A stretch of 64,000 nucleotides of DNA from Pyrinomonadaceae bacterium (GTDB lineage Bacteria; Acidobacteriota; Blastocatellia; Pyrinomonadales; Pyrinomonadaceae): contig CAVWZW010000003.1 in NCBI GenBank assembly GCA_963759585.1, positions 68,547 to 132,546 on the forward strand. The letters are read 5' to 3'. The translations under genes were made by a program, and so were the position numbers. This document shows positions 1-64,000 of this stretch, piece after piece (positions within the stretch are counted from its first letter, which is position 1; every line of letters starts with the position of its first letter). The notes under the pieces were generated by a model, which did not search any database, was not told the origin of the DNA, and was given only the letters and a program-made list of their open reading frames with translations.

Positions 1-1
1 G

Positions 2-529
2 TTTCAATCGCGTGGTTACTACATCTACCGGTTCTTTTCCGCCGTGGGCAAGATTCCGGTGTCGGAAGAGTTTTATCCAGACTTCGCGAAGGTCAGCGGG
101 TTCTTAACTGCCGATCAGTTGGAAGCGAATAAGGCAGCCTATGTTAATGAAGTGATGGCGCGAGCGGAATTTCAGACGAAGTACGCTTCAACGTTGAACA
201 ACCCGACGGCTTATGTTGATGCGTTGCTGCAGACGGTGGGACTACCGAATCACCCGGGTCGAGCTGGCTGGATTAACACGCTGAACGCCAATAACACCAC
301 GCAGACGCAAGGACAGGTGCTGAGGCAATTGGTAGAGAGCGGGGAAGTATTCAACAAGTATTTCAACGAAGCGTTTGTGATCATGCAGTATTTCGGTTAC
401 CTCCGCCGCACAGCGGATGCGTCGTATTTGAACTGGATTCAGACGATGAATCAGACCAATGGCGACTACCGGATCATGATCAATGGCTTCATGAACTCAG
501 CTGAATACCGGCGCCGCTTCGGACCCTGA
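2..529 (+). CDS. 3' part (5'-truncated by the window edge) of a secreted protein ending in the DUF4214-like C-terminal module
   Basis: The frame is open from base 2 (FQSRGYYIYRFFSAVGKIPVSEEF...) to the TGA at 527-529. It is colinear and almost identical to the C-termini of the ORFs ending at 4424, 8640 and 12072. Confidence 0.9.
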   Translation, partial: FQSRGYYIYRFFSAVGKIPVSEEFYPDFAKVSGFLTADQLEANKAAYVNEVMARAEFQTKYASTLNNPTAYVDALLQTVGLPNHPGRAGWINTLNANNTTQTQGQVLRQLVESGEVFNKYFNEAFVIMQYFGYLRRTADASYLNWIQTMNQTNGDYRIMINGFMNSAEYRRRFGP

Positions 530-554
530 TGTTCATAGCCTCAGGCGCTGGGAC

Positions 555-722
555 GCCTCCTTGGAGTGCGGTGCCTTGTCACCGCTTTGGCCCGCGGCGG
601 CTTGGCGCCGCTTCCTTTCGGTAGGGTGTGATGAAATCTCTGGGACATGCAGGCGCCGCGACAGCGTGGCGCCAAGCCGCCACGGGCCAAAGCGCCGACA
701 AGGCGGCGCACTCCAAGGAGGC
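555..722. repeat. Family-A long palindromic intergenic element, copy 1
   Basis: Left arm gcctccttggagtgcggtgccttgtcaccgctttggcccgcggcggcttggcgcc (555-609). It pairs as an imperfect reverse complement with ggcgccaagccgccacgggccaaagcgccgacaaggcggcgcactccaaggaggc (668-722). Related copies lie at 4447, 8662, 12098 and 57494. Confidence 0.9.
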
Positions 723-773
723 GCCCAAGGATTCGAGCTCGAGTTCCCTCGCGATTTACAAGGAGTAGATAAG

Positions 774-3700
774 GTGTTTCGATTCCCCCGCGGCTTAAAG
801 TCGCGCCGTGCGCAAGTTGAGATGAAGCTCGGATTACTAGCATTATTTATCCTGTTCTTTTCTCCGGCGATTCAAGCCCAATCTGTTCGAGGCTTTAAAG
901 CTCCGGAAAAGCCAGCCAAGTCCGAGTTGCCAATTCAGTTGAGGGCCGCCCGCGGCCAAGCGCCTTTGCGCAAGTTGCATGACCACCTCAAGGCCGACTG
1001 GTCACACCTGAAGCGTCTACCGTCATTCATCCCAAGCGAACGCACGGACCAGCGGTCAAATAAACGGGTGCAACTCGGAGTGGTGAGGTCTTTCGCGAAG
1101 CCCCTACATCCTTCCATCGATAGTCGCCTCTATCAGCTTGCCGAGGGGGAGGTGCGCGTTTCGGGAATAGTCTCTGAAGGAGCGCTTTACACTCGCGTCC
1201 ACTTCACCAGTATGTCGCTGCCGGCGGGGGCCCGTGTATTTGTCTATTCATTAAAGAATCCGGACGAGTTTTATGGTCCATATGAAGGAAGAGGACCTTC
1301 CGAGGATGGCACATTCTGGACTCCTCCGGTTTCAGGGGATGCTGTTGCGATTGAATACTTCAGTCCGTATGGACGTGCGGAAACTGCGGGCGCACCGTTT
1401 ATCGTGTCAGAGATAAGCCACGTCTATCGCGATCCATTAAAGGCTACGACAGATGATGAAGCTGGGTCCTGCAATCTTGAGGTAACCAGCGACTGGACCG
1501 AGGTGGCGAAGTCTGTCGGCTTTCTCGAGTTTGTTGACAACGGTTCGGAGTACGCTTGCACTGGGACACTGCTAAACACCCAGGCCAACGATCAAACGCC
1601 GTATCTGCTTACTGCCAACCACTGCTTCAGCAGCCAGTCGGCCGCGCAATCTTTGCGCGTCTATTGGAACTACAACACTGGCGAGACGCCACCGGGAGGT
1701 ACTCCATTTACCGACGGCGCCAATCTCCTCGCCACAGCAACTTCAAGTGACTTCACTTTTGTGCGCTTGACTGGCTCTCTACCGGGTGGACTCTTTTTCT
1801 CCGGCTGGGACGCCACGACGACCAGTTTGAATACTCCGGTAACAGGCATCCATCATCCTGAGGGGTCACACAAACGAATCGCTTTTGGCGCCACTAACTC
1901 AACTTGTAACGTCGTTCTACCGGGGCCATGCTCTAACTTTACTCATGTTGCCTGGAACGCTGGTACGACTGAGGGAGGTTCATCCGGCTCAGGACTGTGG
2001 AAGGGAAGTCCTTCAAATCCTTTGTTGGTTGGATCGCTCACGGGTGGGGAGGCTTCATGCAGCAACCGGTTCGGAATTGATCACTACGGAAGCTTCAGCG
2101 CAACCTATCCAGGCATCGCTTCGTTTTTGGCTGGGAGCGGAGCCGATCTATCACTTATCAAGAGCACAGCTTTCGACCTCATCTCACCCGGAGCCCAAAT
2201 CGTCTACCTCCTGACTGTGACAAATCATTCAGCCTCGGTCGCCAGTGCGATTACGGTTACTGATAATCTTCCTTCTGAAGTTAGTTATGTTTCGTGTACT
2301 GCCGCAGGCGGCACATGCGGCGGCTCTGGAAACAATCGGACCGTACATTTTCCTTCGTTGGCTGCCGGAGCTTCTGCCACTGCGGTGATCGTTGCGACTG
2401 TTAATGCTTCGGTGTCCAACGCCACGGTGATTACTAACTCGGCAAGTGTGGTCGCTTCCACCTCTGATCCAAACCACGCTAACAACGGCGCCACGGCACT
2501 GGCGACGGTTCAATCTTCTCCTTTCGCGGCGAAATCGAATGGCAAAATTGCCTACGGCTCCGATCACGCCGGCACGACTGGCCCAAGCGGCTTTTACACA
2601 ATTAATCCAAACGGCACTAACGATTCAATCCTCTTCACGCTCGAGCCTTTTGGGTCGGCGCCCGCATGGTCACCTGATGGCTCGAAGATAGCGTACGGTA
2701 AAAGGAATGCCGGAATGTTTGACGCGGAGATCCATGTTGCCAATGCTGATGGAACCGGTTCACTGAAGATTGCAGGCAACGTCTTTAATCAGAATAGCCG
2801 GATCGCCTGGTCGCCAAACGGCGCGAAGGTCGCCTTCATTGGAACGGGCAATGGGATTTATATCGTCAACGCAAACGGCACCGGATTATCGCGACTACCA
2901 AATACACCTACATCGGTTAATGACCTGGCGTGGTCTCCCGATGGCTCAAAGATCGCCTACACGAGCGGTGCTGATGTCTTTGTCATGGGCATCGACGGCA
3001 GCAATCAGACCAATCTCACCCAGTTACGTCCTAAGATTCAGCTGGAGCAGGCGCTAAGTCGCTTTCCACGCTGGTCACCAGATGGGACGAAACTAATATT
3101 CGGCGCCGAGTCAAACAACTACAAAAATGTCTACATCATGAACGCGGACGGCTCGGCCCTCGCGCCCCTGGTTACCATGCACCAATCGATGCAGCCTGCC
3201 TGGTCACCTGATGGCGCCAGAATTACGTTTGTGGCACTTAACGGTTTGTATGTGGCGAATTCGGATGGAACGGGGGCGACTGCGCTTCCGAGCGGCGGAA
3301 TTTATAACTTCAAACCTGATTGGCAGCCGTTGGCGGTTAGTTCCCAAACGGTTCAGTTCAGCGCCGGTAATCAGGCCGTTTCCGAAGGTGCTGGACACGC
3401 GCAGATCCTGGTCACGCGAAGCGATCCGACCAATGCGGCTACGGTTGATTATGCAACCACGGACAATGCTGCGCTAACCGAATGCAATTTTGTGGATGGT
3501 TTGGGTTCCTCGCGTTGTGATTACGCTACCACCATTGGCACTTTGCGTTTCGCTGCCGGAGAGTCTTCGAAGACTATCTTCATCCCCGTGGTTGACGATG
3601 TTTACACCGAAGGCACTGAAACTTTTTCAATTACCCTCAGCAACGCAAGTGGATTAACTCTCGGTTCGCCCGCCTCAGTCCTAATCACGATTCAGGATAA

Positions 3701-4424
3701 TGACACGAGTAGCGGAGCAAACCCGATTGATGCGACAGACTTCTTCATTCGCCAACAGTACATCGACTTTCTTGGCCGCGAGCCTGACCCCGCGGGTTTG
3801 GCCGGCTGGCGCAACGTGATGAATAACTGCGGCATGACCGTAGCTCCTCCGTGTGATCGTATTGAAGTGTCGGCGGGCTTCTTCCGCAGTGAGGAGTTTC
3901 AGTCGCGCGGTTATTTCATCTATCGCTTCTTTTCTGCCCTCGGCAAGATTCCCGTGTCCGGGGAGTTCTATCCGGACTTCGCAAAGGTGAGCGGGTTTCT
4001 AACCTCTGAACAGTTGGAAGCGAACAAGGCTGCTTATGTGAATGAAGTCATGGCGCGTGCCGACTTCCAGACGAAGTACAGCGCTACGTTCGGCAACCCA
4101 ACAGCTTATGTAGACGCTCTGCTACAGACCGTAGGATTGCCGACTCATCCCGGCCGTGCGGGCTGGATCAGCACATTGAATAGTAATAACAACACGCAGA
4201 CGCGAGGGCAGGTGTTGAGGCAGCTGGTGGAGAGCGGCGAAGTCTTCAACAAATATTTCAACGAAGCCTTTGTAATCATGCAATACTTTGGTTATCTGCG
4301 CCGCACCGCGGATGCGTCGTATCTGAACTGGATACAGACGATGAATCAGACAAACGGCGACTACCGGACCATGATTAATGGTTTCATTAATTCGGCTGAG
4401 TATCGTCGCCGCTTTGGACCATAA
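774..4424 (+). CDS. Secreted multidomain protein: trypsin-like (S1) serine protease + DUF11-like repeat + PD40/TolB-type propeller repeats + Calx-beta + triple DUF4214-like module
   Basis: Protease motifs LLTANHC and GGSSGSGLW. Repeated AWSPDGSKIAY-type PD40 motifs. Calx-beta-like VQFSAGNQAVSEGAG...TIQDND. C-terminal DFFIRQQYIDFLGREPDPAGLAGW... The hydrophobic signal peptide is MKLGLLALFILFFSPAIQAQ. GTG at 774 has AAGGAG 8 nt upstream; ATG at 822 is an alternative start. The ORF-track start at 561 lies inside the repeat and is unlikely. Confidence 0.85.
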   Translation: MFRFPRGLKSRRAQVEMKLGLLALFILFFSPAIQAQSVRGFKAPEKPAKSELPIQLRAARGQAPLRKLHDHLKADWSHLKRLPSFIPSERTDQRSNKRVQLGVVRSFAKPLHPSIDSRLYQLAEGEVRVSGIVSEGALYTRVHFTSMSLPAGARVFVYSLKNPDEFYGPYEGRGPSEDGTFWTPPVSGDAVAIEYFSPYGRAETAGAPFIVSEISHVYRDPLKATTDDEAGSCNLEVTSDWTEVAKSVGFLEFVDNGSEYACTGTLLNTQANDQTPYLLTANHCFSSQSAAQSLRVYWNYNTGETPPGGTPFTDGANLLATATSSDFTFVRLTGSLPGGLFFSGWDATTTSLNTPVTGIHHPEGSHKRIAFGATNSTCNVVLPGPCSNFTHVAWNAGTTEGGSSGSGLWKGSPSNPLLVGSLTGGEASCSNRFGIDHYGSFSATYPGIASFLAGSGADLSLIKSTAFDLISPGAQIVYLLTVTNHSASVASAITVTDNLPSEVSYVSCTAAGGTCGGSGNNRTVHFPSLAAGASATAVIVATVNASVSNATVITNSASVVASTSDPNHANNGATALATVQSSPFAAKSNGKIAYGSDHAGTTGPSGFYTINPNGTNDSILFTLEPFGSAPAWSPDGSKIAYGKRNAGMFDAEIHVANADGTGSLKIAGNVFNQNSRIAWSPNGAKVAFIGTGNGIYIVNANGTGLSRLPNTPTSVNDLAWSPDGSKIAYTSGADVFVMGIDGSNQTNLTQLRPKIQLEQALSRFPRWSPDGTKLIFGAESNNYKNVYIMNADGSALAPLVTMHQSMQPAWSPDGARITFVALNGLYVANSDGTGATALPSGGIYNFKPDWQPLAVSSQTVQFSAGNQAVSEGAGHAQILVTRSDPTNAATVDYATTDNAALTECNFVDGLGSSRCDYATTIGTLRFAAGESSKTIFIPVVDDVYTEGTETFSITLSNASGLTLGSPASVLITIQDNDTSSGANPIDATDFFIRQQYIDFLGREPDPAGLAGWRNVMNNCGMTVAPPCDRIEVSAGFFRSEEFQSRGYFIYRFFSALGKIPVSGEFYPDFAKVSGFLTSEQLEANKAAYVNEVMARADFQTKYSATFGNPTAYVDALLQTVGLPTHPGRAGWISTLNSNNNTQTRGQVLRQLVESGEVFNKYFNEAFVIMQYFGYLRRTADASYLNWIQTMNQTNGDYRTMINGFINSAEYRRRFGP

Positions 4425-4446
4425 AGGAAACAGCCTCTTGGGCGGG

Positions 4447-4634
4447 GCGCCTCCTTGGAGTGGGCGCCTCCTTGGAGTGCGGTGCCTTGTCACCGCTTTG
4501 GCCCGCGGCGGCTTGGCGCCGCCTTCTTCTAGTCAGGGGCAAGGTGGATTAGTGGGACGTGCAGGCACCGGCAAGGCTGCGACAGGTCGCAGCAGGCCAA
4601 AGCGGTGACAAGGCACCGCACTCCAAGGAGGCGC
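4447..4634. repeat. Family-A palindromic element, copy 2
   Basis: gcgcctccttggagtgcggtgccttgtcaccgctttggcc is a perfect reverse complement of ggccaaagcggtgacaaggcaccgcactccaaggaggcgc (4595-4634). The left end carries a tandem duplication of gcgcctccttggagtg. There is an inner small hairpin, ctgcgacaggtcgcag. Confidence 0.9.
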
Positions 4635-4743
4635 CCTGTCGACGGTCGTCTTCGCTAACGACGCAAGCTAAGGCTAACGGAGCACTACCTAAAGCCTGTA
4701 CGCCTGTACTGAATGCCGCGAATTGTGATAAAGGAATCCCTCG

Positions 4744-7700
4744 TTGAAAGTTACACGCAGCTACTTATCCGCAATCATTAATCCTCACGCAATTACTCGC
4801 TCGTTACTCGTCTTGTTAGCGGTCGTAATCTGCGCCGGATACCTATTGGCCAGCCCGCAGACGTCATCAAAGAAATCGAAACCCGGGTCTCGTCGCGCCA
4901 TAACTCAGCGTCAAAAAAAGATGCCCGCTACCAGTGCGCTGAAGAACTCGAACAACAAGGCGAGCAAGGAGCCGGCCAGAGGTCAGGCCGATAATCCTGA
5001 TGGCAGGTTGAATTGGTTTTTGTATCAACGCGCGTATCCCTTTAACGAAGTGCCGGCCAACGCGCGCAGGCTTGCCTGGGAATCGATTCCACGACGAAGT
5101 AAGTTTGGAGCCGATCTCTTGAGCGGCGAAGCCCTCAACAGTGTTTGGTCGCCCATTGGCCCACTGCCGACCACGTCAGCATTTCCCAACAACGGCGGGC
5201 CCACCTCGGGACGAATAAACGCGATTGCTGTGTCGCCTCTCGATCCGCAGATCGTCTTGATTGGATCTGCGACTGGCGGTATCTGGCGATCCAGCAACGG
5301 TGGAACCACGTTCGTTCCTGTTACTGACACACATGTTGATCTGGCGGTCGGGAGTATTGCTTTCGCGACTGCAAATCCGGCGATTGTCTATGCGGGAATG
5401 GGCGATAACGACCAGGGTTATTTTGGCTCCGGTGTGCTGCGTTCGATGGATGCCGGACTGACCTGGACCAGGATCAATAACACGACCTTGCCAGAGAAAG
5501 GCCAGTCAACAAAGATCCTGGTTGATCCCACAAACCCGAACAAGGTCTATCTGGCACAGTTTAATTATCTGGATGCGGTGAACAATATAAGTTTCGTGAA
5601 CGGAATCTACGTTTCGAATGATGGGGGAGTTAATTGGACGAGGACTCTAAACTGTTCAGTTCGCGACCTTGCCATTCATCCCACTAATCCCGCGATCCTC
5701 TACGCTGGGGTCTCGTTTCGACCTGGTGGGGTTCCAGGTCTCTACAAATCCATCGATGGCGGCCAGACCTGGAACAACATTTTAGCTTCGCCTTATGTGA
5801 GCTCATCGACAGCCACCCGCGACTTCCGTGTTGCTGTCACACCAGCCAATCCAAATCGCGTCTACGTCTATTTTGGCACTCGCACCACAAATCCCTTTGA
5901 AGTGCGACTTGAAATGAGTGACGACGCTGGAGCCACCTGGACCAACCGAGGTGTGATTGGAAACACCAGCCTCGATGTCGGCCAGTTCGGCTATAACACT
6001 TACCTGGCGGCAAGCTCGATCAATGCCGACACTATTTACGTTGGAACCCGCGATCTCTTCAGAAGCACTGACGGCGGCGTTACCTTCACCAATCTTTCAA
6101 CCTCCTTTGCGCCAAACGGAAACTACCAGCCTTTCTCTCAAAAGTTTCACGCGGATCAGCAGTCGTTTGCTTTCGATCCCGAGAGCAGTAGCACTTTCTA
6201 TGCAGGCAACGACGGAGGGCTATGGAAGACAACTGACAATGGTGTCTCCTTCACGTCGTTAAACAACACACTTTCTCTTACTCAGTTCGTAAGTATGGGC
6301 GTGCACCCAACTGACGCTGCCCGGTCCTTTGGCGGTACCCAGGACAACGGCACGCAGATGCGTCTGGCGGGAGGTAGCGGGTGGCGAGAGTTTAGTTCGG
6401 GCGACGGCGGCCGATTAGTAATCAATCCACTCAATCCTGAGATGGTGTTTACGAGTTATGTGAACGGCGTCATGAATCGCTATACGGCAAACGGACTTTC
6501 GTTTAGCGGGAAGATTTCCGACGCAGACAGTTTCGCAGAGCCATCATCCGGACCTCGAATAGCTTTTTACCCGCCAATCGTTAGCAATGGTGTAGACAGT
6601 AAAATTTATCTCGGCACATGGCGGCTGTTCATTTGTTCTGACTGTAACGACACAACCAGGCGATACAACACAGCGAACCTGCCCACCTGGACCGCACCCG
6701 GAGGCCTCACCGATCTAACGAATGGTGGGTCCGATGTTCTGAGCGCAATCGGCGTGGCGAAGAGTAACAACAACATCATCTACACGGGCTCGCGAGCCGG
6801 CCGGGCCATGGTGAGTGTGAACGGCGGAGTGGACTGGGCGAACATTACTAGTGGACTGCCTGCCAGATCGATAACGAGTATCACAGTAAGTCCAGCGGAT
6901 CCGTCCCTCGTTTACCTGACCGTGTCAGGTTATGGCACTGGTCACATTTTCCGATCCGTTAACGGCGGAGGGTCGTGGACAAACATCAGCACCACGTTGC
7001 CGAATATTCCTGTCAGCGCATTCCTGATCGATCCTCTGACGGCCACGACGTTTTATGCCGGCACCGATATAGGTGTGTTTCGGTCGACAGATAGCGGTGA
7101 AACGTGGACCGCCTTCAATGATGGTCTTCCCCCAGTGCCGGTGATGGCGCTCTCAGCCCAGGCATCAGGTTTGATTCAAATCGGAACCTACGGCAGGGGC
7201 GCATACCAGTTCTCTGCGAGCTCGACTCCATCACCAACACCCACGCCGACACCAACGCCAACACCGGGGCCGACGCCGACACAGTATTTTATCTCCGGCA
7301 CGGTGAAGGATAACGCTAACAATCCGGTGAGTGGCGTCTTAATAACATTCGAGATGAACGTGCAGGGAACAATTTTCTCTGCGATGACACAAACGGACGC
7401 GAGCGGAAACTACACGTCTGGAAATCTGGGGTGCCCTAACAACGTCAAGGTCACCCCGTCAAAGACCGGATTCACGTTTACTCCACCGGGCATCGTTCTC
7501 GTAAGTTCACAGTGTTTGACCGGCACCGGCACGGCCAACTTCACCGCCACCGCCACGCCGAGTGGAACTCAGTTTAGCGCCAGCAGCTTTGTGAGTGGAG
7601 AAAACAGCGGAAGCGTGCAGGCGACAGTCAGTCGAGGAGACACGGCAGGGGTAGCCACAGTTGAATACGTCACCAGCGATAATGCCGCGCTGAATGAATG

Positions 7701-8640
7701 TAATGTAATGAATGGAATGGGGTCGTCGCGTTGCGACTACGCCACGACGATAGGGACGCTTCGTTTTGCCATCGGAGAGAGTTCCAAGACAATCTTTATC
7801 CCCGTGGTCGATGATGCCTACGCCGAAGGCAATGAGGCGTTTACGATCACCCTGAGAAATCCTTCCGGAACAACCCTTGGAACGCAGGCCTCAGCCACCA
7901 TTACCATCCAGGACAACGACACAAACACAGGAGCCAACCCGATCGATGGCGTCGATTTCTTCATTCGCCAACAGTACATCGACTTTCTGGGTCGTGAACC
8001 CGACCCGGTAGGGTTGGCCGGTTGGCGCAATGTGTTGAACAACTGCGGCACAAGCGTCCCGCCGCCATGTGATCGTATCGAGGTCTCCGCAGGCTTCTTC
8101 CGGAGTGATGAGTTTCAGTCGCGCGGTTATTTTATCTATCGCTTCTTTTCAGCGTTGGGCAGAATTCCGGTATCGGGAGAGTTCTTCCCTGACTTTGCCA
8201 AGGTGAGCGGGTTTTTGACTGCTGAACAGTTGGAAGCGAATAAAGCAGCCTATGTTAATGAAGTCATGGCGCGGGCAGACTTTCAAACAAAGTACAGCTC
8301 GACCTTCAGTAATTCCACGGCTTACGTTGACGCGTTACTCCAGACTGTTGGCCTATCGAATCATCCTGGTCGTGCCGGGTGGATCAACTCGCTGAATGCC
8401 AACAACAACACGCAGACTCGCGGACAGGTGTTGAGGCAACTGGTGGAGAGCGGGGAAGTCTTTAACAAATACTTCAACGAAGCGTTTGTGATCATGCAGT
8501 ACTTTGGCTATTTGAGGCGCACAGCAGACGCCTCGTATCTAAACTGGATCCAGACTATGACTCAGACGAACGGCGATTACCGGATTATGATTAACGGCTT
8601 CATGAACTCGTCTGAGTACCGCCGCCGCTTCGGCCCGTAA
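4744..8640 (+). CDS. Secreted BNR/Asp-box (sortilin/Ycf48-like) beta-propeller protein + Pro/Thr linker + carboxypeptidase-regulatory-like domain + Calx-beta + triple DUF4214-like module
   Basis: About ten SxDxGxTW-type motifs (SMDAGLTWTR, SNDGGVNWTR, SIDGGQTWNN, SDDAGATWTN, STDSGETWTA...). Linker TPSPTPTPTPTPTPGPTPT. ISGTVKDNANNPVSGV. The C-terminal module matches its neighbours. TTG start at 4744 with AAGGAA 7 nt upstream, and an N-terminal TM/signal segment LLVLLAVVICAGYLLA. Confidence 0.85.
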   Translation: MKVTRSYLSAIINPHAITRSLLVLLAVVICAGYLLASPQTSSKKSKPGSRRAITQRQKKMPATSALKNSNNKASKEPARGQADNPDGRLNWFLYQRAYPFNEVPANARRLAWESIPRRSKFGADLLSGEALNSVWSPIGPLPTTSAFPNNGGPTSGRINAIAVSPLDPQIVLIGSATGGIWRSSNGGTTFVPVTDTHVDLAVGSIAFATANPAIVYAGMGDNDQGYFGSGVLRSMDAGLTWTRINNTTLPEKGQSTKILVDPTNPNKVYLAQFNYLDAVNNISFVNGIYVSNDGGVNWTRTLNCSVRDLAIHPTNPAILYAGVSFRPGGVPGLYKSIDGGQTWNNILASPYVSSSTATRDFRVAVTPANPNRVYVYFGTRTTNPFEVRLEMSDDAGATWTNRGVIGNTSLDVGQFGYNTYLAASSINADTIYVGTRDLFRSTDGGVTFTNLSTSFAPNGNYQPFSQKFHADQQSFAFDPESSSTFYAGNDGGLWKTTDNGVSFTSLNNTLSLTQFVSMGVHPTDAARSFGGTQDNGTQMRLAGGSGWREFSSGDGGRLVINPLNPEMVFTSYVNGVMNRYTANGLSFSGKISDADSFAEPSSGPRIAFYPPIVSNGVDSKIYLGTWRLFICSDCNDTTRRYNTANLPTWTAPGGLTDLTNGGSDVLSAIGVAKSNNNIIYTGSRAGRAMVSVNGGVDWANITSGLPARSITSITVSPADPSLVYLTVSGYGTGHIFRSVNGGGSWTNISTTLPNIPVSAFLIDPLTATTFYAGTDIGVFRSTDSGETWTAFNDGLPPVPVMALSAQASGLIQIGTYGRGAYQFSASSTPSPTPTPTPTPTPGPTPTQYFISGTVKDNANNPVSGVLITFEMNVQGTIFSAMTQTDASGNYTSGNLGCPNNVKVTPSKTGFTFTPPGIVLVSSQCLTGTGTANFTATATPSGTQFSASSFVSGENSGSVQATVSRGDTAGVATVEYVTSDNAALNECNVMNGMGSSRCDYATTIGTLRFAIGESSKTIFIPVVDDAYAEGNEAFTITLRNPSGTTLGTQASATITIQDNDTNTGANPIDGVDFFIRQQYIDFLGREPDPVGLAGWRNVLNNCGTSVPPPCDRIEVSAGFFRSDEFQSRGYFIYRFFSALGRIPVSGEFFPDFAKVSGFLTAEQLEANKAAYVNEVMARADFQTKYSSTFSNSTAYVDALLQTVGLSNHPGRAGWINSLNANNNTQTRGQVLRQLVESGEVFNKYFNEAFVIMQYFGYLRRTADASYLNWIQTMTQTNGDYRIMINGFMNSSEYRRRFGP

Positions 8641-8661
8641 CTAACTACGGGGCTTGCACGC

Positions 8662-8838
8662 CCCTTGGAGTGCGGTGCCTCCTTGGAGTGCGGTGCCTTG
8701 TCACCGCTTTGGCCTGCTGCGACCTGTGGCAGCTTTAGGGGGTTGACTAACTTCTCAGGTAAAGAAGCGGCGCCAGGCCGCCGCGAACCAAAGCGCCGAC
8801 AAGGCGGCGCACTCCAAGGAGGGCTCCAAGGAGGCGCC
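8662..8838. repeat. Family-A palindromic element, copy 3
   Basis: Left arm ccttggagtgcggtgccttgtcaccgctttggcc, right arm accaaagcgccgacaaggcggcgcactccaaggag. Both ends carry a short tandem duplication of the ccttggag / ctccaagg core. Confidence 0.85.
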
Positions 8839-9043
8839 TCCAATGTGGCGCTTTCAGGTGAGTCTCCAGGGTGCCGAATTTTGTTACTGCCCCTGCACTT
8901 TTTTCGCGTCTAAACCTCAGGTTTACGGGCAACGATTTCGCCCCTTTTTACCACTAATAATGCTGCTATTCACCCGACTCACCCGGCAATCCTGCTGATT
9001 GGATTAACGTCTAATCTCAGAAGATATAAGAAGGAGAAACATT

Positions 9044-9574
9044 GTGAGAAGACTGCGCTCTACAATTCGATACGCCAGCAAAAAACTACGCCGCCAGACG
9101 GTGTTAACCGCTTTGGTGGCTACTGTGATTCTCGCCGCAGGGGCGATGACGGTGCTTTCACGACAAAGTGCGGGGACGAGAGAGGAGTCGCGGATGGCTG
9201 ATAAAACCACAGTTGTGAATTCGAAAATGGCGCATCAGGACGCTCATCTCACGGATGACTCTGGGCGCCAGGAGCTAACGGCCGAAGACGCGCAGAAACT
9301 GGGAGCAGGCCTCAAAGAATTAGTTAATCAGTCGACCGAAGGCCTGGTCGAGACTAAGCACGCCGATGGAAGTGTATCGGTCGATCTGGATGGCCGCTTC
9401 CAAAATGTGACGGTTGCCCGAATCAACAAGGACGGAAGCCTTGAGCAATCGTGTGTCGATAATCCACAGGCGGCAGGCGCGTTCTTCGGTATCGATCCAA
9501 AACTGATCGATAACACCGCGGAAAGTGGCAGTACAAAACGACCGAAGGTTAATCCGGCTAAAACAAGGAATTAA
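9044..9574 (+). CDS. Hypothetical small secreted or membrane-anchored protein
   Basis: GTG start with AAGGAGA 6 nt upstream. N-terminal basic region plus hydrophobic segment TVLTALVATVILAAGAMTVL. I recognise no family. It ends 23 nt before the metalloprotease gene. Confidence 0.6.
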   Translation: MRRLRSTIRYASKKLRRQTVLTALVATVILAAGAMTVLSRQSAGTREESRMADKTTVVNSKMAHQDAHLTDDSGRQELTAEDAQKLGAGLKELVNQSTEGLVETKHADGSVSVDLDGRFQNVTVARINKDGSLEQSCVDNPQAAGAFFGIDPKLIDNTAESGSTKRPKVNPAKTRN

Positions 9575-9597
9575 GGGGCGAAAAGCGACTACTAATA

Positions 9598-12072
9598 ATG
9601 AAGCATATAATCTCCAAACTCCCTACGCTCTTACGTGCTGCTATCGTCGGCGTCATGGCATCTACCTGCGCTTTCGGCGCCAACGTAGTCGTTGAAAACG
9701 CCGATGGTCCTAATATGGGTTTCAATGACCCCACACCAGTTTCCCCGGTTGGCGGCAATCCAGGAACAACCCTGGGCCAGCAGAGGCTGCTCGCGCTTCA
9801 GTATGCAGCCAGCATTTGGGGCGCAAGGCTGAGCAGCGGACCCACGATTACAATTCGCGCGACCTGGGAATCACTGACCTGCACTGCAAACACGGCAGCC
9901 CTGGCTTCAGCTGGAAATAGTGGTGGCATTTTTAGAGACTTTGCCGGCGCGGTCCCAAACACCTGGTACGGAAACGCACTTGCCAATGCGATCAGGAACA
10001 TCGACTCAAACGGTTCCACGCATGAAATTAATGCTCGCTTCAATCTGAATATTGGTACCCCGGGATGTTTGGCGAGCGCTCACTGGTATTACGGACTGGA
10101 TACCAATCACGGTGACGGCGGCGTTAACCTCGTAAGCGTGGCTATGCACGAATTCGCGCACGGGTTGGGATTTCAAACCTTCACGAGCTCCAGCACAGGC
10201 GCACAGGCGTTTGACGTTCCCAGTATCTATGACAGGTTTCTAATGGATAACTCCACCGGCAAACTATGGCCTGAAATGATCGATGCGGAGCGGCAGGCTT
10301 CCGCCATCAACACGACCCATCTTGTTTGGAACGGCCCCAGGGTTAAAGCGGATGTGCCGAGTGTACTCAAGACGCCCTTGCTCAAGGTGAATACGCCGCC
10401 TGCGATTGCAGGCAACTATGAAATTGGCACGCCTGAATTCGGTCCGGCACTGTCGTCGCCGGGGATAACGGCTAATGTTGTCCAGGCGAGTCCAATAGAC
10501 GGTTGCGCAGCTCTCACAAATGGCGCCGCGATTTCTGGAAGGATCGCGCTAATCGACCGGGGCGGTTGCAATTTTACGGTAAAGGTCAAGAATGCTCAGA
10601 ATGCCGGCGCGGTTGGAGCGATCATCGTCAACAATGTAGCCGGTGGTCCTCCAGGGATGGGAGGTTCAGATCCCACAATCACAATACCAAGCGTGTCGAT
10701 TACGGACGTTAACGGCAATGCCATCAAAGCTCAGCTGGCTTCAGGTGTGAATGCTTCGTTGTTGCTTGATGCCTCGACACCTGCCGGTGCTGACTCGGCT
10801 GGGCGCATCCGAATGTTCAGCCCCAGCCCAGTCGAAGGCGGTTCATCGGTTTCACACTTTGACGAGACTCCCTTTCCTAACCAGTTGATGGAACCCAACA
10901 TCAGCAGCGATCTAACACACAACGTTACGCCGCCCTTTGATTTGACGACCTCTTTATTTGCAGATCTCGGTTGGCAGTTGCTCGGGCTCCCGAACACACT
11001 GCAACTGAACGCGAGCAATTTCAACTTCTCTGAAGGTGCAGGGAGTGCTCAGGTCGTCGTAACGCGAACGGATACATCGACCGCGGCGACAGTCGACTAC
11101 TCCACCAGCGACAGCGCGGCACTAAACGAATGCAATGTGATAAATAACCTTGGTTCGTCGCGCTGCGACTACGCCACGACGCAGGGCACACTTCGGTTTG
11201 CCGCGGGTGAAGCTTCAAAAACAATCTTCATTCCACTCGTGGACGATGGTTACGCGGAGGGGACCGAGACCTTCACGATTACTTTGACTAATGCAACCGG
11301 AACGACGCTCATCACGCCGTCTTCAGCAAGCATCACGATCCAGGACAATGAAGGCAGCACTGGAGCGAACCCGATTGACGGTGTTGATTTCTTTATTCGC
11401 CAGCAGTACATCGACTTCCTTGGCCGCGAACCTGACCCGGCGGGATTGGCCGGCTGGCGCAATGTGCTCAACAACTGCGGAACAACTGTGGCCCCGCCAT
11501 GTGATCGTATTGAAGTGTCTGCCGGCTTCTTCCGTTCGGAAGAGTTTCAGTCGCGCGGTTACTACATCTACCGCTTCTTTTCCGCGGTGGGAAAGATTCC
11601 CGTCTCGGAAGAGTTTTATCCTGATTTCGCGAAGGTCAGCGGTTTCTTAACGGCCGAGCAGTTGGAAGCGAACAAGGCGGCCTATGTTAATGAAGTGATG
11701 GCGCGTGCGGAATTTCAGACGAAGTACGCTTCCACCTTCGGTAACCCGACAGCTTATGTTGACGCGTTGCTGCAGACGGTTGGCCTACCGAATCATCCGG
11801 GTCGAGCAGGCTGGATTAACACGCTGAACGCCAATAACACCACGCAGACGCGCGGTCAGGTGTTCAGACAGTTGGTGGAGAGCGGGGAAGTCTTTAACAA
11901 GTATTTCAACGAAGCGTTTGTGATCATGCAGTATTTCGGTTACCTCCGCCGCACAGCGGATGCGTCGTATCTGAACTGGATTCAGACCATGAATCAGACC
12001 AATGGCGACTACCGGATCATGATCAATGGCTTCATGAACTCAGCTGAATACCGGCGCCGCTTCGGACCCTGA
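9598..12072 (+). CDS. Secreted zinc metalloprotease-like protein with PA (protease-associated) domain + Calx-beta + triple DUF4214-like module
   Basis: Signal peptide MKHIISKLPTLLRAAIVGVMASTCAFG. HEFAHGLGF (HExxH). PA-like GRIALIDRGGCNFTVKVKNAQNAGAVGAIIVNN. The C-terminal module matches its neighbours. Confidence 0.85.
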   Translation: MKHIISKLPTLLRAAIVGVMASTCAFGANVVVENADGPNMGFNDPTPVSPVGGNPGTTLGQQRLLALQYAASIWGARLSSGPTITIRATWESLTCTANTAALASAGNSGGIFRDFAGAVPNTWYGNALANAIRNIDSNGSTHEINARFNLNIGTPGCLASAHWYYGLDTNHGDGGVNLVSVAMHEFAHGLGFQTFTSSSTGAQAFDVPSIYDRFLMDNSTGKLWPEMIDAERQASAINTTHLVWNGPRVKADVPSVLKTPLLKVNTPPAIAGNYEIGTPEFGPALSSPGITANVVQASPIDGCAALTNGAAISGRIALIDRGGCNFTVKVKNAQNAGAVGAIIVNNVAGGPPGMGGSDPTITIPSVSITDVNGNAIKAQLASGVNASLLLDASTPAGADSAGRIRMFSPSPVEGGSSVSHFDETPFPNQLMEPNISSDLTHNVTPPFDLTTSLFADLGWQLLGLPNTLQLNASNFNFSEGAGSAQVVVTRTDTSTAATVDYSTSDSAALNECNVINNLGSSRCDYATTQGTLRFAAGEASKTIFIPLVDDGYAEGTETFTITLTNATGTTLITPSSASITIQDNEGSTGANPIDGVDFFIRQQYIDFLGREPDPAGLAGWRNVLNNCGTTVAPPCDRIEVSAGFFRSEEFQSRGYYIYRFFSAVGKIPVSEEFYPDFAKVSGFLTAEQLEANKAAYVNEVMARAEFQTKYASTFGNPTAYVDALLQTVGLPNHPGRAGWINTLNANNTTQTRGQVFRQLVESGEVFNKYFNEAFVIMQYFGYLRRTADASYLNWIQTMNQTNGDYRIMINGFMNSAEYRRRFGP

Positions 12073-12097
12073 TGTTTATAGCCTCAGGCGCTGGGAC

Positions 12098-12300
12098 GCC
12101 TCCTTGGAGTGCGGTGCCTTGTCACCGCTTTGGCCCGCGGCGGCCTGGCGCCGCTTCCTTTCGGTAGGGTTAGATCATTCGGAGGGGCGGGTAGGCGCAG
12201 CGAAAGCTGCGACAGGTCGCAGCAGGCCAAAGCGCCGACAACCGGGGTCCCCAGCGCGGCAGCCGCGATGGGGTGGCGTGGCGGCGCACTCCAAGGAGGC
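12098..12300. repeat. Family-A palindromic element, copy 4
   Basis: The left arm is identical to copy 1 except for one base. The right arm is interrupted (ggccaaagcgccgacaa ... ggcggcgcactccaaggaggc). It has the same inner ctgcgacaggtcgcag hairpin as copy 2. Confidence 0.85.
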
Positions 12301-12401
12301 ACCCTCGCCAGGAGGCGCTTCACCAACGACGCAAGCTAAAGCTTGTTACGCCTGTAGTTCTTCGCTGGCCTTTTCGTTTGGCCCCGAATACTCTCTTCCA
12401 C

Positions 12402-13550
12402 ATGCGCGTTGGACTCGACGGTATTCCGCTGGCAAATCCGCGCACCGGCGTCGGCCATTACACTTTCGAACTAGCGCGCCACCTCGCCATCATCTCCGCA
12501 CCAGACGAATTCGAACTCCTTTCGCCCTTTTCCTTTAATCCACCACTCGATGATCACGATTTGCCGGCGGGGCTTCGGGCAGTCCAGGTTAAAGTAAATT
12601 CACTTAGCCGGCGTTGGTTTGCAGTGGGCCTGCCTCTGCACCTGAGGCACTCGAAGTTTGATCTTTTTCATGGCACAAACTACGAGGTTCCGCTCTGGAG
12701 TAAATCTCCGTCGGTGCTAACCGTTCACGACCTCTCTTTGTTTCTCCTCCCGGAAACTCACGAACCGCATCTTGTGCGTCGCGGTCGCAGGCGACTGCCA
12801 ATCATGGCGCGCAGAGCCGATTGCCTGATCACGCCGTCGCAAACAATTAAGCGCGAGGTGATTCAACATCTTCGGATTGGTGACGCCCAAATTGTGGTCA
12901 TCCCCGATGCGCCGCGTAGCGTATTCCGGCCCATGCCTCTCGAGGAAACAGTAGCCACGCGAACAAAGCTTGGCATAGAACCCGAGTTTATTCTGTTCAC
13001 CGGAACTCTGGAGCCGCGGAAGAATTTAACGACACTGCTGAAAGCGTTTGACGAGATCATGCGCAAAACTGCGCTACGTCCTCAATTGGTGATTGCCGGC
13101 AAAGAGGGTTGGTTAATGGACGAACTGCGGCAGCAAATGGAGCAGCGTGACTTAAAGGATCGGCTGCGTTTCACAGGGTATTTGCCAGATGATGAGTTGC
13201 GAGCTCTTTATTCTTCATGCCGGGTTTTTGTTTACCCATCGCTTTATGAGGGTTTCGGATTGCCGCCGCTTGAAGCAATGGCTTGCGGGGCGCCCGTGAT
13301 AACCAGCAGCATCTCGAGTCTGATCGAGACTACGGGAACGGAGGCCGCACGACACGTTGCAGCCTTGGACGTCGAAGGCCTGGCCCAAAGCATTGTTGGT
13401 CTCTTGGAGAATGACAGCGAGCGGAAGTATCTTTCATCGGCCGGAATAAAACACGCAGCGGGATTTAGTTGGCACAAAGTGGCTGCTTCGACGTTGGAAG
13501 TTTACAGACAGGTGATGAAGCAGAAATCCGTATCTGTCCACCATTCATAA
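12402..13550 (+). CDS. Glycosyltransferase family 1 (GT4-type)
   Basis: [28 protein letters not shown] start typical of GT4. C-terminal [20 protein letters not shown] motif. The ORF-track extension from 12273 runs into the repeat. Confidence 0.85.
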
Positions 13551-13554
13551 GAAC

Positions 13555-14868
13555 ATGAGCAACGAAGCCGATGAATTACGAGCCCGCATTTTGGGAATGA
13601 TTGGAGAATATTACGAGGCCGCCTTTCCCAAGCGCAAATTCATTCCCGGCGAAACTCCGGTACCAATCTCAGGCAAGGTCTTTGATGCCGAAGAGATTCG
13701 GCTTTTGGTCGATGCAGGTTTGGATTTTTGGCTGACTACCGGACGCTACGCCGCGCAGTTTGAAACCGAGTTTTCGCGCTTCTTTGGGCTTCGTTACGCG
13801 ATGCTGACGAACTCTGGTTCCTCGGCAAACCTGTTGGCGCTAAGCTGTCTAACGTCCCCCTCGTTAAAAGAACGCGCTCTGCAGGCGGGCGACGAAGTTA
13901 TCACTGTCGCAGCAGGTTTCCCCACCACCATCAATCCGATAATCCAATACGGACTGGTTCCAGTACTCGTGGACGTCGAAATTCCGACTTACAACGTCGA
14001 TGTCGACCAGCTTGAAGCTGCGCTTAGTGAGCGCACCCGAGCCGTCGTGTTGGCCCACACTCTGGGCAATCCGTTTGAAGCAAAACGCGTTGCAGACTTC
14101 GTAAAGCAGCACAATCTTTGGTTGGTCGAAGATTGTTGCGATGCGGTGGGAGCGACTTACCAGGGACGACAGGTGGGAACGTTTGGTGATCTGGCAACCA
14201 CCAGTTTTTATCCGGCGCATCACGTCACCATGGGCGAAGGTGGTTGTGTGCTAACTGACAGGCCCGCGCTGAAAACCCTGGTTGAATCGTTTCGGGATTG
14301 GGGCCGCGATTGCTGGTGCGTTCCGGGTGTGGCAAACACCTGTGGCAAACGTTTCGATTGGCAGTTAGGTGATCTGCCTTACGGTTACGATCACAAGTAC
14401 ACTTATTCTCACATCGGTTACAACTTGAAACTTACCGACATGCAGGCCGCCGTCGGAGTGGCCCAGCTGCAAAAGTTGCCGAAGTTTATCGAAACGCGAC
14501 GGCGAAATTTTCAATTTCTTTACGATGGTTTGAGTGACCTGCAGGAGTTTTTCATTCTGCCGCAGGCAACGGCTGGCGGGGAACCAAGTTGGTTTGGTTT
14601 TCCATTAGCTGTGCGGCCGGAGGCGCCCTTCTCGCGCGACGAAGTGCTGCGCTGGCTCGACGAGCGAAAGATTGCCACGCGTCTGCTGTTTGGAGGCAAT
14701 CTGCTTCGGCAGCCGGCCTATCAGAACGTGCGCCATCGAAAGATTGGCGAACTTGCCAACTCGGATTTCGTGATGAACCAGGTTTTGTGGATGGGGGTGT
14801 GGCCTGGGCTGTCTCAAGAAATGTTGGGCTTTATGATCGACACCTTGCACAGGATGGTTAAGAAGTAA
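13555..14868 (+). CDS. rfbH: DegT/DnrJ/EryC1-family PMP/PLP enzyme, RfbH/DdhC-like (CDP-6-deoxy-4-keto-hexose 3-dehydrase type)
   Basis: 437 aa. The N-terminus [36 protein letters not shown] and [41 protein letters not shown] resemble RfbH/E1 dehydrases as I recall them. Confidence 0.7.
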
Positions 14869-14869
14869 G

Positions 14870-15829
14870 ATGCAGTGTCTGATCACGGGAGCTTCAGGTC
14901 ACCTTGGCTCATTTCTTACAAAGCGTTTGTTGCGAGATGGTTGGAACATCACTGCGCTGGTCAGGCCCGAGAGCGACCTTTGGCGGTTGAATGATGTACT
15001 CTCGCAAATCAACATCATTCGCGCCGACCTGGCAGACGTATCAAGCGTGGCGAGCGCGGTTGCTCAGTCGAAACCCGAGGTGGTTTTCCACCTCGCATGG
15101 CAGGGCGTGACCGGTGCATTCAAAAATGACCCTGCACAGCTTGAGGTTAATTTGACAGGCAGTCTGAAGCTTTTTGAAATTGTGCGAGCCGCTGGTTGCA
15201 AGGTCTGGCTGGGAATCGGTTCGCAAGCGGAATACGGCCGGCACGAAGAAATCTTAAACGAAGACACTCCATGCCAGCCTGAGACAGAGTATGGCGCCGC
15301 TAAACTAAGCCTGGGCCGTCAAACGAAAGAGCTGTGCAATGACGCGGGGATTCGCTATCTGTGGATGCGGCTATTGGCGACGTACGGTCCAATGGACGAT
15401 GAAAGGCATTTGATTCCGTCTGTAATTCTTCAACTGCTTCGTAGGGAACGTCCACGGCTAACCGGTGGCGAGCAACGATGGGATTACCTCTATGTCGAAG
15501 ACGCGGCAGATGCAATCTATCGTGCAGCTGTTACGAGCAACGCTCAGGGCGTTTTCAACCTTGGCTCAGGACAGAGCCACACCATCCGCAATATCCTGGA
15601 GCGCATACGAGACCTAATCGATCCGGGGTTGGAACTGGGTTTCGGTGAAGTGGCGTATCCGCCCGATCAATTGATGCGATTGGAAGCCAGCGTCGAGCGG
15701 CTTCGCCGGGCGACCGGATGGACTCCGCGAGTTGGCCTTGATGAAGGTTTAGGTCGAACGGTTGAGTGGTATCAAGGGCTAAACTCGGATGGATTAAACA
15801 GGCCCGTGGGCAAAGGGCGCGTAGTTTAG
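14870..15829 (+). CDS. NAD(P)-dependent epimerase/dehydratase-family (extended SDR) sugar nucleotide reductase/epimerase
   Basis: Rossmann motif ITGASGHLGSFL and catalytic YGAAK. Its start is 2 nt after the rfbH-like stop. Confidence 0.8.
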   Translation: MQCLITGASGHLGSFLTKRLLRDGWNITALVRPESDLWRLNDVLSQINIIRADLADVSSVASAVAQSKPEVVFHLAWQGVTGAFKNDPAQLEVNLTGSLKLFEIVRAAGCKVWLGIGSQAEYGRHEEILNEDTPCQPETEYGAAKLSLGRQTKELCNDAGIRYLWMRLLATYGPMDDERHLIPSVILQLLRRERPRLTGGEQRWDYLYVEDAADAIYRAAVTSNAQGVFNLGSGQSHTIRNILERIRDLIDPGLELGFGEVAYPPDQLMRLEASVERLRRATGWTPRVGLDEGLGRTVEWYQGLNSDGLNRPVGKGRVV

Positions 15830-15973
15830 TGTTCAACTTTTGGGTTGGGTTTTTGCTGGCCAAGACGCAAGCTGAAGCTTGAACTCTGAACTGCGCGCCC
15901 CTGGCCCACCTCTCGTTAGATTGCTCGTGACGGATACACCGTTTCCCTGATTACCGATTACTTGAATGACCTG

Positions 15974-17692
15974 ATGAAAGTTTCCGACTACATCGTGAGT
16001 TATCTCGAAAGCCGCGGGGTAACGTGTGTCTTCGAGATGTCAGGGGGCATGATTGCCCACCTGCTTAATTCGCTCCATCAGCACGCGACAATTTCCACCG
16101 TAAGCATGCGTCATGAGCAAGCGGCGGCGTTCGCAGCCGACGCGATGGGTCGAATGACGGGCATTCCAGGCGTGGCAATGGCCACGAGCGGACCGGGAGC
16201 TACAAACCTGTTAACCGGAATCGGGAGTTGTTACTTCGATTCTTCCCCGGCCGTGTTTATTACCGGTCAGGTCAACCGCAACGAGCAAAAAGGCGAGCGC
16301 GCCATACGACAGTTAGGATTTCAGGAGACTGACATCGTGCCGATGGCCGCGCCAATTACCAAAGCAGCGTGGCGAGTGACTGACCCTGAAGAGGTGCCGT
16401 CCATGCTCGAACGTGCTTTCGAACTGGCTATTGATAAACGGCCTGGCCCAGTTCTTCTCGATATTCCAATGGACGTGCAAAGGGCTGAGATTGATGTCGC
16501 AAGCACCGACGAAGAGAACAGCACCAACGCAGATGATACGGAAATCGACGGCTGGGTTTGGCGAAGTCTCTTCGATCAACTCGAGCAGGCGCAGCGCCCT
16601 TTGATTTTGGTTGGAGGTGGCGTCTCTTCCGCGCGTGCTGTTGATTTGTTTAGAAGCGTTGTTAGCACGCTCCGCGTGCCGGTCGTTAATTCACTGATGG
16701 CTGTCGATGTGCTCCCCTTTGATGACCCTTTGCGTGTGGGAATGATTGGCAGCTATGGCAACCGTTGGGCAAATTTGGCAATTGGCCGGTCTGATTTTCT
16801 GCTGGTGCTTGGTAGCCGGCTGGATGTGCGGCAGACGGGATCACAAACCGACGCCTTCAAAGGCGATCGAACAATCTTTCATGTTGACTGTGAACCCGGC
16901 GAAATTAATAACCGGGTCCGAAACTGTACCGCTATTGTTTCAGGTCTAATGGGATTCCTGTCAGCGGCCCAAGCGGAGTTCGTCAATTCGAGTTTCCCAG
17001 AACGCAGCGAATGGCTGGAAGAAATAAATGCGCTGCGACGCGCATGGCCCGACACCAGCGAGTTGTCCGAAGTGAAGGGGATCAATCCGAACGTGTTGAT
17101 GCATCAGCTTTCGGCAGTTTCAAAACACGCGGCGGCGTATGTCGTGGATGTGGGTCAACATCAGATGTGGGCCGCGCAGTCTCTGGAACTTGGGGCCGCG
17201 CAGCGGTTCCTGACTTCGGGCGGCATGGGGTCGATGGGGTTCTCGCTTCCTGCCGCTATCGGTGCGTCGTTTGCGGCACCTTCGCAACCGATTGTTTTAA
17301 TTGCCGGTGACGGCGGCTTTCAGGCCAACATTCAGGAGTTACAAACCGTCGCTCATCACGGCCTCCCATTGAAAATGGTCATACTCAATAACGAATGCCA
17401 CGGAATGGTGCGACAGTTTCAGGAAAGCTATTTCGATTCTCGATATCAATCTACCCTTGTGGGTTACAGCGCGCCAGATTTCGAGAGCGTGGCGAATGGC
17501 TATAAGATTCCGGCGCGCACAATTGAAAATGAAAAAGACACCGAAGAGGCGTTGCGCTGGCTTTGGGAAGATTCAACCAAACCTGCTTTGCTGCAGGTGA
17601 TGATCGACACCTACGCGAATGCATATCCGAAAATCGCGTTTGGTAGTCCAATGACGGAGATGGAACCCGCGTCGGACGTCAGCAAGTTGTAA
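15974..17692 (+). CDS. Thiamine-diphosphate-dependent enzyme, acetolactate-synthase large-subunit-like (YerE-like candidate)
   Basis: N-terminal ThDP pyrimidine-binding region (ATSGPGATNLLTGI). C-terminal GGMGSMGFSLPAAIGA...IAGDGGFQANIQEL...LNN motif. ATG at 15974, with an alternative TTG at 15962. Confidence 0.8.
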   Translation: MKVSDYIVSYLESRGVTCVFEMSGGMIAHLLNSLHQHATISTVSMRHEQAAAFAADAMGRMTGIPGVAMATSGPGATNLLTGIGSCYFDSSPAVFITGQVNRNEQKGERAIRQLGFQETDIVPMAAPITKAAWRVTDPEEVPSMLERAFELAIDKRPGPVLLDIPMDVQRAEIDVASTDEENSTNADDTEIDGWVWRSLFDQLEQAQRPLILVGGGVSSARAVDLFRSVVSTLRVPVVNSLMAVDVLPFDDPLRVGMIGSYGNRWANLAIGRSDFLLVLGSRLDVRQTGSQTDAFKGDRTIFHVDCEPGEINNRVRNCTAIVSGLMGFLSAAQAEFVNSSFPERSEWLEEINALRRAWPDTSELSEVKGINPNVLMHQLSAVSKHAAAYVVDVGQHQMWAAQSLELGAAQRFLTSGGMGSMGFSLPAAIGASFAAPSQPIVLIAGDGGFQANIQELQTVAHHGLPLKMVILNNECHGMVRQFQESYFDSRYQSTLVGYSAPDFESVANGYKIPARTIENEKDTEEALRWLWEDSTKPALLQVMIDTYANAYPKIAFGSPMTEMEPASDVSKL

Positions 17693-18174
17693 TGTCGGAC
17701 ATGCTTCAGGAAGCTCTGAACAAGTCCATTTTGGATTTGTACTCGAAGCGATTACGTAATTTCAGCCCAAGGGTTGCCCATGAGGCCTGCACAAGAAGTT
17801 TTCGAGCCTAGTCCGCAAAGCGGACGACTGATGATAGCCCAGCAGTTCACTGCTGGGAGTAGGACGAACGTAAGGCGCAGTCCGTGAAGCGGACGGCTGA
17901 AAATGTAGCTCATCTAGACAGTATCATTCAGCCGTCCGCTGCACGGACTACGTTTTCTCGCGCGTCGATCCCAGCAGTAAACTGCTGGGCTATTATCAGC
18001 CGTCCGCTCAACGCGGACTGGAAACCAATTTTTTGTACAAGGCGTCCTTGCGATCGCACGACAAGCTGAACAGCTTGTCGTAGGTGGTTCAGAACCCCAA
18101 TGTGCGACGCTACAAGCAGCATCATTTCTTGAGTGTTGTGAATCCAAACGGCAAGCTGAAGCATGTCGGACATT
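17691..18174. repeat. Family-B nested palindromic MITE-like element, copy 1 (core 17782-18044) bounded by 19-bp inverted repeats
   Basis: aatgtcggacatgcttcag (17691-17709) matches the reverse complement of ctgaagcatgtcggacatt (18156-18174) at 18 of 19 bases. The core consists of sub-hairpins gtccgcaaagcggac, cccagcagttcactgctggg and gtccgtgaagcggac, mirrored in the right half. Confidence 0.85.
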
Positions 18175-18200
18175 GATGAGCTATCCGAGAGTCTTTAGAT

Positions 18201-19163
18201 ATGTCCAATCCTCCGCAACTAATCACAATTGTTATTCCCGCCTTCAACGAGGAAGGAAACATTCAGAGCCTCGAGCGGGAGTTGCTGTCTGCAGTTGAAT
18301 CCCTGCCTTACGTTTTCGAGTTCATCGTCATCGACAACAGCAGTTCCGATCAGACCGGAGAGATGATCAAATCGATCTGCGCGCGGGATCCGCGTTGGAA
18401 GTATCTGAGGTTCAGTCGAAACTTCACCGTGGAGATGTCCATCACCGCTGGTTATCACTGCGCACAAGGCGTTGCCATAGTGGTCCTCTATTCTGATCTG
18501 CAGGATCCGCCCAACGTTATTCCTCGTCTGATCGAGAAGTGGAAGGAGGGTTACGACGTTGTCTACGGAGTAAGGACTGTCCGGCCCGGCGACGCACGTT
18601 GGCGTAACTTTGCGGTGAAGATCGCTTACCGTTTGATTAATTGGTTTTCGGACGTTCCGATTCCGACTGACGCGGGCGACTTTCGTTTGATCACGCGGCA
18701 GGTGCGTGATGCATTGGAAAGCTTTCCAGAGCAAAACCGTTACCTTCGAGGCTTGATTGCATGGCTCGGCTTCCGCCAGATCGGAGTTCCATACGAACGC
18801 GAGCCGCGAAGAACAGGTGAAAGCAAAGCGCCGTTTTCGCACCTGCTGTTCTTCGTTTTCAATGCTATTACCAGTTTTTCCCTGCGACCTTTAAGACTGT
18901 TTACCTTGATGGGCGCGATCATCCTGGCTGTGTCAATGATCGCTGCTGTCGTTTATGCCGTTCTCTTCTTCACTGAGGCTCCACCGCCAGGCATTACCAC
19001 GATTATTATTCTGTTACTTGCCGCGATAGGACTGAACAGTATTGGCATAGGCATACTCGGCGAATATGTGGGACGTACTTATGTGGAAGCGAAGCGACGG
19101 CCACTGTATGTAGTCCAGGAAGCGGTCAACATCGACTATGAAGCCAGTACCCTTTCCAGATGA
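18201..19163 (+). CDS. GT2 polyprenyl-phosphate glycosyltransferase (GtrB / ArnC / Ppm1 / dolichyl-phosphate-mannose-synthase-like)
   Basis: ITIVIPAFNEEGNI, VIDNSSSDQT and YSDLQDPP (DxD region), with two C-terminal TM helices (LFTLMGAIILAVSMIAAVVYAVLFF; ITTIIILLLAAIGLNSIGIGILG). Confidence 0.85.
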   Translation: MSNPPQLITIVIPAFNEEGNIQSLERELLSAVESLPYVFEFIVIDNSSSDQTGEMIKSICARDPRWKYLRFSRNFTVEMSITAGYHCAQGVAIVVLYSDLQDPPNVIPRLIEKWKEGYDVVYGVRTVRPGDARWRNFAVKIAYRLINWFSDVPIPTDAGDFRLITRQVRDALESFPEQNRYLRGLIAWLGFRQIGVPYEREPRRTGESKAPFSHLLFFVFNAITSFSLRPLRLFTLMGAIILAVSMIAAVVYAVLFFTEAPPPGITTIIILLLAAIGLNSIGIGILGEYVGRTYVEAKRRPLYVVQEAVNIDYEASTLSR

Positions 19164-19198
19164 TTTGAGACGACTTTTCAACAGGTGGTTTCCCTGGT

Positions 19199-19436
19199 TT
19201 TAGCCCGCGGTAGCGGGCGCTAGCGTAAAGCCTGGGGTGGAGCGTAGCGGAACCCCAGGAACCGTCGTCGGAAATATCTAAAGCCCGCGAAGCGGCCGAC
19301 AGTGGCATCACTACATGATTGTTACCGCACCGGCTACCGCCCACTCCGCGGGCTTTGCAAGTTCTTGGGGGATGATCCTGGGGTTCCGCTACGCTCCACC
19401 CCAGGCTTTACGCTATCGCCCGCTACCGCGGGCTAG
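19199..19436. repeat. Family-C palindromic element, copy 1
   Basis: ctagcccgcggtagcgggcgctagcgtaaagcctggggtggagcgtagcggaaccccagga (19199-19260) is the near-perfect reverse complement of 19376-19436. A related copy lies at 30348-30642. Confidence 0.9.
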
Positions 19437-19512
19437 ATCAAGCCAGCCAAACACAACAAAGGCCAGTTTCGTTTGAAACTGGCCTTCGCTCATTTGCGCT
19501 TGTCGTGCGACT

Positions 19513-20367
19513 TTAGAAACGGTTGCGATATTCCGCGGAGTTCATGAAGCCGTTAATCATCGTGCGGTAGTCACCGGTCTGGTTCATGGTATTGATCCAG
19601 TCGAGATAGAGGATGTCCGGATCGCGACGGAGATAGCCGTGATACTGCATCACTACGAAAGCCTCGTTGTAATACTTGTTGTAAACCTCTGACGCCTCGC
19701 TGATCGCTCTCAACACCTGCGCCCGAGTCTTGGTGGCCGCGTTCAGATCATTAATCAACTGCTGCGAGTTGCCTATGGTAACGCCCGCGGTGCTTACCAG
19801 CGTATTCACGAAGTCAGCGTTGCTTAAAGCGTCATACTTCGTCTTGAATTCCTGCCGCGCCATGAAGTCGTTAATGAAGGCCACTTTGCTGGCTTCTAGC
19901 TGCTGGTCGGTCTGGAATCCACTAACGCGACGCGCGTCGGGAATGAACTCGGCATACAGGGGCACGCGCTTAAAGCTCACCGAATAGAAGCGGTAAACGA
20001 AGTAGCGTCGTACCTGAAACTCGTCGGAGCGAAAGAAAGCGGAGCTGACTTCAATTCGATCGCAAGGCGGTGGGGTGGTAGTGCCGCAACCGTTCATGAC
20101 ATTCATCCAGCCCTGGAAACCACCGGGCTCCGGCATACGCGCCAGGAAGTCGATGTAGTGCTGTTGAATGAAAAAATCGTTGTCATCAATGGTGATTGGC
20201 GTGTTCGTGCCTGGACGCAAACGCAGCGGCTTCACCTTAACGTTGCCGTAATAAAGCTCCGAGGGAAGGGTCGGGTCTTCGGTGACGATTCTGAGTGTGG
20301 GGCTCTGCCCAAGCGCGCTAACAGCCGTGAGCGCGATTACAAAAAGGGTTATGGCTAACTTCATCAT
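19513..20367 (-). CDS. Small secreted protein made almost entirely of the triple DUF4214-like module
   Basis: Signal peptide MMKLAITLFVIALTAVSALGQ with AGGAG 5 nt upstream of the ATG at 20367. DFFIQQHYIDFLARMPEPGGFQGWMNVMNGCGTTTPPPCDRIEVSSAFFRSDEF ... MNGFMNSAEYRNRF is colinear with the C-termini of the 0-12 kb genes. Confidence 0.85.
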   Translation of the reverse strand: MMKLAITLFVIALTAVSALGQSPTLRIVTEDPTLPSELYYGNVKVKPLRLRPGTNTPITIDDNDFFIQQHYIDFLARMPEPGGFQGWMNVMNGCGTTTPPPCDRIEVSSAFFRSDEFQVRRYFVYRFYSVSFKRVPLYAEFIPDARRVSGFQTDQQLEASKVAFINDFMARQEFKTKYDALSNADFVNTLVSTAGVTIGNSQQLINDLNAATKTRAQVLRAISEASEVYNKYYNEAFVVMQYHGYLRRDPDILYLDWINTMNQTGDYRTMINGFMNSAEYRNRF

Positions 20368-20589
20368 AATGCTCCTATCCTCGCCTGATGTTCGACGATT
20401 CAGTTTGTCGAGATCTTTCATGAGGAGGGGCGTCCAATATCGTCATCGATGCTCTGGCAGCGTTGAGACAGTCAGTAGTTTAGGTCGGCCCGTGTAGTAC
20501 TGTCAAACCGAAATATTTAGATGCGTGAACGGGGAAAAAAGACTGAAAATTAATGGGTGATTAAAGGGGAAACGCCACAGATTCAGGGA

Positions 20590-21762
20590 CTACCCTGCCC
20601 AGTATGCCTGGGCGTAAAATACTGTGTGCATAAACAGCAAAGCAGCAAAGAGACCGATTACCGCTAAGCCGAGCCACATCCTCCTCTTGAAAATGTCGCC
20701 TAAAACGATAAATACCGGAAATAGCAGCATCAAAAATCTACTAAATGATCCAAACCCTCTATTTCCAGCAGCCAAAAAGTATGGCATGAGCAAACCGCCG
20801 GCTACGTAAAGCGTGTAAGAAACCTGCAGACGTTTCCTGAAGCAAACCGCGAGGGCGATGAACATCAGAAAGAGCCAGGGGGCGAGCGTCTCAGGAATAG
20901 GGCCGTCGCGCCAGATGTCAGCGAGATGTAGAAAAGGCTGCAAGGTGATCAGCCTCAAGATTTCGCCCCAGCTGCCTTCGCCATGCCAGGCACGCTTGCT
21001 GGTTATTACGGATAGGGGCCGGTTGAAGTTAGCCCACAAGTAAATCATGTACAGCCACAATCCTGAGGTGGCAAGCAACAAGTTGTAAACGATTGCGATT
21101 CCCAGGCGCTTCTTGTTTGGCCCTAGCTCGCGCCATAGTTCCCAGAGTAATGGTGGTATCAGCGACAGACACGTGACACGGGTGCCCACAGCCAGGCCTA
21201 TGCAAACCGACGCAAGGATGAAGTGCTTTCTCTTCAGTAGTAGAAATGTGACTGTGATCAGCACCAGGGCTAACGACTCGGTATAGCCTGCGGTAAGAAA
21301 CAGGGACGAAGGAAAGAAGCAAAGACCAGCCACCGCGAAGAGCGCGACCTCGTCTCCGTAGTCTTCACGGATCAACTTGACCAGCAAGGGGACGGCGGTT
21401 AGTAGCAGCGCATTGGAGACAACTAATAGTGCGATCTCAGGCGACAGACGGAAGACAACCGAAACGACTTTGCAAACCAGTGGGTAGAGAGGACTGAAAG
21501 TGATCGACTGCTGCGCCAGCTCGTCGCCGGTGTGCGTGTAACCATCGCGAACGATCTGAAGATACCAGCCTGCGTCCCAGCGCAGCAGATAGCGATACCA
21601 GGGCACATTGGTCTCACCGGCGGCGTGAATGCTTGGAGTGACAAATCTGGCAGAAAAGAAGAGGGCAAGGATTACGACTAGTCTCGAGGCGAGCAAGATC
21701 AGCAGCGCCTTTGCGTAGAGCGTAATGTTCGCGCGGCGATGATTTGAGGCTTCGTGGTCCAT
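20590..21762 (-). CDS. Polytopic membrane protein, PIG-V/mannosyltransferase-like (GT-C fold candidate)
   Basis: About 10 predicted TM segments. The motif YRYLLRWDAGWYLQIVRDGY is characteristic of PIG-V-type mannosyltransferase-like proteins. Confidence 0.65.
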   Translation of the reverse strand: MDHEASNHRRANITLYAKALLILLASRLVVILALFFSARFVTPSIHAAGETNVPWYRYLLRWDAGWYLQIVRDGYTHTGDELAQQSITFSPLYPLVCKVVSVVFRLSPEIALLVVSNALLLTAVPLLVKLIREDYGDEVALFAVAGLCFFPSSLFLTAGYTESLALVLITVTFLLLKRKHFILASVCIGLAVGTRVTCLSLIPPLLWELWRELGPNKKRLGIAIVYNLLLATSGLWLYMIYLWANFNRPLSVITSKRAWHGEGSWGEILRLITLQPFLHLADIWRDGPIPETLAPWLFLMFIALAVCFRKRLQVSYTLYVAGGLLMPYFLAAGNRGFGSFSRFLMLLFPVFIVLGDIFKRRMWLGLAVIGLFAALLFMHTVFYAQAYWAG

Positions 21763-21851
21763 CGAAAGCGAATCTCAGTTCTTTGTAACGCAAAACTGTT
21801 AGGTTGCGAGCCGAACGCTACAAACATCTATCTTCTTACAAGCTAACTTCT

Positions 21852-22115
21852 GAGGCCTTGTACAAACAGTGTTCGATTCTCAGTCCGCGATTAGCGGACG
21901 GATGATAGTAGCCCAGCAGTTCACTGCTGGGATTAGTGCGAAGATGAGTCACCAGTCCGTGAAACGGACGGCTGAAAAGTATTGATAACTTGGCTTATGT
22001 TCAGCCGTCTGCTTCACGGACTGCGTTTTCTTGCTCGTTGGATCCCGGCAATGAATTGCTGGGCTACTCTCATTCGTCCGCTTAGCGCGGACTGAAAACC
22101 ACTTTTTGCCCAAAG
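21852..22115. repeat. Family-B nested palindromic element, copy 2
   Basis: gaggccttgtacaaacagtgttcgattctcagtccgcgattagcggacgg...cccagcagttcactgctggg... aligns with the copy-1 core (17782-18044) along its whole length. Confidence 0.85.
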
Positions 22116-22154
22116 CTGGCTTCTACTGAATCGCTCGCAAACTAACAGTTTGCG

Positions 22155-24980
22155 TTACGATGCCCCGAAAAACTTGCGACCGAATATGACCACCCCGACG
22201 AGCGCAAAAAGTGAGAACCCGCTGATCGCAGCTCCGTAATAAAACATCTTGGGTTTGAACTCGAACCGAACAGTATGTTTGCCGGCAGGAACTTGCACGC
22301 CCCGCATCGCATAGTTCGCGCGAAATAATTCGACTGCTGCGTCGTCAACTTTAACCTGCCAGCCCGGGTAGTAAACGTCGCTGGTGACGAGGAATGCAGG
22401 AGCAGCAGACATTGTTTCAACTTCCATCGCAGTCTCAGAAAGGTTTACGACTCGAGCTGATGCGCCAGGATCCCCGGCGAATGAAGCCAAAGGCTTTTCC
22501 ACCAGTGCTGCACGCGCTGGATCAAACTCACGTCCGTCGGGTAAACGCGACGACTTGATGGTGCGCAGTACATCTTGCGGTGCGAGGTTAATCGCTTCGG
22601 ATACAAACCACGCGCGAGGTAGTGCGCGCATGTTTTCGTAGATGCGAGCTCCCCCGGAGTCCTCAACGAAGCGCCATTGGCTTCCCAGAAATGACGGTGG
22701 ACTGATCGACTCCGAGCTGTTTGCGAGTTCATCGATCAAGTTCAGCTTGTCCAGGATCATTGCACCTTCGCGTCCTGACCATTGCAGCTCTACCTTGCTA
22801 ATCGCTCTCCCGTCTTTCAGTTTCAAGTTCGCGAGATAGAAATGACCTTCGCAGGACTCTTCGTACATTTTGGCTGGATAGCTCTTGAAGAGTTCAGCAC
22901 GTTGGTGCTGCATGTTTGGCTTGATGGTTGGACAGTCGTAGGACCATTCGGAAGAATCACGTCCTGCCAAAAAGCTTTGCGTCTCAGTGTTTCCGTTAAC
23001 ATCCGTCAACAACACTCGCGCGACTTCCTCACCCTGCTTCAGCGATACCGAACAGGCCAGGCGGCTGACTATACCCACACTAGTAGCCCGAAACGGCGCA
23101 GGCAAAGTGAACTGAACCGCGTCGCGTTTCGGCTGATTACATCCCGAACCGAGCCAGATATCCATGTTCTCCTCAAGCCACAATTTGCCGTGCGCGTCGC
23201 GGACAGTTCCGGCCTTCGGAAGTACAACATAGCGCACTGAAGTTAAGTTGAGGCTTTGGTCTTCGGGACTTCGCCAGGTGGGAGCAATGCTTCCGTCAGG
23301 AAGAATTGATAACAGGTACATCACTCGGGATGGAAGCAGTGGGCCATAGCCAGTGGCGTTCGGAACGTTCCATATCCTGGATAAATTGGGAACCAACTCC
23401 TCAGGTGTTCCCAGTGTGCCGCGGATCGAAACCATTCGTTGATTGGTTCCGGTAAGCATGGTCCGCAATCGCGCGGCCGAAGGCGGTTCATTCAACACTT
23501 GCTTTGGCGGTGCGGCAAAATGCCAATTGAAGAACCAGCCAAAGCTCGCCAAATCAAGAAGCAGCACGATCAAAACCAAAGTATGTCGGAGAGCAGACCC
23601 AGGATTTCGATGCCACACGAACAGCGCGATGCCGCCGAGAAAAAATACTATCAGCGGGACGCAAACTGCCGGATTCTGCCAGGGCAGTAGATCGAGGTCG
23701 GTTATCCCTCGTGCGATTGCGAATCGCTGAATCTTGTCTGAGTTAAGAATGAAAACGGCCACCGCCATCACTAATGCCGCAACGGCCACAGTAATGGATA
23801 TCGCGCGCCTGCTTACCTTTCCTTGAGCGAGAGCGTTTGCCCCCAGCCCGGAAAGAACGCTGACTGCGAATGACACTTCAATGAAGTGACGTGCCGGAGC
23901 TCGAAATTGGCCCAGCACCGGAAGCTGGTACACCAAAAACGCGAGCGGCGTACGCTCGCCCAGGGCTAGCAGGAAAGCAAGTAGCCCAACGACAACCCAG
24001 AATATGGTCACGCCTTTCCGCCGGCTGTAGAAGGACCCGATCGCCGCGAGCATCAACGGCAGCAGGCCGACGTACCCCGTCATCTCTATCAGGTTCCACT
24101 CGCCAAAATACTGGGGGTTGCCATAACGAGGTAGGCCGCCAAATACGGCAGGGAAAAGAAGCATTGGAAGATGCTTTGAGGGAAAGGAGTAGGTAACGAA
24201 TTCCCAGTAAGTGAAACCCGTTCGCAAACTGAGGCCCGCAAGCTCTTTGGTCGGAAGAATTTGAAGTGCGGCGAGACCCAGCCCCAAAACGAAAAGAACC
24301 GAAGCGAGCGGGTAAAATCGCAGGCGGCCGATAGGAGCGCTCCACCCTAAGAAAAGGGCGTAGGCGCCGGCGGCGATCAGTCCGTAGACAACGATCTGTA
24401 AATGTCCCGCCAGCATGCAGCATGCAATAGCCAAACACCCGGCCACCAACCAGAGCCTGCTGAATTCTCGCCGCAACATTTCGAGCGACCAAACGATTAA
24501 CGGCAACCAGACTGCGGAATGAATCATGGCAGTATGGCCCATGTGGGCGATCATGAAACCACACATGCCGTACGTGATCCCGGCAACGAGGCTGGCAAAT
24601 CTCGATTGTGTAATCGCGTAGACGTAGCCATAAGTGAAGCAGCTCGCCATCACGTAAGCCGACACAACGAAAATGTTCCAACCGCCGGGAATGAAAGAAA
24701 AGAAAAGAGCAGGTGGATACCAGGCCATGACCTGTGGATCGGCAACCATTGGGAAACCGTTTGCCAGCAGGTTGTCCCAAAGCACTTTGCTCGACTGGAA
24801 GAAGGCCAGGTGATACACGACGCCGTCGCCGAGGCCGCCCGCAGCCGGTGCTAACAGATGACCGGTAAAGAGAACCGGTGAGAAGAAAAGAGTAAACAGG
24901 AGGGAGAAAAAAAGGACGACAAAGACAGCGTGGCGAACTGGGGTTTTAAGTAGAAGGTTTAAAGACACCATAGTGAGCAC
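22155..24980 (-). CDS. YfhO-family polytopic membrane protein (GT-C type extracytoplasmic glycosyltransferase candidate)
   Basis: 941 aa with many N-terminal TM helices. FFSPVLFTGHLL start region. C-terminal DVYYPGWQVKVDDAAVELFRANYAMRGVQVPAGKHTVRFEFKP plus a final TM, as in YfhO proteins. Confidence 0.75.
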   Translation of the reverse strand: MLTMVSLNLLLKTPVRHAVFVVLFFSLLFTLFFSPVLFTGHLLAPAAGGLGDGVVYHLAFFQSSKVLWDNLLANGFPMVADPQVMAWYPPALFFSFIPGGWNIFVVSAYVMASCFTYGYVYAITQSRFASLVAGITYGMCGFMIAHMGHTAMIHSAVWLPLIVWSLEMLRREFSRLWLVAGCLAIACCMLAGHLQIVVYGLIAAGAYALFLGWSAPIGRLRFYPLASVLFVLGLGLAALQILPTKELAGLSLRTGFTYWEFVTYSFPSKHLPMLLFPAVFGGLPRYGNPQYFGEWNLIEMTGYVGLLPLMLAAIGSFYSRRKGVTIFWVVVGLLAFLLALGERTPLAFLVYQLPVLGQFRAPARHFIEVSFAVSVLSGLGANALAQGKVSRRAISITVAVAALVMAVAVFILNSDKIQRFAIARGITDLDLLPWQNPAVCVPLIVFFLGGIALFVWHRNPGSALRHTLVLIVLLLDLASFGWFFNWHFAAPPKQVLNEPPSAARLRTMLTGTNQRMVSIRGTLGTPEELVPNLSRIWNVPNATGYGPLLPSRVMYLLSILPDGSIAPTWRSPEDQSLNLTSVRYVVLPKAGTVRDAHGKLWLEENMDIWLGSGCNQPKRDAVQFTLPAPFRATSVGIVSRLACSVSLKQGEEVARVLLTDVNGNTETQSFLAGRDSSEWSYDCPTIKPNMQHQRAELFKSYPAKMYEESCEGHFYLANLKLKDGRAISKVELQWSGREGAMILDKLNLIDELANSSESISPPSFLGSQWRFVEDSGGARIYENMRALPRAWFVSEAINLAPQDVLRTIKSSRLPDGREFDPARAALVEKPLASFAGDPGASARVVNLSETAMEVETMSAAPAFLVTSDVYYPGWQVKVDDAAVELFRANYAMRGVQVPAGKHTVRFEFKPKMFYYGAAISGFSLFALVGVVIFGRKFFGAS

Positions 24981-25072
24981 AAACTTCGCACCAACCTGAT
25001 TTCAGCCCTTCAGGCTGAAATCCACTTCTAACTTTCGCGCAACGCTCCGGCGCTGTTGTTTAGAATCGCCAT

Positions 25073-26890
25073 TCATTGCACCACCGTCACCCAAACCTGT
25101 GGGGTGCGCTCGCCAAATGCTGCTACGCCATCCTGGACCATGCCCCAATGAAACGAGTACCGACCCGGCTCGGCAGGCGCTGTAATTTTAAATTCGAATT
25201 TTACGATCGAACTCGATTCAACCGTCGATGGCAACTCGACGCGCTCGAGGCCCCAGTCGCGATTTCCGCTTAGATAAGCCAAACGGTAAAGCTCCCCGGT
25301 GGTCCACCTCTTAAGTCCAGTATTCTTCACCGTGACATTAACGCTGTATGTCTCACCGGCCTTCATTGAGTCCGGCACCAGCTGCTCCACAAAGGCGGCG
25401 TCATTTAGCGAATCGGCCTTGACCGCCGGCTCCGATCCGCGCTGCAAAACAACCCAACCATCCTCCTCGAATATCTTTTGGTATCCCCTGACTTGCCGGG
25501 CTGTGAGATACATCTTCAAGTCCTCGACGGAGGTCATTGGATACGGATTAATTTTGTCACTCGCAATGATGAAGTCAGGATCGGGAAAGTTCGCAGTTGG
25601 ATGAAGCACGTAGATCATTTGCCGGTGCGATAGATGAGGTGTGATTGGTCCCTGTGCAGCGACCGAGGCATCAGGCGGAATCATCGCGAGCGCGTTGCGT
25701 CCAACCTGGTCGCTACTGCTCAGTCTCCAATACCCGGCAGACTTTAATTGCCAGAGTGGAAATTCAGGCAGCAAGCGCACGTTTAGCAAAAGTATAAAGC
25801 AGCTTACGGCAATGAGCAGGTATCGAGATTTCACTTTCAACTGACCCGTGATTCTGGCTAGACCGTCAGCAGAAGACATGACCAGCACGGGCACAAGCAC
25901 CGCCGTGTAGTGAAAGTCCGGGGTCCAAAAGTTAACTTTTTCGGAAAGAAACCGTTCGGCGAATAATGGAATAGCCAGGATGAACAGTGGTGAAAAGAAC
26001 GACAAAAATAGAAACGGATGAAAGATATACCAGTAAGTATGCAGCTTCGTCGGCGGGGTAAACAGCGTCCGGATCACCAGAAGCGGCTCCGACAACATCT
26101 TTACGAGCGCGCTCAACGGTCCCGATCCGAATTGTCTATAACTCCAATGATGGTAGTAGACGCCGGGCGGGGTATTTTGCTTGATGAGCGGATGGAGGAA
26201 GTAAGGGATGAAGATTTTGGTCACCGTCAGAAACCATATCGCGCCGGCGCCCATGCTGATCAGTCCTGGCTTGAATCGTTTCGTGACCAGCAGGTAAACC
26301 CCGAAGAAGAAAACGAGCAGGGACAGGTTCTCCTTCGTCAGCAGCAACAAGATTAGGCAAAAGAAGTACGGCCGCCATCGCTCTTCGTCGATAAAGTAGA
26401 TTGCCAGCGCGGTTAAAGGAACGGCAAACGCTATCTCGTGAAAATCAAACTCGACGGCTTTCTGGATGCCCCAGTAGATCGAATACGACAAACAAAACAA
26501 GTAAGCCGCAACTTTTCCCAAACGCTTTTCCGTGAAAAGAAATATGGGAACCATCGCGACTGCGAACAGCAGCGCTTGCGCGATCAGCAACGCTTCGATT
26601 CGATTCGTAAACCAATAGATTGGGGCCAGCAGAATTATGATTGGATGGAAGTGGTCGCCGAGCAGATTGTCTTGTGAGAGATGAAGGCGAACTGTGTTAT
26701 AGGGCGGCCCAAAGCGGCTGTATTGCCAGATAGCTTGATCGAAGATCCCCAGGTCGTAGGCGGTTGACGCGAAGTGCCAATGGCGAAGAATTGACAGTGA
26801 GGAGTAAACGATGGTGAGAGCGAGTACGAAGAGCCAAAGCCACTTCCGTCGATTTAATGCCGCGGTTACCTGAGCAAGGTTATCTAACAT
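25073..26890 (-). CDS. DUF2079-family polytopic membrane protein with C-terminal NBR1/Ig-like soluble domain
   Basis: SILRHWHFASTAYDLGIFDQAIWQYSRFG...LLGDHFHPIIILLAP is typical of DUF2079. The C-terminal domain is AGETYSVNVTVKNTGLKRW...GRYSFHWGMVQDG. I prefer the start at ATG 26890, because the longer ORF to 27034 runs into a REP copy. Confidence 0.7.
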   Translation of the reverse strand: MLDNLAQVTAALNRRKWLWLFVLALTIVYSSLSILRHWHFASTAYDLGIFDQAIWQYSRFGPPYNTVRLHLSQDNLLGDHFHPIIILLAPIYWFTNRIEALLIAQALLFAVAMVPIFLFTEKRLGKVAAYLFCLSYSIYWGIQKAVEFDFHEIAFAVPLTALAIYFIDEERWRPYFFCLILLLLTKENLSLLVFFFGVYLLVTKRFKPGLISMGAGAIWFLTVTKIFIPYFLHPLIKQNTPPGVYYHHWSYRQFGSGPLSALVKMLSEPLLVIRTLFTPPTKLHTYWYIFHPFLFLSFFSPLFILAIPLFAERFLSEKVNFWTPDFHYTAVLVPVLVMSSADGLARITGQLKVKSRYLLIAVSCFILLLNVRLLPEFPLWQLKSAGYWRLSSSDQVGRNALAMIPPDASVAAQGPITPHLSHRQMIYVLHPTANFPDPDFIIASDKINPYPMTSVEDLKMYLTARQVRGYQKIFEEDGWVVLQRGSEPAVKADSLNDAAFVEQLVPDSMKAGETYSVNVTVKNTGLKRWTTGELYRLAYLSGNRDWGLERVELPSTVESSSIVKFEFKITAPAEPGRYSFHWGMVQDGVAAFGERTPQVWVTVVQ

Positions 26891-27032
26891 TGCGGTAGAG
26901 CGAGCAACAAGCGCGGTAGCGCCGGATGCTAGAGTAGCTTCCCAATCGAGCAGCCTCAGCACCAAGCGCGGCGAGCTGATTTCATTGATTTCGTAAACCG
27001 TGCGTCTGTTTTTAACCCAAGTTGCCTCAAGC

Positions 27033-27060
27033 ATCCGGCGCTACCGCGCTCGGTTCTGTA
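27033..27060. repeat. 28-bp REP-like unit (family E), single copy
   Basis: atccggcgctaccgcgctcggttctgta. The same unit or its complement occurs at 52455, 52511, 61485 and 61660, with degenerate copies at 60671, 60752 and about 41505. Confidence 0.85.
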
Positions 27061-27083
27061 AAGGCCCTTGCGCATCATCTCGA

Positions 27084-27446
27084 TTACCTGCCGCCATTCG
27101 GCTTCTGATGAAAGCTACGATACAACCACTCCGCCCTTACCGCCGGTTGGTGCTTCGCGGCTTTTTTAACAGTACTTTGACAGAAAATGTATTGACCGAG
27201 ATCCGGCTGCCGATGTCTTACCAGTGGGGCCACGGTCTCGATTGATATATTCGAGCCTTGCAGACCGGCGTTAACGTCGGCCGTGAATAGACTTTCGACA
27301 TTGAAACCGTTTGCGGAAAGCAGGCTAGCCAGATCCTGCGGTGTGTATTCGCGGTTATGCCGCCCGTATGGTCCATAACCGGAATAGGGATCGTATATAT
27401 TCTCGCCGGCAATCACCTTGCGCACGTTATCGAGGCGACGCAACAT
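27084..27446 (-). CDS. C-terminal piece of a class I SAM methyltransferase domain (continuation of the upstream ORF in another frame)
   Basis: MLRRLDNVRKVIAGENIYDPYSGYGPYGRHNREYTPQDLASLL continues the methyltransferase fold that ends abruptly at ...LKPGGVMVLTTPNVASPR* in ORF 27427-29241. The two ORFs overlap by 20 nt. Confidence 0.6.
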   Translation of the reverse strand: MLRRLDNVRKVIAGENIYDPYSGYGPYGRHNREYTPQDLASLLSANGFNVESLFTADVNAGLQGSNISIETVAPLVRHRQPDLGQYIFCQSTVKKAAKHQPAVRAEWLYRSFHQKPNGGR

Positions 27447-29241
27447 TGGGCGTGGTGAGCACCATCACGCCGCCGGGTTTCAATACTCGCCTGATTTCCA
27501 ATAGGGCGTGCACGGGATCTGACAAAAGGTGCTCGATGATTTCGCAAAACAGGACGACGTCAAATGAGTTGTCAGCGTAAGGAAAGACATCCTGCTCGAC
27601 GTTAAACTGCTTGTAGGGGAAGTTGACTACCTCGCCTGTCTGTTTGATGAATACTTTTTGACTTCCTTCTGTTCCCGACCTGTCGAAGAAGTTTGCCAGC
27701 TCCAATCTGGCATCGCGGAATTTCGATAGCATCACCGTCATGAAGTACGGATTCGCTCCAAGCTCGAGCACAGAAAGTCCAGTTCTTTCCGGCACCAGAC
27801 CCAGCGTGTAAACAAAACGTTTGAAATCTGATTCGACGTAACCCTTCATTTCATCGGGCGGCGCGTCTTCAACCAGAACAGAACTAACCAGGGCACGCAG
27901 CTCGTCCTCCGGCCACCCTTCAGGTAAGGGAAGCGGCGGAGCGTTTGGCCGGTCTGATTCTTTGAGGGCTTTTCGTTTTGGAGCCGGTTCCGAAAGCTGC
28001 GGCGATTTTGGAAATGTGACGCCGGGAATTGAGACACGCGGCTCAGGACAAGACTCGACCGCGTTGATTAATGATTGACGCACGCGTTCGGGAGTGAATC
28101 TGGAAACTACGTATCGCCTGCCTGTTTCTCCCATACGCTGCCGGGCGTCTTCGTCGCCGAGCATTTCGCTTAACCGGGCGGCAAAGGTTTCGTAATCTTG
28201 ATAGATCTTTCCGCCGCCGCTCAACTTGATATGGTCTGTCAAAACGTTTGAGCGGTTGCTTGCCAAAACAGGAGTGTGCTGGGCCATCGCCTCCAACGTA
28301 ACGATGCTGAAACTTTCTTTTCCTGATGGCATCACGTACAACTGTGCTCCGGCCATCAGGCTAAACTTCTCCTCAGCCGGAACGAATCCCACAAACTCGA
28401 GGTCCGGATGGTCAGGTACCGGGATATCCGCCGAGCCGGTAAGTACCAAACGCAACGGCGATGGATTCTCTTTTTTGAACTGCATGAAGTAGTCAAACAA
28501 ATCCAGACAGCCCTTATTCGGATCAATGCGGCCGCAATAGAGAACGTAGGGAAAGTCTTTTATTGAAGGCTCCCGCGGTGCGGCGTCAATTGCCATGGCC
28601 ACCACTTGACCGGGAAGTTTTCCCCAGAGATCGTTGCCCAGCCGCTGCTCCGCCTCGGTTAACCAAATCATCGAGTGTGCACGATGGGCAGCATGCTTGT
28701 AGACCGAAAGATAGGCAGGCTCTTCATCGTGGAGCGTCGGGGCAAACAGTGCGCGCCCGCGCGGAACTTCGTTGATACCGAAGTAAGCGGTCGGGTAGAG
28801 ATAGGTAACGAAAATGATCGTGCGATACTGCGACCAGTTGTCACGCAAAAACATTACGAGCGACCGTGAATATGGGCCAATCCTGCGCACAAACTCTTCC
28901 TGAAGTGCGATGCTCCAGGGAATGTGTTTCATCCCGCCATCGGGGCCATTGTGACTGCCGGCGCCCAATCGATCGAAGTCGTGAATCATGCGCGTGAACA
29001 GTTCCGTCCGGTATGGACTGTAGCCGATGTCAACTTTGAAACGACGAACGTTAACGCCGTCGCGCACCTCCAGACCTTCCGGCAAAGCATTTGCCCAGTA
29101 AGCTGCATCAACTGCCGTGGTAGTTAAAACGTCAACTTCGTATGAATCCTTAAGCAGGTTTGCATACTGCCAGGCGAGCGCCTCTGAGCCGCCGACAACG
29201 GTTTCATGGCATCGCTGAACAACGATGGCTACTTTCTTCAT
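27427..29241 (-). CDS. GT4 glycosyltransferase fused to a class I SAM methyltransferase domain (apparently frameshifted near its 3' end)
   Basis: N-terminal MKKVAIVVQRCHETVVGGSEALA and ESFSIVTLEAMAQHTPVLAS (GT4). C-terminal VLELGANPYF...FDVVLFCEIIEHL...LKPGGVMVLTTPN (methyltransferase motifs I and post-I to III). Confidence 0.75.
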   Translation of the reverse strand: MKKVAIVVQRCHETVVGGSEALAWQYANLLKDSYEVDVLTTTAVDAAYWANALPEGLEVRDGVNVRRFKVDIGYSPYRTELFTRMIHDFDRLGAGSHNGPDGGMKHIPWSIALQEEFVRRIGPYSRSLVMFLRDNWSQYRTIIFVTYLYPTAYFGINEVPRGRALFAPTLHDEEPAYLSVYKHAAHRAHSMIWLTEAEQRLGNDLWGKLPGQVVAMAIDAAPREPSIKDFPYVLYCGRIDPNKGCLDLFDYFMQFKKENPSPLRLVLTGSADIPVPDHPDLEFVGFVPAEEKFSLMAGAQLYVMPSGKESFSIVTLEAMAQHTPVLASNRSNVLTDHIKLSGGGKIYQDYETFAARLSEMLGDEDARQRMGETGRRYVVSRFTPERVRQSLINAVESCPEPRVSIPGVTFPKSPQLSEPAPKRKALKESDRPNAPPLPLPEGWPEDELRALVSSVLVEDAPPDEMKGYVESDFKRFVYTLGLVPERTGLSVLELGANPYFMTVMLSKFRDARLELANFFDRSGTEGSQKVFIKQTGEVVNFPYKQFNVEQDVFPYADNSFDVVLFCEIIEHLLSDPVHALLEIRRVLKPGGVMVLTTPNVASPR

Positions 29242-30326
29242 ATCAGCCCGTTCATCGCGTCAAGGAATTTTGACCTAATCCTCTGGTTGGTAAAATTCTG
29301 TGCATACCTTTGCCATCCCATCTCGCCCAGCGATTCTCTAACGCCGTTGCCTTTTACGATCGAGTTAATCGACTCAGCCAGCAGGTAAGGGTTCTTCTCA
29401 TTCCAAAGCAGGCCCGCGTCTTTGACGGTGCCGGGAATTGCCGACGACCCATACCCCACGATTGGAATCTTCATTGACATGGCTTCGACCAGCGGCACAC
29501 AGAAGCCTTCGTGTTCACTGGTAATCATAAAAACATGGGCCAGGGAGTAATAAGACTTAAGCGCTTCATCAGAAACTTCTCCAGTGAAAACGACGGCATG
29601 GTCTACCTTCAAGTGCTCAGACACTTTACGAAGCCACTTGTTGTAAGTATTGAGACGCATCTCTTCCTTGCCCACAATGAATAACCGGCTATCTGGATTG
29701 TAGTCGTGATGATAGGCGGCGAACGCTTCGATCAAAGCCGAGTGGTTCTTATTCGGCGCCAGCCGGCCAACCATCAGGATATTTGTTTTGCCGTCGGAGT
29801 AAGCATTCAGCACTTTCCGATCGGCTTCGATCGCCTTAAGCCTGGCAGTGTGATGGAAAGGCGGGACCACGAAACTCCTGGACTTGGGCGTTCCCCATTG
29901 CAGCAACTCGCTTTCGTTGTACGCAGAAGCAGACATGTAAACGTCACAACCGACGCCGGCTATCAATGGCAGTTGGTCGCGACCTTCAAGGCACATCATG
30001 GCAAAGTCTTTACTGAAGTCCATGAAAAATTCCGGTGGCGTGACGTTGTGATATTTGACGGCCGTGCGCCACTTCCTCTCGCTCAGAAGTTTTAATCCGA
30101 AGTTCCACCCTCTCGAATAGTGATAAATCAAAAGATCGTTTGGACTTTTCAGGAAGCGCTCGAGTTTGGGCGCCGGCGAGACCTTTGGCTTATCGAAGGT
30201 CCAGCCCTCCGCAAAGATTCGCGTTTCGTGGCCGAGCTCGCTCAGAACGTCATACATTCCCAGCACGTCGTTGCTGACGGCGTCGCCGGTTGTGATGCTC
30301 GGTGTTAAGAGTGCGACTCTGGTCAT
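29238..30326 (-). CDS. Glycosyltransferase family 1 (GT4-type)
   Basis: MTRVALLTPSITTGDAVSNDVLGMYDVL..., EGFCVPLVEAMSMKIPIVGYGSSA. It is a paralogue of 30543-31742. Its stop overlaps the start of the next gene (ATGA). Confidence 0.85.
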   Translation of the reverse strand: MTRVALLTPSITTGDAVSNDVLGMYDVLSELGHETRIFAEGWTFDKPKVSPAPKLERFLKSPNDLLIYHYSRGWNFGLKLLSERKWRTAVKYHNVTPPEFFMDFSKDFAMMCLEGRDQLPLIAGVGCDVYMSASAYNESELLQWGTPKSRSFVVPPFHHTARLKAIEADRKVLNAYSDGKTNILMVGRLAPNKNHSALIEAFAAYHHDYNPDSRLFIVGKEEMRLNTYNKWLRKVSEHLKVDHAVVFTGEVSDEALKSYYSLAHVFMITSEHEGFCVPLVEAMSMKIPIVGYGSSAIPGTVKDAGLLWNEKNPYLLAESINSIVKGNGVRESLGEMGWQRYAQNFTNQRIRSKFLDAMNGLI

Positions 30327-30347
30327 TGCGATCGGATAGCGTTACGG

Positions 30348-30642
30348 ATCAGTACCACCTGCGTAAGCGGGTGCTAAGGTCTTCAGCCCGCGATAGCGGG
30401 CGACGGCGTAAAGCCTGGGGTGCAGCGAAGCGGAACCCCAGGAAACCTGCAATTAAATAATCCTAGCCCGCGGGAGCGGGCGACAGATTCATATTCATCG
30501 AGCTTCCGCCCGCTTCCGCGGGCTATTGCAATCTACCTAACCTTAATCCTGGGGTTCGCTGCGCGTCACCCCAGGCTTTACGCCGACGCCCTCGCCCGCG
30601 GGCTGAAGATAATACCCACCCGCTGACGCAGGCGGTACTGAT
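30348..30642. repeat. Family-C palindromic element, copy 2 (with extra outer arms)
   Basis: Outer arms gatcagtaccacctgcgtaagcgggtg / cacccgctgacgcaggcggtactgatc. The inner arms are homologous to 19199-19436 (cagcccgcgatagcgggcgacggcgtaaagcctggggtg...). The right arm overlaps the 3' end of CDS 30543-31742. Confidence 0.9.
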
Positions 30643-31742
30643 CTGTCCGCCAACGCAGGTGATCTGCTGAGCGATTCGAATAATGCTTGTTCTATCTTCT
30701 CGTTCGTGAAGTGTTGCTCATATCGTTGTCGGCCCTTGATACCGAAAGCGACACCCAGTTCTTCATCCTTAGTCACGCGATCAATGGCTTCGGCCATCAA
30801 GTACGGCCCTCGCTCCTTAAGAAGAATCCCGGCGTCACCCACCGTCGCGGGAACCGCTGACGAGCCGTACGCTACAACCGGTACCTTCATCGCCATTGCT
30901 TCAACAATCGGCACGCAGAAACCTTCATGCTCACTGGCAATCGCGAACACATTCGCAAGCAGGTAATAGGCCCTGAGTTCCTCTCCGGTCGCTCCTCCGG
31001 TAAACACCACTGAGCCATCGAGAAGCATGAACAACGTCAGCTCACGCAGTCGCGTCGAATAGATTTTGAACGGCGGTTCTTCCTTGCCCACAATGATCAG
31101 GCGGCTCTCGCGATTGTAATCAAGGTGATAGGCGCCGAATGCCTCGAGCAATGCTTCATGTCCCTTGTGAGGCGCAATGCGGCTGACCATCAGAATGTTG
31201 GTCTTGCCGTCGCGATACTCGTCGAGCACGTCGAGGTCGGCATCGAGGGCTTCGAGAAGATCGATATGATGGAAAGGCGGGACGACGAAGCACCTTTCTT
31301 CAGGCGCGCCGGCTTGGATCAGATCCTGGCGATTATATTCCGAGTCAGCGAGGTAGATTTCACAGCCGGCCCGCGCCACGTCCTTCAACTCCGCGCGACC
31401 TTCGCGACACTTCTCCTCATGCCACGGGCTAATCCCGACAAAAAACTCGGGCGGCGTGACGTTGTGATACTTGATCGCTTTCCGCGTTCTCAAGTCTCTC
31501 AACAACTCCTGACCGGGAACCCAGGCGATCGAATGGTGATAGATCAGAAGGTCTTGCGGGTCCTGGAGGAATTGCGTGATTTCTTCGACCGGGTAGACAG
31601 CAGGCTCGGTGATGTCCCAACTGCCTGCGTAGATCCTGCTGTCGAACCCGCGTCTTTGAAGGGCATCACACATCCCGATGACGTCGTTGCTGACGGCATC
31701 TCCGGGCGCGAGGTGGGAAGTTAAAACGGCGACTCGACTCAT
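30543..31742 (-). CDS. Glycosyltransferase family 1 (GT4-type) with a repeat-encoded C-terminal tail
   Basis: MSRVAVLTSHLAPGDAVSNDVIGMCDAL..., EGFCVPIVEAMAMKVPVVAYGSSA. The last ~33 codons (..DRSVPPASAGGYYLQPAGEGVGVKPGVTRSEPQD*) are read from the family-C repeat. Confidence 0.8.
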   Translation of the reverse strand: MSRVAVLTSHLAPGDAVSNDVIGMCDALQRRGFDSRIYAGSWDITEPAVYPVEEITQFLQDPQDLLIYHHSIAWVPGQELLRDLRTRKAIKYHNVTPPEFFVGISPWHEEKCREGRAELKDVARAGCEIYLADSEYNRQDLIQAGAPEERCFVVPPFHHIDLLEALDADLDVLDEYRDGKTNILMVSRIAPHKGHEALLEAFGAYHLDYNRESRLIIVGKEEPPFKIYSTRLRELTLFMLLDGSVVFTGGATGEELRAYYLLANVFAIASEHEGFCVPIVEAMAMKVPVVAYGSSAVPATVGDAGILLKERGPYLMAEAIDRVTKDEELGVAFGIKGRQRYEQHFTNEKIEQALFESLSRSPALADRSVPPASAGGYYLQPAGEGVGVKPGVTRSEPQD

Positions 31743-31832
31743 GCTATTGGGTGCTGCAGAAACGTGATTACATAGTCGGTATCAGAACTCCGACGAGTCG
31801 GATTCGCAACCGGATCTGCCGTAAGAAAATGC

Positions 31833-32055
31833 CTCAGCGCCAAAGGCGCGAAATATGAAAGCCTGGGCCAACGGCCCAGGTAAAGATGAATGAGTCTCCG
31901 AAGCGCTGAAGGCGCGAAACGGAGTATGATGTAAAGACAACAATGAATTCGTCTGATCAACCACCTTCCGCGCCTTCAGCGCTAAGAAGATTTATGGCGT
32001 GTCCCACCTGGGGCGTTGCCCCAGGCTATTACATTTCGCGCCTTTGGCGCTGAGC
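31833..32055. repeat. Family-D nested palindromic element
   Basis: cctcagcgccaaaggcgcgaaat (left) pairs with atttcgcgcctttggcgctgag (right). Inner hairpins are cctgggccaacggcccagg and cctggggcgttgccccagg, and gcgctgaaggcgcg pairs with cgcgccttcagcgc. Confidence 0.85.
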
Positions 32056-32062
32056 TTCGAAT

Positions 32063-34450
32063 TCACTTTGTGGTCCGCTTCCACCATTTATCGAAGGTGG
32101 CAGCCTTCCTCTTCGGTAGGGCTCGAAAGTTACCAAGCTGCCCATCTTCTGAGTTGGGCTGTAGTTCAACGGACCAGCCTGCGCCTTCAAGGAAATTTTT
32201 CAGTGCATGGCGGTCGAGCTTCTCCGGCATTCCTTCGACCCTGGCGCCCTCCGGCACTATCTCGGTTGGAATTTCGTGGTATTCGCCGCAGATCTCTTCA
32301 ATGGAGTTCAGGAATTTCGACGAGAACAGAATTGGATATTCTGCTCCCTCGCAATCAATCTTGAGCATGCGGATCTTTTTCTTGAAGCCGTTAGTTGCCT
32401 CATCGAGAATATCGTCCAGCCCCACGGTTTGAATTGGCACCCCTTCAATGTTGTAGACCACCGCGTGTCCGCCCGTGTTTGCGTCTGAATCGGCGTCGAG
32501 ACGATCGTTGAAGAGAGTCACGCTGGGAATGTCCGAGCGCCAAACGGCCAGATTGCGACACTCGGCACGCTCACCAAACTGCTGCAGGTTTTTGAGGGTG
32601 ATGGCGTGATTCACAGGGTGAGCTTCAAACGCATATACCTTGCCCGCCCCACGCTTCAACGCTGCATATGAAAAACTGCCGATGTGAGCGCCGATGTCTA
32701 TCACCACGTCGTCGTCATCGAACTTCTGAGGCAGAGGATATTCCTCGAGGTCAACTACATGCTGAAAGATCCGGCGATCATCGGTGTTTGGCCGCGCGTA
32801 AAATTTATGCCCGGTTTCGGAAACACAATAGTCGAGATCAACTGTTTCTAATTTGTTTTCAACGGTGACCTGAATTGCGTATTCCGAATAAACTTTTGGC
32901 GCGGGCTTCTCGTCAACTGTCCCTCGACTTGCCGGCTCCCAGTCCACTTTCTTGATAGGAGCCGAGCGTCGCCGGGATTTGCGCGCGACGACAGCGAAAT
33001 CACGAGCACCGAAGAACCAGATATCGAGCTCCTGCGATCCGGGATTGTCATTTCTAAACGGACTGTCCTCGACCGGATTCAAATACTGAAGCTGCACGTC
33101 TTCGAAGCCGTTGTGCCTCAGGATGAACTCAATCGTCTCAGGGAAGATCGGTTTCTTGTGACCAGGATCAGCGTAGAAATTACAAGCGGCAACTGTCAGG
33201 TTCTTCGGGTTTGGAGATTCGTAGATCACGATCCCGCCGGGACGGAGCGTTCTCATCGTCTCATCAACCAGTTCAATCAAACTTTCAAACGGCAGGTGTT
33301 CGACCAGATGAAAGCCGGTCACGACGTTGAAACTTTCGGAGGGCCGTGTCCGAAGGTAAGCGAGCAAATCTCCTTCAACCACCTCAAGCCCCCGAGAGCG
33401 AACCTGCTCGACCATGATCGGGTTGCTTTCGACCCCCAACGCCTGGAGACCTTCTTCCTTCAATAGCTCCAACCACTCGCCACGCCCGCAGCCAAGGTCG
33501 ACTATGCCATCGACGAGGTGGGCCCCTTTCAAAAGCGGAAGATAGTGTCGCAACCCTTCTTTGATATCTTCGCGCTTGCCGCGGAACTGCTCCGTAAAGG
33601 CCGCAAACAATTCATCGAGTTTTCCTGCGTCGGTAGCCGCCCGTCCGTTTTCCCCGGATGCTTGAGTCGCCTGCAGTTTTTCTAAGCGCGGTTTGATTTC
33701 ATCGCGCAGCTTTTCCAAACTTTGAATAATTTTACGCTGTTCGCGGAAAAGCCCGACCACCTGCTGATGTTGCAGTTCCGCAAATCTCCTTTGCTCCCGC
33801 GACAAGTGGGCCAGCTCCTCGAGAAATGGTTTGGTCGCCTGAACAGAGGCCTTGCTCAACTGATTAATGTGGGACGCCATCAGCTCCTGTTGCGACAGCG
33901 CATACTCTTCAAACTGACGACGACGGTGGATGGTGGCAGGCAGGCGAGCAAATGCAACTATCATCTCGATCACATAGCCGATAACCGGTACGTGATAAAG
34001 CCGCCGGTGCAGTGGCCGGGGCTTGAGGCCTTCGACTGAGACGTTTCTACCTTTGCCTTCTGGTGAAAATCGGAGGCTGGCGAGGATATCGAGCTTGTCG
34101 AAACGACCGCTGCGCAGATTGTTGAGAAACTGGTTCAGTCCAACTTCGTCCGGCTCACGCTTTAGGATCGCGCGATAGGCGTTCCAGACGAATGTGTGAT
34201 CGTGGTATTGCAGCAGCTCGTTGACGTGATACCGATCGTCGGGACTGCGGACAAACTCTGGCTGTAATTCGAGCGGCGGAAGCTCTAGTTGTTCATCCCG
34301 TGGATTCGCAACCGATGTTAGAAAATTTCGTAACTCAAGCGATGCGCCGGCAAGAGAGGTCTGCCCACTAGACTCACGGCGTGCGACGGCTTCACGAATT
34401 TCAGCCATCAACTGTTCGATGTTAATTTCGGAATTACGAGTCTCGACCAT
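32063..34450 (-). CDS. WbdD-like chain-terminator candidate: N-terminal DUF4214-like repeat + coiled coil + class I SAM methyltransferase + FkbM-type methyltransferase
   Basis: HTFVWNAYRAILKREPDEVGLNQFLNNLRSGRFDKLDILASLRFSPEG (DUF4214-like). A long heptad-rich region. VDLGCGRGEWLELL...LRPGGIVIYESPN. VIDIGAHIGSFSYAAL...MLKIDCEGAEYPIL (FkbM-like). Confidence 0.7.
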   Translation of the reverse strand: MVETRNSEINIEQLMAEIREAVARRESSGQTSLAGASLELRNFLTSVANPRDEQLELPPLELQPEFVRSPDDRYHVNELLQYHDHTFVWNAYRAILKREPDEVGLNQFLNNLRSGRFDKLDILASLRFSPEGKGRNVSVEGLKPRPLHRRLYHVPVIGYVIEMIVAFARLPATIHRRRQFEEYALSQQELMASHINQLSKASVQATKPFLEELAHLSREQRRFAELQHQQVVGLFREQRKIIQSLEKLRDEIKPRLEKLQATQASGENGRAATDAGKLDELFAAFTEQFRGKREDIKEGLRHYLPLLKGAHLVDGIVDLGCGRGEWLELLKEEGLQALGVESNPIMVEQVRSRGLEVVEGDLLAYLRTRPSESFNVVTGFHLVEHLPFESLIELVDETMRTLRPGGIVIYESPNPKNLTVAACNFYADPGHKKPIFPETIEFILRHNGFEDVQLQYLNPVEDSPFRNDNPGSQELDIWFFGARDFAVVARKSRRRSAPIKKVDWEPASRGTVDEKPAPKVYSEYAIQVTVENKLETVDLDYCVSETGHKFYARPNTDDRRIFQHVVDLEEYPLPQKFDDDDVVIDIGAHIGSFSYAALKRGAGKVYAFEAHPVNHAITLKNLQQFGERAECRNLAVWRSDIPSVTLFNDRLDADSDANTGGHAVVYNIEGVPIQTVGLDDILDEATNGFKKKIRMLKIDCEGAEYPILFSSKFLNSIEEICGEYHEIPTEIVPEGARVEGMPEKLDRHALKNFLEGAGWSVELQPNSEDGQLGNFRALPKRKAATFDKWWKRTTK

Positions 34451-34480
34451 TGTGAATTAAGTAGACTAGAGCGTCGAAAT

Positions 34481-35776
34481 TTATTGTTGCGCTGCGACGC
34501 GCCCGAGGGCGGCCGTGCTGCGTCTGGTAGTGACGTTGGCATTGAGATTGGCAACACCCTCAATCGGCAAAGTACTCAGACAGCGAAATGAAACGACGTC
34601 GTCAAGCCAATCGTAGCTTGCTCCGCCCGCGCTGTGCACCGCAGTGGTAATAGAAAACTCGCCGGTCCCCACCCAGCAGTCAAAAGCAAATGTGGCCTCG
34701 ATAATCTCGCCCGCCTTAACCGTCCCAAAATATGATTGCTGAATATCTGTGTTTGTCCCATAAACGTGGATGCCGTGCCGATCTCGAATCAGGAAACCGA
34801 CGATCGGGTTTGCCACGTCTGCTTGAGCGCGGGCTCTGACGCGCACCGTCACAGGTTCACCGGTTTCAACAAACTCGATCGGGCTTCGCGTGGCGTCCAT
34901 CAGTTCCACACTTAAGATTTCCGCGCTCCCGTCTCCATGACGATAGCTGTAACGTAGCGGCTTCAGATTTTCTTCCAGCATCGACAAATCATCGAGGTCC
35001 CCGGCGTCGGAGTTCTCGGGGCGAATCGCTTCATAAGCCGCTTCGCGCGACATGATCAGTTTCTGATAACGGTTAAGCACGTCGGAAGGAGCGCCGTCAG
35101 CATCGATTTTGCCGTTGTTCAAAAGTATGGCCCGCGTGCAAAGCGCGCGCACCGCGTTAGGATCGTGAGACACGAACAGAATCGTTGCCCCCGCCTCCTG
35201 CATCTCCTTGATCCGGCGCAGGCAGCGATGCTGGAAGACTGTGTCGCCGACCGCCAGCGCTTCATCGATGATCAGAATCTGTGGGTCTGCGCTCACGGCG
35301 ATCGCAAACGCAAGTCGAATATACATCCCGCTTGAATAGGTTTTGACAGGTTGCCATATGAAGTCGCCGATTTCCGCGAAGCGAGTAATCGCCGGCATGC
35401 GCTCTTCTGTTTCAGCTCGTGAGAAACCCAGGAGGGCTGTGTTCAGATAGATGTTTTCAACCCCAGTAAATTCCGGGTTGAAGCCGGCGCCGAGTTCAAG
35501 CAGTGCGGCAATGCGTCCTTCATGGTAAACGCTGCCGTGGGTCGGCTCGAGCGTTCCGGTAATCACCTGAAGCAGCGTTGATTTTCCACTTCCGTTGGGT
35601 CCTACGATCCCGGTGGTAGTGCCCGCTTCGATCTCGAAACTGATGTCGTGCAGTGCCCAAAATTCACGGTGACGCTTCATTCGGCCGCGCGTAAGCATTT
35701 CCTTCAGCCGGTCATTTGGCCGGGCGTAGAGGCGATATACCTTGGAAACTCGCTCGACTCGAAGTGCTAAGGACAT
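34481..35776 (-). CDS. wzt: Polysaccharide/O-antigen ABC exporter ATP-binding protein with C-terminal extension (Wzt/TagH-type)
   Basis: RVSKVYRLYARPNDRLKE, Walker A GPNGSGKST, signature YSSGMYIRLAFA, Walker B ILIIDEAL. A ~180-aa beta-rich C-terminal domain sits where Wzt carbohydrate-binding domains occur. Confidence 0.85.
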   Translation of the reverse strand: MSLALRVERVSKVYRLYARPNDRLKEMLTRGRMKRHREFWALHDISFEIEAGTTTGIVGPNGSGKSTLLQVITGTLEPTHGSVYHEGRIAALLELGAGFNPEFTGVENIYLNTALLGFSRAETEERMPAITRFAEIGDFIWQPVKTYSSGMYIRLAFAIAVSADPQILIIDEALAVGDTVFQHRCLRRIKEMQEAGATILFVSHDPNAVRALCTRAILLNNGKIDADGAPSDVLNRYQKLIMSREAAYEAIRPENSDAGDLDDLSMLEENLKPLRYSYRHGDGSAEILSVELMDATRSPIEFVETGEPVTVRVRARAQADVANPIVGFLIRDRHGIHVYGTNTDIQQSYFGTVKAGEIIEATFAFDCWVGTGEFSITTAVHSAGGASYDWLDDVVSFRCLSTLPIEGVANLNANVTTRRSTAALGRVAAQQ

Positions 35777-35867
35777 GTGTGCAAAAACGATAACTGTTCC
35801 GAGCGAACTGGTAAAGTCACTGCGGCGACCGGAATGAACAGAACTGAGACAAAAGCTGTTTGAACTT

Positions 35868-35962
35868 AGTACTTGGTACTTTGAACTTTGACTCGTGTGC
35901 TCGGCGCCCGAACTGGTGATTTCATTACAGGGTCAAAGCACAAAGCACAAAGTACCAAGGTC
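35868..35962. repeat. Imperfect palindrome built from short tandem words (tacttgg/tactttg/aactttg)
   Basis: agtacttggtactttgaactttgac pairs with gtcaaagcacaaagcacaaagtaccaaggtc, in the divergent intergenic region between wzt and gene 36158. Confidence 0.6.
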
Positions 35963-36157
35963 AAATAGATGGAAGCACTAAAGGCTCAGATTTCGTTTAG
36001 GCACCCCTGCTTGCGGTTGCCATGATCTCTGCGTAAAATGACGGTTCTTTTAACGCTGGGTGACCTTTAGTTAATCTTTTTCACCCGCTCATGCTGCTGC
36101 TCGCTCCCCGGGGGCATCTAATCTGCTCGTATCTGCGTCTTTATCTCGGAGGATTTT

Positions 36158-38665
36158 GTGAAGCGAGTTCTCAGTTATCAGTGCGCCTTTGCCGCGCTTT
36201 TGCTCGTCTTGGGCGCGTTTTCTTATGCGAGCGGGCAAACGGTAGGCCCCACGCCCGATCCATTTGTTACTCAGATTACATCGAGTGGCGCAGGCGGAAC
36301 TTTAAACCCGTTCAGGTCTTCTGCGAGCGACATCTCCGGCAACGGTCGTTTTGTCGTGTTTGAGTCAAACGGTGATGTTGCTACCCAAAACCGCAACAAC
36401 GCCGATGGCAATCGTGAGATCTTCCTGCTGGATTACGCCCAGCGCAGGATTTTTCAGTTAACTAACACCAGGAACGTCCTTAAACCCCCAGGCAGCCCGA
36501 CGCCTACACCGACGCCTACACCAACACCCAGTCCTGCTCCCAGCCCAACTCCAACTCCTGGGCCAACTCCAGCGGACACGAGTCTGGTTCAAATTGAGAT
36601 AAGCAACAATCAGCCGATCATAAGTTTTGAACCAGTATTGGTCGGCGGGCAACGGTTCTATCAGATCGTCTTCAGTTCCAACGCGCCTAATGCTGCAAAC
36701 TTTGATGGCACAGGAAGCGCAGCACTGAGCGCCGATGCGAACCAGGAGATCTGGGTTTACCTGATGCCCGCGGTAACAGATCTTAGTCTTACCAGTGGCG
36801 ATGAAGTGCCATTCCTGGACTTGTCAACGGGAACGTTTCAGCAAATAACAAATACTACGGCGAGCCGTGCTCCTACAGCGGGTTCGCTTGGAGTGTCACC
36901 TTTCGTCGCTGACGACAACCGCGAACCAGTGATCAGTGACAATGGTGAAGTCATTGCATTCATATCAACGCGCAGCGTTGTAGGTACTGGTAACGCAGAC
37001 GGAAATCCTGAACTGTTCCTGGCTTCGCGTACAGCAGCCAACTGGAGTGCGTTCGCCCTCGTACAAGCAACAACTACGCAAGATGCCGTTCAGGGAGTCG
37101 GGCGAACTTTTCAAGCGGCGCCTTCATTGTCTGCTAATGGCTCTGTCGTAGCGTTTATGTCAAGTGCGAACCTGACAGGCAACAATGCCGACGGAAATGG
37201 TCGTAGCAATGCAGAAGTGCATGTGGCAAATTTTTCCGGGGGTGCGTTTTCAAATGTTCGTCAGGTGACCCGAACTAAGCCGGATGCATCTGAGACCCCT
37301 GTAAACATTCTCAGTCCGGGGCGAAGACTGAGTCGAGATGGGGCACTGATCACGCTCGAGTCTCTCGCCGAGGATCCGAAGGCTAACACCACGACCAACG
37401 CCGCGGCCCGAGGGATTTTTGTCTACAACATTTCCACCGATGCATTTGTGTTGGCAGTGCCGCGGTCTACACAAACCGAGCTAGGTTTTGTTCACTTCCC
37501 AACCTTCAGCGATTACGACGGCACGTTGGCGCCCCGCGCGCTGGTCTTCGTTTCGGCATTAAACTTCAAAGTTGACGGCACATTTCCGGCTACCGCCGAT
37601 GTGGCTACAGGATTGAATCCGACCAACCAGCCGCAAATATTTTCGACGCCGGTTCCGGGCACTGTCACCGGGCCATTTACACGCTTGACGAAAAATCCCG
37701 TCGGGGCGTTTCTGGAAATTCGGCCTCTTGCCAGTCAAACGCGTGCACGCATCGCCTTCAGTCTCGGCGGATCGGAACTGGGCACAGGCAATCTGGATTT
37801 CTCATCAGAAGTCTATTACCTGTTAACGCCTACGGTTACTAGTGAGTCGGCGGCTGTACTTTCGTTTTTCACAGGGGCTAGTAATTTCCCTGTGGCCACG
37901 GCGACTCCGGCTCCCAGCCCAGCACCGTCGCCAGCACCTACACCGTCACCGACTCCTACACCAGGTACGATCGGCTTTGGTCTGGCAGCAGGTGAGCTCA
38001 GCATCGTCAGATCAACTGTCGGTCTCGCGCCTGGCGACAGGGTAGCTGTTGGAGGTTCAGAAACCGATCGTAGTCCGATATTGCCAATTGAACTTCTGGG
38101 AGTTTCAGTTTCAGTGAACGGAGCAGCGGCCGGACTCTATTTCGTCGGCGATTCGCCGGCGGAGGGAATTAATTTTGTGATGCCTGCTGGTTTGTCCGTT
38201 GGCGTTGCGACTGTCGTTGTCAACAATAACGGAACTGTATACCGCGGATTCGTGCAGGTGGTTCCAGCTCAGCCAGACATCTTCACGTCTACAAATGACG
38301 CGCTGGGCGTGGCGATGGTTTGCAATGTGACCAATCCCACGATCCCTGGGTGCGTCACCGGGCCTTTCCCATTGATGTCACCTGACAGCACTGGAACTTT
38401 GGTGCCCACGGTTCTGGAGATTTACCTGACCGGCGTGCGTAACGTTGCCCTGGCGGAAGCAAAGGTGACCATCGGGACTACCGACATCAACCCAACATCG
38501 GTGCGGCCGAATACGAACATGTTTGGGTTTGACTTCATCAGAATAACCCTGCCGGCGACACTAACGCCTGGGACGTATCCTATGGTTGTTTCGGTCACCA
38601 GGGGTGGAGCCACCTTCCAGAGCAGGGGGACAGCCACTGCACCGACGATAACCATCGGACCCTGA
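36158..38665 (+). CDS. Secreted PD40/TolB-like repeat protein with two Pro/Thr/Ser linkers and a Soli_cterm (TIGR03437-like) C-terminal domain
   Basis: GTG start with GGAGG 5 nt upstream. Signal peptide LLLVLGAFSYASGQ. Repeated NADGN(R/P)E(I/L)F motifs. Linkers SPTPTPTPTPTPSPAPSPTPTPGPTP and TPAPSPAPSPAPTPSPTPTPG. The C-terminus GVSVSVNGAAAGLYFVGDSPAEGINFVMPAG...VVPAQPDIFT resembles the Solibacter-type C-terminal domain. Confidence 0.8.
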   Translation: MKRVLSYQCAFAALLLVLGAFSYASGQTVGPTPDPFVTQITSSGAGGTLNPFRSSASDISGNGRFVVFESNGDVATQNRNNADGNREIFLLDYAQRRIFQLTNTRNVLKPPGSPTPTPTPTPTPSPAPSPTPTPGPTPADTSLVQIEISNNQPIISFEPVLVGGQRFYQIVFSSNAPNAANFDGTGSAALSADANQEIWVYLMPAVTDLSLTSGDEVPFLDLSTGTFQQITNTTASRAPTAGSLGVSPFVADDNREPVISDNGEVIAFISTRSVVGTGNADGNPELFLASRTAANWSAFALVQATTTQDAVQGVGRTFQAAPSLSANGSVVAFMSSANLTGNNADGNGRSNAEVHVANFSGGAFSNVRQVTRTKPDASETPVNILSPGRRLSRDGALITLESLAEDPKANTTTNAAARGIFVYNISTDAFVLAVPRSTQTELGFVHFPTFSDYDGTLAPRALVFVSALNFKVDGTFPATADVATGLNPTNQPQIFSTPVPGTVTGPFTRLTKNPVGAFLEIRPLASQTRARIAFSLGGSELGTGNLDFSSEVYYLLTPTVTSESAAVLSFFTGASNFPVATATPAPSPAPSPAPTPSPTPTPGTIGFGLAAGELSIVRSTVGLAPGDRVAVGGSETDRSPILPIELLGVSVSVNGAAAGLYFVGDSPAEGINFVMPAGLSVGVATVVVNNNGTVYRGFVQVVPAQPDIFTSTNDALGVAMVCNVTNPTIPGCVTGPFPLMSPDSTGTLVPTVLEIYLTGVRNVALAEAKVTIGTTDINPTSVRPNTNMFGFDFIRITLPATLTPGTYPMVVSVTRGGATFQSRGTATAPTITIGP

Positions 38666-38691
38666 GTTGAATTTCATATCCCACTTCCGGA

Positions 38692-38723
38692 CCCGCACGA
38701 CGCAATCGTGCGGGTTTTGTTTT
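38692..38723 (+). terminator. Rho-independent terminator
   Basis: Stem cccgcacga, loop cgcaa, stem tcgtgcggg, followed by ttttgtttt, 27 nt after the stop at 38665. Confidence 0.85.
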
Positions 38724-38746
38724 ACAGACCGGAACCGGAAACAAGT

Positions 38747-38807
38747 GTTCGGAGTACAACCTTCAGGTTGCCTCTTGCCCACCGTAACCTGAAGTTGTAC
38801 GCCGAAC
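38747..38807. repeat. Hairpin/inverted repeat
   Basis: gttcggagtacaaccttcaggtt pairs with aacctgaagttgtacgccgaac. The right arm resembles the aagc(c/t)tgtacgcctgta motif seen at 4691 and 12340. Confidence 0.6.
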
Positions 38808-38949
38808 GCCTGCCAGCCTGAGCTGCACTACCTGGGTATCCCCAGAACCGCCAAAAAGTGATACTATCCCGGGCACTTCAATGGGCGTCCGGAAGCCCTC
38901 CTCGTTCGCGTTTGTACACAGTTAAGTTTTGAAGTTGCGAGCCAGTCCC

Positions 38950-40305
38950 ATGCGACGTTTGCACCCGATCCTGGCGGTTCTTGCTGTAGTCGCCTTTGGT
39001 GTGCCCAGTCAACCCGCAGCTCTGGAACCGCAGACGCCACAACGACCGATCCGTTGGCCCACCCGGATCGTAAAAATCGCAGTTTCAAATTCGTTAACAA
39101 CTTCATCGACGAGCATCGCCGCAGGGAGCGACGTATCCGGGGCACTGCAACGTGCTCTTGATAGCTGGTCCGCCGCATCAGGGATCAGGTTTTTGGTAAC
39201 GCCGTCAACCACAGACTCGATCAACCCTGCGGGGGCAGGCGATGGCGTCAATCTCGTAACAGTTGCGCCTACTGCGGAAAACCTCGCCATCTTCGCAGGA
39301 GGAAACAATGCGGCTCGCACCCGCGTCCACTATGATCGACTCACCGGCGACATCGGCGAGGCTGACATCGTGATCAATCCTTATCCGCGTTCGGTGGAGG
39401 GATCGGCTCTGCTTTTTACTACCGATGGCACTCCCGGAACATACGACCTGCAATCCACTTTTGCGCACGAGATAGGTCACCTGCTCGGTTTGAATCACTC
39501 CAACATTATTGCTTCAACCATGCAGGAGACTCAGGGACTCAACGGAACTTTCGGAATGCCCGCCTTCGATGAGCGAAGTTTGAGTGAATCCGATCGGATT
39601 GCTGTTCAAACGTTGTATGGATCATGTGAAAACCTGGGTACTGTCTCTGGCAAGGTCTTTAACAATCTTCCATCGCGAGCCACACCGGCGCGTGGCGCCC
39701 ACGTTTGGATCGAGTCAGTGGACTCGGGTCGAGTCGTGGCGGGCAGTCTTGTTGATAATGGAGGGAAGTTTAGTTTCGGTTGTTTGCCCGCGGGAGAATA
39801 CAGAGCTGTCATTGAAAGGCAGTTCGGATCAATTGAGGATTCAACCACCAGCGCGCCCGAACCAAAGGTTACGGGGCGGCAAAAAATTCTGCGCGGTACA
39901 GAAATAAGCAGCTACCTGAGCGTGTTTGCGGACAGGGAAAGTCCGCTCAACTTCCTTCTGGCGCCCATCCAAAAAACATCGCGTGTCTTGCGTCCACGCT
40001 TTTTCGGTATTAATGGAGAGCTTTCTACTGTTCCTGTATCGGTCGAGGCCGGTTCCAAGTTCAGACTTTACATCGGCGGGCCGGGAGTTGATCAGGTCCT
40101 CGGCAGTGGGCTGACGCTGGCCTCTCCATTTATGACCGTCGATACCGCGAGCTTGAAGTTGCAATCGGGTGGAACGACTCCGGTAATTAGTTTTGATGTG
40201 ACCATTGCATCCGAAGCGCCTCCGGGAGACTATAGCTTACGACTACAATCCAAGTCGGGTGAGCTGGCCTATCTAGTCGGGGCGATTACCGTCGATGTCT
40301 TTTAG
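38950..40305 (+). CDS. Secreted matrixin-like (M10 metzincin) zinc metalloprotease with carboxypeptidase-regulatory-like and Ig-like C-terminal domains
   Basis: HEIGHLLGLNHS (HExxHxxGxxH). Signal peptide MRRLHPILAVLAVVAFGVPS. GTVSGKVFNN...GKFSFGCLPAGEYRAVIE. An alternative TTG start lies at 38929. Confidence 0.8.
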   Translation: MRRLHPILAVLAVVAFGVPSQPAALEPQTPQRPIRWPTRIVKIAVSNSLTTSSTSIAAGSDVSGALQRALDSWSAASGIRFLVTPSTTDSINPAGAGDGVNLVTVAPTAENLAIFAGGNNAARTRVHYDRLTGDIGEADIVINPYPRSVEGSALLFTTDGTPGTYDLQSTFAHEIGHLLGLNHSNIIASTMQETQGLNGTFGMPAFDERSLSESDRIAVQTLYGSCENLGTVSGKVFNNLPSRATPARGAHVWIESVDSGRVVAGSLVDNGGKFSFGCLPAGEYRAVIERQFGSIEDSTTSAPEPKVTGRQKILRGTEISSYLSVFADRESPLNFLLAPIQKTSRVLRPRFFGINGELSTVPVSVEAGSKFRLYIGGPGVDQVLGSGLTLASPFMTVDTASLKLQSGGTTPVISFDVTIASEAPPGDYSLRLQSKSGELAYLVGAITVDVF

Positions 40306-40351
40306 TATCAAGTAGCTCCTGACCGATCACATTCCCTTCGTCACTTCCCGA

Positions 40352-41176
40352 ATGATTTCAGCACAAGCAGCCAGGCGCGCGGTGTGGCGGCCACTCTGGG
40401 AACTTCCCCGTCGACTCGATCTGATCCTGTCGTTGGCGCGACGCGAGTTTGCCGCGCGATACAAGGGGTCGTTTCTTGGAATCCTGTGGGCAATAGTTAC
40501 GCCGATCGTAACCATCGCCATCTTCACTATTATTTTTGCGGGAATCTTTGGGGCCCGTTTCGGGACCGGCGGCACACACTGGGACTATGCGATTTATCTT
40601 TTCTGCGGGTTGTTACCGTGGACCATGTTTCAGGAAACTGTCCAACAGTCGGCCACCACCATCGTCTCGCACGCGAACCTCGTCAAGCGCGTGGTCTTTC
40701 CGCTGGAAACGTTGCCGATTGCGCAAGCGCTCTCGTCTCTGATTCATCAGATGTTCGGCACCCTTGCGCTGCTTGTTGCCACACTGGTCATACATCGCAG
40801 GTTGCACTTCACGCTTCTGTGGCTGCCCGTCTTGATAATCCCTCAACTGCTAGCGGCAATTGGCGCAGCGTGGCTAGTAGCCTCTCTAGGCGTGTTTCTC
40901 CGCGACATTAGCCAGGGCCTCGGCCTTGTGTTGATGGCCTGGATGTTTCTAACCCCGATAATCTATCCAGAGTCCATCGTGCCCGAAGGCTATCGCCCTT
41001 TCATAAACGCCAACCCGTTTACGGCGCTTGTGCGCAGCCACCGGCGAATCTTATTGGAGGGCAGTTCTCCCGATTGGGCGGCGTTGGCTTACTTCACTGC
41101 GTTCGCCCTCGTCCTCTTTGTTTTTGGCTATTGGTGGTTTGCCCGCACCCGCAAAAACTTCGCGGACGTTGTCTAG
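40352..41176 (+). CDS. wzm: Polysaccharide ABC-2 type exporter permease (Wzm/TagG-type)
   Basis: LARREFAARYKGSFLGILWAIVTPIVTI and six TM segments, typical of ABC-2 permeases. Confidence 0.85.
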   Translation: MISAQAARRAVWRPLWELPRRLDLILSLARREFAARYKGSFLGILWAIVTPIVTIAIFTIIFAGIFGARFGTGGTHWDYAIYLFCGLLPWTMFQETVQQSATTIVSHANLVKRVVFPLETLPIAQALSSLIHQMFGTLALLVATLVIHRRLHFTLLWLPVLIIPQLLAAIGAAWLVASLGVFLRDISQGLGLVLMAWMFLTPIIYPESIVPEGYRPFINANPFTALVRSHRRILLEGSSPDWAALAYFTAFALVLFVFGYWWFARTRKNFADVV

Positions 41177-41723
41177 CCGCGAACACAGCTTCTTTCATCA
41201 TCAATCATACGTTCACGATAGCCGAAACTACCGCCACTGTGACCTTCAATAAAGACGATAAAGGCGCCGTCACCGGCGTCGTTTTGAAGACGAGAATGGG
41301 AGTAATAAATGCGTCGCGGCTCACTCCTTGAAGCATCAGCTGCTATGAACGCCTGCGGCTCACCTCCTCTGAAAGGTAATGGATGAGAGCCGAACGCGGG
41401 ATGACGTTTTATTTAGATATTAATTAAAGAACCCCGACTCGTAGGGATAGCGCGGGATGCTTAGGCTAAAAACACCAGCGACTTTTTCAATGATCGCTAC
41501 CTCCAGGATCGTGGCTACCGCGCTGGGTTCTGTAAGAGCCGACCTGCATTAGTAACAAAAAAAGCCGCGTTGACAGCCCATTTTGCGCGTGATAGCGTAG
41601 CGCTCGACCCTTTCATCCAGGGAAAGAGGTCAAAACGAACAAAATGGTTAGGTCTCCTCGAAGCTTCCTGCCCACCCCGGCGTTTGACTCCGCTGCCATA
41701 TTCAGTGATACATAATACTCTTG

Positions 41724-44027
41724 ATGGGCTTCCTAAAGTCTAAGGTCGTTAAGGCTGCCGAGAAATTCCTTTCCCAAGGAAAAATCAACGCTGCCATTAA
41801 GGAGTATCGTCAGATCGTTGCAAACGATAATGACGATCTCACCGCTCTCAACATGTTGGGAGATCTCTTGGCGCGCGCAGGGGAGAAAGAAGAGGCCTCC
41901 ACTTGTTTCTTACGCATCGCTGAGCACTATCGCGAACAGGAATTCAGGCTCAAAGCCATCGCGATGTATAAGAAGATTGAGAAGCTCAAGCCGCGCGATC
42001 CGGAGATCGCCAGCGAGCTTGCCGATCTTTATGCGGCCCAGGGCTTAATCGTAGACGCCCGCGCTCAGTATCTTGTAGTTGCTGATGCTTTCACTCGGAG
42101 CGGACAAAACAAGGAAGCTCTGGAAGTGCTTCGTAAGATTGCCGACCTCGATGTTCAGAACACGCAAGTCAGACTAAAACTCGCTGAGGGCTATCTCAAC
42201 GAAGGCATGCGCCCTGAAGCCGCAAAGGCTTTTTGTGACGCTGCGGCGCGGATGCTGGAAAAGGGGAATTACGAAGACTCTCTTGATGCTTACTCGAGAG
42301 CATTAGCGCTGAGGCCGGAGGACAAAGGGATCCTTCGTGGTCTGGTTTCGGTGCACACGGCGTTGGGGACAGCGGATGAGGCGGCCGAGTTGCTTGAAAA
42401 GGCGGTGGAGGCTAACCCGGAAGATGCGGAACTTCTTGAAATGCTCGCTCAATCATACATTGAAGCGGGAGACGCTACCGGAGCTGAACTTGCGACCTCG
42501 CAGTTGATGGCCCAGGACGCGTCAAACCACCGGCGCTATATCGACGTTTTTCGTTTGTACATCAAGCAGGGTAATGCCACCGAAGGGGCCCGAATCCTTG
42601 AAGTGATAATTGAGCCGATGCTTTCAGGTCGTGAAGAGGCCGACCTGCTTGATCTTATCGGCGACCTCCTTGAAATCGCACCGGAACACGTTTCCGGACT
42701 GAAGCTGCTGGCCAAGGTCTATTGGTGGCAGCGCGATATGGAAAAATTGCGCTCTGTTCTGGAGCTCATGGTCGAAGCGGCCGAGGCGTCAGGCCTGACT
42801 GAAGATGAGCGTTATGCTCTCACCCAACTTGTCCGCCTCGCTCCGGACGAACAGCGCTTTGCTGATCGGCTGGAAGAGCTTGGTGGCTCGCTCGAAGACA
42901 TCTCTGAGTTGCCGCAAGCAGATCATCCCTCCCCGGATGAAGTGCCTTCGTTTTCAGGCTTTGATCTCGTCGGAGACGATCCGGCGGTTGAGGAAGAGCC
43001 GGTTGCTAGTGAGACTCCGGGGTCAGAGTTTGAATGGAATTCTGTAGCACAGGCGAGCATATCTGACGCCAACGCATCGTTTGCTGATCTGAATGAATCG
43101 GATGAAGCCGTCGTTCCTGAGATTGAAATCTCCGACTATGATTCGGCTCCCCAGCCGTCGGATTCTGTATACGGCGAGATTGATATGTCCCCCGAGCCTG
43201 AGGCTTCTGGAGATGGGGCCAATGCTGCGCGAGTTCAAGTGATGATGCAGCAGGAGCTTGAGAGTGTCGATTTCTACATCACCCAGGGCTACTCGGACAT
43301 TGCGCTAGACACCTTGGAGTTGCTTGAACGGCAGTTTGGTTCACACCCTGAAATCGAATCTCGTAGAGCAAAACTTCAGGCTGGATCACAACCTGTCTCT
43401 TCAGAGTCGTTCGGTGTAATCGTAGGTGATCCTGAGACGCAGGCATACGAAACGGCTCCTGAAATGATCTTCGATGGAGTTGAACAACCGGCGGTGACTA
43501 AGCCCGCCGCAATGCCTTCAGCTCCCGCACCAGCGGCCCATGGAATTGATTCAGGATTGGCTGAGATATTTGAGGAGTTTCGTCTGGAGGCCGAAGGCGA
43601 TGATCACACGGTCTCAACAGAAGACTATGAAACTCACTACAACATGGCGACAGCCTACAAAGAGATGGACCTGCTGGATGAGGCCATCCGGGAATTTCAG
43701 GCTGCCGCTGCGTTAGTTTCACCTACCGATGGCACGGCGCGTTACTTCCAGTGTTGCAACATGCTCGGCCACTGCTTTGTAGAAAAGACGATGCCTCAGG
43801 CTGCGGTGCTTTGGTTTAAGAAGGGAATTGAAACGCCGGGCCGATCACCGGAAGAGTATAAGGCCATCCAATACGAACTGGGCTCCGCATACGAGCAGAT
43901 GGAAGACCTGAGACAAGCCGCAGCTGCCTTCACCGAGGTTTATGGAGTTGATGTGGGCTATCGGGATATTGCGGAGAGGCTGAGTAACATTCAGTTTCTG
44001 CAGAAGCAAAAGGGTAAGAAGAAGTAG
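41724..44027 (+). CDS. TPR-repeat protein with an acidic central linker
   Basis: N- and C-terminal TPR-like helices (AIKEYRQIVANDNDDLTALNMLGDLLARAGEKEEA...; HYNMATAYKEMDLLDEAIREFQAAA). The central D/E-rich region is low-complexity. Confidence 0.75.
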   Translation: MGFLKSKVVKAAEKFLSQGKINAAIKEYRQIVANDNDDLTALNMLGDLLARAGEKEEASTCFLRIAEHYREQEFRLKAIAMYKKIEKLKPRDPEIASELADLYAAQGLIVDARAQYLVVADAFTRSGQNKEALEVLRKIADLDVQNTQVRLKLAEGYLNEGMRPEAAKAFCDAAARMLEKGNYEDSLDAYSRALALRPEDKGILRGLVSVHTALGTADEAAELLEKAVEANPEDAELLEMLAQSYIEAGDATGAELATSQLMAQDASNHRRYIDVFRLYIKQGNATEGARILEVIIEPMLSGREEADLLDLIGDLLEIAPEHVSGLKLLAKVYWWQRDMEKLRSVLELMVEAAEASGLTEDERYALTQLVRLAPDEQRFADRLEELGGSLEDISELPQADHPSPDEVPSFSGFDLVGDDPAVEEEPVASETPGSEFEWNSVAQASISDANASFADLNESDEAVVPEIEISDYDSAPQPSDSVYGEIDMSPEPEASGDGANAARVQVMMQQELESVDFYITQGYSDIALDTLELLERQFGSHPEIESRRAKLQAGSQPVSSESFGVIVGDPETQAYETAPEMIFDGVEQPAVTKPAAMPSAPAPAAHGIDSGLAEIFEEFRLEAEGDDHTVSTEDYETHYNMATAYKEMDLLDEAIREFQAAAALVSPTDGTARYFQCCNMLGHCFVEKTMPQAAVLWFKKGIETPGRSPEEYKAIQYELGSAYEQMEDLRQAAAAFTEVYGVDVGYRDIAERLSNIQFLQKQKGKKK

Positions 44028-44030
44028 ATC

Positions 44031-44116
44031 GCAATCGTGAATCGTAAATCGTGAATAGTAACTAGAGCTATCGCGTCATCGGATCACTATTTACGATTCA
44101 CTATTTACGATTTACG
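44031..44116. repeat. Imperfect palindrome built from heptamer words (gaatcgt/aaatcgt/gaatagt)
   Basis: gcaatcgtgaatcgtaaatcgtgaatagtaac pairs with tcactatttacgattcactatttacgatttacg, immediately after the TPR gene stop. It is a possible terminator hairpin but has no U-tract. Confidence 0.6.
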
Positions 44117-44125
44117 GTTTCGTCT

Positions 44126-44518
44126 ATGTCGGCCAAGTTAAGTGTCATCTTCTATATCATCCTCTGTCTTGAGATCGGCATTGTGCTTACGTTGCTGCCG
44201 TGGATTCCTCAAGGCACGCTTGGCATGAGCGAATGGGGAAGCAATTATTTTCTTTTGTACGCCGCGCGCAAGACGGGGTTCTATGGCCTCCAGACTGTGG
44301 TCGCCTCCGGGTGGATTCGTGGCGCAGTAACCGGAATCGGCCTGCTGAACATCGCAATTGCCTTTTGGGAAATCTTTCATTTTAAGCAGACCGTGCGTGC
44401 GCTCCAGGAGAGTACTGACCCCGCCAGGCTACGCGTTAATGAAGCTAAACCCGCAAAAGAAACTCATCTACCTGATTACCAGCGGGGAAACGAGTCCCCA
44501 GACAACACCAGCAACTAA
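44126..44518 (+). CDS. Small hypothetical membrane protein (3 TM)
   Basis: Hydrophobic segments VIFYIILCLEIGIVLTLLPWI, FYGLQTVVASGWIRGAV and GIGLLNIAIAFWEIF. It overlaps the thiE start by ~80 nt. Confidence 0.5.
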   Translation: MSAKLSVIFYIILCLEIGIVLTLLPWIPQGTLGMSEWGSNYFLLYAARKTGFYGLQTVVASGWIRGAVTGIGLLNIAIAFWEIFHFKQTVRALQESTDPARLRVNEAKPAKETHLPDYQRGNESPDNTSN

Positions 44519-45104
44519 CGACTTCGCCGTCGTTCTCGGGCTGATCGAGGCGGCCGTAGCCGCTCAGATCGAGCTGGTCCAGATCCGTGAAAAACTCATG
44601 ACCGCTAAAGCGCTTTATGCCATGGCGGAAGCGGCTGCTCGGATTACTCGAAATACGTCGACCAGATTGCTGGTAAACGATCGGGCCGATATCGCTGCGG
44701 CTACCGGCGCAGACGGAGTTCACCTCACTACCAAATCACTTTCTCCAGAGGTTGTACGTAACGCATTTGGCGAAGAATTTCTGATTGGATCCTCAGCTCA
44801 TTCGTTCCGCGAGGCTTCCACGGCGCGCGCTCAAGGGGCGGACTTCGTAGTGTTTGGTCCGGTTTTCCAGACCGCCTCCAAACAGCAATATGGACAGCCT
44901 TTGGGACTCGACCAACTCAGGAAAGTCGCTGCCGAACTGTCACCGTTTCCGGTTCTTGCACTCGGCGGTATAACCTCCGCGAACGCCGCAGACTGTCATC
45001 AAGCAGGTGCCAGTGGGATCGCCGCGATAAGCATGCTTAACGATCCGATGCGGCTTAGATCCATTGTTAACGAAATCAAAGTGAGGTTTGAAGGAAAGAG
45101 ATAA
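44439..45104 (+). CDS. thiE: Thiamine-phosphate synthase
   Basis: LIYLITSGE, VQIREK, GADGVHLTTKS, GADFVVFGPVFQTASK, LALGGI. The ATG at 44439 gives a typical length. Confidence 0.8.
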   Translation: MKLNPQKKLIYLITSGETSPQTTPATNDFAVVLGLIEAAVAAQIELVQIREKLMTAKALYAMAEAAARITRNTSTRLLVNDRADIAAATGADGVHLTTKSLSPEVVRNAFGEEFLIGSSAHSFREASTARAQGADFVVFGPVFQTASKQQYGQPLGLDQLRKVAAELSPFPVLALGGITSANAADCHQAGASGIAAISMLNDPMRLRSIVNEIKVRFEGKR

Positions 45105-45946
45105 TGGTAAGGGGAACCGCGGGTCGCACACCACGGGCACTGACTATTGCCGGATTCGATCCCTCAGGCGGCGCCGGTGTGCTTGCTGACTCGAGGACCT
45201 TTACCGCCCTGGGCTGCCGCGCATCCGCCGTGATCACATCTTTGACGTTTCAAAACTCCAAAAATGTTCTCGGTGCAATTCATCAAAGCGCCGCGGCTGT
45301 GCGTGATCAAGTGATGCCGCTGTTAGAAGACTCGTTCGCGTGCGTGAAGACTGGAATGTTGCCGACGCGCGAAGTAGTCGATCAAGTCGCACGTTTGTTT
45401 CGCGAAACCAACTTACCCGCGCCTGTCGTCGATCCGGTGATGATCTCGTCCTCTGGCCAAAGGTTGATGGAGGAGGCTGCGCGAGAAGTGTTAATCGGAG
45501 CACTATTACCAATTGCAGTCCTGGTAACGCCCAATATCCCCGAAGCCGAAAATCTTACGGGAGCTGAGATAACGTCTGAAGCAGGAATGCGCGAAGCGGC
45601 TGCCCTGATTCGGCGAATTGGCGCACGGGCAGTGCTAATCAAAGGTGGACACTTGAAAAACAGGAGGCAGCAGGAGGCAGGGAACGATTCCTCTCGCGGT
45701 GACTCATTCGATCCCGACGATACTCTTGCATTAGAAGAGGCGATTGATGTGTTGGACAACGATGGCGTGGTGACAATCTTCCGTCAAAGGCGAGTGCCAA
45801 ATGTCGAGCTTCATGGAACGGGATGCATGCTCTCGGCTGCAATTGCCGCAGGATTGGGAAAGGGAAAGACGTTGGAGGAGTCTGTCCGAGCGGCTAAGCA
45901 GTTTGTGTTCGATCAGATCAACCAGATAGCACAACCTACTGGTTGA
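45104..45946 (+). CDS. thiD: Hydroxymethylpyrimidine/phosphomethylpyrimidine kinase
   Basis: LTIAGFDPSGGAGVLADSRTF, VKTGML, LVTPNIPEAE, GTGCMLSAAIAAGL. Its start overlaps the thiE stop (TAATG). Confidence 0.85.
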   Translation: MVRGTAGRTPRALTIAGFDPSGGAGVLADSRTFTALGCRASAVITSLTFQNSKNVLGAIHQSAAAVRDQVMPLLEDSFACVKTGMLPTREVVDQVARLFRETNLPAPVVDPVMISSSGQRLMEEAAREVLIGALLPIAVLVTPNIPEAENLTGAEITSEAGMREAAALIRRIGARAVLIKGGHLKNRRQQEAGNDSSRGDSFDPDDTLALEEAIDVLDNDGVVTIFRQRRVPNVELHGTGCMLSAAIAAGLGKGKTLEESVRAAKQFVFDQINQIAQPTG

Positions 45947-46121
45947 AGAAGATCTTCGTACCGGCTATGCCGTCTGATGTGAGGCGGTGGCTTCGCCCCG
46001 CCGTAAGTGGGCTTTTTTATTTTTGGGCTATGCCCGCCGGGGCGCAGCCCCAAGATTCCAGTTATTAATGGAACGGAAGGGCGTAGCCACTTCCGCACAT
46101 CTGGCGGCTAAGCCGCAATCG

Positions 46122-46616
46122 TCAGTCTTCGGCACCTTCAATCGTCACACTATCGATCTTGACTTCGGAAGCTGGACGGTCATCGCGATCAGTTTGCGTA
46201 GTGGCAATTGTATCGACCACATCCAACCCGTCCGTTACCCGGCCAAAGATCGAATAACTCGGAGGCAGCGGATAGTCCGCGTGCATAATAAAAAACTGAG
46301 AGCCGTTAGTGTTTGGACCTGCATTGGCCATCGCCACGGTGCCTTTTTTGTAGCCGCGTTGGTAGATTGCTGAAGAGGCGTCGATCTCGTCATCAAAGCG
46401 TCCACCCCATGCCGACTCGCCGCCCCGGCCGGTACCCGTTGGATCACCACCCTGGATCATGAAGCCTTTAATCACCCGATGGAAGATAACGCCATCGTAG
46501 TAGCCTCGCTCAGCTAGCTTTATAAAATTCTCGGTGGTTTTCGGCGCATCTGATTCCAAAAGCTCAATTCGAATGGTGCCATGGTTGGTTTGAACTGCGG
46601 CGGTGCGATTTGGCAT
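46122..46616 (-). CDS. ppiB: Cyclophilin-type peptidyl-prolyl cis-trans isomerase
   Basis: YYDGVIFHRVIKGFMIQGGDPTGTGRGG...GTVAMANAGPNTNGSQFFI. 164 aa with no signal peptide. Confidence 0.85.
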   Translation of the reverse strand: MPNRTAAVQTNHGTIRIELLESDAPKTTENFIKLAERGYYDGVIFHRVIKGFMIQGGDPTGTGRGGESAWGGRFDDEIDASSAIYQRGYKKGTVAMANAGPNTNGSQFFIMHADYPLPPSYSIFGRVTDGLDVVDTIATTQTDRDDRPASEVKIDSVTIEGAED

Positions 46617-46931
46617 GTTGCTCCTTCAGGCTCTGTATTGATAATAAAGGGAGCGCACAAGATACTTGTTTGACTTGGCTTTGTCACTTAGGGTTCGAGA
46701 GTCCTACCTTCTTATCCTGGGGCGCCACTCCGTGGGCGCCACGGATTCGCGTGAATCGACGCACTCTCGACGGAGCCCAGGTTCGAAAGCCGTGGCATCC
46801 CCCAACAAACTATGTCTGCAACACCGACAAACATCTCGGCGAAGGTGCAACAGGATTGCTCCAACTGCCGTAAATCGCATGAATTCAGTTATCCTGCGGC
46901 AACCTAAAACCTCAAAGAAAGGCCCCAATCA

Positions 46932-48095
46932 ATGAATGTTACGCATCTGGAATGTGCCGCCTGCCATCTCCGCCACGAGGCACGGGTGTTGCACAATCTT
47001 TGCCGTGAATGCGGTAAGCCTTTACTGGTTCGATACGACCTGGAGAGCGCGGCGCGTTCGTTAACCAGGGAATCTTTGGCTTCCCGGCGGGCGGATCTCT
47101 GGCGCTATCAGGAGGTTTTGCCGGTTGAAAACCACGAGAACGTTGTTTCACTTGGCGAAGGCTGGACGCCATTGCTCCCCGCGCCGAATTTAGGAAAACG
47201 AGTTGGAATCGACAAACTCTACATCAAGGACGAATCGCAGAATCCGACGCAGAGCTTTAAAGCTCGCGGGATGTCGGCGGCGGTGTCGATGGCAAAGGAG
47301 CTTGGAGCGCAGAAGCTGGCCGTGCCATCCGCCGGAAACGCGGCAGGAGCATTGGCAGCATACGCCGCACGTGCCGGTCTCGAATGTTTCATCTTCATGC
47401 CTCGAGACACGCCACGCGCAAATGTAATCGAGTGTGAACAAACGGGCGCGCGTGTCACGTTAATGGATGGTTTGATCACGGACTGCGGAGCCGAAGTGGC
47501 GCGACGAAAAGAGGCGGAAGGCTGGTTTGACGTTTCAACATTGAAAGAACCATATCGTGTCGAGGGCAAGAAGACACTCGGTTACGAGCTGGCCGAGCAA
47601 CTCGATTGGACGCTGCCTGACGTGATCGTTTATCCGACTGGCGGCGGCACGGGGCTGATTGGAATGTGGAAGGCATTTGATGAGATGGAACAGATGGGTT
47701 GGATTAATTCTAAACGTCCGCGAATGGTGACCGTCCAGGCCAGCGGCTGCGCGCCGATTGTGCGAGCCTTTGAGGAAGGGAAACGCTTTGCTGACGAGTT
47801 CCCCAACGCGAGCACCGTGGCCTCTGGACTCCGTGTCCCACGAGCCATTGGAGACTTTCTGATTCTGGATGCGATACGTGATTCAGGTGGAACTGCGATC
47901 GCAGTTTCGGATGAGGAGTTGATTGAGGCCACACGAGAGATTGGAGCAGCTGAGGGTGTGTTTTGCGCTCCCGAAGGCGCTGCCTGCCTGCCGGCATTAA
48001 GAAGAATGTTGGAGCACGGTGAGGTTGGGTCGAATGAGTCAGTCGTCTTATTCAACACCGGCGCAGGTGTGAAATACCTGGAGGCTTTTAGTTAG
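46932..48095 (+). CDS. thrC: Threonine synthase-like PLP enzyme with N-terminal zinc ribbon
   Basis: CAACHLRH...[11 protein letters not shown]-lysine region [26 protein letters not shown]. Confidence 0.7.
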
Positions 48096-48158
48096 TCATA
48101 CTTTGGAGGCAGTTACTGGTGAAGTACTTTTTTTCTTTATTAACTTTGGTTTTTCTCG

Positions 48159-49403
48159 TTGCATTCCCGGTCGTTTGCTCAGACGAGGCAGCCGGTCGCC
48201 ATGTCCGAAAGCGAACGCGCCCAGTTTGACGCTTTGCGCAGTAGTGGAAATGCAGCGCTGTACGATTTCGACTACGACAAGGCGCTCAAAGACTTTAAGG
48301 AGATGGACCGCTTGTTTCCGGCGCATCCCGCCGGCCCACAAATGCTGGCGGCCCGCGTTTGGGTCAAGACTCTTTTTGAATCCCGACGCTTACAGTCGTC
48401 TCTCTACAGCTCCGAAAGCTTCTATTCCAGCGGTGAAGATAAAGCGGATCCGAAGGTTGTGAATGAGTTTCGCAGCCTGACGCGCGAGGCCAGGAGACGC
48501 GCTGACGTGCGTCTTAAGCAGAATCCCAAAGACGTTGAAATGCTCTATTGGGTTGGTGCTATCGAAGGTCTCAAAGCTTCATTTGAAGAGGCAGTTGAAC
48601 GGCGCCACTTCGCCGCACTTAGAAATGGAAATGATGCTGTGGACCACCATCGCGAGGTCCTCAAGCTTGATCCAAATTATATCGATGCAGGCGTTACGAT
48701 CGGACTGTACGAATACGTTGTGGGTTCCTTGCCGCTGCCGATCAAGCTCGTTGCCGGGATAACTGGTTTTCGGGGTTCAAAGAAGCGCGGGCTGGAGATG
48801 CTTGAGCGAGTTGCTGCTGAAGGCAAATGGGCGAGTGGCGACGCCCGCTCACTGCTGATGGTCCTTTACAATCGTGAGAAGCGATACGCCGATGTTTTGA
48901 GACACGCCCAGGCACAACGCGCAAACTATCCGCGCAACTACATTTTCAAACTCGAAGCTGCAAGCGCCCTGGTGGCTCAGGCGGCAGTAGAACGCAAAGC
49001 CAAAAATACTGAAGCAGCCAACAAGGCGGAACGCGATGCTTTTGGCATCTTCGATGAACTGCTGCGCGATCGTTCAAGTCACGTTTCCCGCGTTCTGGAT
49101 TTGATTCACTTCAAGTACGGCGAAGTGTTGATGACGGCCGGCGAAGGCGAGCGAGCCGCGAAGGAGTTTATCGCGGCAACGAAAGCTGAACGGGCCGATC
49201 CCGCCCTCGTCACAATGGCCCACCTTAATGCGGCGCGCGCTCTCGATTTGGCGGGAAAACGGAACGACGCCTTGTCACAGTACAAGCAGGTCTTGTCGCG
49301 GCCCAATGTCTATGACGCTCACGAGGAAGCTAAAAAAGGTCTCCGTGGGCCATTCACCATGGAGAGCGCGAGAAACGACGGCGACAAGCAAACTGCTCAA
49401 TAG
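48159..49403 (+). CDS. Hypothetical all-helical TPR-like protein (N-terminus uncertain; see findings)
   Basis: Long ORF with helical repeats. The only in-frame start candidates are TTG 48159 and ATG 48201. A signal or lipoprotein-like peptide is encoded upstream in another frame. Confidence 0.6.
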   Translation: MHSRSFAQTRQPVAMSESERAQFDALRSSGNAALYDFDYDKALKDFKEMDRLFPAHPAGPQMLAARVWVKTLFESRRLQSSLYSSESFYSSGEDKADPKVVNEFRSLTREARRRADVRLKQNPKDVEMLYWVGAIEGLKASFEEAVERRHFAALRNGNDAVDHHREVLKLDPNYIDAGVTIGLYEYVVGSLPLPIKLVAGITGFRGSKKRGLEMLERVAAEGKWASGDARSLLMVLYNREKRYADVLRHAQAQRANYPRNYIFKLEAASALVAQAAVERKAKNTEAANKAERDAFGIFDELLRDRSSHVSRVLDLIHFKYGEVLMTAGEGERAAKEFIAATKAERADPALVTMAHLNAARALDLAGKRNDALSQYKQVLSRPNVYDAHEEAKKGLRGPFTMESARNDGDKQTAQ

Positions 49404-49513
49404 TCGGTCGCGCTGCTAAACCAGTCCGTTTAGAAAGGAGCACTTGTGCTCCCAGGAACTCGAGGTAGGTCGCTAAAAACAGAAACGAAGACAGCGGGAA
49501 GTGGTGATAGCCC

Positions 49514-50788
49514 ATGTTAAGTAATGGTCAGGAAACTTCAGGTACGAGCCGGCCGCGGCGACTTCTACTTTGTCTTGATGGCGTGCCTCACGCCGTAATT
49601 CAAAGCGCGAAGGAGAGAGGCTTGTTCGACGGGTTCGGCGCTCCCTCCCGCCTGCTCTCGCCCTTTCCGACGATGACTAATATCGCGCTCGCGGCTATGT
49701 TGGGCGCCACCCCGCCGGCGGGTTACGAGAGTCTCTATTTCGATACTACGGCGAAAGAGTTGCGAGGCGGCGTGAGGAAGTACATCGGCAGCCGCACACC
49801 TGACAAGGTGCCTTCGTCATATATGGACGAGCTGGACTATCAGGAGCCCCTGGCCTTCGAGTTTCTTATTTACGTTGCGCCGGAAAAGATCTGGCGCGCA
49901 GACATGCGGCGATTTCGAGATTGCTTCCGGAAAGCTCCGCAGAACCGCGATTTCTTTGCCTTTCTCAAAGGCACCGATGGGCTACTTCACATTCGCGGTC
50001 CGGAGAGCCTGGCCGTTGCGCTAGAGTCACTCGACAAAATCCTGCGAGAGATTCAGACATTCTGCGGGAAAGAAACCGAGATAGTGCTCTTCTCCGATCA
50101 CGGGATGAACCTGCGCGAAAATCATCGCGCTCCGTTAAAGGCCCACCTCCAACGTCATGGGTTTACCTTTCACAGTCGTTTGGCAAACGCGACTCACAAG
50201 AGCGTGGCGATTCCCGCGTTTGGCCTCTGCGGTTATGCGGCGCTTTATTGCGGTAAAGACGAGGCTGCCCCGGATGTCGCTGAGGCATTGATTGAGCTTG
50301 AGGGGCTGGACTTCTCGCTCTATCGCGACGGCGAAAGCGCTATTGTTGTAAGTGGACCAGGTGGCCGCGCGCGGGTGGAGAAAAAGGTAAATGGCGGCGT
50401 GAAGTATCGATACGTCGCAACGGACAGCGATCCATTGCAGCTTCTTCCTTCCGTGGCTGCGCTGCATGTTAAGGCTGAGCTGGATAAAGACGGCTTTGCT
50501 TCCGACAGCGCCTGGCTTTCTCAAACAGCGGAGCATCATTATCCGGACGCGCCGGCTAATCTCTTCAAGTCGCTCCACTCTCAACGTGTTAAAAATACAG
50601 CCGATGTGCTGGTTAGCTTTAGGGACGGCTATTACTACGGCTGGTCACCCTTTGCCCGGTTCGTTCGTCTGGCCGCCACTCATGGCAACGCTCTTCTGCC
50701 CAGCTCAAACGCCTTTCTCATGAGCACGCATCGGACGCTTCCTGAATATGTCCGCGCTGACGACGCTGAGTCGCTACTGAGAGCCTAA
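49514..50788 (+). CDS. Alkaline-phosphatase-superfamily (nucleotide pyrophosphatase/phosphodiesterase-like) protein
   Basis: LLLCLDGVPH, FPTMTNIALAAML and LFSDHGMN are metal-ligand motifs typical of the AlkP/NPP superfamily. Confidence 0.6.
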   Translation: MLSNGQETSGTSRPRRLLLCLDGVPHAVIQSAKERGLFDGFGAPSRLLSPFPTMTNIALAAMLGATPPAGYESLYFDTTAKELRGGVRKYIGSRTPDKVPSSYMDELDYQEPLAFEFLIYVAPEKIWRADMRRFRDCFRKAPQNRDFFAFLKGTDGLLHIRGPESLAVALESLDKILREIQTFCGKETEIVLFSDHGMNLRENHRAPLKAHLQRHGFTFHSRLANATHKSVAIPAFGLCGYAALYCGKDEAAPDVAEALIELEGLDFSLYRDGESAIVVSGPGGRARVEKKVNGGVKYRYVATDSDPLQLLPSVAALHVKAELDKDGFASDSAWLSQTAEHHYPDAPANLFKSLHSQRVKNTADVLVSFRDGYYYGWSPFARFVRLAATHGNALLPSSNAFLMSTHRTLPEYVRADDAESLLRA

Positions 50789-50805
50789 CTGTCTTTGGAC
50801 GAAAT

Positions 50806-50880
50806 TGTAGGGGCGTCCCTCCGTGGGCGCCCCGCTTCTCGTTACGGGCTTGGGGCGCCCACGGAGGGGCGCCCCCACAG
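50806..50880. repeat. Inverted pair of the ggggcgcccacggagg motif (family F hairpin)
   Basis: ttgtaggggcgtccctccgtgggcgcccc pairs with ggggcgcccacggaggggcgcccccacag. A related single unit, ggggcgccactccgtgggcgcc, lies at 46719-46740. Confidence 0.8.
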
Positions 50881-50943
50881 AATTAGCACTTTCAGCACGA
50901 TCCCTCCTTGACGCTCTTCTGACTCACGCGTACAAACCTATTC

Positions 50944-51765
50944 ATGCTTGAGGCAAATCCGGAGGTTGGAAACACCCTCGCTGTCGAAACTTTCGATTTA
51001 GTACGTCGCTTTGGCGACTTCACGGCGGTTGATAACCTCGACTTGCGCGTGCGGCGCGGAAGCTTTTTCGGCTTCCTTGGACCAAACGGCGCGGGGAAAT
51101 CCACGACCATCAAGATGCTCACTGGCTTGCTGGCCCCGACTAGCGGCCGGATTCGAGTCCTTGATCGCGATCTCCTGTCAGAGCCCCTTGAGGTAAAGCG
51201 ACGCATCGGTGTGGTTCCAGAAGATCTCAACCTCTTCGAACGGTTAACCGGAGCCGAAATGCTGTCCTTCACGGGACGAATGTATGGCCTACACCAGAAG
51301 GAAATTGGGGAACGAGCCGTCGAGCTACTTGCCTTGATGGAGCTTCAGGGCGAACCAAAAAAACTGATCGTTGAATACTCCCATGGGATGAAAAAGAAGC
51401 TTTCTCTCGCCTGCGCACTAATTCACCGGCCTGAGATTCTCTTCCTTGACGAACCCTTCGAAGGCGTTGATGCAATCGCCTCACGAACCCTCAAGGATTT
51501 GCTGTCCAGACTTACGCGGCGCGGACTCACCGTATTCTTAACTTCACACGTGCTGGAAATCGTTGAACGACTTTGCAGTGACATTGCAATTATCTCGAAG
51601 GGCAAACTCCTCGCAGCCGGTTCACTCGATGAACTCAAGAAGGGAATTCACGTCGACGACGATGGGCAACACAGGGGATCCGTTTCGCTCGAAGAGTATT
51701 TCATTCACATAGTCGGTGGCGCACCCAGCCCCGATGATGAGGAAGTACTGCAGTGGCTGGGGTAA
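50944..51765 (+). CDS. ABC transporter ATP-binding protein (ABC-2/DrrA-like), no adjacent permease gene
   Basis: Walker A GPNGAGKST, signature YSHGMKKKLSLA, Walker B ILFLDEPFEGVD. Confidence 0.85.
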   Translation: MLEANPEVGNTLAVETFDLVRRFGDFTAVDNLDLRVRRGSFFGFLGPNGAGKSTTIKMLTGLLAPTSGRIRVLDRDLLSEPLEVKRRIGVVPEDLNLFERLTGAEMLSFTGRMYGLHQKEIGERAVELLALMELQGEPKKLIVEYSHGMKKKLSLACALIHRPEILFLDEPFEGVDAIASRTLKDLLSRLTRRGLTVFLTSHVLEIVERLCSDIAIISKGKLLAAGSLDELKKGIHVDDDGQHRGSVSLEEYFIHIVGGAPSPDDEEVLQWLG

Positions 51766-51814
51766 ATTACCCGAATATAAAACTAGGGTTGCTCAGACAC
51801 GTTTCCCTCGCACA

Positions 51815-52474
51815 ATGACTGAGATCGCTGCAAAGGTTGATTACTGGGATCGGGTTGCAAATGAGAAGCGCTTCTCGCACCCGCTACGTATCGATTGGCT
51901 CAGACCCCATCTAAATCTCTACGCCAAAATTCTCGATTGCGGTTGTGGATACGGACGAACGTTGGCCGACCTCTCACATTCCGGGTATTCCAACTTCATC
52001 GGTCTGGATTTTTCCCCTGCGATGCTCACACGGTGCCGATCTCAAATACCTGATGCAGCGGTCGTGCGCAATGACGGGCAGGCGCTACCCTTCAAGACCA
52101 ACTCAATAGATGCTGTCATCCTCTTTGCCGTGCTGACCTGTATCCCCGACGATGACGGGCAGCGTGCCCTGGCATCTGAAGTCGATCGCGTCTTGCGTCC
52201 AAACGGGTTGCTTTACATTAGTGACCTCCTGTTGAACGACGACCAGCGTAATCGTGAGCGCTATGAGAAACATGCGAGTTCGGGAACCTATGGCGTCTTC
52301 GAGTTGCCTGAGGGAGTGGTTGTGAGACATCATACCTTCGAGTGGATCCGAGAGATCACAGGCGGGTTTGAACAACTCGAGTATGAGCCGTTTACCGTGA
52401 GGACGATGAACGGCAATGCATCCGCTGCATTTCAGTACCTCGGCCGCAAGCCAATACAGAACCGAGCGCGGTAG
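51815..52474 (+). CDS. Class I SAM-dependent methyltransferase
   Basis: ILDCGCGYGR (motif I), IDAVILFAVLTCI, LRPNGLLYISD. ATG at 51815. The stop lies inside a REP unit. Confidence 0.8.
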   Translation: MTEIAAKVDYWDRVANEKRFSHPLRIDWLRPHLNLYAKILDCGCGYGRTLADLSHSGYSNFIGLDFSPAMLTRCRSQIPDAAVVRNDGQALPFKTNSIDAVILFAVLTCIPDDDGQRALASEVDRVLRPNGLLYISDLLLNDDQRNRERYEKHASSGTYGVFELPEGVVVRHHTFEWIREITGGFEQLEYEPFTVRTMNGNASAAFQYLGRKPIQNRAR

Positions 52475-52538
52475 CGCCGGATCCTACAAGCTAGTCGAAT
52501 AGCCTCTGGCATCCGGCGCTACCGCGCTCGGTTCTGTA
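52455..52538. repeat. Inverted pair of 28-bp REP-like units (family E)
   Basis: tacagaaccgagcgcggtagcgccggat (52455-52482) and its exact reverse complement atccggcgctaccgcgctcggttctgta (52511-52538), with a 28-nt spacer. Confidence 0.9.
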
Positions 52539-52589
52539 AAAAGGTGTTTTTCGGTCGCGCAAAGAAGCGATTCGACAGGAATTAGGAAG

Positions 52590-53648
52590 TTACGGCACTT
52601 CCACGATCAGCTCTCGCCCAAACGTAAAGTTTGGACGCTTGCGGCCCTTTAGGTATTTGGCTGCCGTCTGCGAGAGCGCTGTTATGAGGATGGGTAGTGC
52701 AATCGTAGCATCGCAGTTTACGTAAGCACTGTGCGCGCCGCGTGCGAGTTTGCCGTAAACCAGGCCCTCGTCAAACCCAACCGCGTTAGAGCGGCCGCCC
52801 GGATGCGGCGCATCGGTGGTGATCTGAATCGCGTATTTGTGACCCTGATGGTGGTTCTTGAGAATAAATGAAGAGATCTCGGTCTGCTGAACAAAGCTCT
52901 TGGGTGTGCCTCCGCCCAGATTGATTACACCTGTCAGGCGGGCGCGGGCGGTGACGTTAGCCATGTCGAGCACGTCCTGGACCAGGTCGAAAACAAAGTT
53001 GTTCTTCTTTTCAAAACGCGCAGAGGCAATACCTACTGCGATGCCGCTATCGGCAATTGCAGGACAGAAGATTGGCACGCGCGCTTTGTACGCAGACGTG
53101 AGCACGCCGTCTTCAGTTGCAATTTCAGCAAGTTCACGCCCGAGCAAATGCAGATATTCACGTGTCGAGTAGGGACGCGACTGGTCCAGTTGATTTGTGA
53201 AACCTCCCACCCATTCATTCGCTTCACGGTATTCTTCGTCGCTCGCGAGCAAGTCCCACATACGGCTTATCTGGGCCGAATCCAATTCGGCGTCAGTCAT
53301 ATTTGGGTGGGCCTGGAAGTGGTAACGACCAAGCGTCTCATGTAGATCGTGAAACAGAAGTGAGCCTGACAATACCAGCACATCGACGAAACGGTTCTTG
53401 ATCACGTAAGCCAGTAGGCGACGCATGCCCGCGGGAATGAGGGCCCCGGAACCCGCTACGATGATTGTCGTGTTATCGCCGAGCATGTCCAGCCAGATGC
53501 GGTGGGCCTCGGCCATTTGGCGCCCGCCAAACCCGGCGCCTTCCATCTTTTCGAGCAGGCCGGCGACCGAACGATCACGGTCCACCTGGACGGGCCGGGT
53601 TGGGGTCGTAAGATACTTCGATGCTTTGGGTTTTCGCTGCGTAACCAT
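52590..53648 (-). CDS. Deoxyhypusine synthase-like protein (homospermidine-synthase-type candidate)
   Basis: Length and motifs (IIVAGSGALIPAGMR, VINLGGGTPKSF, DAPHPGGRSNAVGFDEG) fit the DHS family. I prefer the ATG at 53648; TTG at 53660 is an alternative. Confidence 0.7.
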   Translation of the reverse strand: MVTQRKPKASKYLTTPTRPVQVDRDRSVAGLLEKMEGAGFGGRQMAEAHRIWLDMLGDNTTIIVAGSGALIPAGMRRLLAYVIKNRFVDVLVLSGSLLFHDLHETLGRYHFQAHPNMTDAELDSAQISRMWDLLASDEEYREANEWVGGFTNQLDQSRPYSTREYLHLLGRELAEIATEDGVLTSAYKARVPIFCPAIADSGIAVGIASARFEKKNNFVFDLVQDVLDMANVTARARLTGVINLGGGTPKSFVQQTEISSFILKNHHQGHKYAIQITTDAPHPGGRSNAVGFDEGLVYGKLARGAHSAYVNCDATIALPILITALSQTAAKYLKGRKRPNFTFGRELIVEVP

Positions 53649-53704
53649 AAAGGTTGACAACCTTTCAGATAGTGGGACGTCCCGTGATCACTGGAATCGA
53701 TTTT

Positions 53705-55642
53705 TCAATAGTCGGTACGGCGACGCGAACGTGTCTTCGCGCCGTTAACTGAAAGATACGTGTATGCGTCGTAACGCGATTCATAAAACTGGGCCAGCTC
53801 GGCGCCTTCGGCCTCAGACAATTCGTTGTCCTTAACACGTTGACTTATCAAGCGACGGAAACCGTCGTGCAACAGGCTTTTCTCGTAACGCGCACGTTCC
53901 GTAGCCTCTCCGACCGTTGTTCCTTTGATTACTTTCTTGATCAGATAGCCTTCGTCATCAATGTGGACATGCGCCTCATGGGGCGTGCCAAACAGGTTGT
54001 GGTTATTTCCCATTACCTCCTGGTACGCGCCCACCAGCATGAAGGCGAGGTAATAGGTCTCGCCCGGAGTGAGCGAGTGAAGCTCAAGCACCTGTTTCAC
54101 ATCGTGTAAGTCGACAAACTTGTCGACGACTCCATCTGAGTCACAGGTGATGTCGCAAAGAGTTGCGTATTCAGTCGGAGGTTTATTGAGCAAATGGATC
54201 GGCACGATGGGAAAAAGTTGTTCCAGGGCCCAATGGTCTGGCACGGAGCGAAATACTGAAAAGTTTGTCAGATACTTTGCACATAAAAGCCGTCGAAGTT
54301 CTCCAAACTCTTCCGAAATGTATTTTGCCTGTTGGGCGTACTTGTCGGCCCGTTCGCAGACGTCCCAGAAAAGCACTTCGCCCTTCGCTCGATCCTCGAG
54401 TGAAACCAAACCCAGGTTGAAAAGCGTAAACAGTTCTTCGCGATGCTCCAGCGCATCGTGGTAATACTCGCGATAGTTCTTGACCGAGATTGACTCCCTC
54501 AATTCGCCAAGCTCGGTAACGACTTGGGGATCGTCGTTGTCAATCTCGATCGGAGTGATGTCCTCGACCACGGTTTCGATTTCATCCTGGACGTTTGTAA
54601 CCAGGATGGCATGGTAAGCAGCGAGAAAGCGTCCCGACTCCTGGATGATGGTCGGGTGCGGAACGTTTTCATCGTCGCAGACCTGCTTGATTGTGTAGAT
54701 GACGTCGTTGGCAAATTCCTGGGCCGTGTAGTTTGCTGAGGAATCAAACGCCGTTTTCGACCCGTCGTAATCGACTGCCATGCCGCCGCCTACGTCGAGA
54801 AGATCGACCGGGACCTTCATCTGATAGACCTTCGCATAAACACGGGCCGCTTCCTTCATTGCGTTTTTGATTCGCTTGATATCGGTGAGCTGCGAACCGA
54901 TGTGGAAGTGAAGCAGCTTGAGCATGTCCATGCGGCCGGCTTCTTCGACTCGCCGAATCACTTCAAGCATTTCCGTGGTAGTTAAGCCAAACTTGGCCGC
55001 TTCGCCACCCGACTTTTCCCAACGTCCCGAGCCCTTTGAATAGAGCTTCACACGCATTCCCAGAATGGGAAGGTTACCTTCGTAACGACTTACAAGATTG
55101 AGTACGTGGTCTAATTCGTTAAGCTTCTCAATAACGATTACGATCTTTTTCCCTACTTGTGCGCCGGCAAAAGCGAGTTCGATAAACTCCTCATCTTTGA
55201 AACCGTTCAAAACCAGGAGACTGTCCGGGGTTTGTTCCAGAGCCAGGGCAGCATAGAGTTCAGCCTTTGAACCCGCTTCGAGGCCAAAGTCGTAACGCGA
55301 GCCCTCCCGCAAGTATTCCTCAACCACGGCCCTTTGCTGGTTTACCTTCATCGGGTAAACACACATGTGCGTACCCTGGTACTCAAACTCTCTGATTGAT
55401 CGGCTGAAGGCCCGCTGGAGTTTGCGAACCTGAGCGGCGACCAGTTGAGGGAACCGCAAGAGGACCGGAGCGCCTATGCCACGCCGCGCCAGGTCATCAA
55501 TTATCTCTTTAAGATCCGCCGAGCGTGAATCGCCCTCCGCTGGGCGGACCACCAGGTTTCCCTTGCGATTGACGTCAAAGTACCCTGCGCCCCAATTCTC
55601 GATGCCATAGGTTTCGAGCGTCTGCTCAATTGCCGTCGTCAA
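53705..55642 (-). CDS. speA: Biosynthetic arginine decarboxylase
   Basis: 645 aa. YGIENWGAGYFDVN, VYPMKVNQQ (PLP-lysine region), HFHIGSQ, DVGGGMAVDYDG. TTG start with AGGAG 8 nt upstream. Confidence 0.85.
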   Translation of the reverse strand: MTTAIEQTLETYGIENWGAGYFDVNRKGNLVVRPAEGDSRSADLKEIIDDLARRGIGAPVLLRFPQLVAAQVRKLQRAFSRSIREFEYQGTHMCVYPMKVNQQRAVVEEYLREGSRYDFGLEAGSKAELYAALALEQTPDSLLVLNGFKDEEFIELAFAGAQVGKKIVIVIEKLNELDHVLNLVSRYEGNLPILGMRVKLYSKGSGRWEKSGGEAAKFGLTTTEMLEVIRRVEEAGRMDMLKLLHFHIGSQLTDIKRIKNAMKEAARVYAKVYQMKVPVDLLDVGGGMAVDYDGSKTAFDSSANYTAQEFANDVIYTIKQVCDDENVPHPTIIQESGRFLAAYHAILVTNVQDEIETVVEDITPIEIDNDDPQVVTELGELRESISVKNYREYYHDALEHREELFTLFNLGLVSLEDRAKGEVLFWDVCERADKYAQQAKYISEEFGELRRLLCAKYLTNFSVFRSVPDHWALEQLFPIVPIHLLNKPPTEYATLCDITCDSDGVVDKFVDLHDVKQVLELHSLTPGETYYLAFMLVGAYQEVMGNNHNLFGTPHEAHVHIDDEGYLIKKVIKGTTVGEATERARYEKSLLHDGFRRLISQRVKDNELSEAEGAELAQFYESRYDAYTYLSVNGAKTRSRRRTDY

Positions 55643-55896
55643 TTAGCGGTCTCCTGACTTGCGCGAAAAGCTGTAAGTTGTTGTTTCAGAAGCCAAAGCG
55701 TAGTTATACACATCCCTAGCTCGTGTAGCGGAGAATATCTTGGATGGGACGCTTAGTGGCGCAATGTAACAGAAAACGCGAGGTCGGTCTATAACTTTTT
55801 TGTTTGTCGAAGCTTTTTCCAGGCTCTTAAATGATGACGGATAAAGAGGTTATTGGCTGAATGTGGTTTCTTGCTATAACACTTGCGGCAAAAACC

Positions 55897-55924
55897 TTGA
55901 CATACTTCGCGGCGAAACTATAAT
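55897..55924 (+). promoter_or_regulatory. Sigma-70-type promoter candidate for glnA
   Basis: TTGACA (55897-55902), 16-nt spacer, TATAAT (55919-55924). This lies about 140 nt upstream of the glnA ATG. Confidence 0.55.
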
Positions 55925-56062
55925 GCACAGTTTTTTAGCGCCGACGCGCGATGTTGTTCGCCTCTATCGTTTACAAGCCTGGGCTTCCAACACACTTCGC
56001 ACCAACAACCACTCCGGGGCGAAGAGCACCCCTAACACTCCCATTAACAATCAGGAGAACTC

Positions 56063-57487
56063 ATGAATGCAAAAACTGTCTTGAAGTATGCCTCTGATCA
56101 AGGCGCAAAATTCGTTTCGGTCCGATTCACCGACCTGCCGGGCTCCTGGCAACACCTGACCTTTCCAATCGCAGAACTATCTGATGGCAGTTTTGAAGAT
56201 GGCTTTGGTTTCGATGCGTCTTCAATTCGCGGTTGGGCAGCGATTCATGAATCAGACATGCTGCTGGTTCCGGACGCGGGTCGTTTCTGGATGGACCCGT
56301 TCGCAGAGCAGCCGACATTGTGCCTGGTGGGCAACGCTGTCGATCCCATCACTAAGGAAGGCTATGCTTTCGATCCGCGTTCAGTCGCGGTGAGGGCCGA
56401 GAGCTACCTGAAGTTTACGGGTCTGGCTGACACCGCTTTCTTTGGACCGGAAGCAGAATTTTTCGTTTTCGATTCGGCAAAGTTTCACAACGAGCAACAT
56501 TCTGCCGGTTACACAATTGACTCGGACGAGGCACATTGGAACAGCGGGCGTGATGCCAATGAGTTTCAGGGCTCGAATCTTGGTTACCGCATTCGCCCCA
56601 AAGAAGGTTATGTCCCGGTGCCGCCAACCGACACGCTTTCGGACCTGAGGTCGGAGATTTCTTTGACACTCGGAAAGTGTGGCGTAACGGTGGAGTGCCA
56701 TCACCACGAGGTGGCAACCGCGGGCCAGTGTGAGATTGACTTCCGTTTTTCTACGCTTCTCGGCACTGCCGACAACTTACAGATTTTCAAATACGTCGTA
56801 CGCAATACTGCTTACCAATATGGCAAGGCCGCGACCTTCATGCCGAAGCCGCTTTTTGGGGACAACGGTTCGGGGATGCACTGTCACCAGTCGTTGTGGA
56901 AGAGTGACAAGCCACTCTTCGCGGGTGACGGCTATGCAGGGCTTTCCGAAATGGCGCGTTACTACATCGGTGGGCTTTTAAAACATGCGGCCGCGATTGT
57001 CGCCTTCGCTGCTCCGACAACCAATAGTTACAAGCGACTGGTGCCGGGCTTTGAAGCGCCGGTTAATCTCGCGTATTCAGCGCGGAATCGTTCAGCGGCG
57101 ATTCGAATTCCGATGTTCTCGACGAATCCGAAACTCAAGCGGTTAGAGTTTAGGCCACCGGATCCCTCATGCAATGCCTACCTTGCTTTCTCAGCGATGT
57201 TGCTGGCGGGCATCGATGGCATTCAGAATCGAATCGATCCGGGCGACCCACTCGAGAAAGACATTTACGATCTGTCTCCGGAAGAACTGAAGAATGTGCC
57301 GACCTTGCCTGGTTCGCTTGATGAATCGTTGAAAGCCCTTGAAGGAGATCACGACTTCCTCCTGAAGGGCGATGTGTTCAGCTCTCAGTTGATTGAACGC
57401 TGGATCACCTACAAGCGCGATAAGGAGATCACTCCGATGCGAATGCGGCCGCATCCGTTGGAGTTTTCGCTGTACTTCGATATTTAA
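56063..57487 (+). CDS. glnA: Glutamine synthetase type I
   Basis: 474 aa. [34 protein letters not shown], and an adenylylation-loop-like [18 protein letters not shown]. Confidence 0.9.
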
Positions 57488-57493
57488 GAGGGC

Positions 57494-57655
57494 ACCTCCT
57501 TGGAGTGCGGCGCCTTGTCACCGCTTTGGCCTGCGGCGGCTTGGCTCCGCAATCGTGGCTAGAATCGCGCAATTCGTGAGGAGGCTCACGGCCACCGTGG
57601 TCGCGCCAAGCCGCGACCGGCCAAAGCGCCGACAAGGCGGCGCACTCCAAGGAGG
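57494..57655. repeat. Family-A palindromic element, copy 5 (between glnA and glnE)
   Basis: acctccttggagtgcggcgccttgtcaccgctttggcctgcggcggcttggc pairs with gccaagccgcgaccggccaaagcgccgacaaggcggcgcactccaaggagg. Confidence 0.9.
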
Positions 57656-57718
57656 AGCTGTAATCCTGGAGGCCTCTCGAATTCGCGTCGCACCTAGAGC
57701 CCCGCGTAATATGTCCGC

Positions 57719-60634
57719 GTGCCAATTTCCGATTCAAAGCTCGAGTCTCTAATTCGAGATCTGCCTGACGATCGAGGCGCCCGGTTGTTTTTAGAGCGTC
57801 TTAGCCAGGAACAACCACGCAGTTTCCAAAAGCTCCAACGGGATCGAGGCCTCCTTTCTGACGCCCTCGCGCTCGCAGCCTGGAGCCCTCTACTCGCCAC
57901 CACACTTGAGCTAAATCCTGACTACATTGCCTGGCTGATGCGCGAACGCGCGGACACACGGGTGCGAACCCGCGAACAGCTGAAAGAATCACTCGCCCGG
58001 TTTGCTCTGACCAACTCTTCTGTCACCCCCCAGGTTATGCTCGCGCGCTTCCGCCGTCGCGAGTTGCTGCGCATCTATCTTCACGACGTGAGGCATGCTC
58101 ACGCGGTCGTAGAAACTACCGAAGAGTTATCCAACCTCGCAGATGCCATCCTTGATTTCGCCTTAACTTTGGCCCGGCAGGAACTCGACAATCGTTATGG
58201 CCCGCCGCTCAGAGATGATGACAAGGGTAGGATCGCCACCGCTGATTACTGCATCATTGCTCTCGGTAAACTTGGCTCACACGAACTGAACTACGCCTCC
58301 GATATCGACCTCGTGTTCATCTATTCGGAGGACGGCGCCACTTCCGGGTCGGGCGAACGCGGCAAACTAAGCAACCGGGAATATTTCATAAAACTCTCTG
58401 AAAATATTACTAAGCTTGTGGGCCAACCAGCAGGCGAAGGAGCTGCTTATCGCGTCGACCTGCGTCTGCGTCCTCATGGCCGCGATGGCGCCTTAGCGAG
58501 CTCTTTGAATGAAGCACTGCGCTATTACGCGAAGTCTGCCCAGGCCTGGGAACTACAGACGCTAATCCGCAGTCGCGCGGCCGCAGGCTCAAGTTCACTT
58601 TTCTCAAGATTTGCTGCTGCGACTGAGGAATACATTTACCGCCCGGACATTTTAATTAAGGACGCGCTGGCAAGCGTACGGTTGGCCAAACAGAAAATCG
58701 ATCGGCACATAAGTCGAGGCCAGGAGGGTTTCAATGTGAAGCTGCAACGTGGCGGTATTAGAGAGATTGAGTTCATTGCTCAAGCGCTTCAACTCGCACA
58801 CGGTGGCCGGGATGAATGGCTACGCGTGGCCCACACTCTGATCAGTCTGGGACGGCTCGCAGATCGAAAACTCATCTCCGATGAGGAGCGCACTGAATTG
58901 TCTGACGCTTACACATTTCTTCGGGTGCTGGAGCACCGGCTGCAAATGGAGCACGGACTGCAAACTCACTCAGTGCCACAGACGGTTGAGGCCCGCAGCC
59001 TGGTCGCGAGGCGCATGGGCTTTTCCGGCGCCGACGTGCTTGCAAAATTCGACGCCGCGCTGGCGTCGCACGTCGCGAATGTCCGGCGAGCATTTGATCG
59101 CGTCTTCGAGGAAGCTTCCCCTGGTGATGGAGTCGCAGAATTGCTTCCTGGCGACAGCGCCGAAAGTCCCAGTACCCAGCCCGAAGAAGCTCGGGCGATG
59201 CAGGCAGCTGCAAGCATCTTCCTGCCCGATTTAGCAGTGTCAGACAGTGAAGTGCAGCCTGCCAATGTGCGGTTGATCGAAGCGTTACTGAGCAGCGCAG
59301 CGCTGGAAGCCCTCAACCCTCACCGCTCAATGATGCTGACTGCGCGCGTGGCGGCTTCTCTCGACAAGTCAGAGACACGGATTCGTTTAACTGAAAACAA
59401 TCTGACGGCAATGGTCCGCCTCTGCGGCGCCTCGGAACTGTTTGGTGAAATGCTGGCCAGCAACCCGTCATTAATCGAGCTGCTCGGAACCGAGAATTCC
59501 AGGTTCAGGCGTCGTGACTACCGCGCGTTGCTTCGTGCTGCCATCGATCCGCAGAAAAGCTTCTCCTCTGAGCTTTCTGCTTTGCGTAGGGAATGGTCAC
59601 GGTTGTTAATAGAAGTTGGCGCGGCTGATGCCGCCGGCGACATTTCGTTGTCCGAGTCGAACGCTGTTCAGACTGAACTTGCGATCGCCAGTATCAACGT
59701 TGCCTATCTGATCGCGCGTCGAGAAATGGTGAGACGTTACGGCCGAATGGACGGCGGTCCCCGGCTAAGCGTACTGGCGCTTGGCCGGCTTGCCAGTGGT
59801 GGAGTTGATTACGGATCCGACCTCGACATCATCATCGTTTACGACTCGCTAGTTTCGTCGCCCGTTGCTTCGCTTACTGCAGATGAGGCAAATGCGCGCC
59901 TTACCGAACTGATGATTGCGGCCCTCTCGAGTGTAACTCGTGAAGGCTATCTGTATCGTGTTGATTTGCGACTGCGTCCTAATGGTAAGAATGGTCCCCT
60001 CGTAACCAGCTCCGAAGGATTTCTTGACTACCTGAAACAACGCAGTGCTATCTGGGAATGGCTGGCTTACGTCAAACTGAAAGCTGTCGCCGGCGATCTC
60101 GAGCTGGGCAGGATGATTGAGACCCACGCTCGACATGCGATTCATGAGAAGGCCCGCGAGACGGCAGCTGATGAGTTGCGTGAAGAAACGCGTCGTGTGC
60201 GCGAACTACTCGAAAAAGAGAAGGGAACGCGGAGCAGAAGGAGTGGAAGTCGCGGTCACATCGATATCAAGTATGCAGCGGGCGGAATGCTCGACGTTTA
60301 CTTTGCTGCGCGGTTTCTGCAGTTACGAGATGATGTTTCAGACGAAGGCGACGACCGCTCTACCCAGGCGACTTTGGAACGATTGGAAGCGAGCGGTTCG
60401 TTGAATCTGCAGGACTATGAATCTCTCAGCAACGGCTACGCACTGCTGCGTGCGGTGGATCATCAGCATCGCCTCATCGCGGGCAAGGTCGCAGCACTTC
60501 CCTCAGCGAGTCATCCGGTGTTATCCGAAATCGCCAGCAGGCTCGAGTTCACATCTGCTAAAGATTTAGGTGAAAAACTTGCGGAGCGGATGGTCGAGAT
60601 CCGCAAAGCGTACGAGCGCATCACCGCTCTTTAG
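57719..60634 (+). CDS. glnE: Bifunctional glutamine synthetase adenylyltransferase/adenylyl-removing enzyme
   Basis: 971 aa with two nucleotidyltransferase cores (GKLGSHELNYASDIDLVFIY and GRLASGGVDYGSDLDIIIVY), each followed by YRVDLRLRP. Confidence 0.85.
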   Translation: MPISDSKLESLIRDLPDDRGARLFLERLSQEQPRSFQKLQRDRGLLSDALALAAWSPLLATTLELNPDYIAWLMRERADTRVRTREQLKESLARFALTNSSVTPQVMLARFRRRELLRIYLHDVRHAHAVVETTEELSNLADAILDFALTLARQELDNRYGPPLRDDDKGRIATADYCIIALGKLGSHELNYASDIDLVFIYSEDGATSGSGERGKLSNREYFIKLSENITKLVGQPAGEGAAYRVDLRLRPHGRDGALASSLNEALRYYAKSAQAWELQTLIRSRAAAGSSSLFSRFAAATEEYIYRPDILIKDALASVRLAKQKIDRHISRGQEGFNVKLQRGGIREIEFIAQALQLAHGGRDEWLRVAHTLISLGRLADRKLISDEERTELSDAYTFLRVLEHRLQMEHGLQTHSVPQTVEARSLVARRMGFSGADVLAKFDAALASHVANVRRAFDRVFEEASPGDGVAELLPGDSAESPSTQPEEARAMQAAASIFLPDLAVSDSEVQPANVRLIEALLSSAALEALNPHRSMMLTARVAASLDKSETRIRLTENNLTAMVRLCGASELFGEMLASNPSLIELLGTENSRFRRRDYRALLRAAIDPQKSFSSELSALRREWSRLLIEVGAADAAGDISLSESNAVQTELAIASINVAYLIARREMVRRYGRMDGGPRLSVLALGRLASGGVDYGSDLDIIIVYDSLVSSPVASLTADEANARLTELMIAALSSVTREGYLYRVDLRLRPNGKNGPLVTSSEGFLDYLKQRSAIWEWLAYVKLKAVAGDLELGRMIETHARHAIHEKARETAADELREETRRVRELLEKEKGTRSRRSGSRGHIDIKYAAGGMLDVYFAARFLQLRDDVSDEGDDRSTQATLERLEASGSLNLQDYESLSNGYALLRAVDHQHRLIAGKVAALPSASHPVLSEIASRLEFTSAKDLGEKLAERMVEIRKAYERITAL

Positions 60635-60670
60635 GAGGCCACTGATGCGGGTTGAGTTCATGCAATCAGT

Positions 60671-60779
60671 TACAGAACCCAGCGCTGGAGCGCGGGATCC
60701 TTCCACTACTCAACATCAGCTATCAAGCCTTTAAATATGGCCGTCTCCAACATCCCGCGCTACCCCGCTGGATTCTGTA
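60671..60779. repeat. Degenerate inverted pair of REP-like units (family E)
   Basis: tacagaacccagcgctggagcgcgggat (60671-60698) and atcccgcgctaccccgctggattctgta (60752-60779). Confidence 0.7.
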
Positions 60780-60958
60780 ATTGGATCGCGAAACTGCATC
60801 ATCACCCCTTCGGCGGTTAGCCGCCATATTGCGAAGGAGTAAATGAAACCTGTTTACCTTCACATCTTCCTCGTGTAAGTTATCTAAGACTGTGTTGGTT
60901 GCAACCGCACACAGGGTTGCGGCATCCACACTTTTAGAACAGGAGTAGAGGACAAAGA

Positions 60959-61474
60959 ATGTTTCGAATCAAAGCTTCATACACGGGACAGTTGGAACTG
61001 AAAACGACGCTGGAACGAGCGCGGGAGTTTTTCGGGGAACTCAAGAATTTTGCCGACCTTATGCCTGGTATTGAAGGCATTCGCAAAGAAAGCGGTGGGA
61101 TCGTGCGTTGGCTGGTGAAGGCCGACGTGCCGGTGATCGGTTCACTACAGGCGAGCTTTGCCGTTCGTAAAACCGAGGATCGGGCTGAGCGGATAGAGTG
61201 GTCGCCCGCCGGTTCCGAGTTAAAGAATTATTTGCGGTACGCAGCGCAGTTTGAAGTTCGTGGCCACAACGTTTTAATCAAAGTGTCCCAACATGTCGAA
61301 CTGCGAAGGCCACATGCCAGAGATTTGCACCGGCTCGCTGCACTAGTTGGCGAAGGCGCCATCAGCTCAGAGATGCAGAAGAGGGTTCGTGAAATGACCC
61401 AGACTTTTTTGGCGCGAGCGCAGGCAAAGCTGGAAGGCGAGTCGCTTGCGGAACGTGAAGCCGAAGCTGTTTAA
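60959..61474 (+). CDS. SRPBCC/CoxG-like small protein
   Basis: 171 aa. The N-terminus FRIKASYTGQLELKTTLERAREFFGELKNFADLMPGIEGI resembles CoxG/polyketide-cyclase-fold proteins. RBS GGAG..GAGGA upstream. Confidence 0.5.
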   Translation: MFRIKASYTGQLELKTTLERAREFFGELKNFADLMPGIEGIRKESGGIVRWLVKADVPVIGSLQASFAVRKTEDRAERIEWSPAGSELKNYLRYAAQFEVRGHNVLIKVSQHVELRRPHARDLHRLAALVGEGAISSEMQKRVREMTQTFLARAQAKLEGESLAEREAEAV

Positions 61475-61484
61475 GACGAAACCT

Positions 61485-61687
61485 TACAGAACCGAGCGCG
61501 GTAGCGCCGGATCCCAGAAGCACCGTTCGCTAAATCTCGCGTCGATAATTAAAGTCGGCGACTCAGCCATTCCCTCCCGGTTCCTCCTCGTTATTATTAA
61601 TTCCACCCGAAAGTTAACTTCATAGGCTGCGAAGCATGTCAGTGAGTGTGGCTTCCAGGATCCGGCGCTACCGCGCTCGGTTCTGTA
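61485..61687. repeat. Inverted pair of 28-bp REP-like units (family E) with a ~147-nt spacer
   Basis: tacagaaccgagcgcggtagcgccggat (61485-61512) and atccggcgctaccgcgctcggttctgta (61660-61687). Confidence 0.9.
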
Positions 61688-61726
61688 ATCACATCATTGG
61701 CTCGCATGCGGCGTTAGAAATCTGTC

Positions 61727-64000
61727 CTACTTCTTGTAGCTGATCATGTTCGCAAACATTCGATAAGCCCCCGGTACTCCGCCACGCAGCTGCCGATACC
61801 AAACCATGCTCGTGTAGATGTAGTTTCCTTTTCCATGTTTACTGACCAGCAGTCCGCCTCGTAAAGGCTTCTCGCCGGGGTCGTTCATTGCGAACAGAGC
61901 CGTGTAGCCGGTATCCCACTCCTTCGGATAATAGAGACCACGTTCCTGAATCCAATCTTTGAAGTCGGCTTGCGTGATCCTGTTTGGAGAATTCAACAGC
62001 GCGTGACGCGGCTCGAGAAAACTCACCGGCGCGGTTTCGTCCGTCACGCGTTCGCCGCCGAGAATGATCGAGTAAGGCGCCAACTGCGGTCGCTTCTTAT
62101 TCGGATCAGGATTCCACTCATCAGACTTGTGATAGAAAACGATTAACGTCCCGCCTGCATTGGCGTATTCCAACAAACGATTATTGGCCTCAATCAATTT
62201 CGGCTGCGCTTCATAAACTCGATTGTCCAAAATAATGGCGTCGTAAACCGACAGGTCAGCGTCCTGCACATCATTTGCGCTGAGAGCCTTTGATTCCACG
62301 CCGAGGGCAGCCAGTGACTGCTCGATCGTTTGATCAAAGCTTGGAATGTAGCCAACGCTCAAGTCGGGCTTGACGCGCGCATTGCTGTAAACCAGCGGGA
62401 CGCTTCGCTCAGTAATGAGCTCGTTTGCTGGTCCATGAATCGAAACGACGGCGGACCTCGATCGTCGTAGCCCGCGCAGGTCCTGCGGCCGCGGCACCTT
62501 ATTGCTGGTAAGTATCGACTCGTTGCCTTCTTGATTGCGGAGCATTAACAGCGGGCGAGAGACTTCGGTGCGAAGTCCTGCGTCTCTGTCCAAACGCATT
62601 CTTATGGTCCCGCGGAACGCTTCACTCTTGTGGTTCGCCAGTTTCAGGCTTAACTCCCGGCAGCGGCCGAGTGTTTCCTCAGTTCGAACACAGGGTGAAG
62701 GTGACACCCCCATGATCTCGATAGCAGGCGCGACATCGACTCTGGAACTGGTACTCATCTCAAATTTCGCACCCTCAACTTCAATTACCGCCTTCGCTGC
62801 AAAGGGTGCTCCAAACAGCAACCCGTCATGAAGGTGGTCTGCCGGCGGAACGGTGTACGGGGCGTTAGCGGGCGTGACACTTTCAATGTCGACTGTAGCT
62901 TCTGTCCCAGGGAGAAGTTGCTCCGGCGGATCGGCCGCCATTTCTTTACCCAAACCAATAAACGAAAGATGGTCAATGTTGACCGGTTTGCTTCCGTTGT
63001 TTGAAAGAGTAATGGTGAAGTTTGCTTTCTCGCCTCGTAATAACGGGGTTGCTTTAACCGTAATTGCCATAGACAAGCCCATGGCTCGCGCGAGGGCATT
63101 GCCAACACGCGGCCCACTCCATGGACCTTCAGCCGGCGACTCGGCAGCCGCCTGCGACTTGATCAATGTCTCAATCACGACTTCAGGCTGATCCAGAAAC
63201 TCCGTCAAAGGCTTCGCATCAATTACCAGGGGCTTAGCTGCATTTGTAAACGGCGTTAAAGTTTGCGGCTTGAGGTTTTCGAGAAAAGTCGAAGGAGCAT
63301 TAGGCAGCGCCGGAGCATTGGGCGCCTCACGCTCTAGACGATAGCGAACCGGTGGCAGCTTCCCGCTCTCAATTCTTCGCGCCCTTAACATGTCGGCCAT
63401 CGTCCTGGGCCAGGGACCTTGAGAGGCATGCTGCTGCAGCGCTTGCAGCGCCTGTTCTGCGAACGAGATACCACGGACAGAATCGATCTCGTTCGGATCG
63501 ATGGCCACGACCTTTACCGGCGTGGCGTTGCCCGCAGCAGGATTTCCGAATAAACGCACAAACAATCTTTGCGCCTGCCACGTTTCCACTTGAGCCAGCT
63601 GCTCCGGGAAGCGTTTAGCATCCGCGGCGGCCTCAAAAGCCTCGATGAGCAACTGTCCCGTTGCCTGGTGGTGTCCGTGACCGCGCGCCGTATCGTGGTT
63701 AGTGATAATCACATCGGGACGTAGTTCACGAATCTTCAGCACCATCCGGCGCAACGATTCCTCTCGACCCCAAATGCGAAACGCTTCTTCCGAAGACTTA
63801 GAAAAACCGAAATCCTTCAAACCAAGAAAGTGTGGCTCAGAGCCCTGGATTTCTGACGCGCGCATCGTTTCCTTCGCGCGTATAACGCCCAACTCTTCAT
63901 AGAGCTCGGGACCGATAGCGTTTTGTCCGCCTTCACCATAAGTGGTGAACAGACTCACGGTGTGCACTCCATACTTTCTTCTCAAGGTCGTGAGGGTTGT
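61727..64000 (-). CDS. PIG-L/LmbE-family deacetylase fused to a ThuA-like/class I amidotransferase-like C-terminal domain (5' end beyond the window)
   Basis: The frame is open to the window edge (TTLTTLRRKYGVHTVSLFTTYGEGG...). VIITNHDTARGHGHHQATG is typical of LmbE/PIG-L. The C-terminus GGTLIVFYHKSDEW...YYPKEW is ThuA-like. Confidence 0.7.
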   Translation of the reverse strand, partial: TTLTTLRRKYGVHTVSLFTTYGEGGQNAIGPELYEELGVIRAKETMRASEIQGSEPHFLGLKDFGFSKSSEEAFRIWGREESLRRMVLKIRELRPDVIITNHDTARGHGHHQATGQLLIEAFEAAADAKRFPEQLAQVETWQAQRLFVRLFGNPAAGNATPVKVVAIDPNEIDSVRGISFAEQALQALQQHASQGPWPRTMADMLRARRIESGKLPPVRYRLEREAPNAPALPNAPSTFLENLKPQTLTPFTNAAKPLVIDAKPLTEFLDQPEVVIETLIKSQAAAESPAEGPWSGPRVGNALARAMGLSMAITVKATPLLRGEKANFTITLSNNGSKPVNIDHLSFIGLGKEMAADPPEQLLPGTEATVDIESVTPANAPYTVPPADHLHDGLLFGAPFAAKAVIEVEGAKFEMSTSSRVDVAPAIEIMGVSPSPCVRTEETLGRCRELSLKLANHKSEAFRGTIRMRLDRDAGLRTEVSRPLLMLRNQEGNESILTSNKVPRPQDLRGLRRSRSAVVSIHGPANELITERSVPLVYSNARVKPDLSVGYIPSFDQTIEQSLAALGVESKALSANDVQDADLSVYDAIILDNRVYEAQPKLIEANNRLLEYANAGGTLIVFYHKSDEWNPDPNKKRPQLAPYSIILGGERVTDETAPVSFLEPRHALLNSPNRITQADFKDWIQERGLYYPKEWDTGYTALFAMNDPGEKPLRGGLLVSKHGKGNYIYTSMVWYRQLRGGVPGAYRMFANMISYKK

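Follow-up and report, generated by a model that had tools for sequence, protein, structure and literature searches.

Four genes in one orientation, within the 64,000-nt stretch of Pyrinomonadaceae DNA analysed here (the window), carry unrelated N-terminal heads and a single colinear tail, which Pfam and alignment resolve into a Calx-beta domain followed by a multi-repeat DUF4214 domain. Plausibly the tail anchors the enzymes non-covalently and so keeps them on the polysaccharide of the producing cell, a reading that we draw from sequence evidence and hold tentatively. Acidobacteria rank with the most abundant bacteria of soil and live by extracellular polymer degradation; we know of no account of how they prevent costly loss of their exoenzymes by diffusion.

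The tagged array

The four ORFs, all on the plus strand, end at 529, 4424, 8640 and 12072, as described in a prior sequence-only reading, and Pfam bears out its statement that their heads are unrelated. Gene A (1..529) is cut at its 5′ side by the window edge and retains only its 3′ end, encoding the last 175 aa of the DUF4214 module and the stop codon. Gene B (822..4424) encodes a signal peptide, S1-like motifs, DUF11, a PD40 propeller, Calx-beta (3312-3713) and the DUF4214 module (3714-4421), and its product is identical to database protein P0121. The mechanical ORF of B begins at 561, inside an intergenic repeat, and the ATG at 822 is probably the true start. Pfam assigns DUF11 and PD40/DPPIV_N to the head of B in line with the first reading, while the S1 protease named there is seen only as the motifs TANHC and GGSSGS, with no trypsin family from Pfam at E<=0.01.

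Gene C (4744..8640) encodes an N-terminal hydrophobic segment, a propeller (Sortilin-Vps10/BNR by Pfam), a Pro/Thr linker, a CarboxypepD_reg domain (also by Pfam), and a tail of Calx-beta (7531-7929) and DUF4214 module (7930-8637). Gene D (9598..12072) encodes a signal peptide, an HExxH metalloprotease (motif HEFAHG) with a PA domain found by Pfam, and its own Calx-beta (10960-11361) and DUF4214 module (11362-12069). Signal peptides had been claimed for all three complete proteins; those of B and D are classical, and C has the hydrophobic segment. A and D share 97% amino acid identity in the part compared, with a dS of 0.35.

Architecture of the tail

The tail is 370 aa long and colinear throughout, its final 175 aa are 90-97% identical across A, B, C and D, and all four proteins end in ...INGF(M/I)NS(A/S)EYRRRFGP; both the near-identity and the shared terminus had been read correctly. 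Pfam finds Calx-beta (E 1e-11 to 1e-15) and/or DUF4214 (E 1e-8 to 1e-14) in A-D above the gathering score. For PF13946 (DUF4214) the scores are 33.7-63.9 bits in A, B, C, D and a cargo-less copy described below, against a gathering score of 23.2 bits, and for PF03160 (Calx-beta) they are 44-58 bits against a cutoff of 27. Foldseek matches to CBD1 of NCX and CALX (E 1e-10, TMt 0.8-0.89) support the Calx-beta fold. An insertion of ~11 residues in this domain bears the first Cys. The two Cys pairs noticed earlier never vary among 41 relatives; C58/C69 belong to the Calx-beta insertion, C173/C181 to the first DUF4214 repeat.

The helical part is a 236-aa terminal domain, all-helical by AF2, with two models for D (m0c386d62db1f, pLDDT 84; mc94fbf890b80, pLDDT 90), and aromatic residues make up 15% of the module. 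The earlier description of DUF4214 as triple is only approximate: hhalign recognises R1 and R3 as homologous repeats (89% probability, E 2e-6) and gives 29-46% probability for the middle pair of units, which are degenerate, and Pfam calls two units in the tail. Calx-beta is usual rather than obligatory, since ~8 of roughly 100 relatives do without it.

Relatives and selection

For comparison we used 15 Acidobacteriota MAGs, most of them carrying the label Pyrinomonadaceae, which contributed 74 related loci. The sequence-only reading expected the module always at the C-terminus, never internal, and accompanied by a signal peptide, and both expectations hold up well. In the MAGs and the window the helical part ends 0-3 residues before the stop codon in 108/108 3′-complete ORFs, and it ends equally close to the stop in 148/150 best cluster representatives. 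Signal-peptide-like N-termini occur in 77 of the 82 complete tagged ORFs, compared with 53 of 111 control ORFs. Heads are highly varied, falling into 47 strict clusters, and 32 cluster representatives match 45 Pfam families, including S8 protease, non-specific endonuclease, GSDH, CCP_MauG, FG-GAP and PD40; cargo also covers cytochrome c peroxidases and copper proteins, and some heads contain PPC.

Public data hold 1513 50%-identity clusters of the family at E<=1e-30, every named relative belonging to Acidobacteriota/Pyrinomonadaceae, and 6675 50%-identity clusters of DUF4214 overall. With this many clusters, and at least 10-17 cassette genes per genome in the closest MAGs, the cassette would offer a ready handle on the surface-displayed secretome.

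Comparison of modules gave a dN of 0.05 against a dS of 1.4-2.1 (omega ~0.03, synonymous sites being saturated), and the whole helical domain is under very strong purifying selection; for the Calx part omega is ~0.12, from the single pair of three with finite dS. Modules of the window paralogues are 90-92% identical, while in a CAWBSB orthologue of one window head the head is 68% and the module 65% identical. By these comparisons module sequence tracks the genome, not the head, as expected if all copies in a genome share one genome-specific ligand.

The adjoining glycan locus

The array adjoins a wzm/wzt O-polysaccharide-type locus that adds two more DUF4214 proteins. Immediately 3′ of the array are sugar-nucleotide and glycosyltransferase genes (12273..19163, plus strand) encoding GT4, DegT aminotransferase, epimerase/dehydratase, TPP enzyme and GT2. 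A fifth, cargo-less copy of the module (19513..20421, minus strand) consists of a signal peptide, ~45 aa and the DUF4214 module, without Calx-beta. It is the last gene of a GT-C glycosyltransferase operon, whose membrane GT-C-type genes lie upstream of it (20590..27034, minus strand): a multi-TM protein (20590-21762) whose orthologue at the related locus L076 matches PF04188, a YfhO-like protein (22155-24980) and a DUF2079 protein (25073-27034). Orthologues of the cargo-less copy are present at L071 (88% module identity) and L073 (75%), with synteny conserved in both.

The second additional protein, a DUF4214-methyltransferase (32063..34450, minus strand), has DUF4214 at aa 81-134, a predicted coiled coil and two methyltransferase domains, an architecture identical in its L076 orthologue. 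It has no signal peptide, is presumably cytoplasmic, and is a candidate O-polysaccharide chain terminator. Beyond it are a Wzt ABC ATPase with a Wzt_C glycan-cap-binding domain (34481..35776, minus strand) and a Wzm ABC-2 permease (40352..41176, plus strand).

Linkage of tagged genes to the glycan locus recurs in other genomes. Syntenic L076 has a tagged 587-aa protein between wzt and wzm, and at L081 a neighbourhood with three tagged genes is bounded by the orthologue of the first GT4 gene of the locus, four other ORFs lying between it and the tagged genes. The earlier suggestion that the neighbouring glycan is the module's partner thus gains circumstantial support from the wzm/wzt locus, the cargo-less gene, the DUF4214-methyltransferase and the recurrent linkage.

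Proposed surface retention

Retention by a glycan is argued for by the strict C-terminal position, the signal peptides, the four invariant Cys and the diversity of cargo, by the constraint on the whole domain, the module identity that follows the genome and the aromatic content, and by the glycan linkage (wzm/wzt, the GT-C operon, L071, L073, L076 and L081). The literature on segmented filamentous bacteria (SFB) and on Psh, reviewed below, points the same way. Tagged proteins, whose signal peptides are seen in the sequence, would be exported by Sec, would form the two conserved disulfides outside the cytoplasm and would arrive at the cell surface. There the 236-aa DUF4214 domain would bind the O-polysaccharide-type glycan that the cell itself makes from the adjacent wzm/wzt locus, with Calx-beta as a Ca2+-stiffened spacer separating cargo from anchor. 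Proteases, nucleases, redox enzymes and propellers would so be kept on the producer rather than lost by diffusion, and this glycan would also be the ligand of the cargo-less copy encoded in the GT-C operon.

Several observations count against a glycan anchor. The majority of tagged genes are dispersed through the genome and several contexts are without glycan genes; DUF4214 is also present in a presumably cytoplasmic enzyme of the same locus, so a lectin role at the surface is not inherent in the fold; and Foldseek gives no significant structural match for the helical domain (best E 0.23), while its putative distant relatives, the linkers of phycobilisomes, bind proteins and not sugars. Tagged proteins could also be periplasmic instead.

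A more far-reaching version of retention strikes us as doubtful: that Acidobacteria of the Pyrinomonadaceae type have a display system for exoenzymes, dedicated and specific to the lineage, in which a disulfide-locked cassette of Calx-beta and DUF4214 repeats recognises the cell's own capped O-polysaccharide and ties a large share of the secretome, such as proteases, nucleases and redox enzymes, to LPS, while one glycan epitope is read by the cargo-less paralogue and by the DUF4214 chain terminator, each from its own side of the envelope. Such a display would be a diderm functional counterpart of SLH/secondary cell-wall polymer binding, and the first general function for DUF4214. Should the module bind the cell's own O-polysaccharide, the widespread DUF4214 would gain a function, the observations in SFB, Psh and Acidobacteria would share one mechanism, and a portable enzyme-display tag for diderm surfaces would become available.

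Alternative explanations

The module might instead dock to a protein scaffold or to its own copies, as in dockerin-cohesin pairs or S-layers, building multi-enzyme assemblies at the envelope; we consider this unlikely. In its favour, phycobilisome linkers connect proteins, not sugars, and linker domains are the sole candidates for remote relatives of the module, consistent with the resemblance already noted for the DUF4214 region of SFB (PMC3371716). The matches to PF00427 are non-significant, both by profile against PDB (E 0.3-0.4, with a terminal '...S.EY...FG' motif in common) and by Foldseek (E 0.23-3.5, TM ~0.2-0.3). An omega of ~0.03 across 236 residues suggests an extensive interface, genome-wise co-variation of modules resembles that of species-specific dockerins, and the cargo-less copy could serve as the subunit of a lattice or as an adaptor. 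However, no conserved scaffold candidate was found beside tagged genes in the annotated contexts, and it is glycan genes, not a gene for a repeat-rich scaffold protein, to which linkage is conserved. A protein partner would indicate an undescribed cellulosome-like organisation.

The first reading left open whether the tail is a sorting or a retention tag. Tests of position and signal peptide are passed, but computation cannot separate the two. A true sorting or secretion signal, recognised and possibly removed by a dedicated machine such as T9SS or exosortase/PEP-CTERM, would fit a strictly C-terminal tail paired with a signal-peptide-like N-terminus (77/82) and a huge range of cargo, and the PA region of D resembles metalloproteases tagged for myxosortase, T9SS or rhombosortase in other phyla, with NCBIfam matches below cutoff. 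The tail is like T9SS CTDs, PEP-CTERM and LPXTG in being a constant C-terminal element, found on Sec-exported hydrolases of many kinds and expanded within a single lineage. Those systems depend on dedicated machines, however, and their signals are a ~80-aa beta-sandwich (T9SS CTD) or a short motif with a TM helix and basic tail (PEP-CTERM/LPXTG), features that the tail lacks: it has no T9SS CTD match in Pfam or NCBIfam at E<=0.01 and its terminal domain is all-helical, its terminus (...NSAEYRRRFGP) is without the hydrophobic segment or basic tail of PEP-CTERM, LPXTG and GlyGly-CTERM proteins, and NCBIfam and Pfam sorting-domain models leave it unmatched. Pfam was run on 30 of the 37 window ORFs of >=150 aa beyond 12072, and among the 30 no sortase, exosortase, T9SS or T2SS gene appeared, in keeping with the earlier remark that sorting machinery is not adjacent; nor was any sorting-machinery gene present in any of six annotated contexts of tagged genes. 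A size of 236 to 370 aa far exceeds known sorting signals, export signals are not typically conserved so uniformly and to such an extreme, and the cargo-less copy leaves nothing to sort; this explanation we rate as improbable.

Least probable, in our view, is a generic accessory without a role in cell attachment, serving polymer targeting like a carbohydrate-binding module or Ca2+-dependent folding and stability: Calx-beta is indeed a Ca2+-binding beta-sandwich frequent in large extracellular proteins, the module is rich in aromatics, and C-terminal PPC/PKD domains are common on secreted proteases (PPC being found in some heads here), but nucleases, cytochrome c peroxidases and copper proteins have no common polymer substrate, and a stabiliser needs no strict terminal position, genome-wise co-variation or cargo-less copy in a glycan operon.

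Comparison with known systems

Surface retention has been proposed before for DUF4214, and the first reading overstated its case in calling the cassette undescribed. In SFB, C-terminal DUF4214 was reported in 2012 on 19 secreted proteins (PMC3371716) and has been termed a likely surface-anchoring domain (PMC12780176). Psh, an RTX-DUF4214 protein of Pseudomonas putida, is exported and shields cells from phage; its gene is near O-antigen operons, and O-antigen binding is proposed from modelling and phenotype (bioRxiv 10.64898/2026.09.02.748959). Given these anchor proposals, the cassette is a new and very large variant of a suspected kind.

SFB 'Cluster.1' (Candidatus Arthromitus) likewise has a conserved helical DUF4214 region of several conserved blocks at the C-terminus of many proteins that are predicted to be secreted and whose N-terminal parts differ, and its surface-anchor role is also a proposal only (PMC3371716, PMC12780176). 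Unlike the present case, SFB is a monoderm Firmicute and its proteins are without Calx-beta; neither disulfide pairs nor a wzm/wzt link have been reported for it, and the acidobacterial family is far larger. Psh resembles the tagged proteins in its C-terminal helical DUF4214, its export, a gene near O-antigen genes and a proposed seat on the O-antigen. It differs as a T1SS substrate with RTX repeats, no Sec signal and a single DUF4214 region, and it is a shield rather than an enzyme carrier, whereas the proteins here have signal peptides, no RTX family and a 236-aa multi-repeat domain, and T1SS genes are absent among the scanned window ORFs.

SLH domains anchor proteins non-covalently to an envelope glycan, the pyruvylated secondary cell-wall polymer made with CsaB. 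The analogy is functional only: repeated helical modules, terminal on many unrelated secreted enzymes and S-layer proteins, but N- or C-terminal, in a Gram-positive-type wall and without sequence relation. The tail has no SLH match in Pfam, and no pyruvyltransferase of the CsaB kind was seen among the scanned window ORFs. In a diderm bacterium, the RsaA N-terminal domain (PDB 6T72, 6Z7P), helical and Ca2+-associated, fastens a secreted protein to O-antigen; the anchoring domain is N-terminal, however, and secretion of RsaA is by T1SS. Foldseek matches to it (E 3-4.3; TMq 0.36 for 6z7p and 0.18 for 6t72) are non-significant, leave homology unsupported and serve as a lead only.

Associated elements

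A small ORF of 176 aa (9044..9574, plus strand) has a TM segment or signal at its N-terminus and contains a post-PEP-CTERM_1 domain, matching NCBIfam NF047450 above cutoff (E 1.5e-11). It is a conserved partner immediately upstream of D-type genes, and tblastn places matches to it 5′ of tagged genes at L004, L007, L009, L010, L021 and L053. A palindromic intergenic element of ~170 nt, with no Rfam family found in 1-13000, lies at 551..731 (no strand assigned), and further copies are at 4462-4641, 8673-8832, 12094-12309 and 57502-57650.

Tagged genes in the window

Four co-oriented plus-strand genes, A to D, end at 529, 4424, 8640 and 12072, A being cut by the window edge. The ORF listing and Pfam confirm this array, and they confirm that unrelated heads carry one common tail: DUF11 and PD40/DPPIV_N are found in B, Sortilin-Vps10/BNR and CarboxypepD_reg in C, and a PA domain in D, together with an HEFAHG motif, and Calx-beta plus DUF4214 closes these proteins. 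No NCBIfam model covers the tail in an NCBIfam scan. B most likely starts at the ATG at 822; the S1 protease proposed for it is seen as motifs only (TANHC, GGSSGS). Signal peptides had been assigned to all three complete proteins. Those of B and D are classical, and C has an N-terminal hydrophobic segment.

Over their C-terminal 370 aa the tails are colinear. The final 175 aa show 90-97% identity, and each of A to D ends in ...EYRRRFGP. In D the tail covers aa 455-824 and its helical part aa 589-824. The Cys pairs are invariant in 41 relatives, and one of them lies within ~11 residues that are inserted by comparison with Calx-beta domains of Na/Ca exchangers. DUF4214 had been counted as a triple repeat; its first and last units are clearly homologous (hhalign between sub-segments, 89% probability), and the two helical units between them are degenerate. 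The sequence-only reading missed a fifth copy of the module at 19513-20421(-), where a signal peptide and ~45 residues are followed by the helical module, with neither cargo nor Calx-beta.

Position and export signals across relatives

A survey of species-representative genomes gave 74 loci in 15 MAGs, each of which bears the label Pyrinomonadaceae or Acidobacteriota; a single genome yielded as many as 17 distinct module copies. HMMs were built for both module parts and searched against all stop-to-stop ORFs of these loci. In each of the 108 ORFs that are complete at the 3′ end, the helical part (236 aa) ends 0-3 residues before the stop codon, and in all but ~8 of them Calx-beta lies immediately upstream. 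When phmmer was run exhaustively against 1.84 billion cluster representatives, 6675 matched at E<=1e-3 and 1513 of them at E<=1e-30; the match reaches the last residues of the protein in 148 of the 150 best representatives. The sole exceptions among these are P0202, which continues for 48 residues past the module, and P0157, whose match is truncated. A cargo-less representative, P0207, is on a 1.9-kb contig.

Tagged ORFs free of Calx-beta, with the head joined straight to the helical module, occur at loci L024, L027, L028, L037 and L064; the representatives P0096 and P0120 from the protein search show the same join. Given this minority, the helical part is the invariant element of the cassette.

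The expectation that every tagged protein has a signal peptide was borne out in 77 of 82 complete ORFs by a heuristic that is crude, since 48% of neighbouring controls (53 of 111) also pass; the claim rests on the contrast with these controls and on inspected N-termini, which look like typical signal peptides. One 495-aa ORF (L007, 6739-8223) retains just the second half of the module (HMM positions 120-236) and lacks a credible signal peptide; decay or a frameshift of a tagged gene is its probable origin.

Selection and descent of the module

Synonymous sites of the helical part are saturated in the B/C/D pairs (dS 1.4-2.1), with dN of ~0.05 and omega of ~0.03; A and D alone stem from a recent duplication (dS 0.35). 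Recent gene conversion is thereby ruled out as the source of the near-identity, which has instead been kept by selection. The Calx-beta part is under weaker constraint, with omega of ~0.12 in the one of three pairs where dS is finite.

Module sequence tracks the genome and not the cargo. Window paralogues with unrelated heads have modules 90-92% identical, whereas the orthologue of the B head in the CAWBSB genome is 68% identical in the head and only 65% in the module; for the orthologue of the D head in the JBBPIC genome the values are 73% and 89%. Old homogenisation or shuffling of modules within a lineage, followed by strong constraint, would explain this pattern; so would a partner specific to the genome with which all copies have co-evolved.

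The neighbouring polysaccharide locus

The array adjoins a polysaccharide locus of ~29 kb and of the ABC-transporter-dependent type. It encodes a GT4, a DegT aminotransferase, an epimerase, a TPP enzyme, a GT2, three membrane proteins (YfhO-like, DUF2079 and another that is GT-C-like), three additional GT4 proteins, one fused to a methyltransferase, and the exporter Wzm plus Wzt, the latter with a Wzt_C cap-binding domain. The TPP-dependent enzyme, of acetolactate-synthase type (15962-17692, plus strand), stands beside DegT and the epimerase, which suggests an unusual branched or modified sugar.

Two more DUF4214 proteins are encoded within the locus. One is the cargo-less secreted module, whose gene is the last of the GT-C operon; gene and operon are syntenic in L071 and L073. 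The other, at 32063-34450(-) beside Wzt with Wzt_C, combines DUF4214, a predicted coiled coil, a class I methyltransferase and an FkbM methyltransferase. It has no signal peptide and is presumably cytoplasmic, and its L076 orthologue retains DUF4214. The architecture recalls WbdD-type chain terminators or rulers of O-polysaccharides, and the protein looks like a candidate for such a terminator.

Gene contexts of relatives were obtained by exact-protein look-up. L076, a contig of 683 kb, is syntenic with window positions 20593-46625. Between wzt and wzm it has a tagged protein of 587 aa, where the window has two genes without the tail, encoding a PD40-like protein of 835 aa (36158-38665, plus strand) and an M10 matrixin-like protein of 458 aa (38929-40305, plus strand). 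At L081 orthologues of these two genes are found beside a tagged array: its three tagged genes share a neighbourhood with them and with the orthologue of the locus's first GT4, and one more ORF lies in between. In CAWBSB one contig carries both the three-gene array L023 and the cargo-less/glycan locus L073, ~5 kb apart. Other tagged genes are scattered, in contexts without glycan genes.

Structure and proposed function of the module

The sequence-only reading took the module for a sorting or retention tag, possibly on the glycan of the neighbouring locus, and is partly supported by C-terminal position, signal peptides and cargo range. Neither arbitrary placement of the module nor a lack of signal peptides, the two patterns that would have spoken against it, is what the survey shows. 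We observe that the module is strictly C-terminal, that N-termini are signal-peptide-like, that the Cys pairs are conserved, that cargo is diverse, that the helical part is under extreme constraint and that linkage to the wzm/wzt locus recurs. Our tentative preference is for non-covalent retention: the module would anchor its carrier to O-polysaccharide-type glycan of the producing cell, with Calx-beta serving as spacer. Tagged proteins would be exported via Sec, would form disulfides in the module and would be exposed at the surface, where the module may bind glycan, perhaps in a Ca2+-dependent way.

AlphaFold2 models made from 41-46 homologues gave pLDDT 84 and pTM 0.77 for the whole tail, and pLDDT 90 and pTM 0.81 for the helical part alone, which has 14 helices. 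Calx-beta dominates the Foldseek matches of the whole-tail model, the beta part resembling Calx-beta CBD1 (E 1e-10, TMt up to 0.89), and a PDB sequence search with a single module returned only Calx-beta domains of Na/Ca exchangers. For the helical part alone, Foldseek against the PDB found no match at E<0.2; neither a solved homologue nor a known carbohydrate-binding fold came to light. The N-terminal domain of RsaA bound to O-antigen matches the helical model at E 3-4.3, with TMq of 0.36 (6z7p) and 0.18 (6t72), and may be taken as a lead only. The best matches of this model, phycobilisome linker proteins, are non-significant (E 0.23-3.5), as are the weak linker matches that alone were returned by a 60-sequence profile of the helical part against PDB sequences. 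Docking of the module on a protein scaffold, or its self-assembly, is an alternative that we judge unlikely.

The linker matches of the profile search have a terminal S-x-EY-xxx-FG motif in common with the module, and ...EYRRRFGP is therefore the normal end of the fold and not a special sorting motif. As the sequence-only reading had noted, no known sorting gene is adjacent: sortase, exosortase, T9SS, T2SS and T1SS genes were not found in the scan of 30 of the 37 window ORFs of at least 150 aa beyond 12072. By membership tests the tagged proteins are Calx-beta plus DUF4214 proteins and belong to none of the T9SS C-terminal domain, PEP-CTERM, LPXTG, SLH or Psh types. A true sorting signal read by some dedicated machine seems to us more doubtful still.

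Heads fall into 47 strict clusters at 70% mutual coverage. This replaced single linkage at 50% coverage, which had chained 46 heads into one cluster via common accessory domains. Representatives of 32 clusters matched 45 Pfam families, among them subtilases, FG-GAP, SBBP and PD40 propellers, glucose/sorbosone dehydrogenase, non-specific endonuclease, di-haem cytochrome c peroxidase and BACON; plastocyanin-like, LTD and PQQ heads come in addition from precomputed annotations. That the module on these heads is a generic substrate-targeting or stabilising domain is the least probable reading.

In segmented filamentous bacteria a C-terminal DUF4214 unites 19 proteins predicted to be secreted, and its likeness to a phycobilisome linker was noted (PMC3371716); DUF4214 has been termed a likely surface-anchoring domain (PMC12780176). 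In 'Ca. Dechloromonas occultata' a DUF4214 protein adjoins an S-layer gene (bioRxiv 10.1101/695007). Psh of P. putida, an RTX-DUF4214 protein, leaves the cell through a T1SS and confers protection against phages; O-antigen binding by Psh is a proposal from modelling and gene neighbourhood (2026 preprint, 10.64898/2026.09.02.748959). Full-text literature searches found no paper describing the acidobacterial cassette. The earlier word 'undescribed' is too strong: DUF4214 as an anchor is not a new idea, but it is unproven, and what the literature searched does not describe is the acidobacterial form, putatively Sec-dependent, disulfide-bearing, coupled to Calx-beta, greatly expanded and linked to an O-polysaccharide locus.

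Intergenic element and small upstream ORF

An element of ~170 nt that forms an imperfect palindrome (arms CCTCCTTGGAGTGCGGTGCCTTGTCACCGCTTTGGCC and GGCCAAAGCGCCGACAAGGCGGCGCACTCCAAGGAGG) lies 3′ of each of the four tagged genes (551-731, 4462-4641, 8673-8832, 12094-12309), and another copy lies between glnA and glnE (57502-57650). It resembles a REP or MITE, with a possible role as terminator; an Rfam scan of 1-13000 matched no family. The element yields spurious ORF starts, for example at 561.

A 176-aa ORF at 9044-9574 on the plus strand has an N-terminal TM segment or signal and the NCBIfam post-PEP-CTERM_1 domain (E 1.5e-11). Possible roles of its product are those of protease partner, inhibitor or chaperone. 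In six loci (L004, L007, L009, L010, L021 and L053) the ORF is conserved immediately upstream of a tagged gene, in most cases one for a PA-metalloprotease.

Follow-up and report, generated by a model that had tools for sequence, protein, structure and literature searches.

In the window analyzed here (the whole 64,000-nt stretch, from a Pyrinomonadaceae-like acidobacterium), the first and the fourth gene of a tandem array, g1 and g4, share at their 3' ends a 275-nt tract that is almost identical in the two copies (353-627 and 11896-12170, both on the plus strand). We consider ectopic gene conversion, short in extent and recent, to be the likely origin of this tract. The mosaic pattern has statistical support, and on its right side the tract ends where the homology between the copies of an extragenic repeat ends. 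The sequence-only reading had proposed recent gene conversion or recombination; the breakpoint at 352/353 and the third-position counts given below make this the best reading of the locus.

Compared without gaps, 361-627 and 11904-12170 showed four mismatches in 267 nt, exactly the four differences listed earlier, at positions 428 (T/C), 445 (G/C), 534 (C/T) and 602 (T/C). The last mismatch upstream was at 352, and the true start of the tract is 353/11896; over the full 275 nt, with the same four mismatches, the identity was 98.5%. The tract begins within the coding sequence of g1 and g4, about 58 codons before the TGA stop codon (527-529 and 12070-12072), and runs on across an 18-nt spacer to take in the left unit of a palindromic element (548-627 and 12091-12170). 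All four residual differences were of neutral type: two leave the encoded amino acid unchanged, the third falls in the spacer and the fourth in a hairpin loop. Both copies of the tract have unique and contiguous flanks, and the gene is colinear across the tract, with neither an insertion nor a target duplication. A self-BLAST of the whole window detected no further repeat that reached both 100 nt in length and 85% identity.

Upstream, in positions 1-352, g1 and g4 had 37 mismatches (89.5% identity). The codons differing there comprised 28 synonymous and five non-synonymous cases, in agreement with the earlier remark that the two genes differ upstream at many synonymous sites. Past 627/12170 the ungapped identity dropped to 7-11 matches per 30 nt, which is the random level. 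The maximum chi-square statistic (20.7) placed the breakpoint at 352, with a permutation p-value of 56/20000 (0.0028), while Fisher's test with the split taken from the sequence-only reading gave p = 4.5e-6. Uniform identity along the shared module, the pattern of a simple recent duplication, was not borne out. The GENECONV-type runs test, recommended earlier as a check, was made on 146 polymorphic coding sites and returned the fragment 358-528 (two mismatches among 41 polymorphic sites; p = 0.025). This coding-only p-value is of moderate significance only.

The array consists of four neighboring genes on the plus strand, which code for large and probably secreted proteins. Their tails are C-terminal modules of about 350 aa, made of Calx-beta and DUF4214 domains. 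The window start truncates g1 (2-529), a DUF4214-module gene of which the 3' part is present, with an open frame from base 2. The genes g2 (774-4424), g3 (4744-8640) and g4 (9598-12072) combine the Calx-beta + DUF4214 tail with different heads, identified by Pfam and NCBIfam searches (and, for g4, a PDB sequence search). Earlier, these heads had been called enzymes, a name that suits them only in part: g2 has DUF11 and a PD40 beta-propeller, g3 has BNR/Sortilin repeats, and in g4 we found a PA domain alone, plus a weak similarity to metalloproteases. The start of g2 is either GTG at 774 or ATG at 822, and the N-terminus of its product, judged from sequence, looks like a signal peptide.

Scores for Pfam DUF4214 (PF13946) were 34.2, 51.1, 49.3, 52.3 and 63.9 bits for g1 to g5, respectively, all above the gathering cut-off of 23.2 bits. 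The AF2 model of the DUF4214 module was unusable (mean pLDDT 52.5), and a PDB sequence search with this module returned no match below E = 0.06. Literature that mentions DUF4214 gave no function in Acidobacteria and nothing on the combined Calx-beta + DUF4214 module. The best relative in the genome collection showed 89% identity at the protein level and about 80% at the nucleotide level. Exact matches were found neither for the proteins of g4, g2 (read from ATG at 822) and the aminotransferase nor, in metagenome contigs, for the g1/g4 spacer.

Comparison of all gene pairs of the array separated the effect of conversion from that of selection. For g1 and g4, whose divergence is about 10% overall and reaches about 27% at third codon positions, such positions differed in 33 of 120 codons upstream vs 1 of 55 within the tract. 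In the other five pairs the counts were 52-56 of 120 upstream vs 21-24 of 55 (38-44%) in the tract codons. Given these differences in the other pairs, nucleotide-level constraint on the tract codons is absent. The last 55 residues are nearly identical in all four proteins, yet most pairs differ at about 40% of the third positions; the C-terminal tag is therefore upheld by purifying selection and not by conversion. The opposite had been suggested before, namely that conversion keeps the tag uniform; the tag is conserved in all four proteins, and only one of the six gene pairs (g1-g4) carries a tract.

The 18-21-nt spacer between stop codon and element has one mismatch between g1 and g4 and is unalignable in g2 and g3. 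We found no homogenised tracts among g2, g3 and g4 over 1.2 kb; a g3-g4 fragment had an uncorrected p = 0.019, not significant across six pairs. The genes g1 and g4 are nearest neighbors in both segments (identity 0.895 upstream and 0.989 in the tract). The tree topology was the same for the tract and for the upstream region, with a shift in branch length alone.

Behind each of the four genes lies a REPIN-like doublet of inverted units. The first, E1 (548-729), has the left unit at 548-627, a loop, and the right unit at about 650-729; its arms (548-609 and 668-729) are 89% complementary. E2 follows g2 (4453-4645, arms 86% complementary, supported also by two alignments), E3 follows g3 (8674-8830), and E4 follows g4 (12091-12310). 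A fifth element of the same family, E5 (57496-57654), is situated between glnA and glnE and is unrelated to module genes. All five doublets are intergenic, and each has its units within 200 bp. In three of the four array elements (E2, E3 and E4) the left and right units belong to different subtypes: those of E2 and E3 bear differing distal hairpins, while the right unit of E4 is like that of E2, plus a 38-nt insertion (12242-12279). The 34-nt core of the element is strongly conserved in all copies, and the left units of all copies align up to about 627, not farther. Outside the window we observed three copies in the loci of one relative, and the core was present in 36 metagenome contigs.

The doublets are predicted to form long and very stable hairpins, with a folding energy of -142 kcal/mol (z = -10) for the region 540-740 around E1 and -150 kcal/mol (z = -7) for a second element. 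Single arms as strong independent structures were rejected, the folds of single units being weak (z from -0.1 to -3.2). Two small intra-unit hairpins are supported by compensatory changes: over 16 units, two-sided changes occurred in 25 cells, compared to 9.3 in shuffled and 1-4 in slid controls. A terminator-like GC hairpin with a T-rich tail was located by a consensus scan at the end of the left unit (plus strand, 594-620, with a twin at 12137-12163), where GCGGCGGCTTGGCGCCGC is followed by TTCCTTTCGG in both copies. The distal hairpin of this unit has a 6-bp GC stem followed by TTCCTTTC; the T-run is interrupted, and the match total of the region did not exceed that of shuffled sequences.

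In the event that we propose, g1 and g4 would first have been sister paralogs, their tails forming direct repeats 11.5 kb apart. Later, non-reciprocal homologous recombination of the RecA type would have copied one tail onto the other, with a tract of about 275 nt formed as heteroduplex or by repair synthesis. The left end of this patch would fall at 352/353, within the DUF4214 coding region. To the right, the patch would have passed the stop codon and then the spacer, a stretch that cannot otherwise be aligned between copies, because the conserved left element unit behind both genes offers a second block of homology. It would have halted at 627, where the alignable sequence between the element copies ends. 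Both the recombination mechanism and the passive part played by the element, as an anchor of homology, are inferred. The mechanism is an ordinary one, seen in a new family, and no new mechanism is revealed.

The same mosaic could be read in reverse. Here g1 and g4 would be very recent duplicates, about 1.5% diverged, and the upstream part of one of them (up to 352) would have been overwritten by a third paralog. This would still be gene conversion, of the other segment, with a DUF4214 paralog about 10% diverged and outside the window as the donor. The donor may indeed lie outside the window, or the upstream part may have been the one converted, since g1 is cut at the window start, which hides its upstream extent, and the other paralogs of the genome are out of sight. 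Donors are plausible: related genomes contain at least 9-14 paralogs of the module each, many of them 85-93% identical to one another. Still, the 37 upstream differences show no runs in which g1 or g4 agrees with g2 or g3, so that these two were rejected as sources of an upstream conversion, and the sharp end at 627 would require a duplication edge that halves an element; we regard the reversed order as unlikely. Lower yet we place the chance that the palindrome itself nucleated the repair, with the tip of a hairpin or cruciform cleaved (for example, by an SbcCD-type nuclease), a paralogous copy used for repair, and conversion running leftward into the gene. The junction of the left unit and the central loop as the right end of the tract, the stability of the hairpin, and the mismatched subtypes, as if the halves of elements had separate histories, all speak for it. 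However, the end of homology alone predicts the same boundary, g2 and g3 bear the same element yet show no tract, and of the comparable tracts in relatives one ends beyond a small, complete hairpin repeat and the other at a stop codon that has no palindrome behind it. Nucleation by the element, raised as an option in the sequence-only reading, is thus not required. In a bolder form, which we hold to be very doubtful, the doublet would be an active break site where cleavage of the central hairpin repeatedly seeds ectopic repair, exchanging the module and the 3' untranslated end as a cassette. If this were true, repeats would drive the homogenising and re-assorting of tails among dozens of acidobacterial surface-protein genes, and the mismatched halves of E2, E3 and E4, along with the tract end at the element center, would be the footprints.

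An assembly artefact, in which reads of the two tails were partly merged and one copy represents the consensus of the other, is highly improbable: four differences persist in the tract, all at sites of neutral type, the flanks on either side are unique and contiguous, and a comparable tract is present in the complete chromosome-level record OY969111.1. The least credible explanation is that the near identity reflects local constraint (RNA structure, a regulatory 3' end or codon bias) or transposition of the element together with the gene end. The strong conservation of the element core in all copies is in its favor; it is largely refuted by the third-position differences in the other five pairs, the unalignable spacers and the colinearity of the gene. 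The metagenome contigs with the element core (36 contigs, with 59 of 72 flanks at least 200 nt long) also argue against it, as the module was encoded in 0 of these 59 flanks. Co-mobilisation of the element with the gene end, which had been offered as an alternative to nucleation, was rejected on the same count.

Tracts comparable to the patch of gene conversion proposed for g1 and g4 were observed in related genomes, where module tracts 97-99.8% identical are common to genes with unrelated heads. At locus L009 the segments 3116-4141 and 9725-10751 shared 99.8% identity over 1027 nt, and the left edge was abrupt; this tract ends about 40 nt past the stop codon, where a small hairpin repeat, different from the doublets, comes to its end. 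Loci L044 and L054, 2 Mb apart on one complete chromosome, share a stretch that runs from 4786 as far as the stop codon at about 99% identity. Their heads and their downstream DNA are unrelated; here the tract ends at the stop, with no repeat behind it. The swapping of heads onto the tag, conceived of before as a possible outcome, was not shown in the window, and it finds its parallel in these tracts on unrelated heads. The two parallels suggest that the Calx-beta + DUF4214 module is occasionally copied between differently headed genes of surface or secreted proteins in Pyrinomonadaceae. Module trees will not track gene trees, and for this reason the tract is useful to those who build trees of the family. 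It also bears on annotation of such arrays and on the question of the module's role.

The T9SS C-terminal domain, PEP-CTERM and similar domains mark known families of secreted proteins in which a common C-terminal domain for sorting or anchoring follows heads that vary. The module of about 350 aa is far bigger than known sorting tags, and the likeness is one of architecture: unrelated heads (propeller, BNR, PA, FG-GAP, Flg_new) are joined to one C-terminal module, with many paralogs per genome. NCBIfam labels M36 peptidases after their C-terminal tag.

REPINs are doublets of REP sequences that form hairpins and are mobilised by RAYT transposases (bioRxiv 10.1101/2024.10.14.618302, citing Bertels & Rainey 2011). 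The elements described here resemble them as pairs of inverted units of about 70-80 nt within 200 bp that make a long hairpin, as units with small hairpins of their own and compensatory changes, and as repeats with several extragenic copies. They differ in having units longer than classical REPs. Rfam had no family for the element at the gathering threshold (only chance-level matches, with E up to 10), and no RAYT (Y1 transposase) gene matched among window ORFs of at least 150 aa.

REP sequences have another link to recombination; Shyamala, Schneider and Ames reportedly described them in 1990 as recombination join-points of tandem duplications. As in that case, extragenic palindromic repeats provide short homology between differing loci in the array, and the elements behind g2, g3 and g4 are hybrids with mismatched halves. 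On the other hand, the outcome in g1 and g4 is a non-crossover patch and not a duplication junction, and it is the coding module, not the repeat, that supplies most of the homology.

A close counterpart, too, is ectopic gene conversion among bacterial paralogs, known from tuf duplicates, rRNA operons and families of surface proteins. The g1/g4 tract shares with it a short patch of near identity in older, diverged paralogs on the same replicon, homogenised synonymous sites, and ends that fall inside homologous sequence. Unlike in those systems, only one of the six pairs is affected, with no array-wide concerted evolution, and the patch passes the stop codon, crosses a non-homologous spacer and reaches an extragenic repeat, which acts as the distal homology block. 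As the repeat extends the homology past the stop codon, the gene tail and its 3' flank would be copied jointly, and the g1/g4 tract offers a clean small case of an extragenic repeat that lengthens recombinational homology beyond the end of a gene.

We observed four genes, g1-g4, in tandem on the forward strand, each ending in a C-terminal module of ~350 aa in which DUF4214 repeats come after a Calx-beta domain. The first, g1, is truncated by the window start and ends at 529; g2 (774/822-4424) has a DUF11 and PD40 propeller head, g3 (4744-8640) a head of BNR/Sortilin repeats, and g4 (9598-12072) a PA domain, with weak similarity to metalloproteases. A palindromic element (family A, copies E1-E4) starts within 18-40 nt of the stop codon in all four genes; a fifth copy, E5, is located between glnA and glnE (57496-57654).

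In an ungapped comparison, 361-627 and 11904-12170 differed at exactly four positions (428, 445, 534, and 602), and these were the four differences listed in the sequence-only reading, with none extra. Leftward in the same register, g1 and g4 had 37 mismatches in 1-352, the final one at 352, while to the right of 627 identity dropped at once to 7-11 matches per 30 nt. Therefore, the tract spans 353-627 and 11896-12170, 275 nt at 98.5% identity, compared to 89.5% upstream in the same pair. Of its four residual differences, two are synonymous, one is in the spacer and one in a hairpin loop. Self-BLAST of the whole window found no second repeat reaching both 100 nt and 85% identity.

The maximum chi-square test on 627 colinear sites placed a breakpoint at 352 (chi-square 20.7, permutation p = 56/20000). 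The sequence-only reading had also suggested runs statistics; in a GENECONV-type test, which used the 146 sites that vary among g1-g4, the g1-g4 fragment 358-528 (41 polymorphic sites, 2 mismatches) was significant with p = 0.025, and the remaining gene pairs had no significant fragment after correction.

The last 55 residues are near-identical across all four proteins. The decisive control against sequence constraint was given by the other five gene pairs, which differed at 21-24 of 55 third positions in the last 55 codons and at 52-56 of 120 upstream, compared to 1 of 55 and 33 of 120 for g1-g4. Since these codons are free to drift, the g1-g4 identity comes from DNA that shares a recent ancestor, not from constraint. 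The post-stop spacer (18-21 nt) has one mismatch between g1 and g4 and is unalignable in g2 and g3.

Ectopic gene conversion of a short patch, with the sister paralogs g1 and g4 as partners, is the best-supported explanation; the breakpoint, the runs test and the five-pair control all support the recent g1-g4 conversion proposed earlier. The left end of the patch lies within homologous coding sequence, and its right end, 627, coincides with where alignment among the left units of all copies of the element breaks down. Thus, the conserved left unit probably served as a distal homology block, so that the patch could extend past the stop codon and across the heterologous spacer. Beyond the left unit, no partner sequence remained to pair with.

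Two independent parallel tracts were found in relatives. In JBBPIC010000065.1 (L009), two adjacent array genes with different heads (Flg_new vs Sortilin, BACON and PPC) have 1027 nt in common at 99.8% (3116-4141 and 9725-10751). This tract has an abrupt left edge near the module start, passes the stop codon and stops ~40 nt on, where another kind of small hairpin repeat behind the stop finishes. Within OY969111.1, a complete chromosome, genes 2 Mb apart, one with no assigned head domain and the other with FG-GAP x11 and Calx-beta x4, have ~970 nt in common at ~99%, from 4786 to the stop codon; the tract stops there because no common repeat follows and homology ends. All three tracts end on the right where the available homology runs out.

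Both of these ~1-kb tracts, from two related genomes, cover the whole module at 97-99.8% identity between genes with unrelated heads; the pair 2 Mb apart on the complete chromosome is L044 4695-5749 vs L054 9630-10684. A module-gene head in L009 (1143-3012) contains tandem coding repeats of 270 nt, 85-95% identical to one another, which are Flg_new domains.

An assembly effect is argued against both by the tract at chromosome level in OY969111.1 and by the four differences surviving inside the window tract, which are what slight real divergence after the event would leave. With the g1 head and the other paralogs of the genome outside the window, either gene may be the donor, and conversion could, less probably, have affected the part upstream instead; still, at the 37 upstream differences neither g1 nor g4 tracks g2 or g3 in runs. 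Nucleation by the palindrome, which the sequence-only reading had suggested, is conceivable but unnecessary for gene conversion of the patch, with the tracts of L009 and OY969111.1 likewise ending where homology ends. The genome collections searched contained no close strain usable for dating the event.

The original observation was confirmed and its core interpretation supported, but not its embellishments. Conversion was said to keep the C-terminal tag uniform; however, in five of the six pairs ~40% of silent sites differ and yet the protein tail is the same, so it is purifying selection that keeps the tag, and no further homogenised tracts were found among g2, g3 and g4. Co-mobilisation of the element with the gene end was likewise not supported: among 36 metagenome contigs with the element core (72 flanks), none of the 59 flanks of at least 200 nt encodes the module tail. 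Swapping of heads onto the tag was not seen in the window, but whole-module copying between unrelated-head genes does occur in relatives.

Each family-A element has two inverted units of ~70-80 nt flanking a variable loop, and the hairpins are very stable on folding (dG -142 and -150 kcal/mol, z = -10 and -7); folding energies of single units are unremarkable. A unit comprises a conserved 34-nt head (CTCCTTGGAGTGCG..GCCTTGTC..CGCTTTGG) holding a 6-bp hairpin, then a sequence-variable second GC hairpin and a T-rich tail. Both small hairpins retain pairing via compensatory changes in 16 units from the window and one relative (25 cells changed on both sides; shuffles gave 9.3 and slid controls 1-4). 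The distal hairpins differ between left and right units in E2, E3 and E4. In their right halves, E4 is similar to E2 and E1 to E3; therefore, the two halves of an element lack a common history. E2 and E3 begin with a tandem-duplicated head motif CCTTGGAGTG(C/G)G (4451-4482, 8661-8693). The right unit of E4 has a 38-nt insertion (12242-12279), hairpin-forming itself, that breaks the conserved head hairpin. We found no Rfam family for the element.

Most module genes of the two closest relatives have another kind of small repeat behind the stop. Relatives' loci (L001-L016) contain 22 copies of a small hairpin repeat, GAGTACAACCTTnAGGTTGC; there it immediately follows the stop codon in most module genes, with tandem copies in places (L002 9998, 10101, 10202). 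The window has it at 38752-38771 (+) and a variant at 15867-15886 (-), but here the post-stop slot is taken by the family-A doublet. Rfam Acido-Lenti-1 'sRNA' matches at 31836-31880 (-), 32007-32051 (+) and 17810-17857 (-, partner 17969-18008) are inverted doublets in intergenic DNA, with arms 17819-17858 and 17969-18008 being 93% complementary; here Acido-Lenti-1 behaves like a REP/REPIN-type repeat, not a single sRNA gene. A third palindromic family (19194-19260/19376-19442, arms 94% complementary), also present in metagenome locus L078, lies just downstream of a fifth, shorter DUF4214 gene (19513-20421, -), beside a classical terminator hairpin (19460-19488).

Next to the array is a large cluster for glycan biosynthesis and export (12273-35776: GT4, DegT aminotransferase, epimerase, TPP enzyme, GT2, YfhO, DUF2079, Wzt ABC transporter), an arrangement syntenic in several relatives (L020, L044, L063, L069). 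A cluster methyltransferase (32063-34450, -) has an N-terminal DUF4214 domain; given this and the adjacency, one may speculate that DUF4214 binds a cell-surface glycan made by the cluster. The mechanical GTG start of the GT4 gene (12273) falls within the right arm of E4, and the true start is probably the ATG near 12403. Between g3 and g4, a small ORF (9044-9574) with a post-PEP-CTERM-1 match and a GspI-like pseudopilin N-terminus is kept behind a module gene in L003 (11850-12138). Module paralogs are numerous in relatives, often in arrays; the closest module match (89% amino-acid identity) is in MAG SMAG_U9010, and the relatives place the window in Pyrinomonadaceae-like Acidobacteriota.

REPINs are defined as two inverted REP sequences <200 bp apart that form a hairpin (bioRxiv 10.1101/2024.10.14.618302), and the anatomy of the family-A element, a candidate REPIN, fits this doublet definition. 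Gene conversion between paralogs that draws on repeats for homology is already known, and the g1-g4 tract adds a new case from a protein family that has had little study.

Follow-up and report, generated by a model that had tools for sequence, protein, structure and literature searches.

The window analysed here, a contiguous stretch of 64 kb, contains a glycan locus of about 29 kb (positions 12273–41176) with a Wzm/Wzt ABC transporter. Four open reading frames of this locus, which code for a GT2 glycosyltransferase (18201–19163, + strand), a PIG-V-like protein of 390 amino acids (20590–21762, − strand), a YfhO-like protein of 941 amino acids (22155–24980, − strand) and a DUF2079 protein (25073–26890, − strand), had been singled out in an earlier note and were recovered at the same coordinates. 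A chance origin can be dismissed due to the length of the reading frames, their hundreds of homologues and the conserved gene order. The four genes constitute the periplasmic stage of the glycan locus and are not a self-contained module. Neither the larger locus nor a conserved DUF4214 gene, which separates the 390-aa gene from the GT2, had been mentioned in the earlier note.

The operon on the + strand opens with a GT4 glycosyltransferase (12273–13550; Pfam Glycos_transf_1, E = 3.8e-37), which is kept in syntenic loci and is also found without the RfbH set. It is followed by RfbH (13555–14868, + strand), the CDP-6-deoxy-D-xylo-4-hexulose-3-dehydrase (E1) of 3,6-dideoxyhexose synthesis, which matches NCBIfam NF011936 with an E-value of 3.7e-216 and 718 bits (cutoff 423). 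The next gene (14870–15829, + strand) codes for a sugar dehydratase, epimerase or reductase of the SDR type (Pfam Epimerase, E = 4e-46); its matches to sugar 4,6-dehydratases are only weak and it is possibly a YerF-like reductase. An acetolactate-synthase-like ThDP enzyme (15962–17692, + strand) displays the N, M and C domains of the TPP_enzyme families, scores under the cutoff of every ALS equivalog and is a candidate for a sugar-branching enzyme of the kind for which YerE provides a precedent (PMC9306805). The last gene of this deoxysugar operon is the GT2. Beyond the membrane protein genes, the − strand continues with a GT4-methyltransferase fusion (27084–29241), in which a +1 frameshift close to position 27440 leaves two open reading frames of 604 and 120 aa (721–724 aa in relatives), and with two GT4 glycosyltransferases (29238–30326, Pfam E = 5.1e-30; 30543–31742, Pfam E = 7.5e-25), so that the locus comprises four GT4 enzymes. 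These are followed by a protein combining DUF4214, a SAM methyltransferase and an FkbM methyltransferase (32063–34450, − strand), a candidate chain terminator or capping enzyme, and by the ATPase Wzt (34481–35776, − strand; ABC_tran) with its C-terminal glycan-binding domain (Wzt_C, E = 2.7e-36). The ABC-2 permease Wzm (40352–41176) is located on the + strand (ABC2_membrane, E = 1.6e-19; KpsM and Wzm matches weak). At the domain level the set expected for a Wzm/Wzt pathway is present: Wzm, Wzt with a cap-binding domain, cytoplasmic glycosyltransferases and a terminator methyltransferase.

The GT2 consists of 320 residues, of which residues 9–168 match PF00535 (E = 3.9e-25) and represent the N-terminal GT-A catalytic domain. 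Residues 3–313 align with the solved structure of Synechocystis GtrB (5EKP) over its full length (E = 5.6e-71), ArnC structures are matched with an E-value of 5e-46 (9HWJ), and the DLQDPP motif (Asp99, Asp102) lines up with its counterpart in GtrB. Since the full-length match to solved GtrB and ArnC includes both C-terminal transmembrane helices (residues 233–251 and 263–281), the former assignment as GtrB-like is confirmed, and homology identifies the protein as a lipid-sugar synthase of the GtrB/ArnC type. Among related loci, a high-identity form of this enzyme (77–87%) occurs only alongside the RfbH, SDR and ThDP genes.

The 390-aa protein displays 10 hydrophobic segments. On its own it matches GT87 with an E-value of 0.0023, below the gathering score, and gave no match to PF04188 (PIG-V/Mannosyl_trans2) in the Pfam search. 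However, relatives of the protein match several GT-C families: PF04188 in 27 of 40 cases (best E = 2.1e-10), PMT_2 in 24, ALG10 in 21 and GT87 in 13. Because 27 of the 40 relatives match PF04188, the label PIG-V-like is fair at the family level, and by sequence only the protein can be placed among the GT-C enzymes as a small, accessory PIG-V/GT87-like member. A sequence search of the PDB with the profile of the 40-sequence family found no GT-C chain, and true GT87, PMT_2 or GT22 genes on related contigs were not detected with the family HMM.

The 941-aa protein (938 aa in database gene calls) matches the YfhO family PF09586 with 64.6 bits, well above the gathering score of 28.5. This match is limited to residues 846–920 (model positions 760–835); the membrane domain gave no PF09586 match in the Pfam test, and PgfM1 and PgfM2 likewise match at the C-terminus only. 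Nevertheless, the architecture is that of YfhO, with an N-terminal polytopic domain, a large outer domain, periplasmic and β-rich in the AlphaFold2 model, and a C-terminal transmembrane helix (residues 916–934). Hydropathy analysis detects 11+1 segments, consistent with the helix list of the model. The model is confident (pLDDT 84.9) and predicts a GT-C fold: in a Foldseek search of the PDB the best 24 matches are all GT-C enzymes (probability 1.00), with AftD in first place (1.6e-10) and Emb, ArnT, STT3 and PglB among the others. Homologues of 1220–1460 aa were considered as enzyme fusions and rejected, as they carry YfhO signatures only; their extra length is probably caused by duplicated outer domains.

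The DUF2079 protein, whose reading frame has a possible start as far upstream as 27034, matches PF09852 almost completely (260.6 bits, E = 4e-77, model positions 1–458 of 459) and ends in an Ig domain resembling NBR1-FW (N_BRCA1_IG, E = 1.6e-7; Foldseek match to NBR1, 4OLE). At least 6 hydrophobic segments are in agreement with the AlphaFold2 helix list. The model is confident (pLDDT 88.2) and predicts a GT-C fold; Foldseek retrieves ALG12 (9.5e-7), ArnT (TM-score 0.52), STT3, DPY19, AglB, PglB and ALG9, the GT-C matches having a probability of 1.00 and TM-scores of 0.4–0.5. A literature search found no paper that mentions DUF2079.

All three membrane proteins possess a polytopic domain in line with the 7–13 helices of GT-C enzymes, as judged by hydropathy and, for two of them, by AlphaFold2. 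Their classification as three GT-C proteins is thus supported by predicted folds for the 941-aa and the DUF2079 protein, and for the 390-aa protein at the level of sequence alone. With regard to the family names, DUF2079/Ig proved correct, YfhO applies above threshold to the C-terminal ~75 residues and PIG-V to the family only. The conserved acidic first loop anticipated in the earlier note is present in all three proteins: Asp63 within an RWDAGWY motif is invariant in the 390-aa family, Asp52, Asp69 and Asp81 are invariant in the 941-aa family, and Asp46, Asp51 and Asp79 are kept in at least 90% of the DUF2079 sequences. The assignment of these residues to the first outward-facing loop was inferred from the positions of TM1 and positive-inside charges. 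PDB sequence searches with the three proteins singly found no GT-C chain, and pairwise hhalign comparisons among the three families revealed no significant similarity, so the families cannot be related to each other by sequence data.

Comparison of 44 related loci, each flanked by 6 kb or more of sequence on either side, shows that the conserved unit consists of the YfhO-like GT-C and the GtrB-like GT2, embedded in Wzm/Wzt and GT4 loci. A full-length GtrB-like GT2 lies within 10 kb of the YfhO-like gene in 32 of the 44 loci and within 2 kb in 20, and both genes are direct neighbours in cyanobacteria, Syntrophaceae, Peptococcaceae and Terriglobia. Wzt is found in 32 loci, GT4 in 39 and a DUF4214 protein in 28. 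In a sub-clade of Pyrinomonadaceae (L017, L021–L026, L033, L070), the YfhO-like gene persists with no GT2 within 10 kb, which would be expected if its product were not the partner of the GT2 but acted like a ligase or oligosaccharyltransferase, delivering the complete polymer, once exported, to the final acceptor. This role would explain the stronger conservation of the YfhO-like protein compared with all other membrane proteins of the locus as well as the absence of a WaaL gene, since domain annotation of the window detected no Wzy_C/WaaL, LCP or other ligase, and the oligosaccharyltransferases PglB and STT3 are among the structural matches. It is nonetheless very improbable in view of the close association with the GT2, which extends to distant phyla, and of the C55-P-linked monosaccharide donors reported for characterized YfhO-family enzymes (PMC5836110, PMC8035078).

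In contrast to the core pair, the PIG-V-like gene is present in 4 and the DUF2079 gene in 6 of the 44 loci. The expectation that the four genes stay together was not borne out, as the full set was seen only in the window and one related locus (L001). No DUF2079 gene is present in L003/L005, the closest of the relatives examined (72% identity), further loci lack the PIG-V-like gene or both accessories, and L013 contains the three GT-Cs and no full-length GtrB-like GT2; a 20-kb block is syntenic throughout in L001 and L003. PIG-V-like and DUF2079 genes are patchy even among near-identical loci and are interchangeable, variably present accessories. Their dispensability is more compatible with optional decoration than with an assembly line of obligatory steps, and it makes it unlikely that the GT-Cs use one polyprenyl-phosphate donor to build, stepwise or processively, a second glycan domain on an exported primer polymer. 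The model for such chain building would be mycobacterial arabinan or lipomannan synthesis, and it would agree with the Foldseek ranking of the YfhO-like model, in which AftD comes first, followed by EmbA, EmbB and EmbC, with the relationship of the 390-aa family to GT87 and PIG-V mannosyltransferases, and with the ratio of one GT2 to three GT-Cs, comparable to the use of decaprenyl-phospho-arabinose in mycobacteria (PMC11127046). However, Foldseek rank among GT-Cs says nothing on processivity. That three GT-C families in one locus are unusual can be maintained only in weakened form, because four GT-C genes lie in a 12-kb stretch of a related contig (L086) and one donor is already known to feed several GT-Cs in mycobacteria (PMC11127046).

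The gene at 19513–20421 (− strand) encodes a strongly conserved secreted protein with a signal peptide and three DUF4214 repeats (three stretches, Pfam E = 1.5e-17). Conservation of such a protein beside the YfhO-like gene and the presence of six DUF4214 proteins around the locus could indicate protein O-glycosylation, as performed by PgfS/PgfM1/PgfM2 of S. mutans or actinobacterial Ppm1/Pmt. The GT-Cs would then transfer the lipid-linked sugar to secreted or surface proteins, such as the many Calx-beta and DUF4214 proteins whose genes surround the locus. PgfS is indeed the best NCBIfam match of the GT2 (2.2e-71), PgfM1 and PgfM2 resemble the C-terminus of the YfhO-like protein, and the PMT_2 and PIG-V matches of the 390-aa relatives point in the same direction. 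All Pgf matches, however, fall far short of the equivalog cutoffs, and an equally good score is obtained with solved GtrB; moreover, the YfhO-like gene accompanies Wzt, Wzm and GT4 genes in phyla without DUF4214 neighbours, and DUF4214 has been reported to bind O-antigen, not to serve as target (bioRxiv 10.64898/2026.09.02.748959). Protein O-glycosylation is therefore considered improbable. The 302-aa secreted DUF4214 protein was also rejected as an individual target: it has no conserved Ser/Thr-rich tract, and its Cys-Cys loop is variable.

The region thus probably represents the periplasmic, post-export stage of a Wzm/Wzt-dependent surface-polysaccharide pathway in a soil acidobacterium which is uncultured and stands close to the Pyrinomonadaceae. 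The periplasmic decoration proposed in the earlier note is in line with this setting of an exported polysaccharide. What the analysis shows directly are the assignments to families and folds, the order of the genes and their co-occurrence in related loci; donor, acceptor, order of steps and sugar identity are inferred from homology and from the gene neighbourhood in genomes of uncultured bacteria. According to this proposal, cytoplasmic GT4 enzymes would assemble the polymer on a lipid carrier, methyltransferases would cap it, and Wzt would recognize the cap prior to export by Wzm/Wzt. In parallel, the GtrB/ArnC-type GT2 would transfer a single sugar to polyprenyl phosphate, an unlinked flippase would turn the lipid-sugar to the periplasmic face, and the GT-C enzymes would use it to glycosylate the exported chain. 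The YfhO-like enzyme would act as the conserved partner of the GT2, and the PIG-V-like and DUF2079 enzymes as optional transferases, differing between strains, by which further residues or linkages are added. The periplasmic domains of the GT-Cs probably bind the acceptor glycan. Precedents exist both for GT-Cs that use a lipid-linked donor on ABC-exported O-antigens and for an acceptor-binding CBM on a GT-C (PMC11127046).

A Pfam search and a hydropathy scan of reading frames of at least 60 aa detected no GtrA-, SMR- or MATE-type flippase in the 64-kb window, and no small multi-TM reading frame was found there by hydropathy. Domain annotation likewise revealed no initiating phosphoglycosyltransferase in the window; this enzyme and a ligase may be encoded elsewhere in the genome. 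In E. coli, wecA and waaL are encoded away from the polymer locus.

Two linked readings are put forward tentatively and are rather doubtful. In the first, the GT2 would load polyprenyl phosphate with a 3,6-dideoxy sugar derived from a CDP precursor, which may bear a two-carbon branch as in yersiniose; RfbH and the SDR and ThDP enzymes, whose genes are co-transcribed with the GT2, would produce this sugar, and the periplasmic GT-Cs would attach it. In the second, the DUF4214 and NBR1-like domains would bind this glycan. In DUF2079 proteins, the NBR1-like domain takes the same position as DUF4214 domains. If the readings are true, the sugar would represent a class of donor that GtrB-type systems are not known to use, and the locus would serve both to synthesize a surface glycan and to anchor a set of large DUF4214 surface proteins on it.

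The locus does not overturn current understanding. It does provide DUF2079 and a large YfhO-like subfamily, which is spread over ABC-transporter glycan loci of Acidobacteriota, cyanobacteria, Deltaproteobacteria and Firmicutes, with a predicted GT-C fold and a concrete, testable function. In addition, the Pyrinomonadaceae, which are abundant in soil, seem to diversify the glycans of their surface through exchange of GT-C cassettes, comparable to enterobacterial serotype conversion.

Comparison with known systems revealed that the locus belongs to the multi-component periplasmic glycosylation systems, the mechanism of which is well known; it is new solely in employing enzyme families that are as yet unstudied. 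The Gtr systems for O-antigen glucosylation in Shigella and Salmonella and the galactose-adding system of Klebsiella, which acts on ABC-exported O-antigens, share the GtrB-type GT2 donor synthase, the periplasmic GT-C and the strain-variable GT-Cs on a shared backbone (PMC11127046). In contrast to these systems, GtrA is not linked here, the three GT-Cs belong to other families (YfhO-like, PIG-V-like and DUF2079), and the genes are chromosomal and lie within the polymer locus, not in a phage cassette. The three-component pentofuranose system of Citrobacter youngae O1/O2, with ORF12 as founder of GT136, also modifies an ABC-route O-polysaccharide after export (PMC11127046), and an extra periplasmic carbohydrate-binding module of its GT-C, which binds the backbone, is counted as a shared feature. 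Its donor synthase, however, is a phosphoribosyl transferase and its flippase is of the MATE type, whereas the present locus has a GtrB/ArnC-type enzyme and the search of the window revealed no flippase.

ArnC/ArnT resembles the locus in the full-length homology of the GT2 to ArnC, in the high rank of ArnT among the structural matches of both models and in an operon joining the GT2 with sugar-nucleotide tailoring genes. ArnT-like lipid A modification was nevertheless rejected: the DegT-family neighbour is RfbH, a 3-dehydrase, rather than ArnB; ArnA, ArnD, ArnE and ArnF are absent; and the context is polymer synthesis. In the mycobacterial arabinogalactan/LAM pathway, several GT-Cs (AftA–D, EmbA–C) use one lipid-linked donor after Wzm/Wzt export of the galactan, and the 941-aa protein has its best structural counterparts in AftD and Emb. 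The mycobacterial donor is made from PRPP and not by a GtrB-type GT2, and the GT-Cs of that pathway belong to its essential core, in contrast to the present locus, where two of three GT-Cs are dispensable. The pairing of a GT2 with a YfhO-family GT-C, in the same architecture and often with an unlinked flippase, is reported for CsbB/YfhO/GtcA of Bacillus subtilis and GtlA/GtlB of Listeria (PMC5836110, PMC7389260, PMC8035078). Compared with these teichoic-acid systems, the host is a diderm acidobacterium, the YfhO Pfam match covers only the C-terminal ~75 residues, and the proposed acceptor is an ABC-exported polysaccharide.

The four open reading frames that the earlier note had described as a periplasmic glycosylation module, a GT2 gene accompanied by three genes for GT-C membrane proteins, were all recovered at their positions and sit inside a larger locus. 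The GT2 (18201–19163, + strand) matches the GT2 family of Pfam. Its residues 3–313 align full-length with the solved GtrB of Synechocystis (5EKP, E 5.6e-71), the solved ArnC is matched as well (E 5e-46), and two C-terminal transmembrane helices (233–251 and 263–281) are found. Judged by these alignments, the GT2 is a true member of the GtrB/ArnC-type polyprenyl-phosphate glycosyltransferases, in agreement with its previous description as GtrB/Ppm-like.

The three membrane proteins are encoded on the − strand. The DUF2079 protein (25073–26890) matches PF09852 (E 4e-77) and ends in an N_BRCA1_IG domain, the 941-aa YfhO-like protein (22155–24980) exceeds the YfhO threshold of Pfam via its last ~75 residues only, and the 390-aa PIG-V-like protein (20590–21762), taken alone, gives only a sub-threshold match to GT87. 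Neither sequence searches of the PDB nor comparisons between profiles gave information on the GT-C membership of these proteins. For the 941-aa protein, AlphaFold2 gave a confident model (pLDDT 84.9, pTM 0.82), whose best 24 Foldseek matches in the PDB are GT-C enzymes without exception, led by AftD (1.6e-10) and followed by EmbA/EmbB/EmbC, ArnT, STT3, PglB and AftA. The model of the DUF2079 protein (pLDDT 88.2, pTM 0.83) matches ALG12, STT3, ArnT (TM-score 0.52), DPY19, AglB, PglB and ALG9, and its C-terminal NBR1-like domain, spanning residues ~545–653 of the 653-aa ORF, matches the FW domain of NBR1 with 26–28% identity. No literature on DUF2079 was found, and the predicted structure provides new fold-level evidence that would place this family in GT-C. 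The 390-aa protein belongs to a family of Acidobacteriota proteins annotated as 'Gpi18-like mannosyltransferase', of which 40 aligned relatives match PIG-V (27/40), PMT_2 (24/40), ALG10 (21/40) and GT87 (13/40), pointing to a GT-C enzyme. The proposed GT-C fold is thus borne out by structural models for two of the proteins, and the third is assigned to GT-C by sequence only.

A conserved acidic first loop, likewise anticipated in the earlier note, is present in all three proteins, each of which has conserved aspartates after TM1: D63 within the invariant RWDAGWY motif of the 390-aa protein, D52, D69 and D81 in the 941-aa protein, and D46, D51 and D79 in the DUF2079 protein. Longer YfhO-like proteins of 1220–1460 aa occur in many Pyrinomonadaceae (P0197, P0200, P0225 and others; loci L036, L038 and L043–L045), and tandem partial paralogues in Pyrinomonadaceae match residues ~525–930 only, which suggests that the periplasmic domain has been duplicated.

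Scanning genomes with the YfhO-like alignment yielded 79 distinct loci in Pyrinomonadaceae, other Acidobacteriota, cyanobacteria, Syntrophaceae, other delta-proteobacteria, Peptococcaceae and Desulfotomaculum, the nearest relatives of the window being Acidobacteriota and Pyrinomonadaceae MAGs. In the related loci L001 and L003, the order of genes over 20 kb, from Wzt through the GT4 heading the deoxysugar operon, is the same as in the window. All locus proteins were compared with these loci by tblastn, and counts were taken from the 44 loci flanked by 6 kb or more on each side. A full-length GtrB-like GT2 lies within 10 kb of the YfhO-like gene in 32 of the 44 loci and within 2 kb in 20; Wzt is found in 32/44, any GT4 in 39/44 and a secreted DUF4214 protein in 28/44. 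Of the four genes, the YfhO-like gene and the GT2 usually stay together, but the DUF2079 gene (6/44) and the PIG-V-like gene (4/44) do not accompany them regularly. The YfhO-like/GT2 pair is also carried by the cyanobacterium Fischerella PCC 73103 (L032). Moreover, accessory GT-C combinations differ among otherwise collinear loci: both genes are present in the window, L001 and L013, PIG-V-like alone in L003/L005, L006 and L029, DUF2079 alone in L008, L009, L010, L011, L015 and L072, and neither in L014. Given this variation and the co-occurrence counts, the YfhO-like GT-C and the GT2 behave as a core pair and the other two GT-Cs as exchangeable accessories. What is new is that a YfhO-like subfamily linked to glycan loci of the ABC-transporter type is widespread, and that GT-Cs vary in a cassette-like manner in soil Acidobacteriota.

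DUF2079 and PIG-V-like homologues are also found elsewhere, away from any GT2 and sometimes beside other GT-Cs; locus L086 harbors four GT-C genes inside 12 kb. In L013, all three GT-C genes are kept, and the deoxysugar/GT2 operon is replaced by another cassette (L013:11407–18228) comprising a split transketolase, a 232-aa short GT2 without TM helices, DUF4915 and a sulfotransferase. Within the window, a palindromic MITE-like element of ~230 nt is present in two copies (17809–18033 and 21877–22107; 0 expected by chance) and at no other site. The copies, in direct orientation and 4074 bp apart, exactly flank the GT2, DUF4214 and PIG-V-like genes, and look like recent insertions since the corresponding gaps in L001 and L003 are much shorter. 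Where the GT2 and DUF4214 genes converge, the intergenic region contains a long inverted repeat (19194–19442) with 67-nt arms, 94% complementary and 115 nt apart, and a distinct short terminator-like hairpin (~19461–19490).

A plus-strand operon ends with the GT2 gene, which is preceded by a GT4 (12273–13550), RfbH (13555–14868; 718 bits, cutoff 423), an SDR (14870–15829) and an acetolactate-synthase-like ThDP enzyme (15962–17692) scoring under all ALS cutoffs; rfbF, rfbG and rfbI are absent from the window. The operon resembles the yersiniose pathway, in which YerE puts a two-carbon branch on CDP-4-keto-3,6-dideoxyglucose prior to reduction by YerF (PMC9306805). RfbH, the ThDP enzyme and the reductase might accordingly make a branched 3,6-dideoxyhexose of the yersiniose type, a lead rather than a test. 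Since the high-identity form of the GT2 (77–87%) occurs only alongside the RfbH, SDR and ThDP genes, and the neighbouring GT4 also without them, the GT2 is mildly favoured as the user of this sugar.

Upstream of the GT-C genes, the − strand encodes Wzt with a Wzt_C domain (34481–35776), a DUF4214-methyltransferase-FkbM protein (32063–34450), two GT4 enzymes (30543–31742 and 29238–30326) and a GT4-methyltransferase fusion (27084–29241). In the last, one extra base near 27427–27446 splits the gene into ORFs of 604 and 120 aa (TPNVASPR followed by a stop versus TPNVGRLDNV in the relatives, where it is one protein of 721–724 aa), reflecting either a real pseudogene or a MAG assembly error. Wzm is encoded at 40352–41176; between wzt and wzm lie an 835-aa PD40 protein (36158–38665) with the Solibacter-specific C-terminal domain TIGR03437 and a matrixin-like peptidase (38929–40305). 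A deoxyhypusine-synthase-like gene adjoining an arginine decarboxylase gene (52590–55642) probably serves the synthesis of homospermidine or polyamines, independently of the system described here.

Six DUF4214 proteins are located in or beside the locus (44–529, 561–4424, 4744–8640, 9598–12072, 19513–20421 and 32063–34450), three of them large and secreted with Calx-beta, beta-propeller or PA domains. In some DUF2079 paralogues (P0278–P0283; L084), DUF4214 occupies the C-terminal position that the NBR1-like domain has here, and a DUF4214 protein was described to bind LPS O-antigen in a 2026 preprint (bioRxiv 10.64898/2026.09.02.748959). Together, this suggests that surface proteins may be tethered to the glycan through DUF4214. 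A small protein (9044–9574) has a post-PEP-CTERM-1 domain.

In this context, the four genes probably serve post-export glycosylation, in the periplasm, of the polysaccharide delivered by Wzm/Wzt. The GT2 would make a lipid-linked monosaccharide, which a flippase encoded outside the locus would bring to the other side of the membrane for transfer by the GT-Cs onto the exported polysaccharide; genes for a flippase, an initiating phosphoglycosyltransferase and a ligase are all missing from the 64-kb window. Protein O-glycosylation of the Pgf or Pmt kind, with proteins as acceptors, suits these surroundings less well and appears unlikely, as does, to the same degree, mycobacterial-style building of chains in the periplasm. 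A ligase-like role of the YfhO-like protein also fits the context less well than decoration after export, and is improbable. The logic of the favoured post-export decoration is established for multi-component transmembrane glycosylation systems (PMC8035078, PMC5836110, PMC7389260, PMC11127046). In GT136 ORF12, EmbC and AftD, CBMs bind the acceptor (PMC11127046); plausible counterparts here, which may bind the acceptor in a similar manner, are the outer domain of the YfhO-like protein, large and beta-rich, and in the DUF2079 protein the NBR1-like domain. Overall, the system follows an already known mechanism, and its novelty lies in the enzyme families and their variation.
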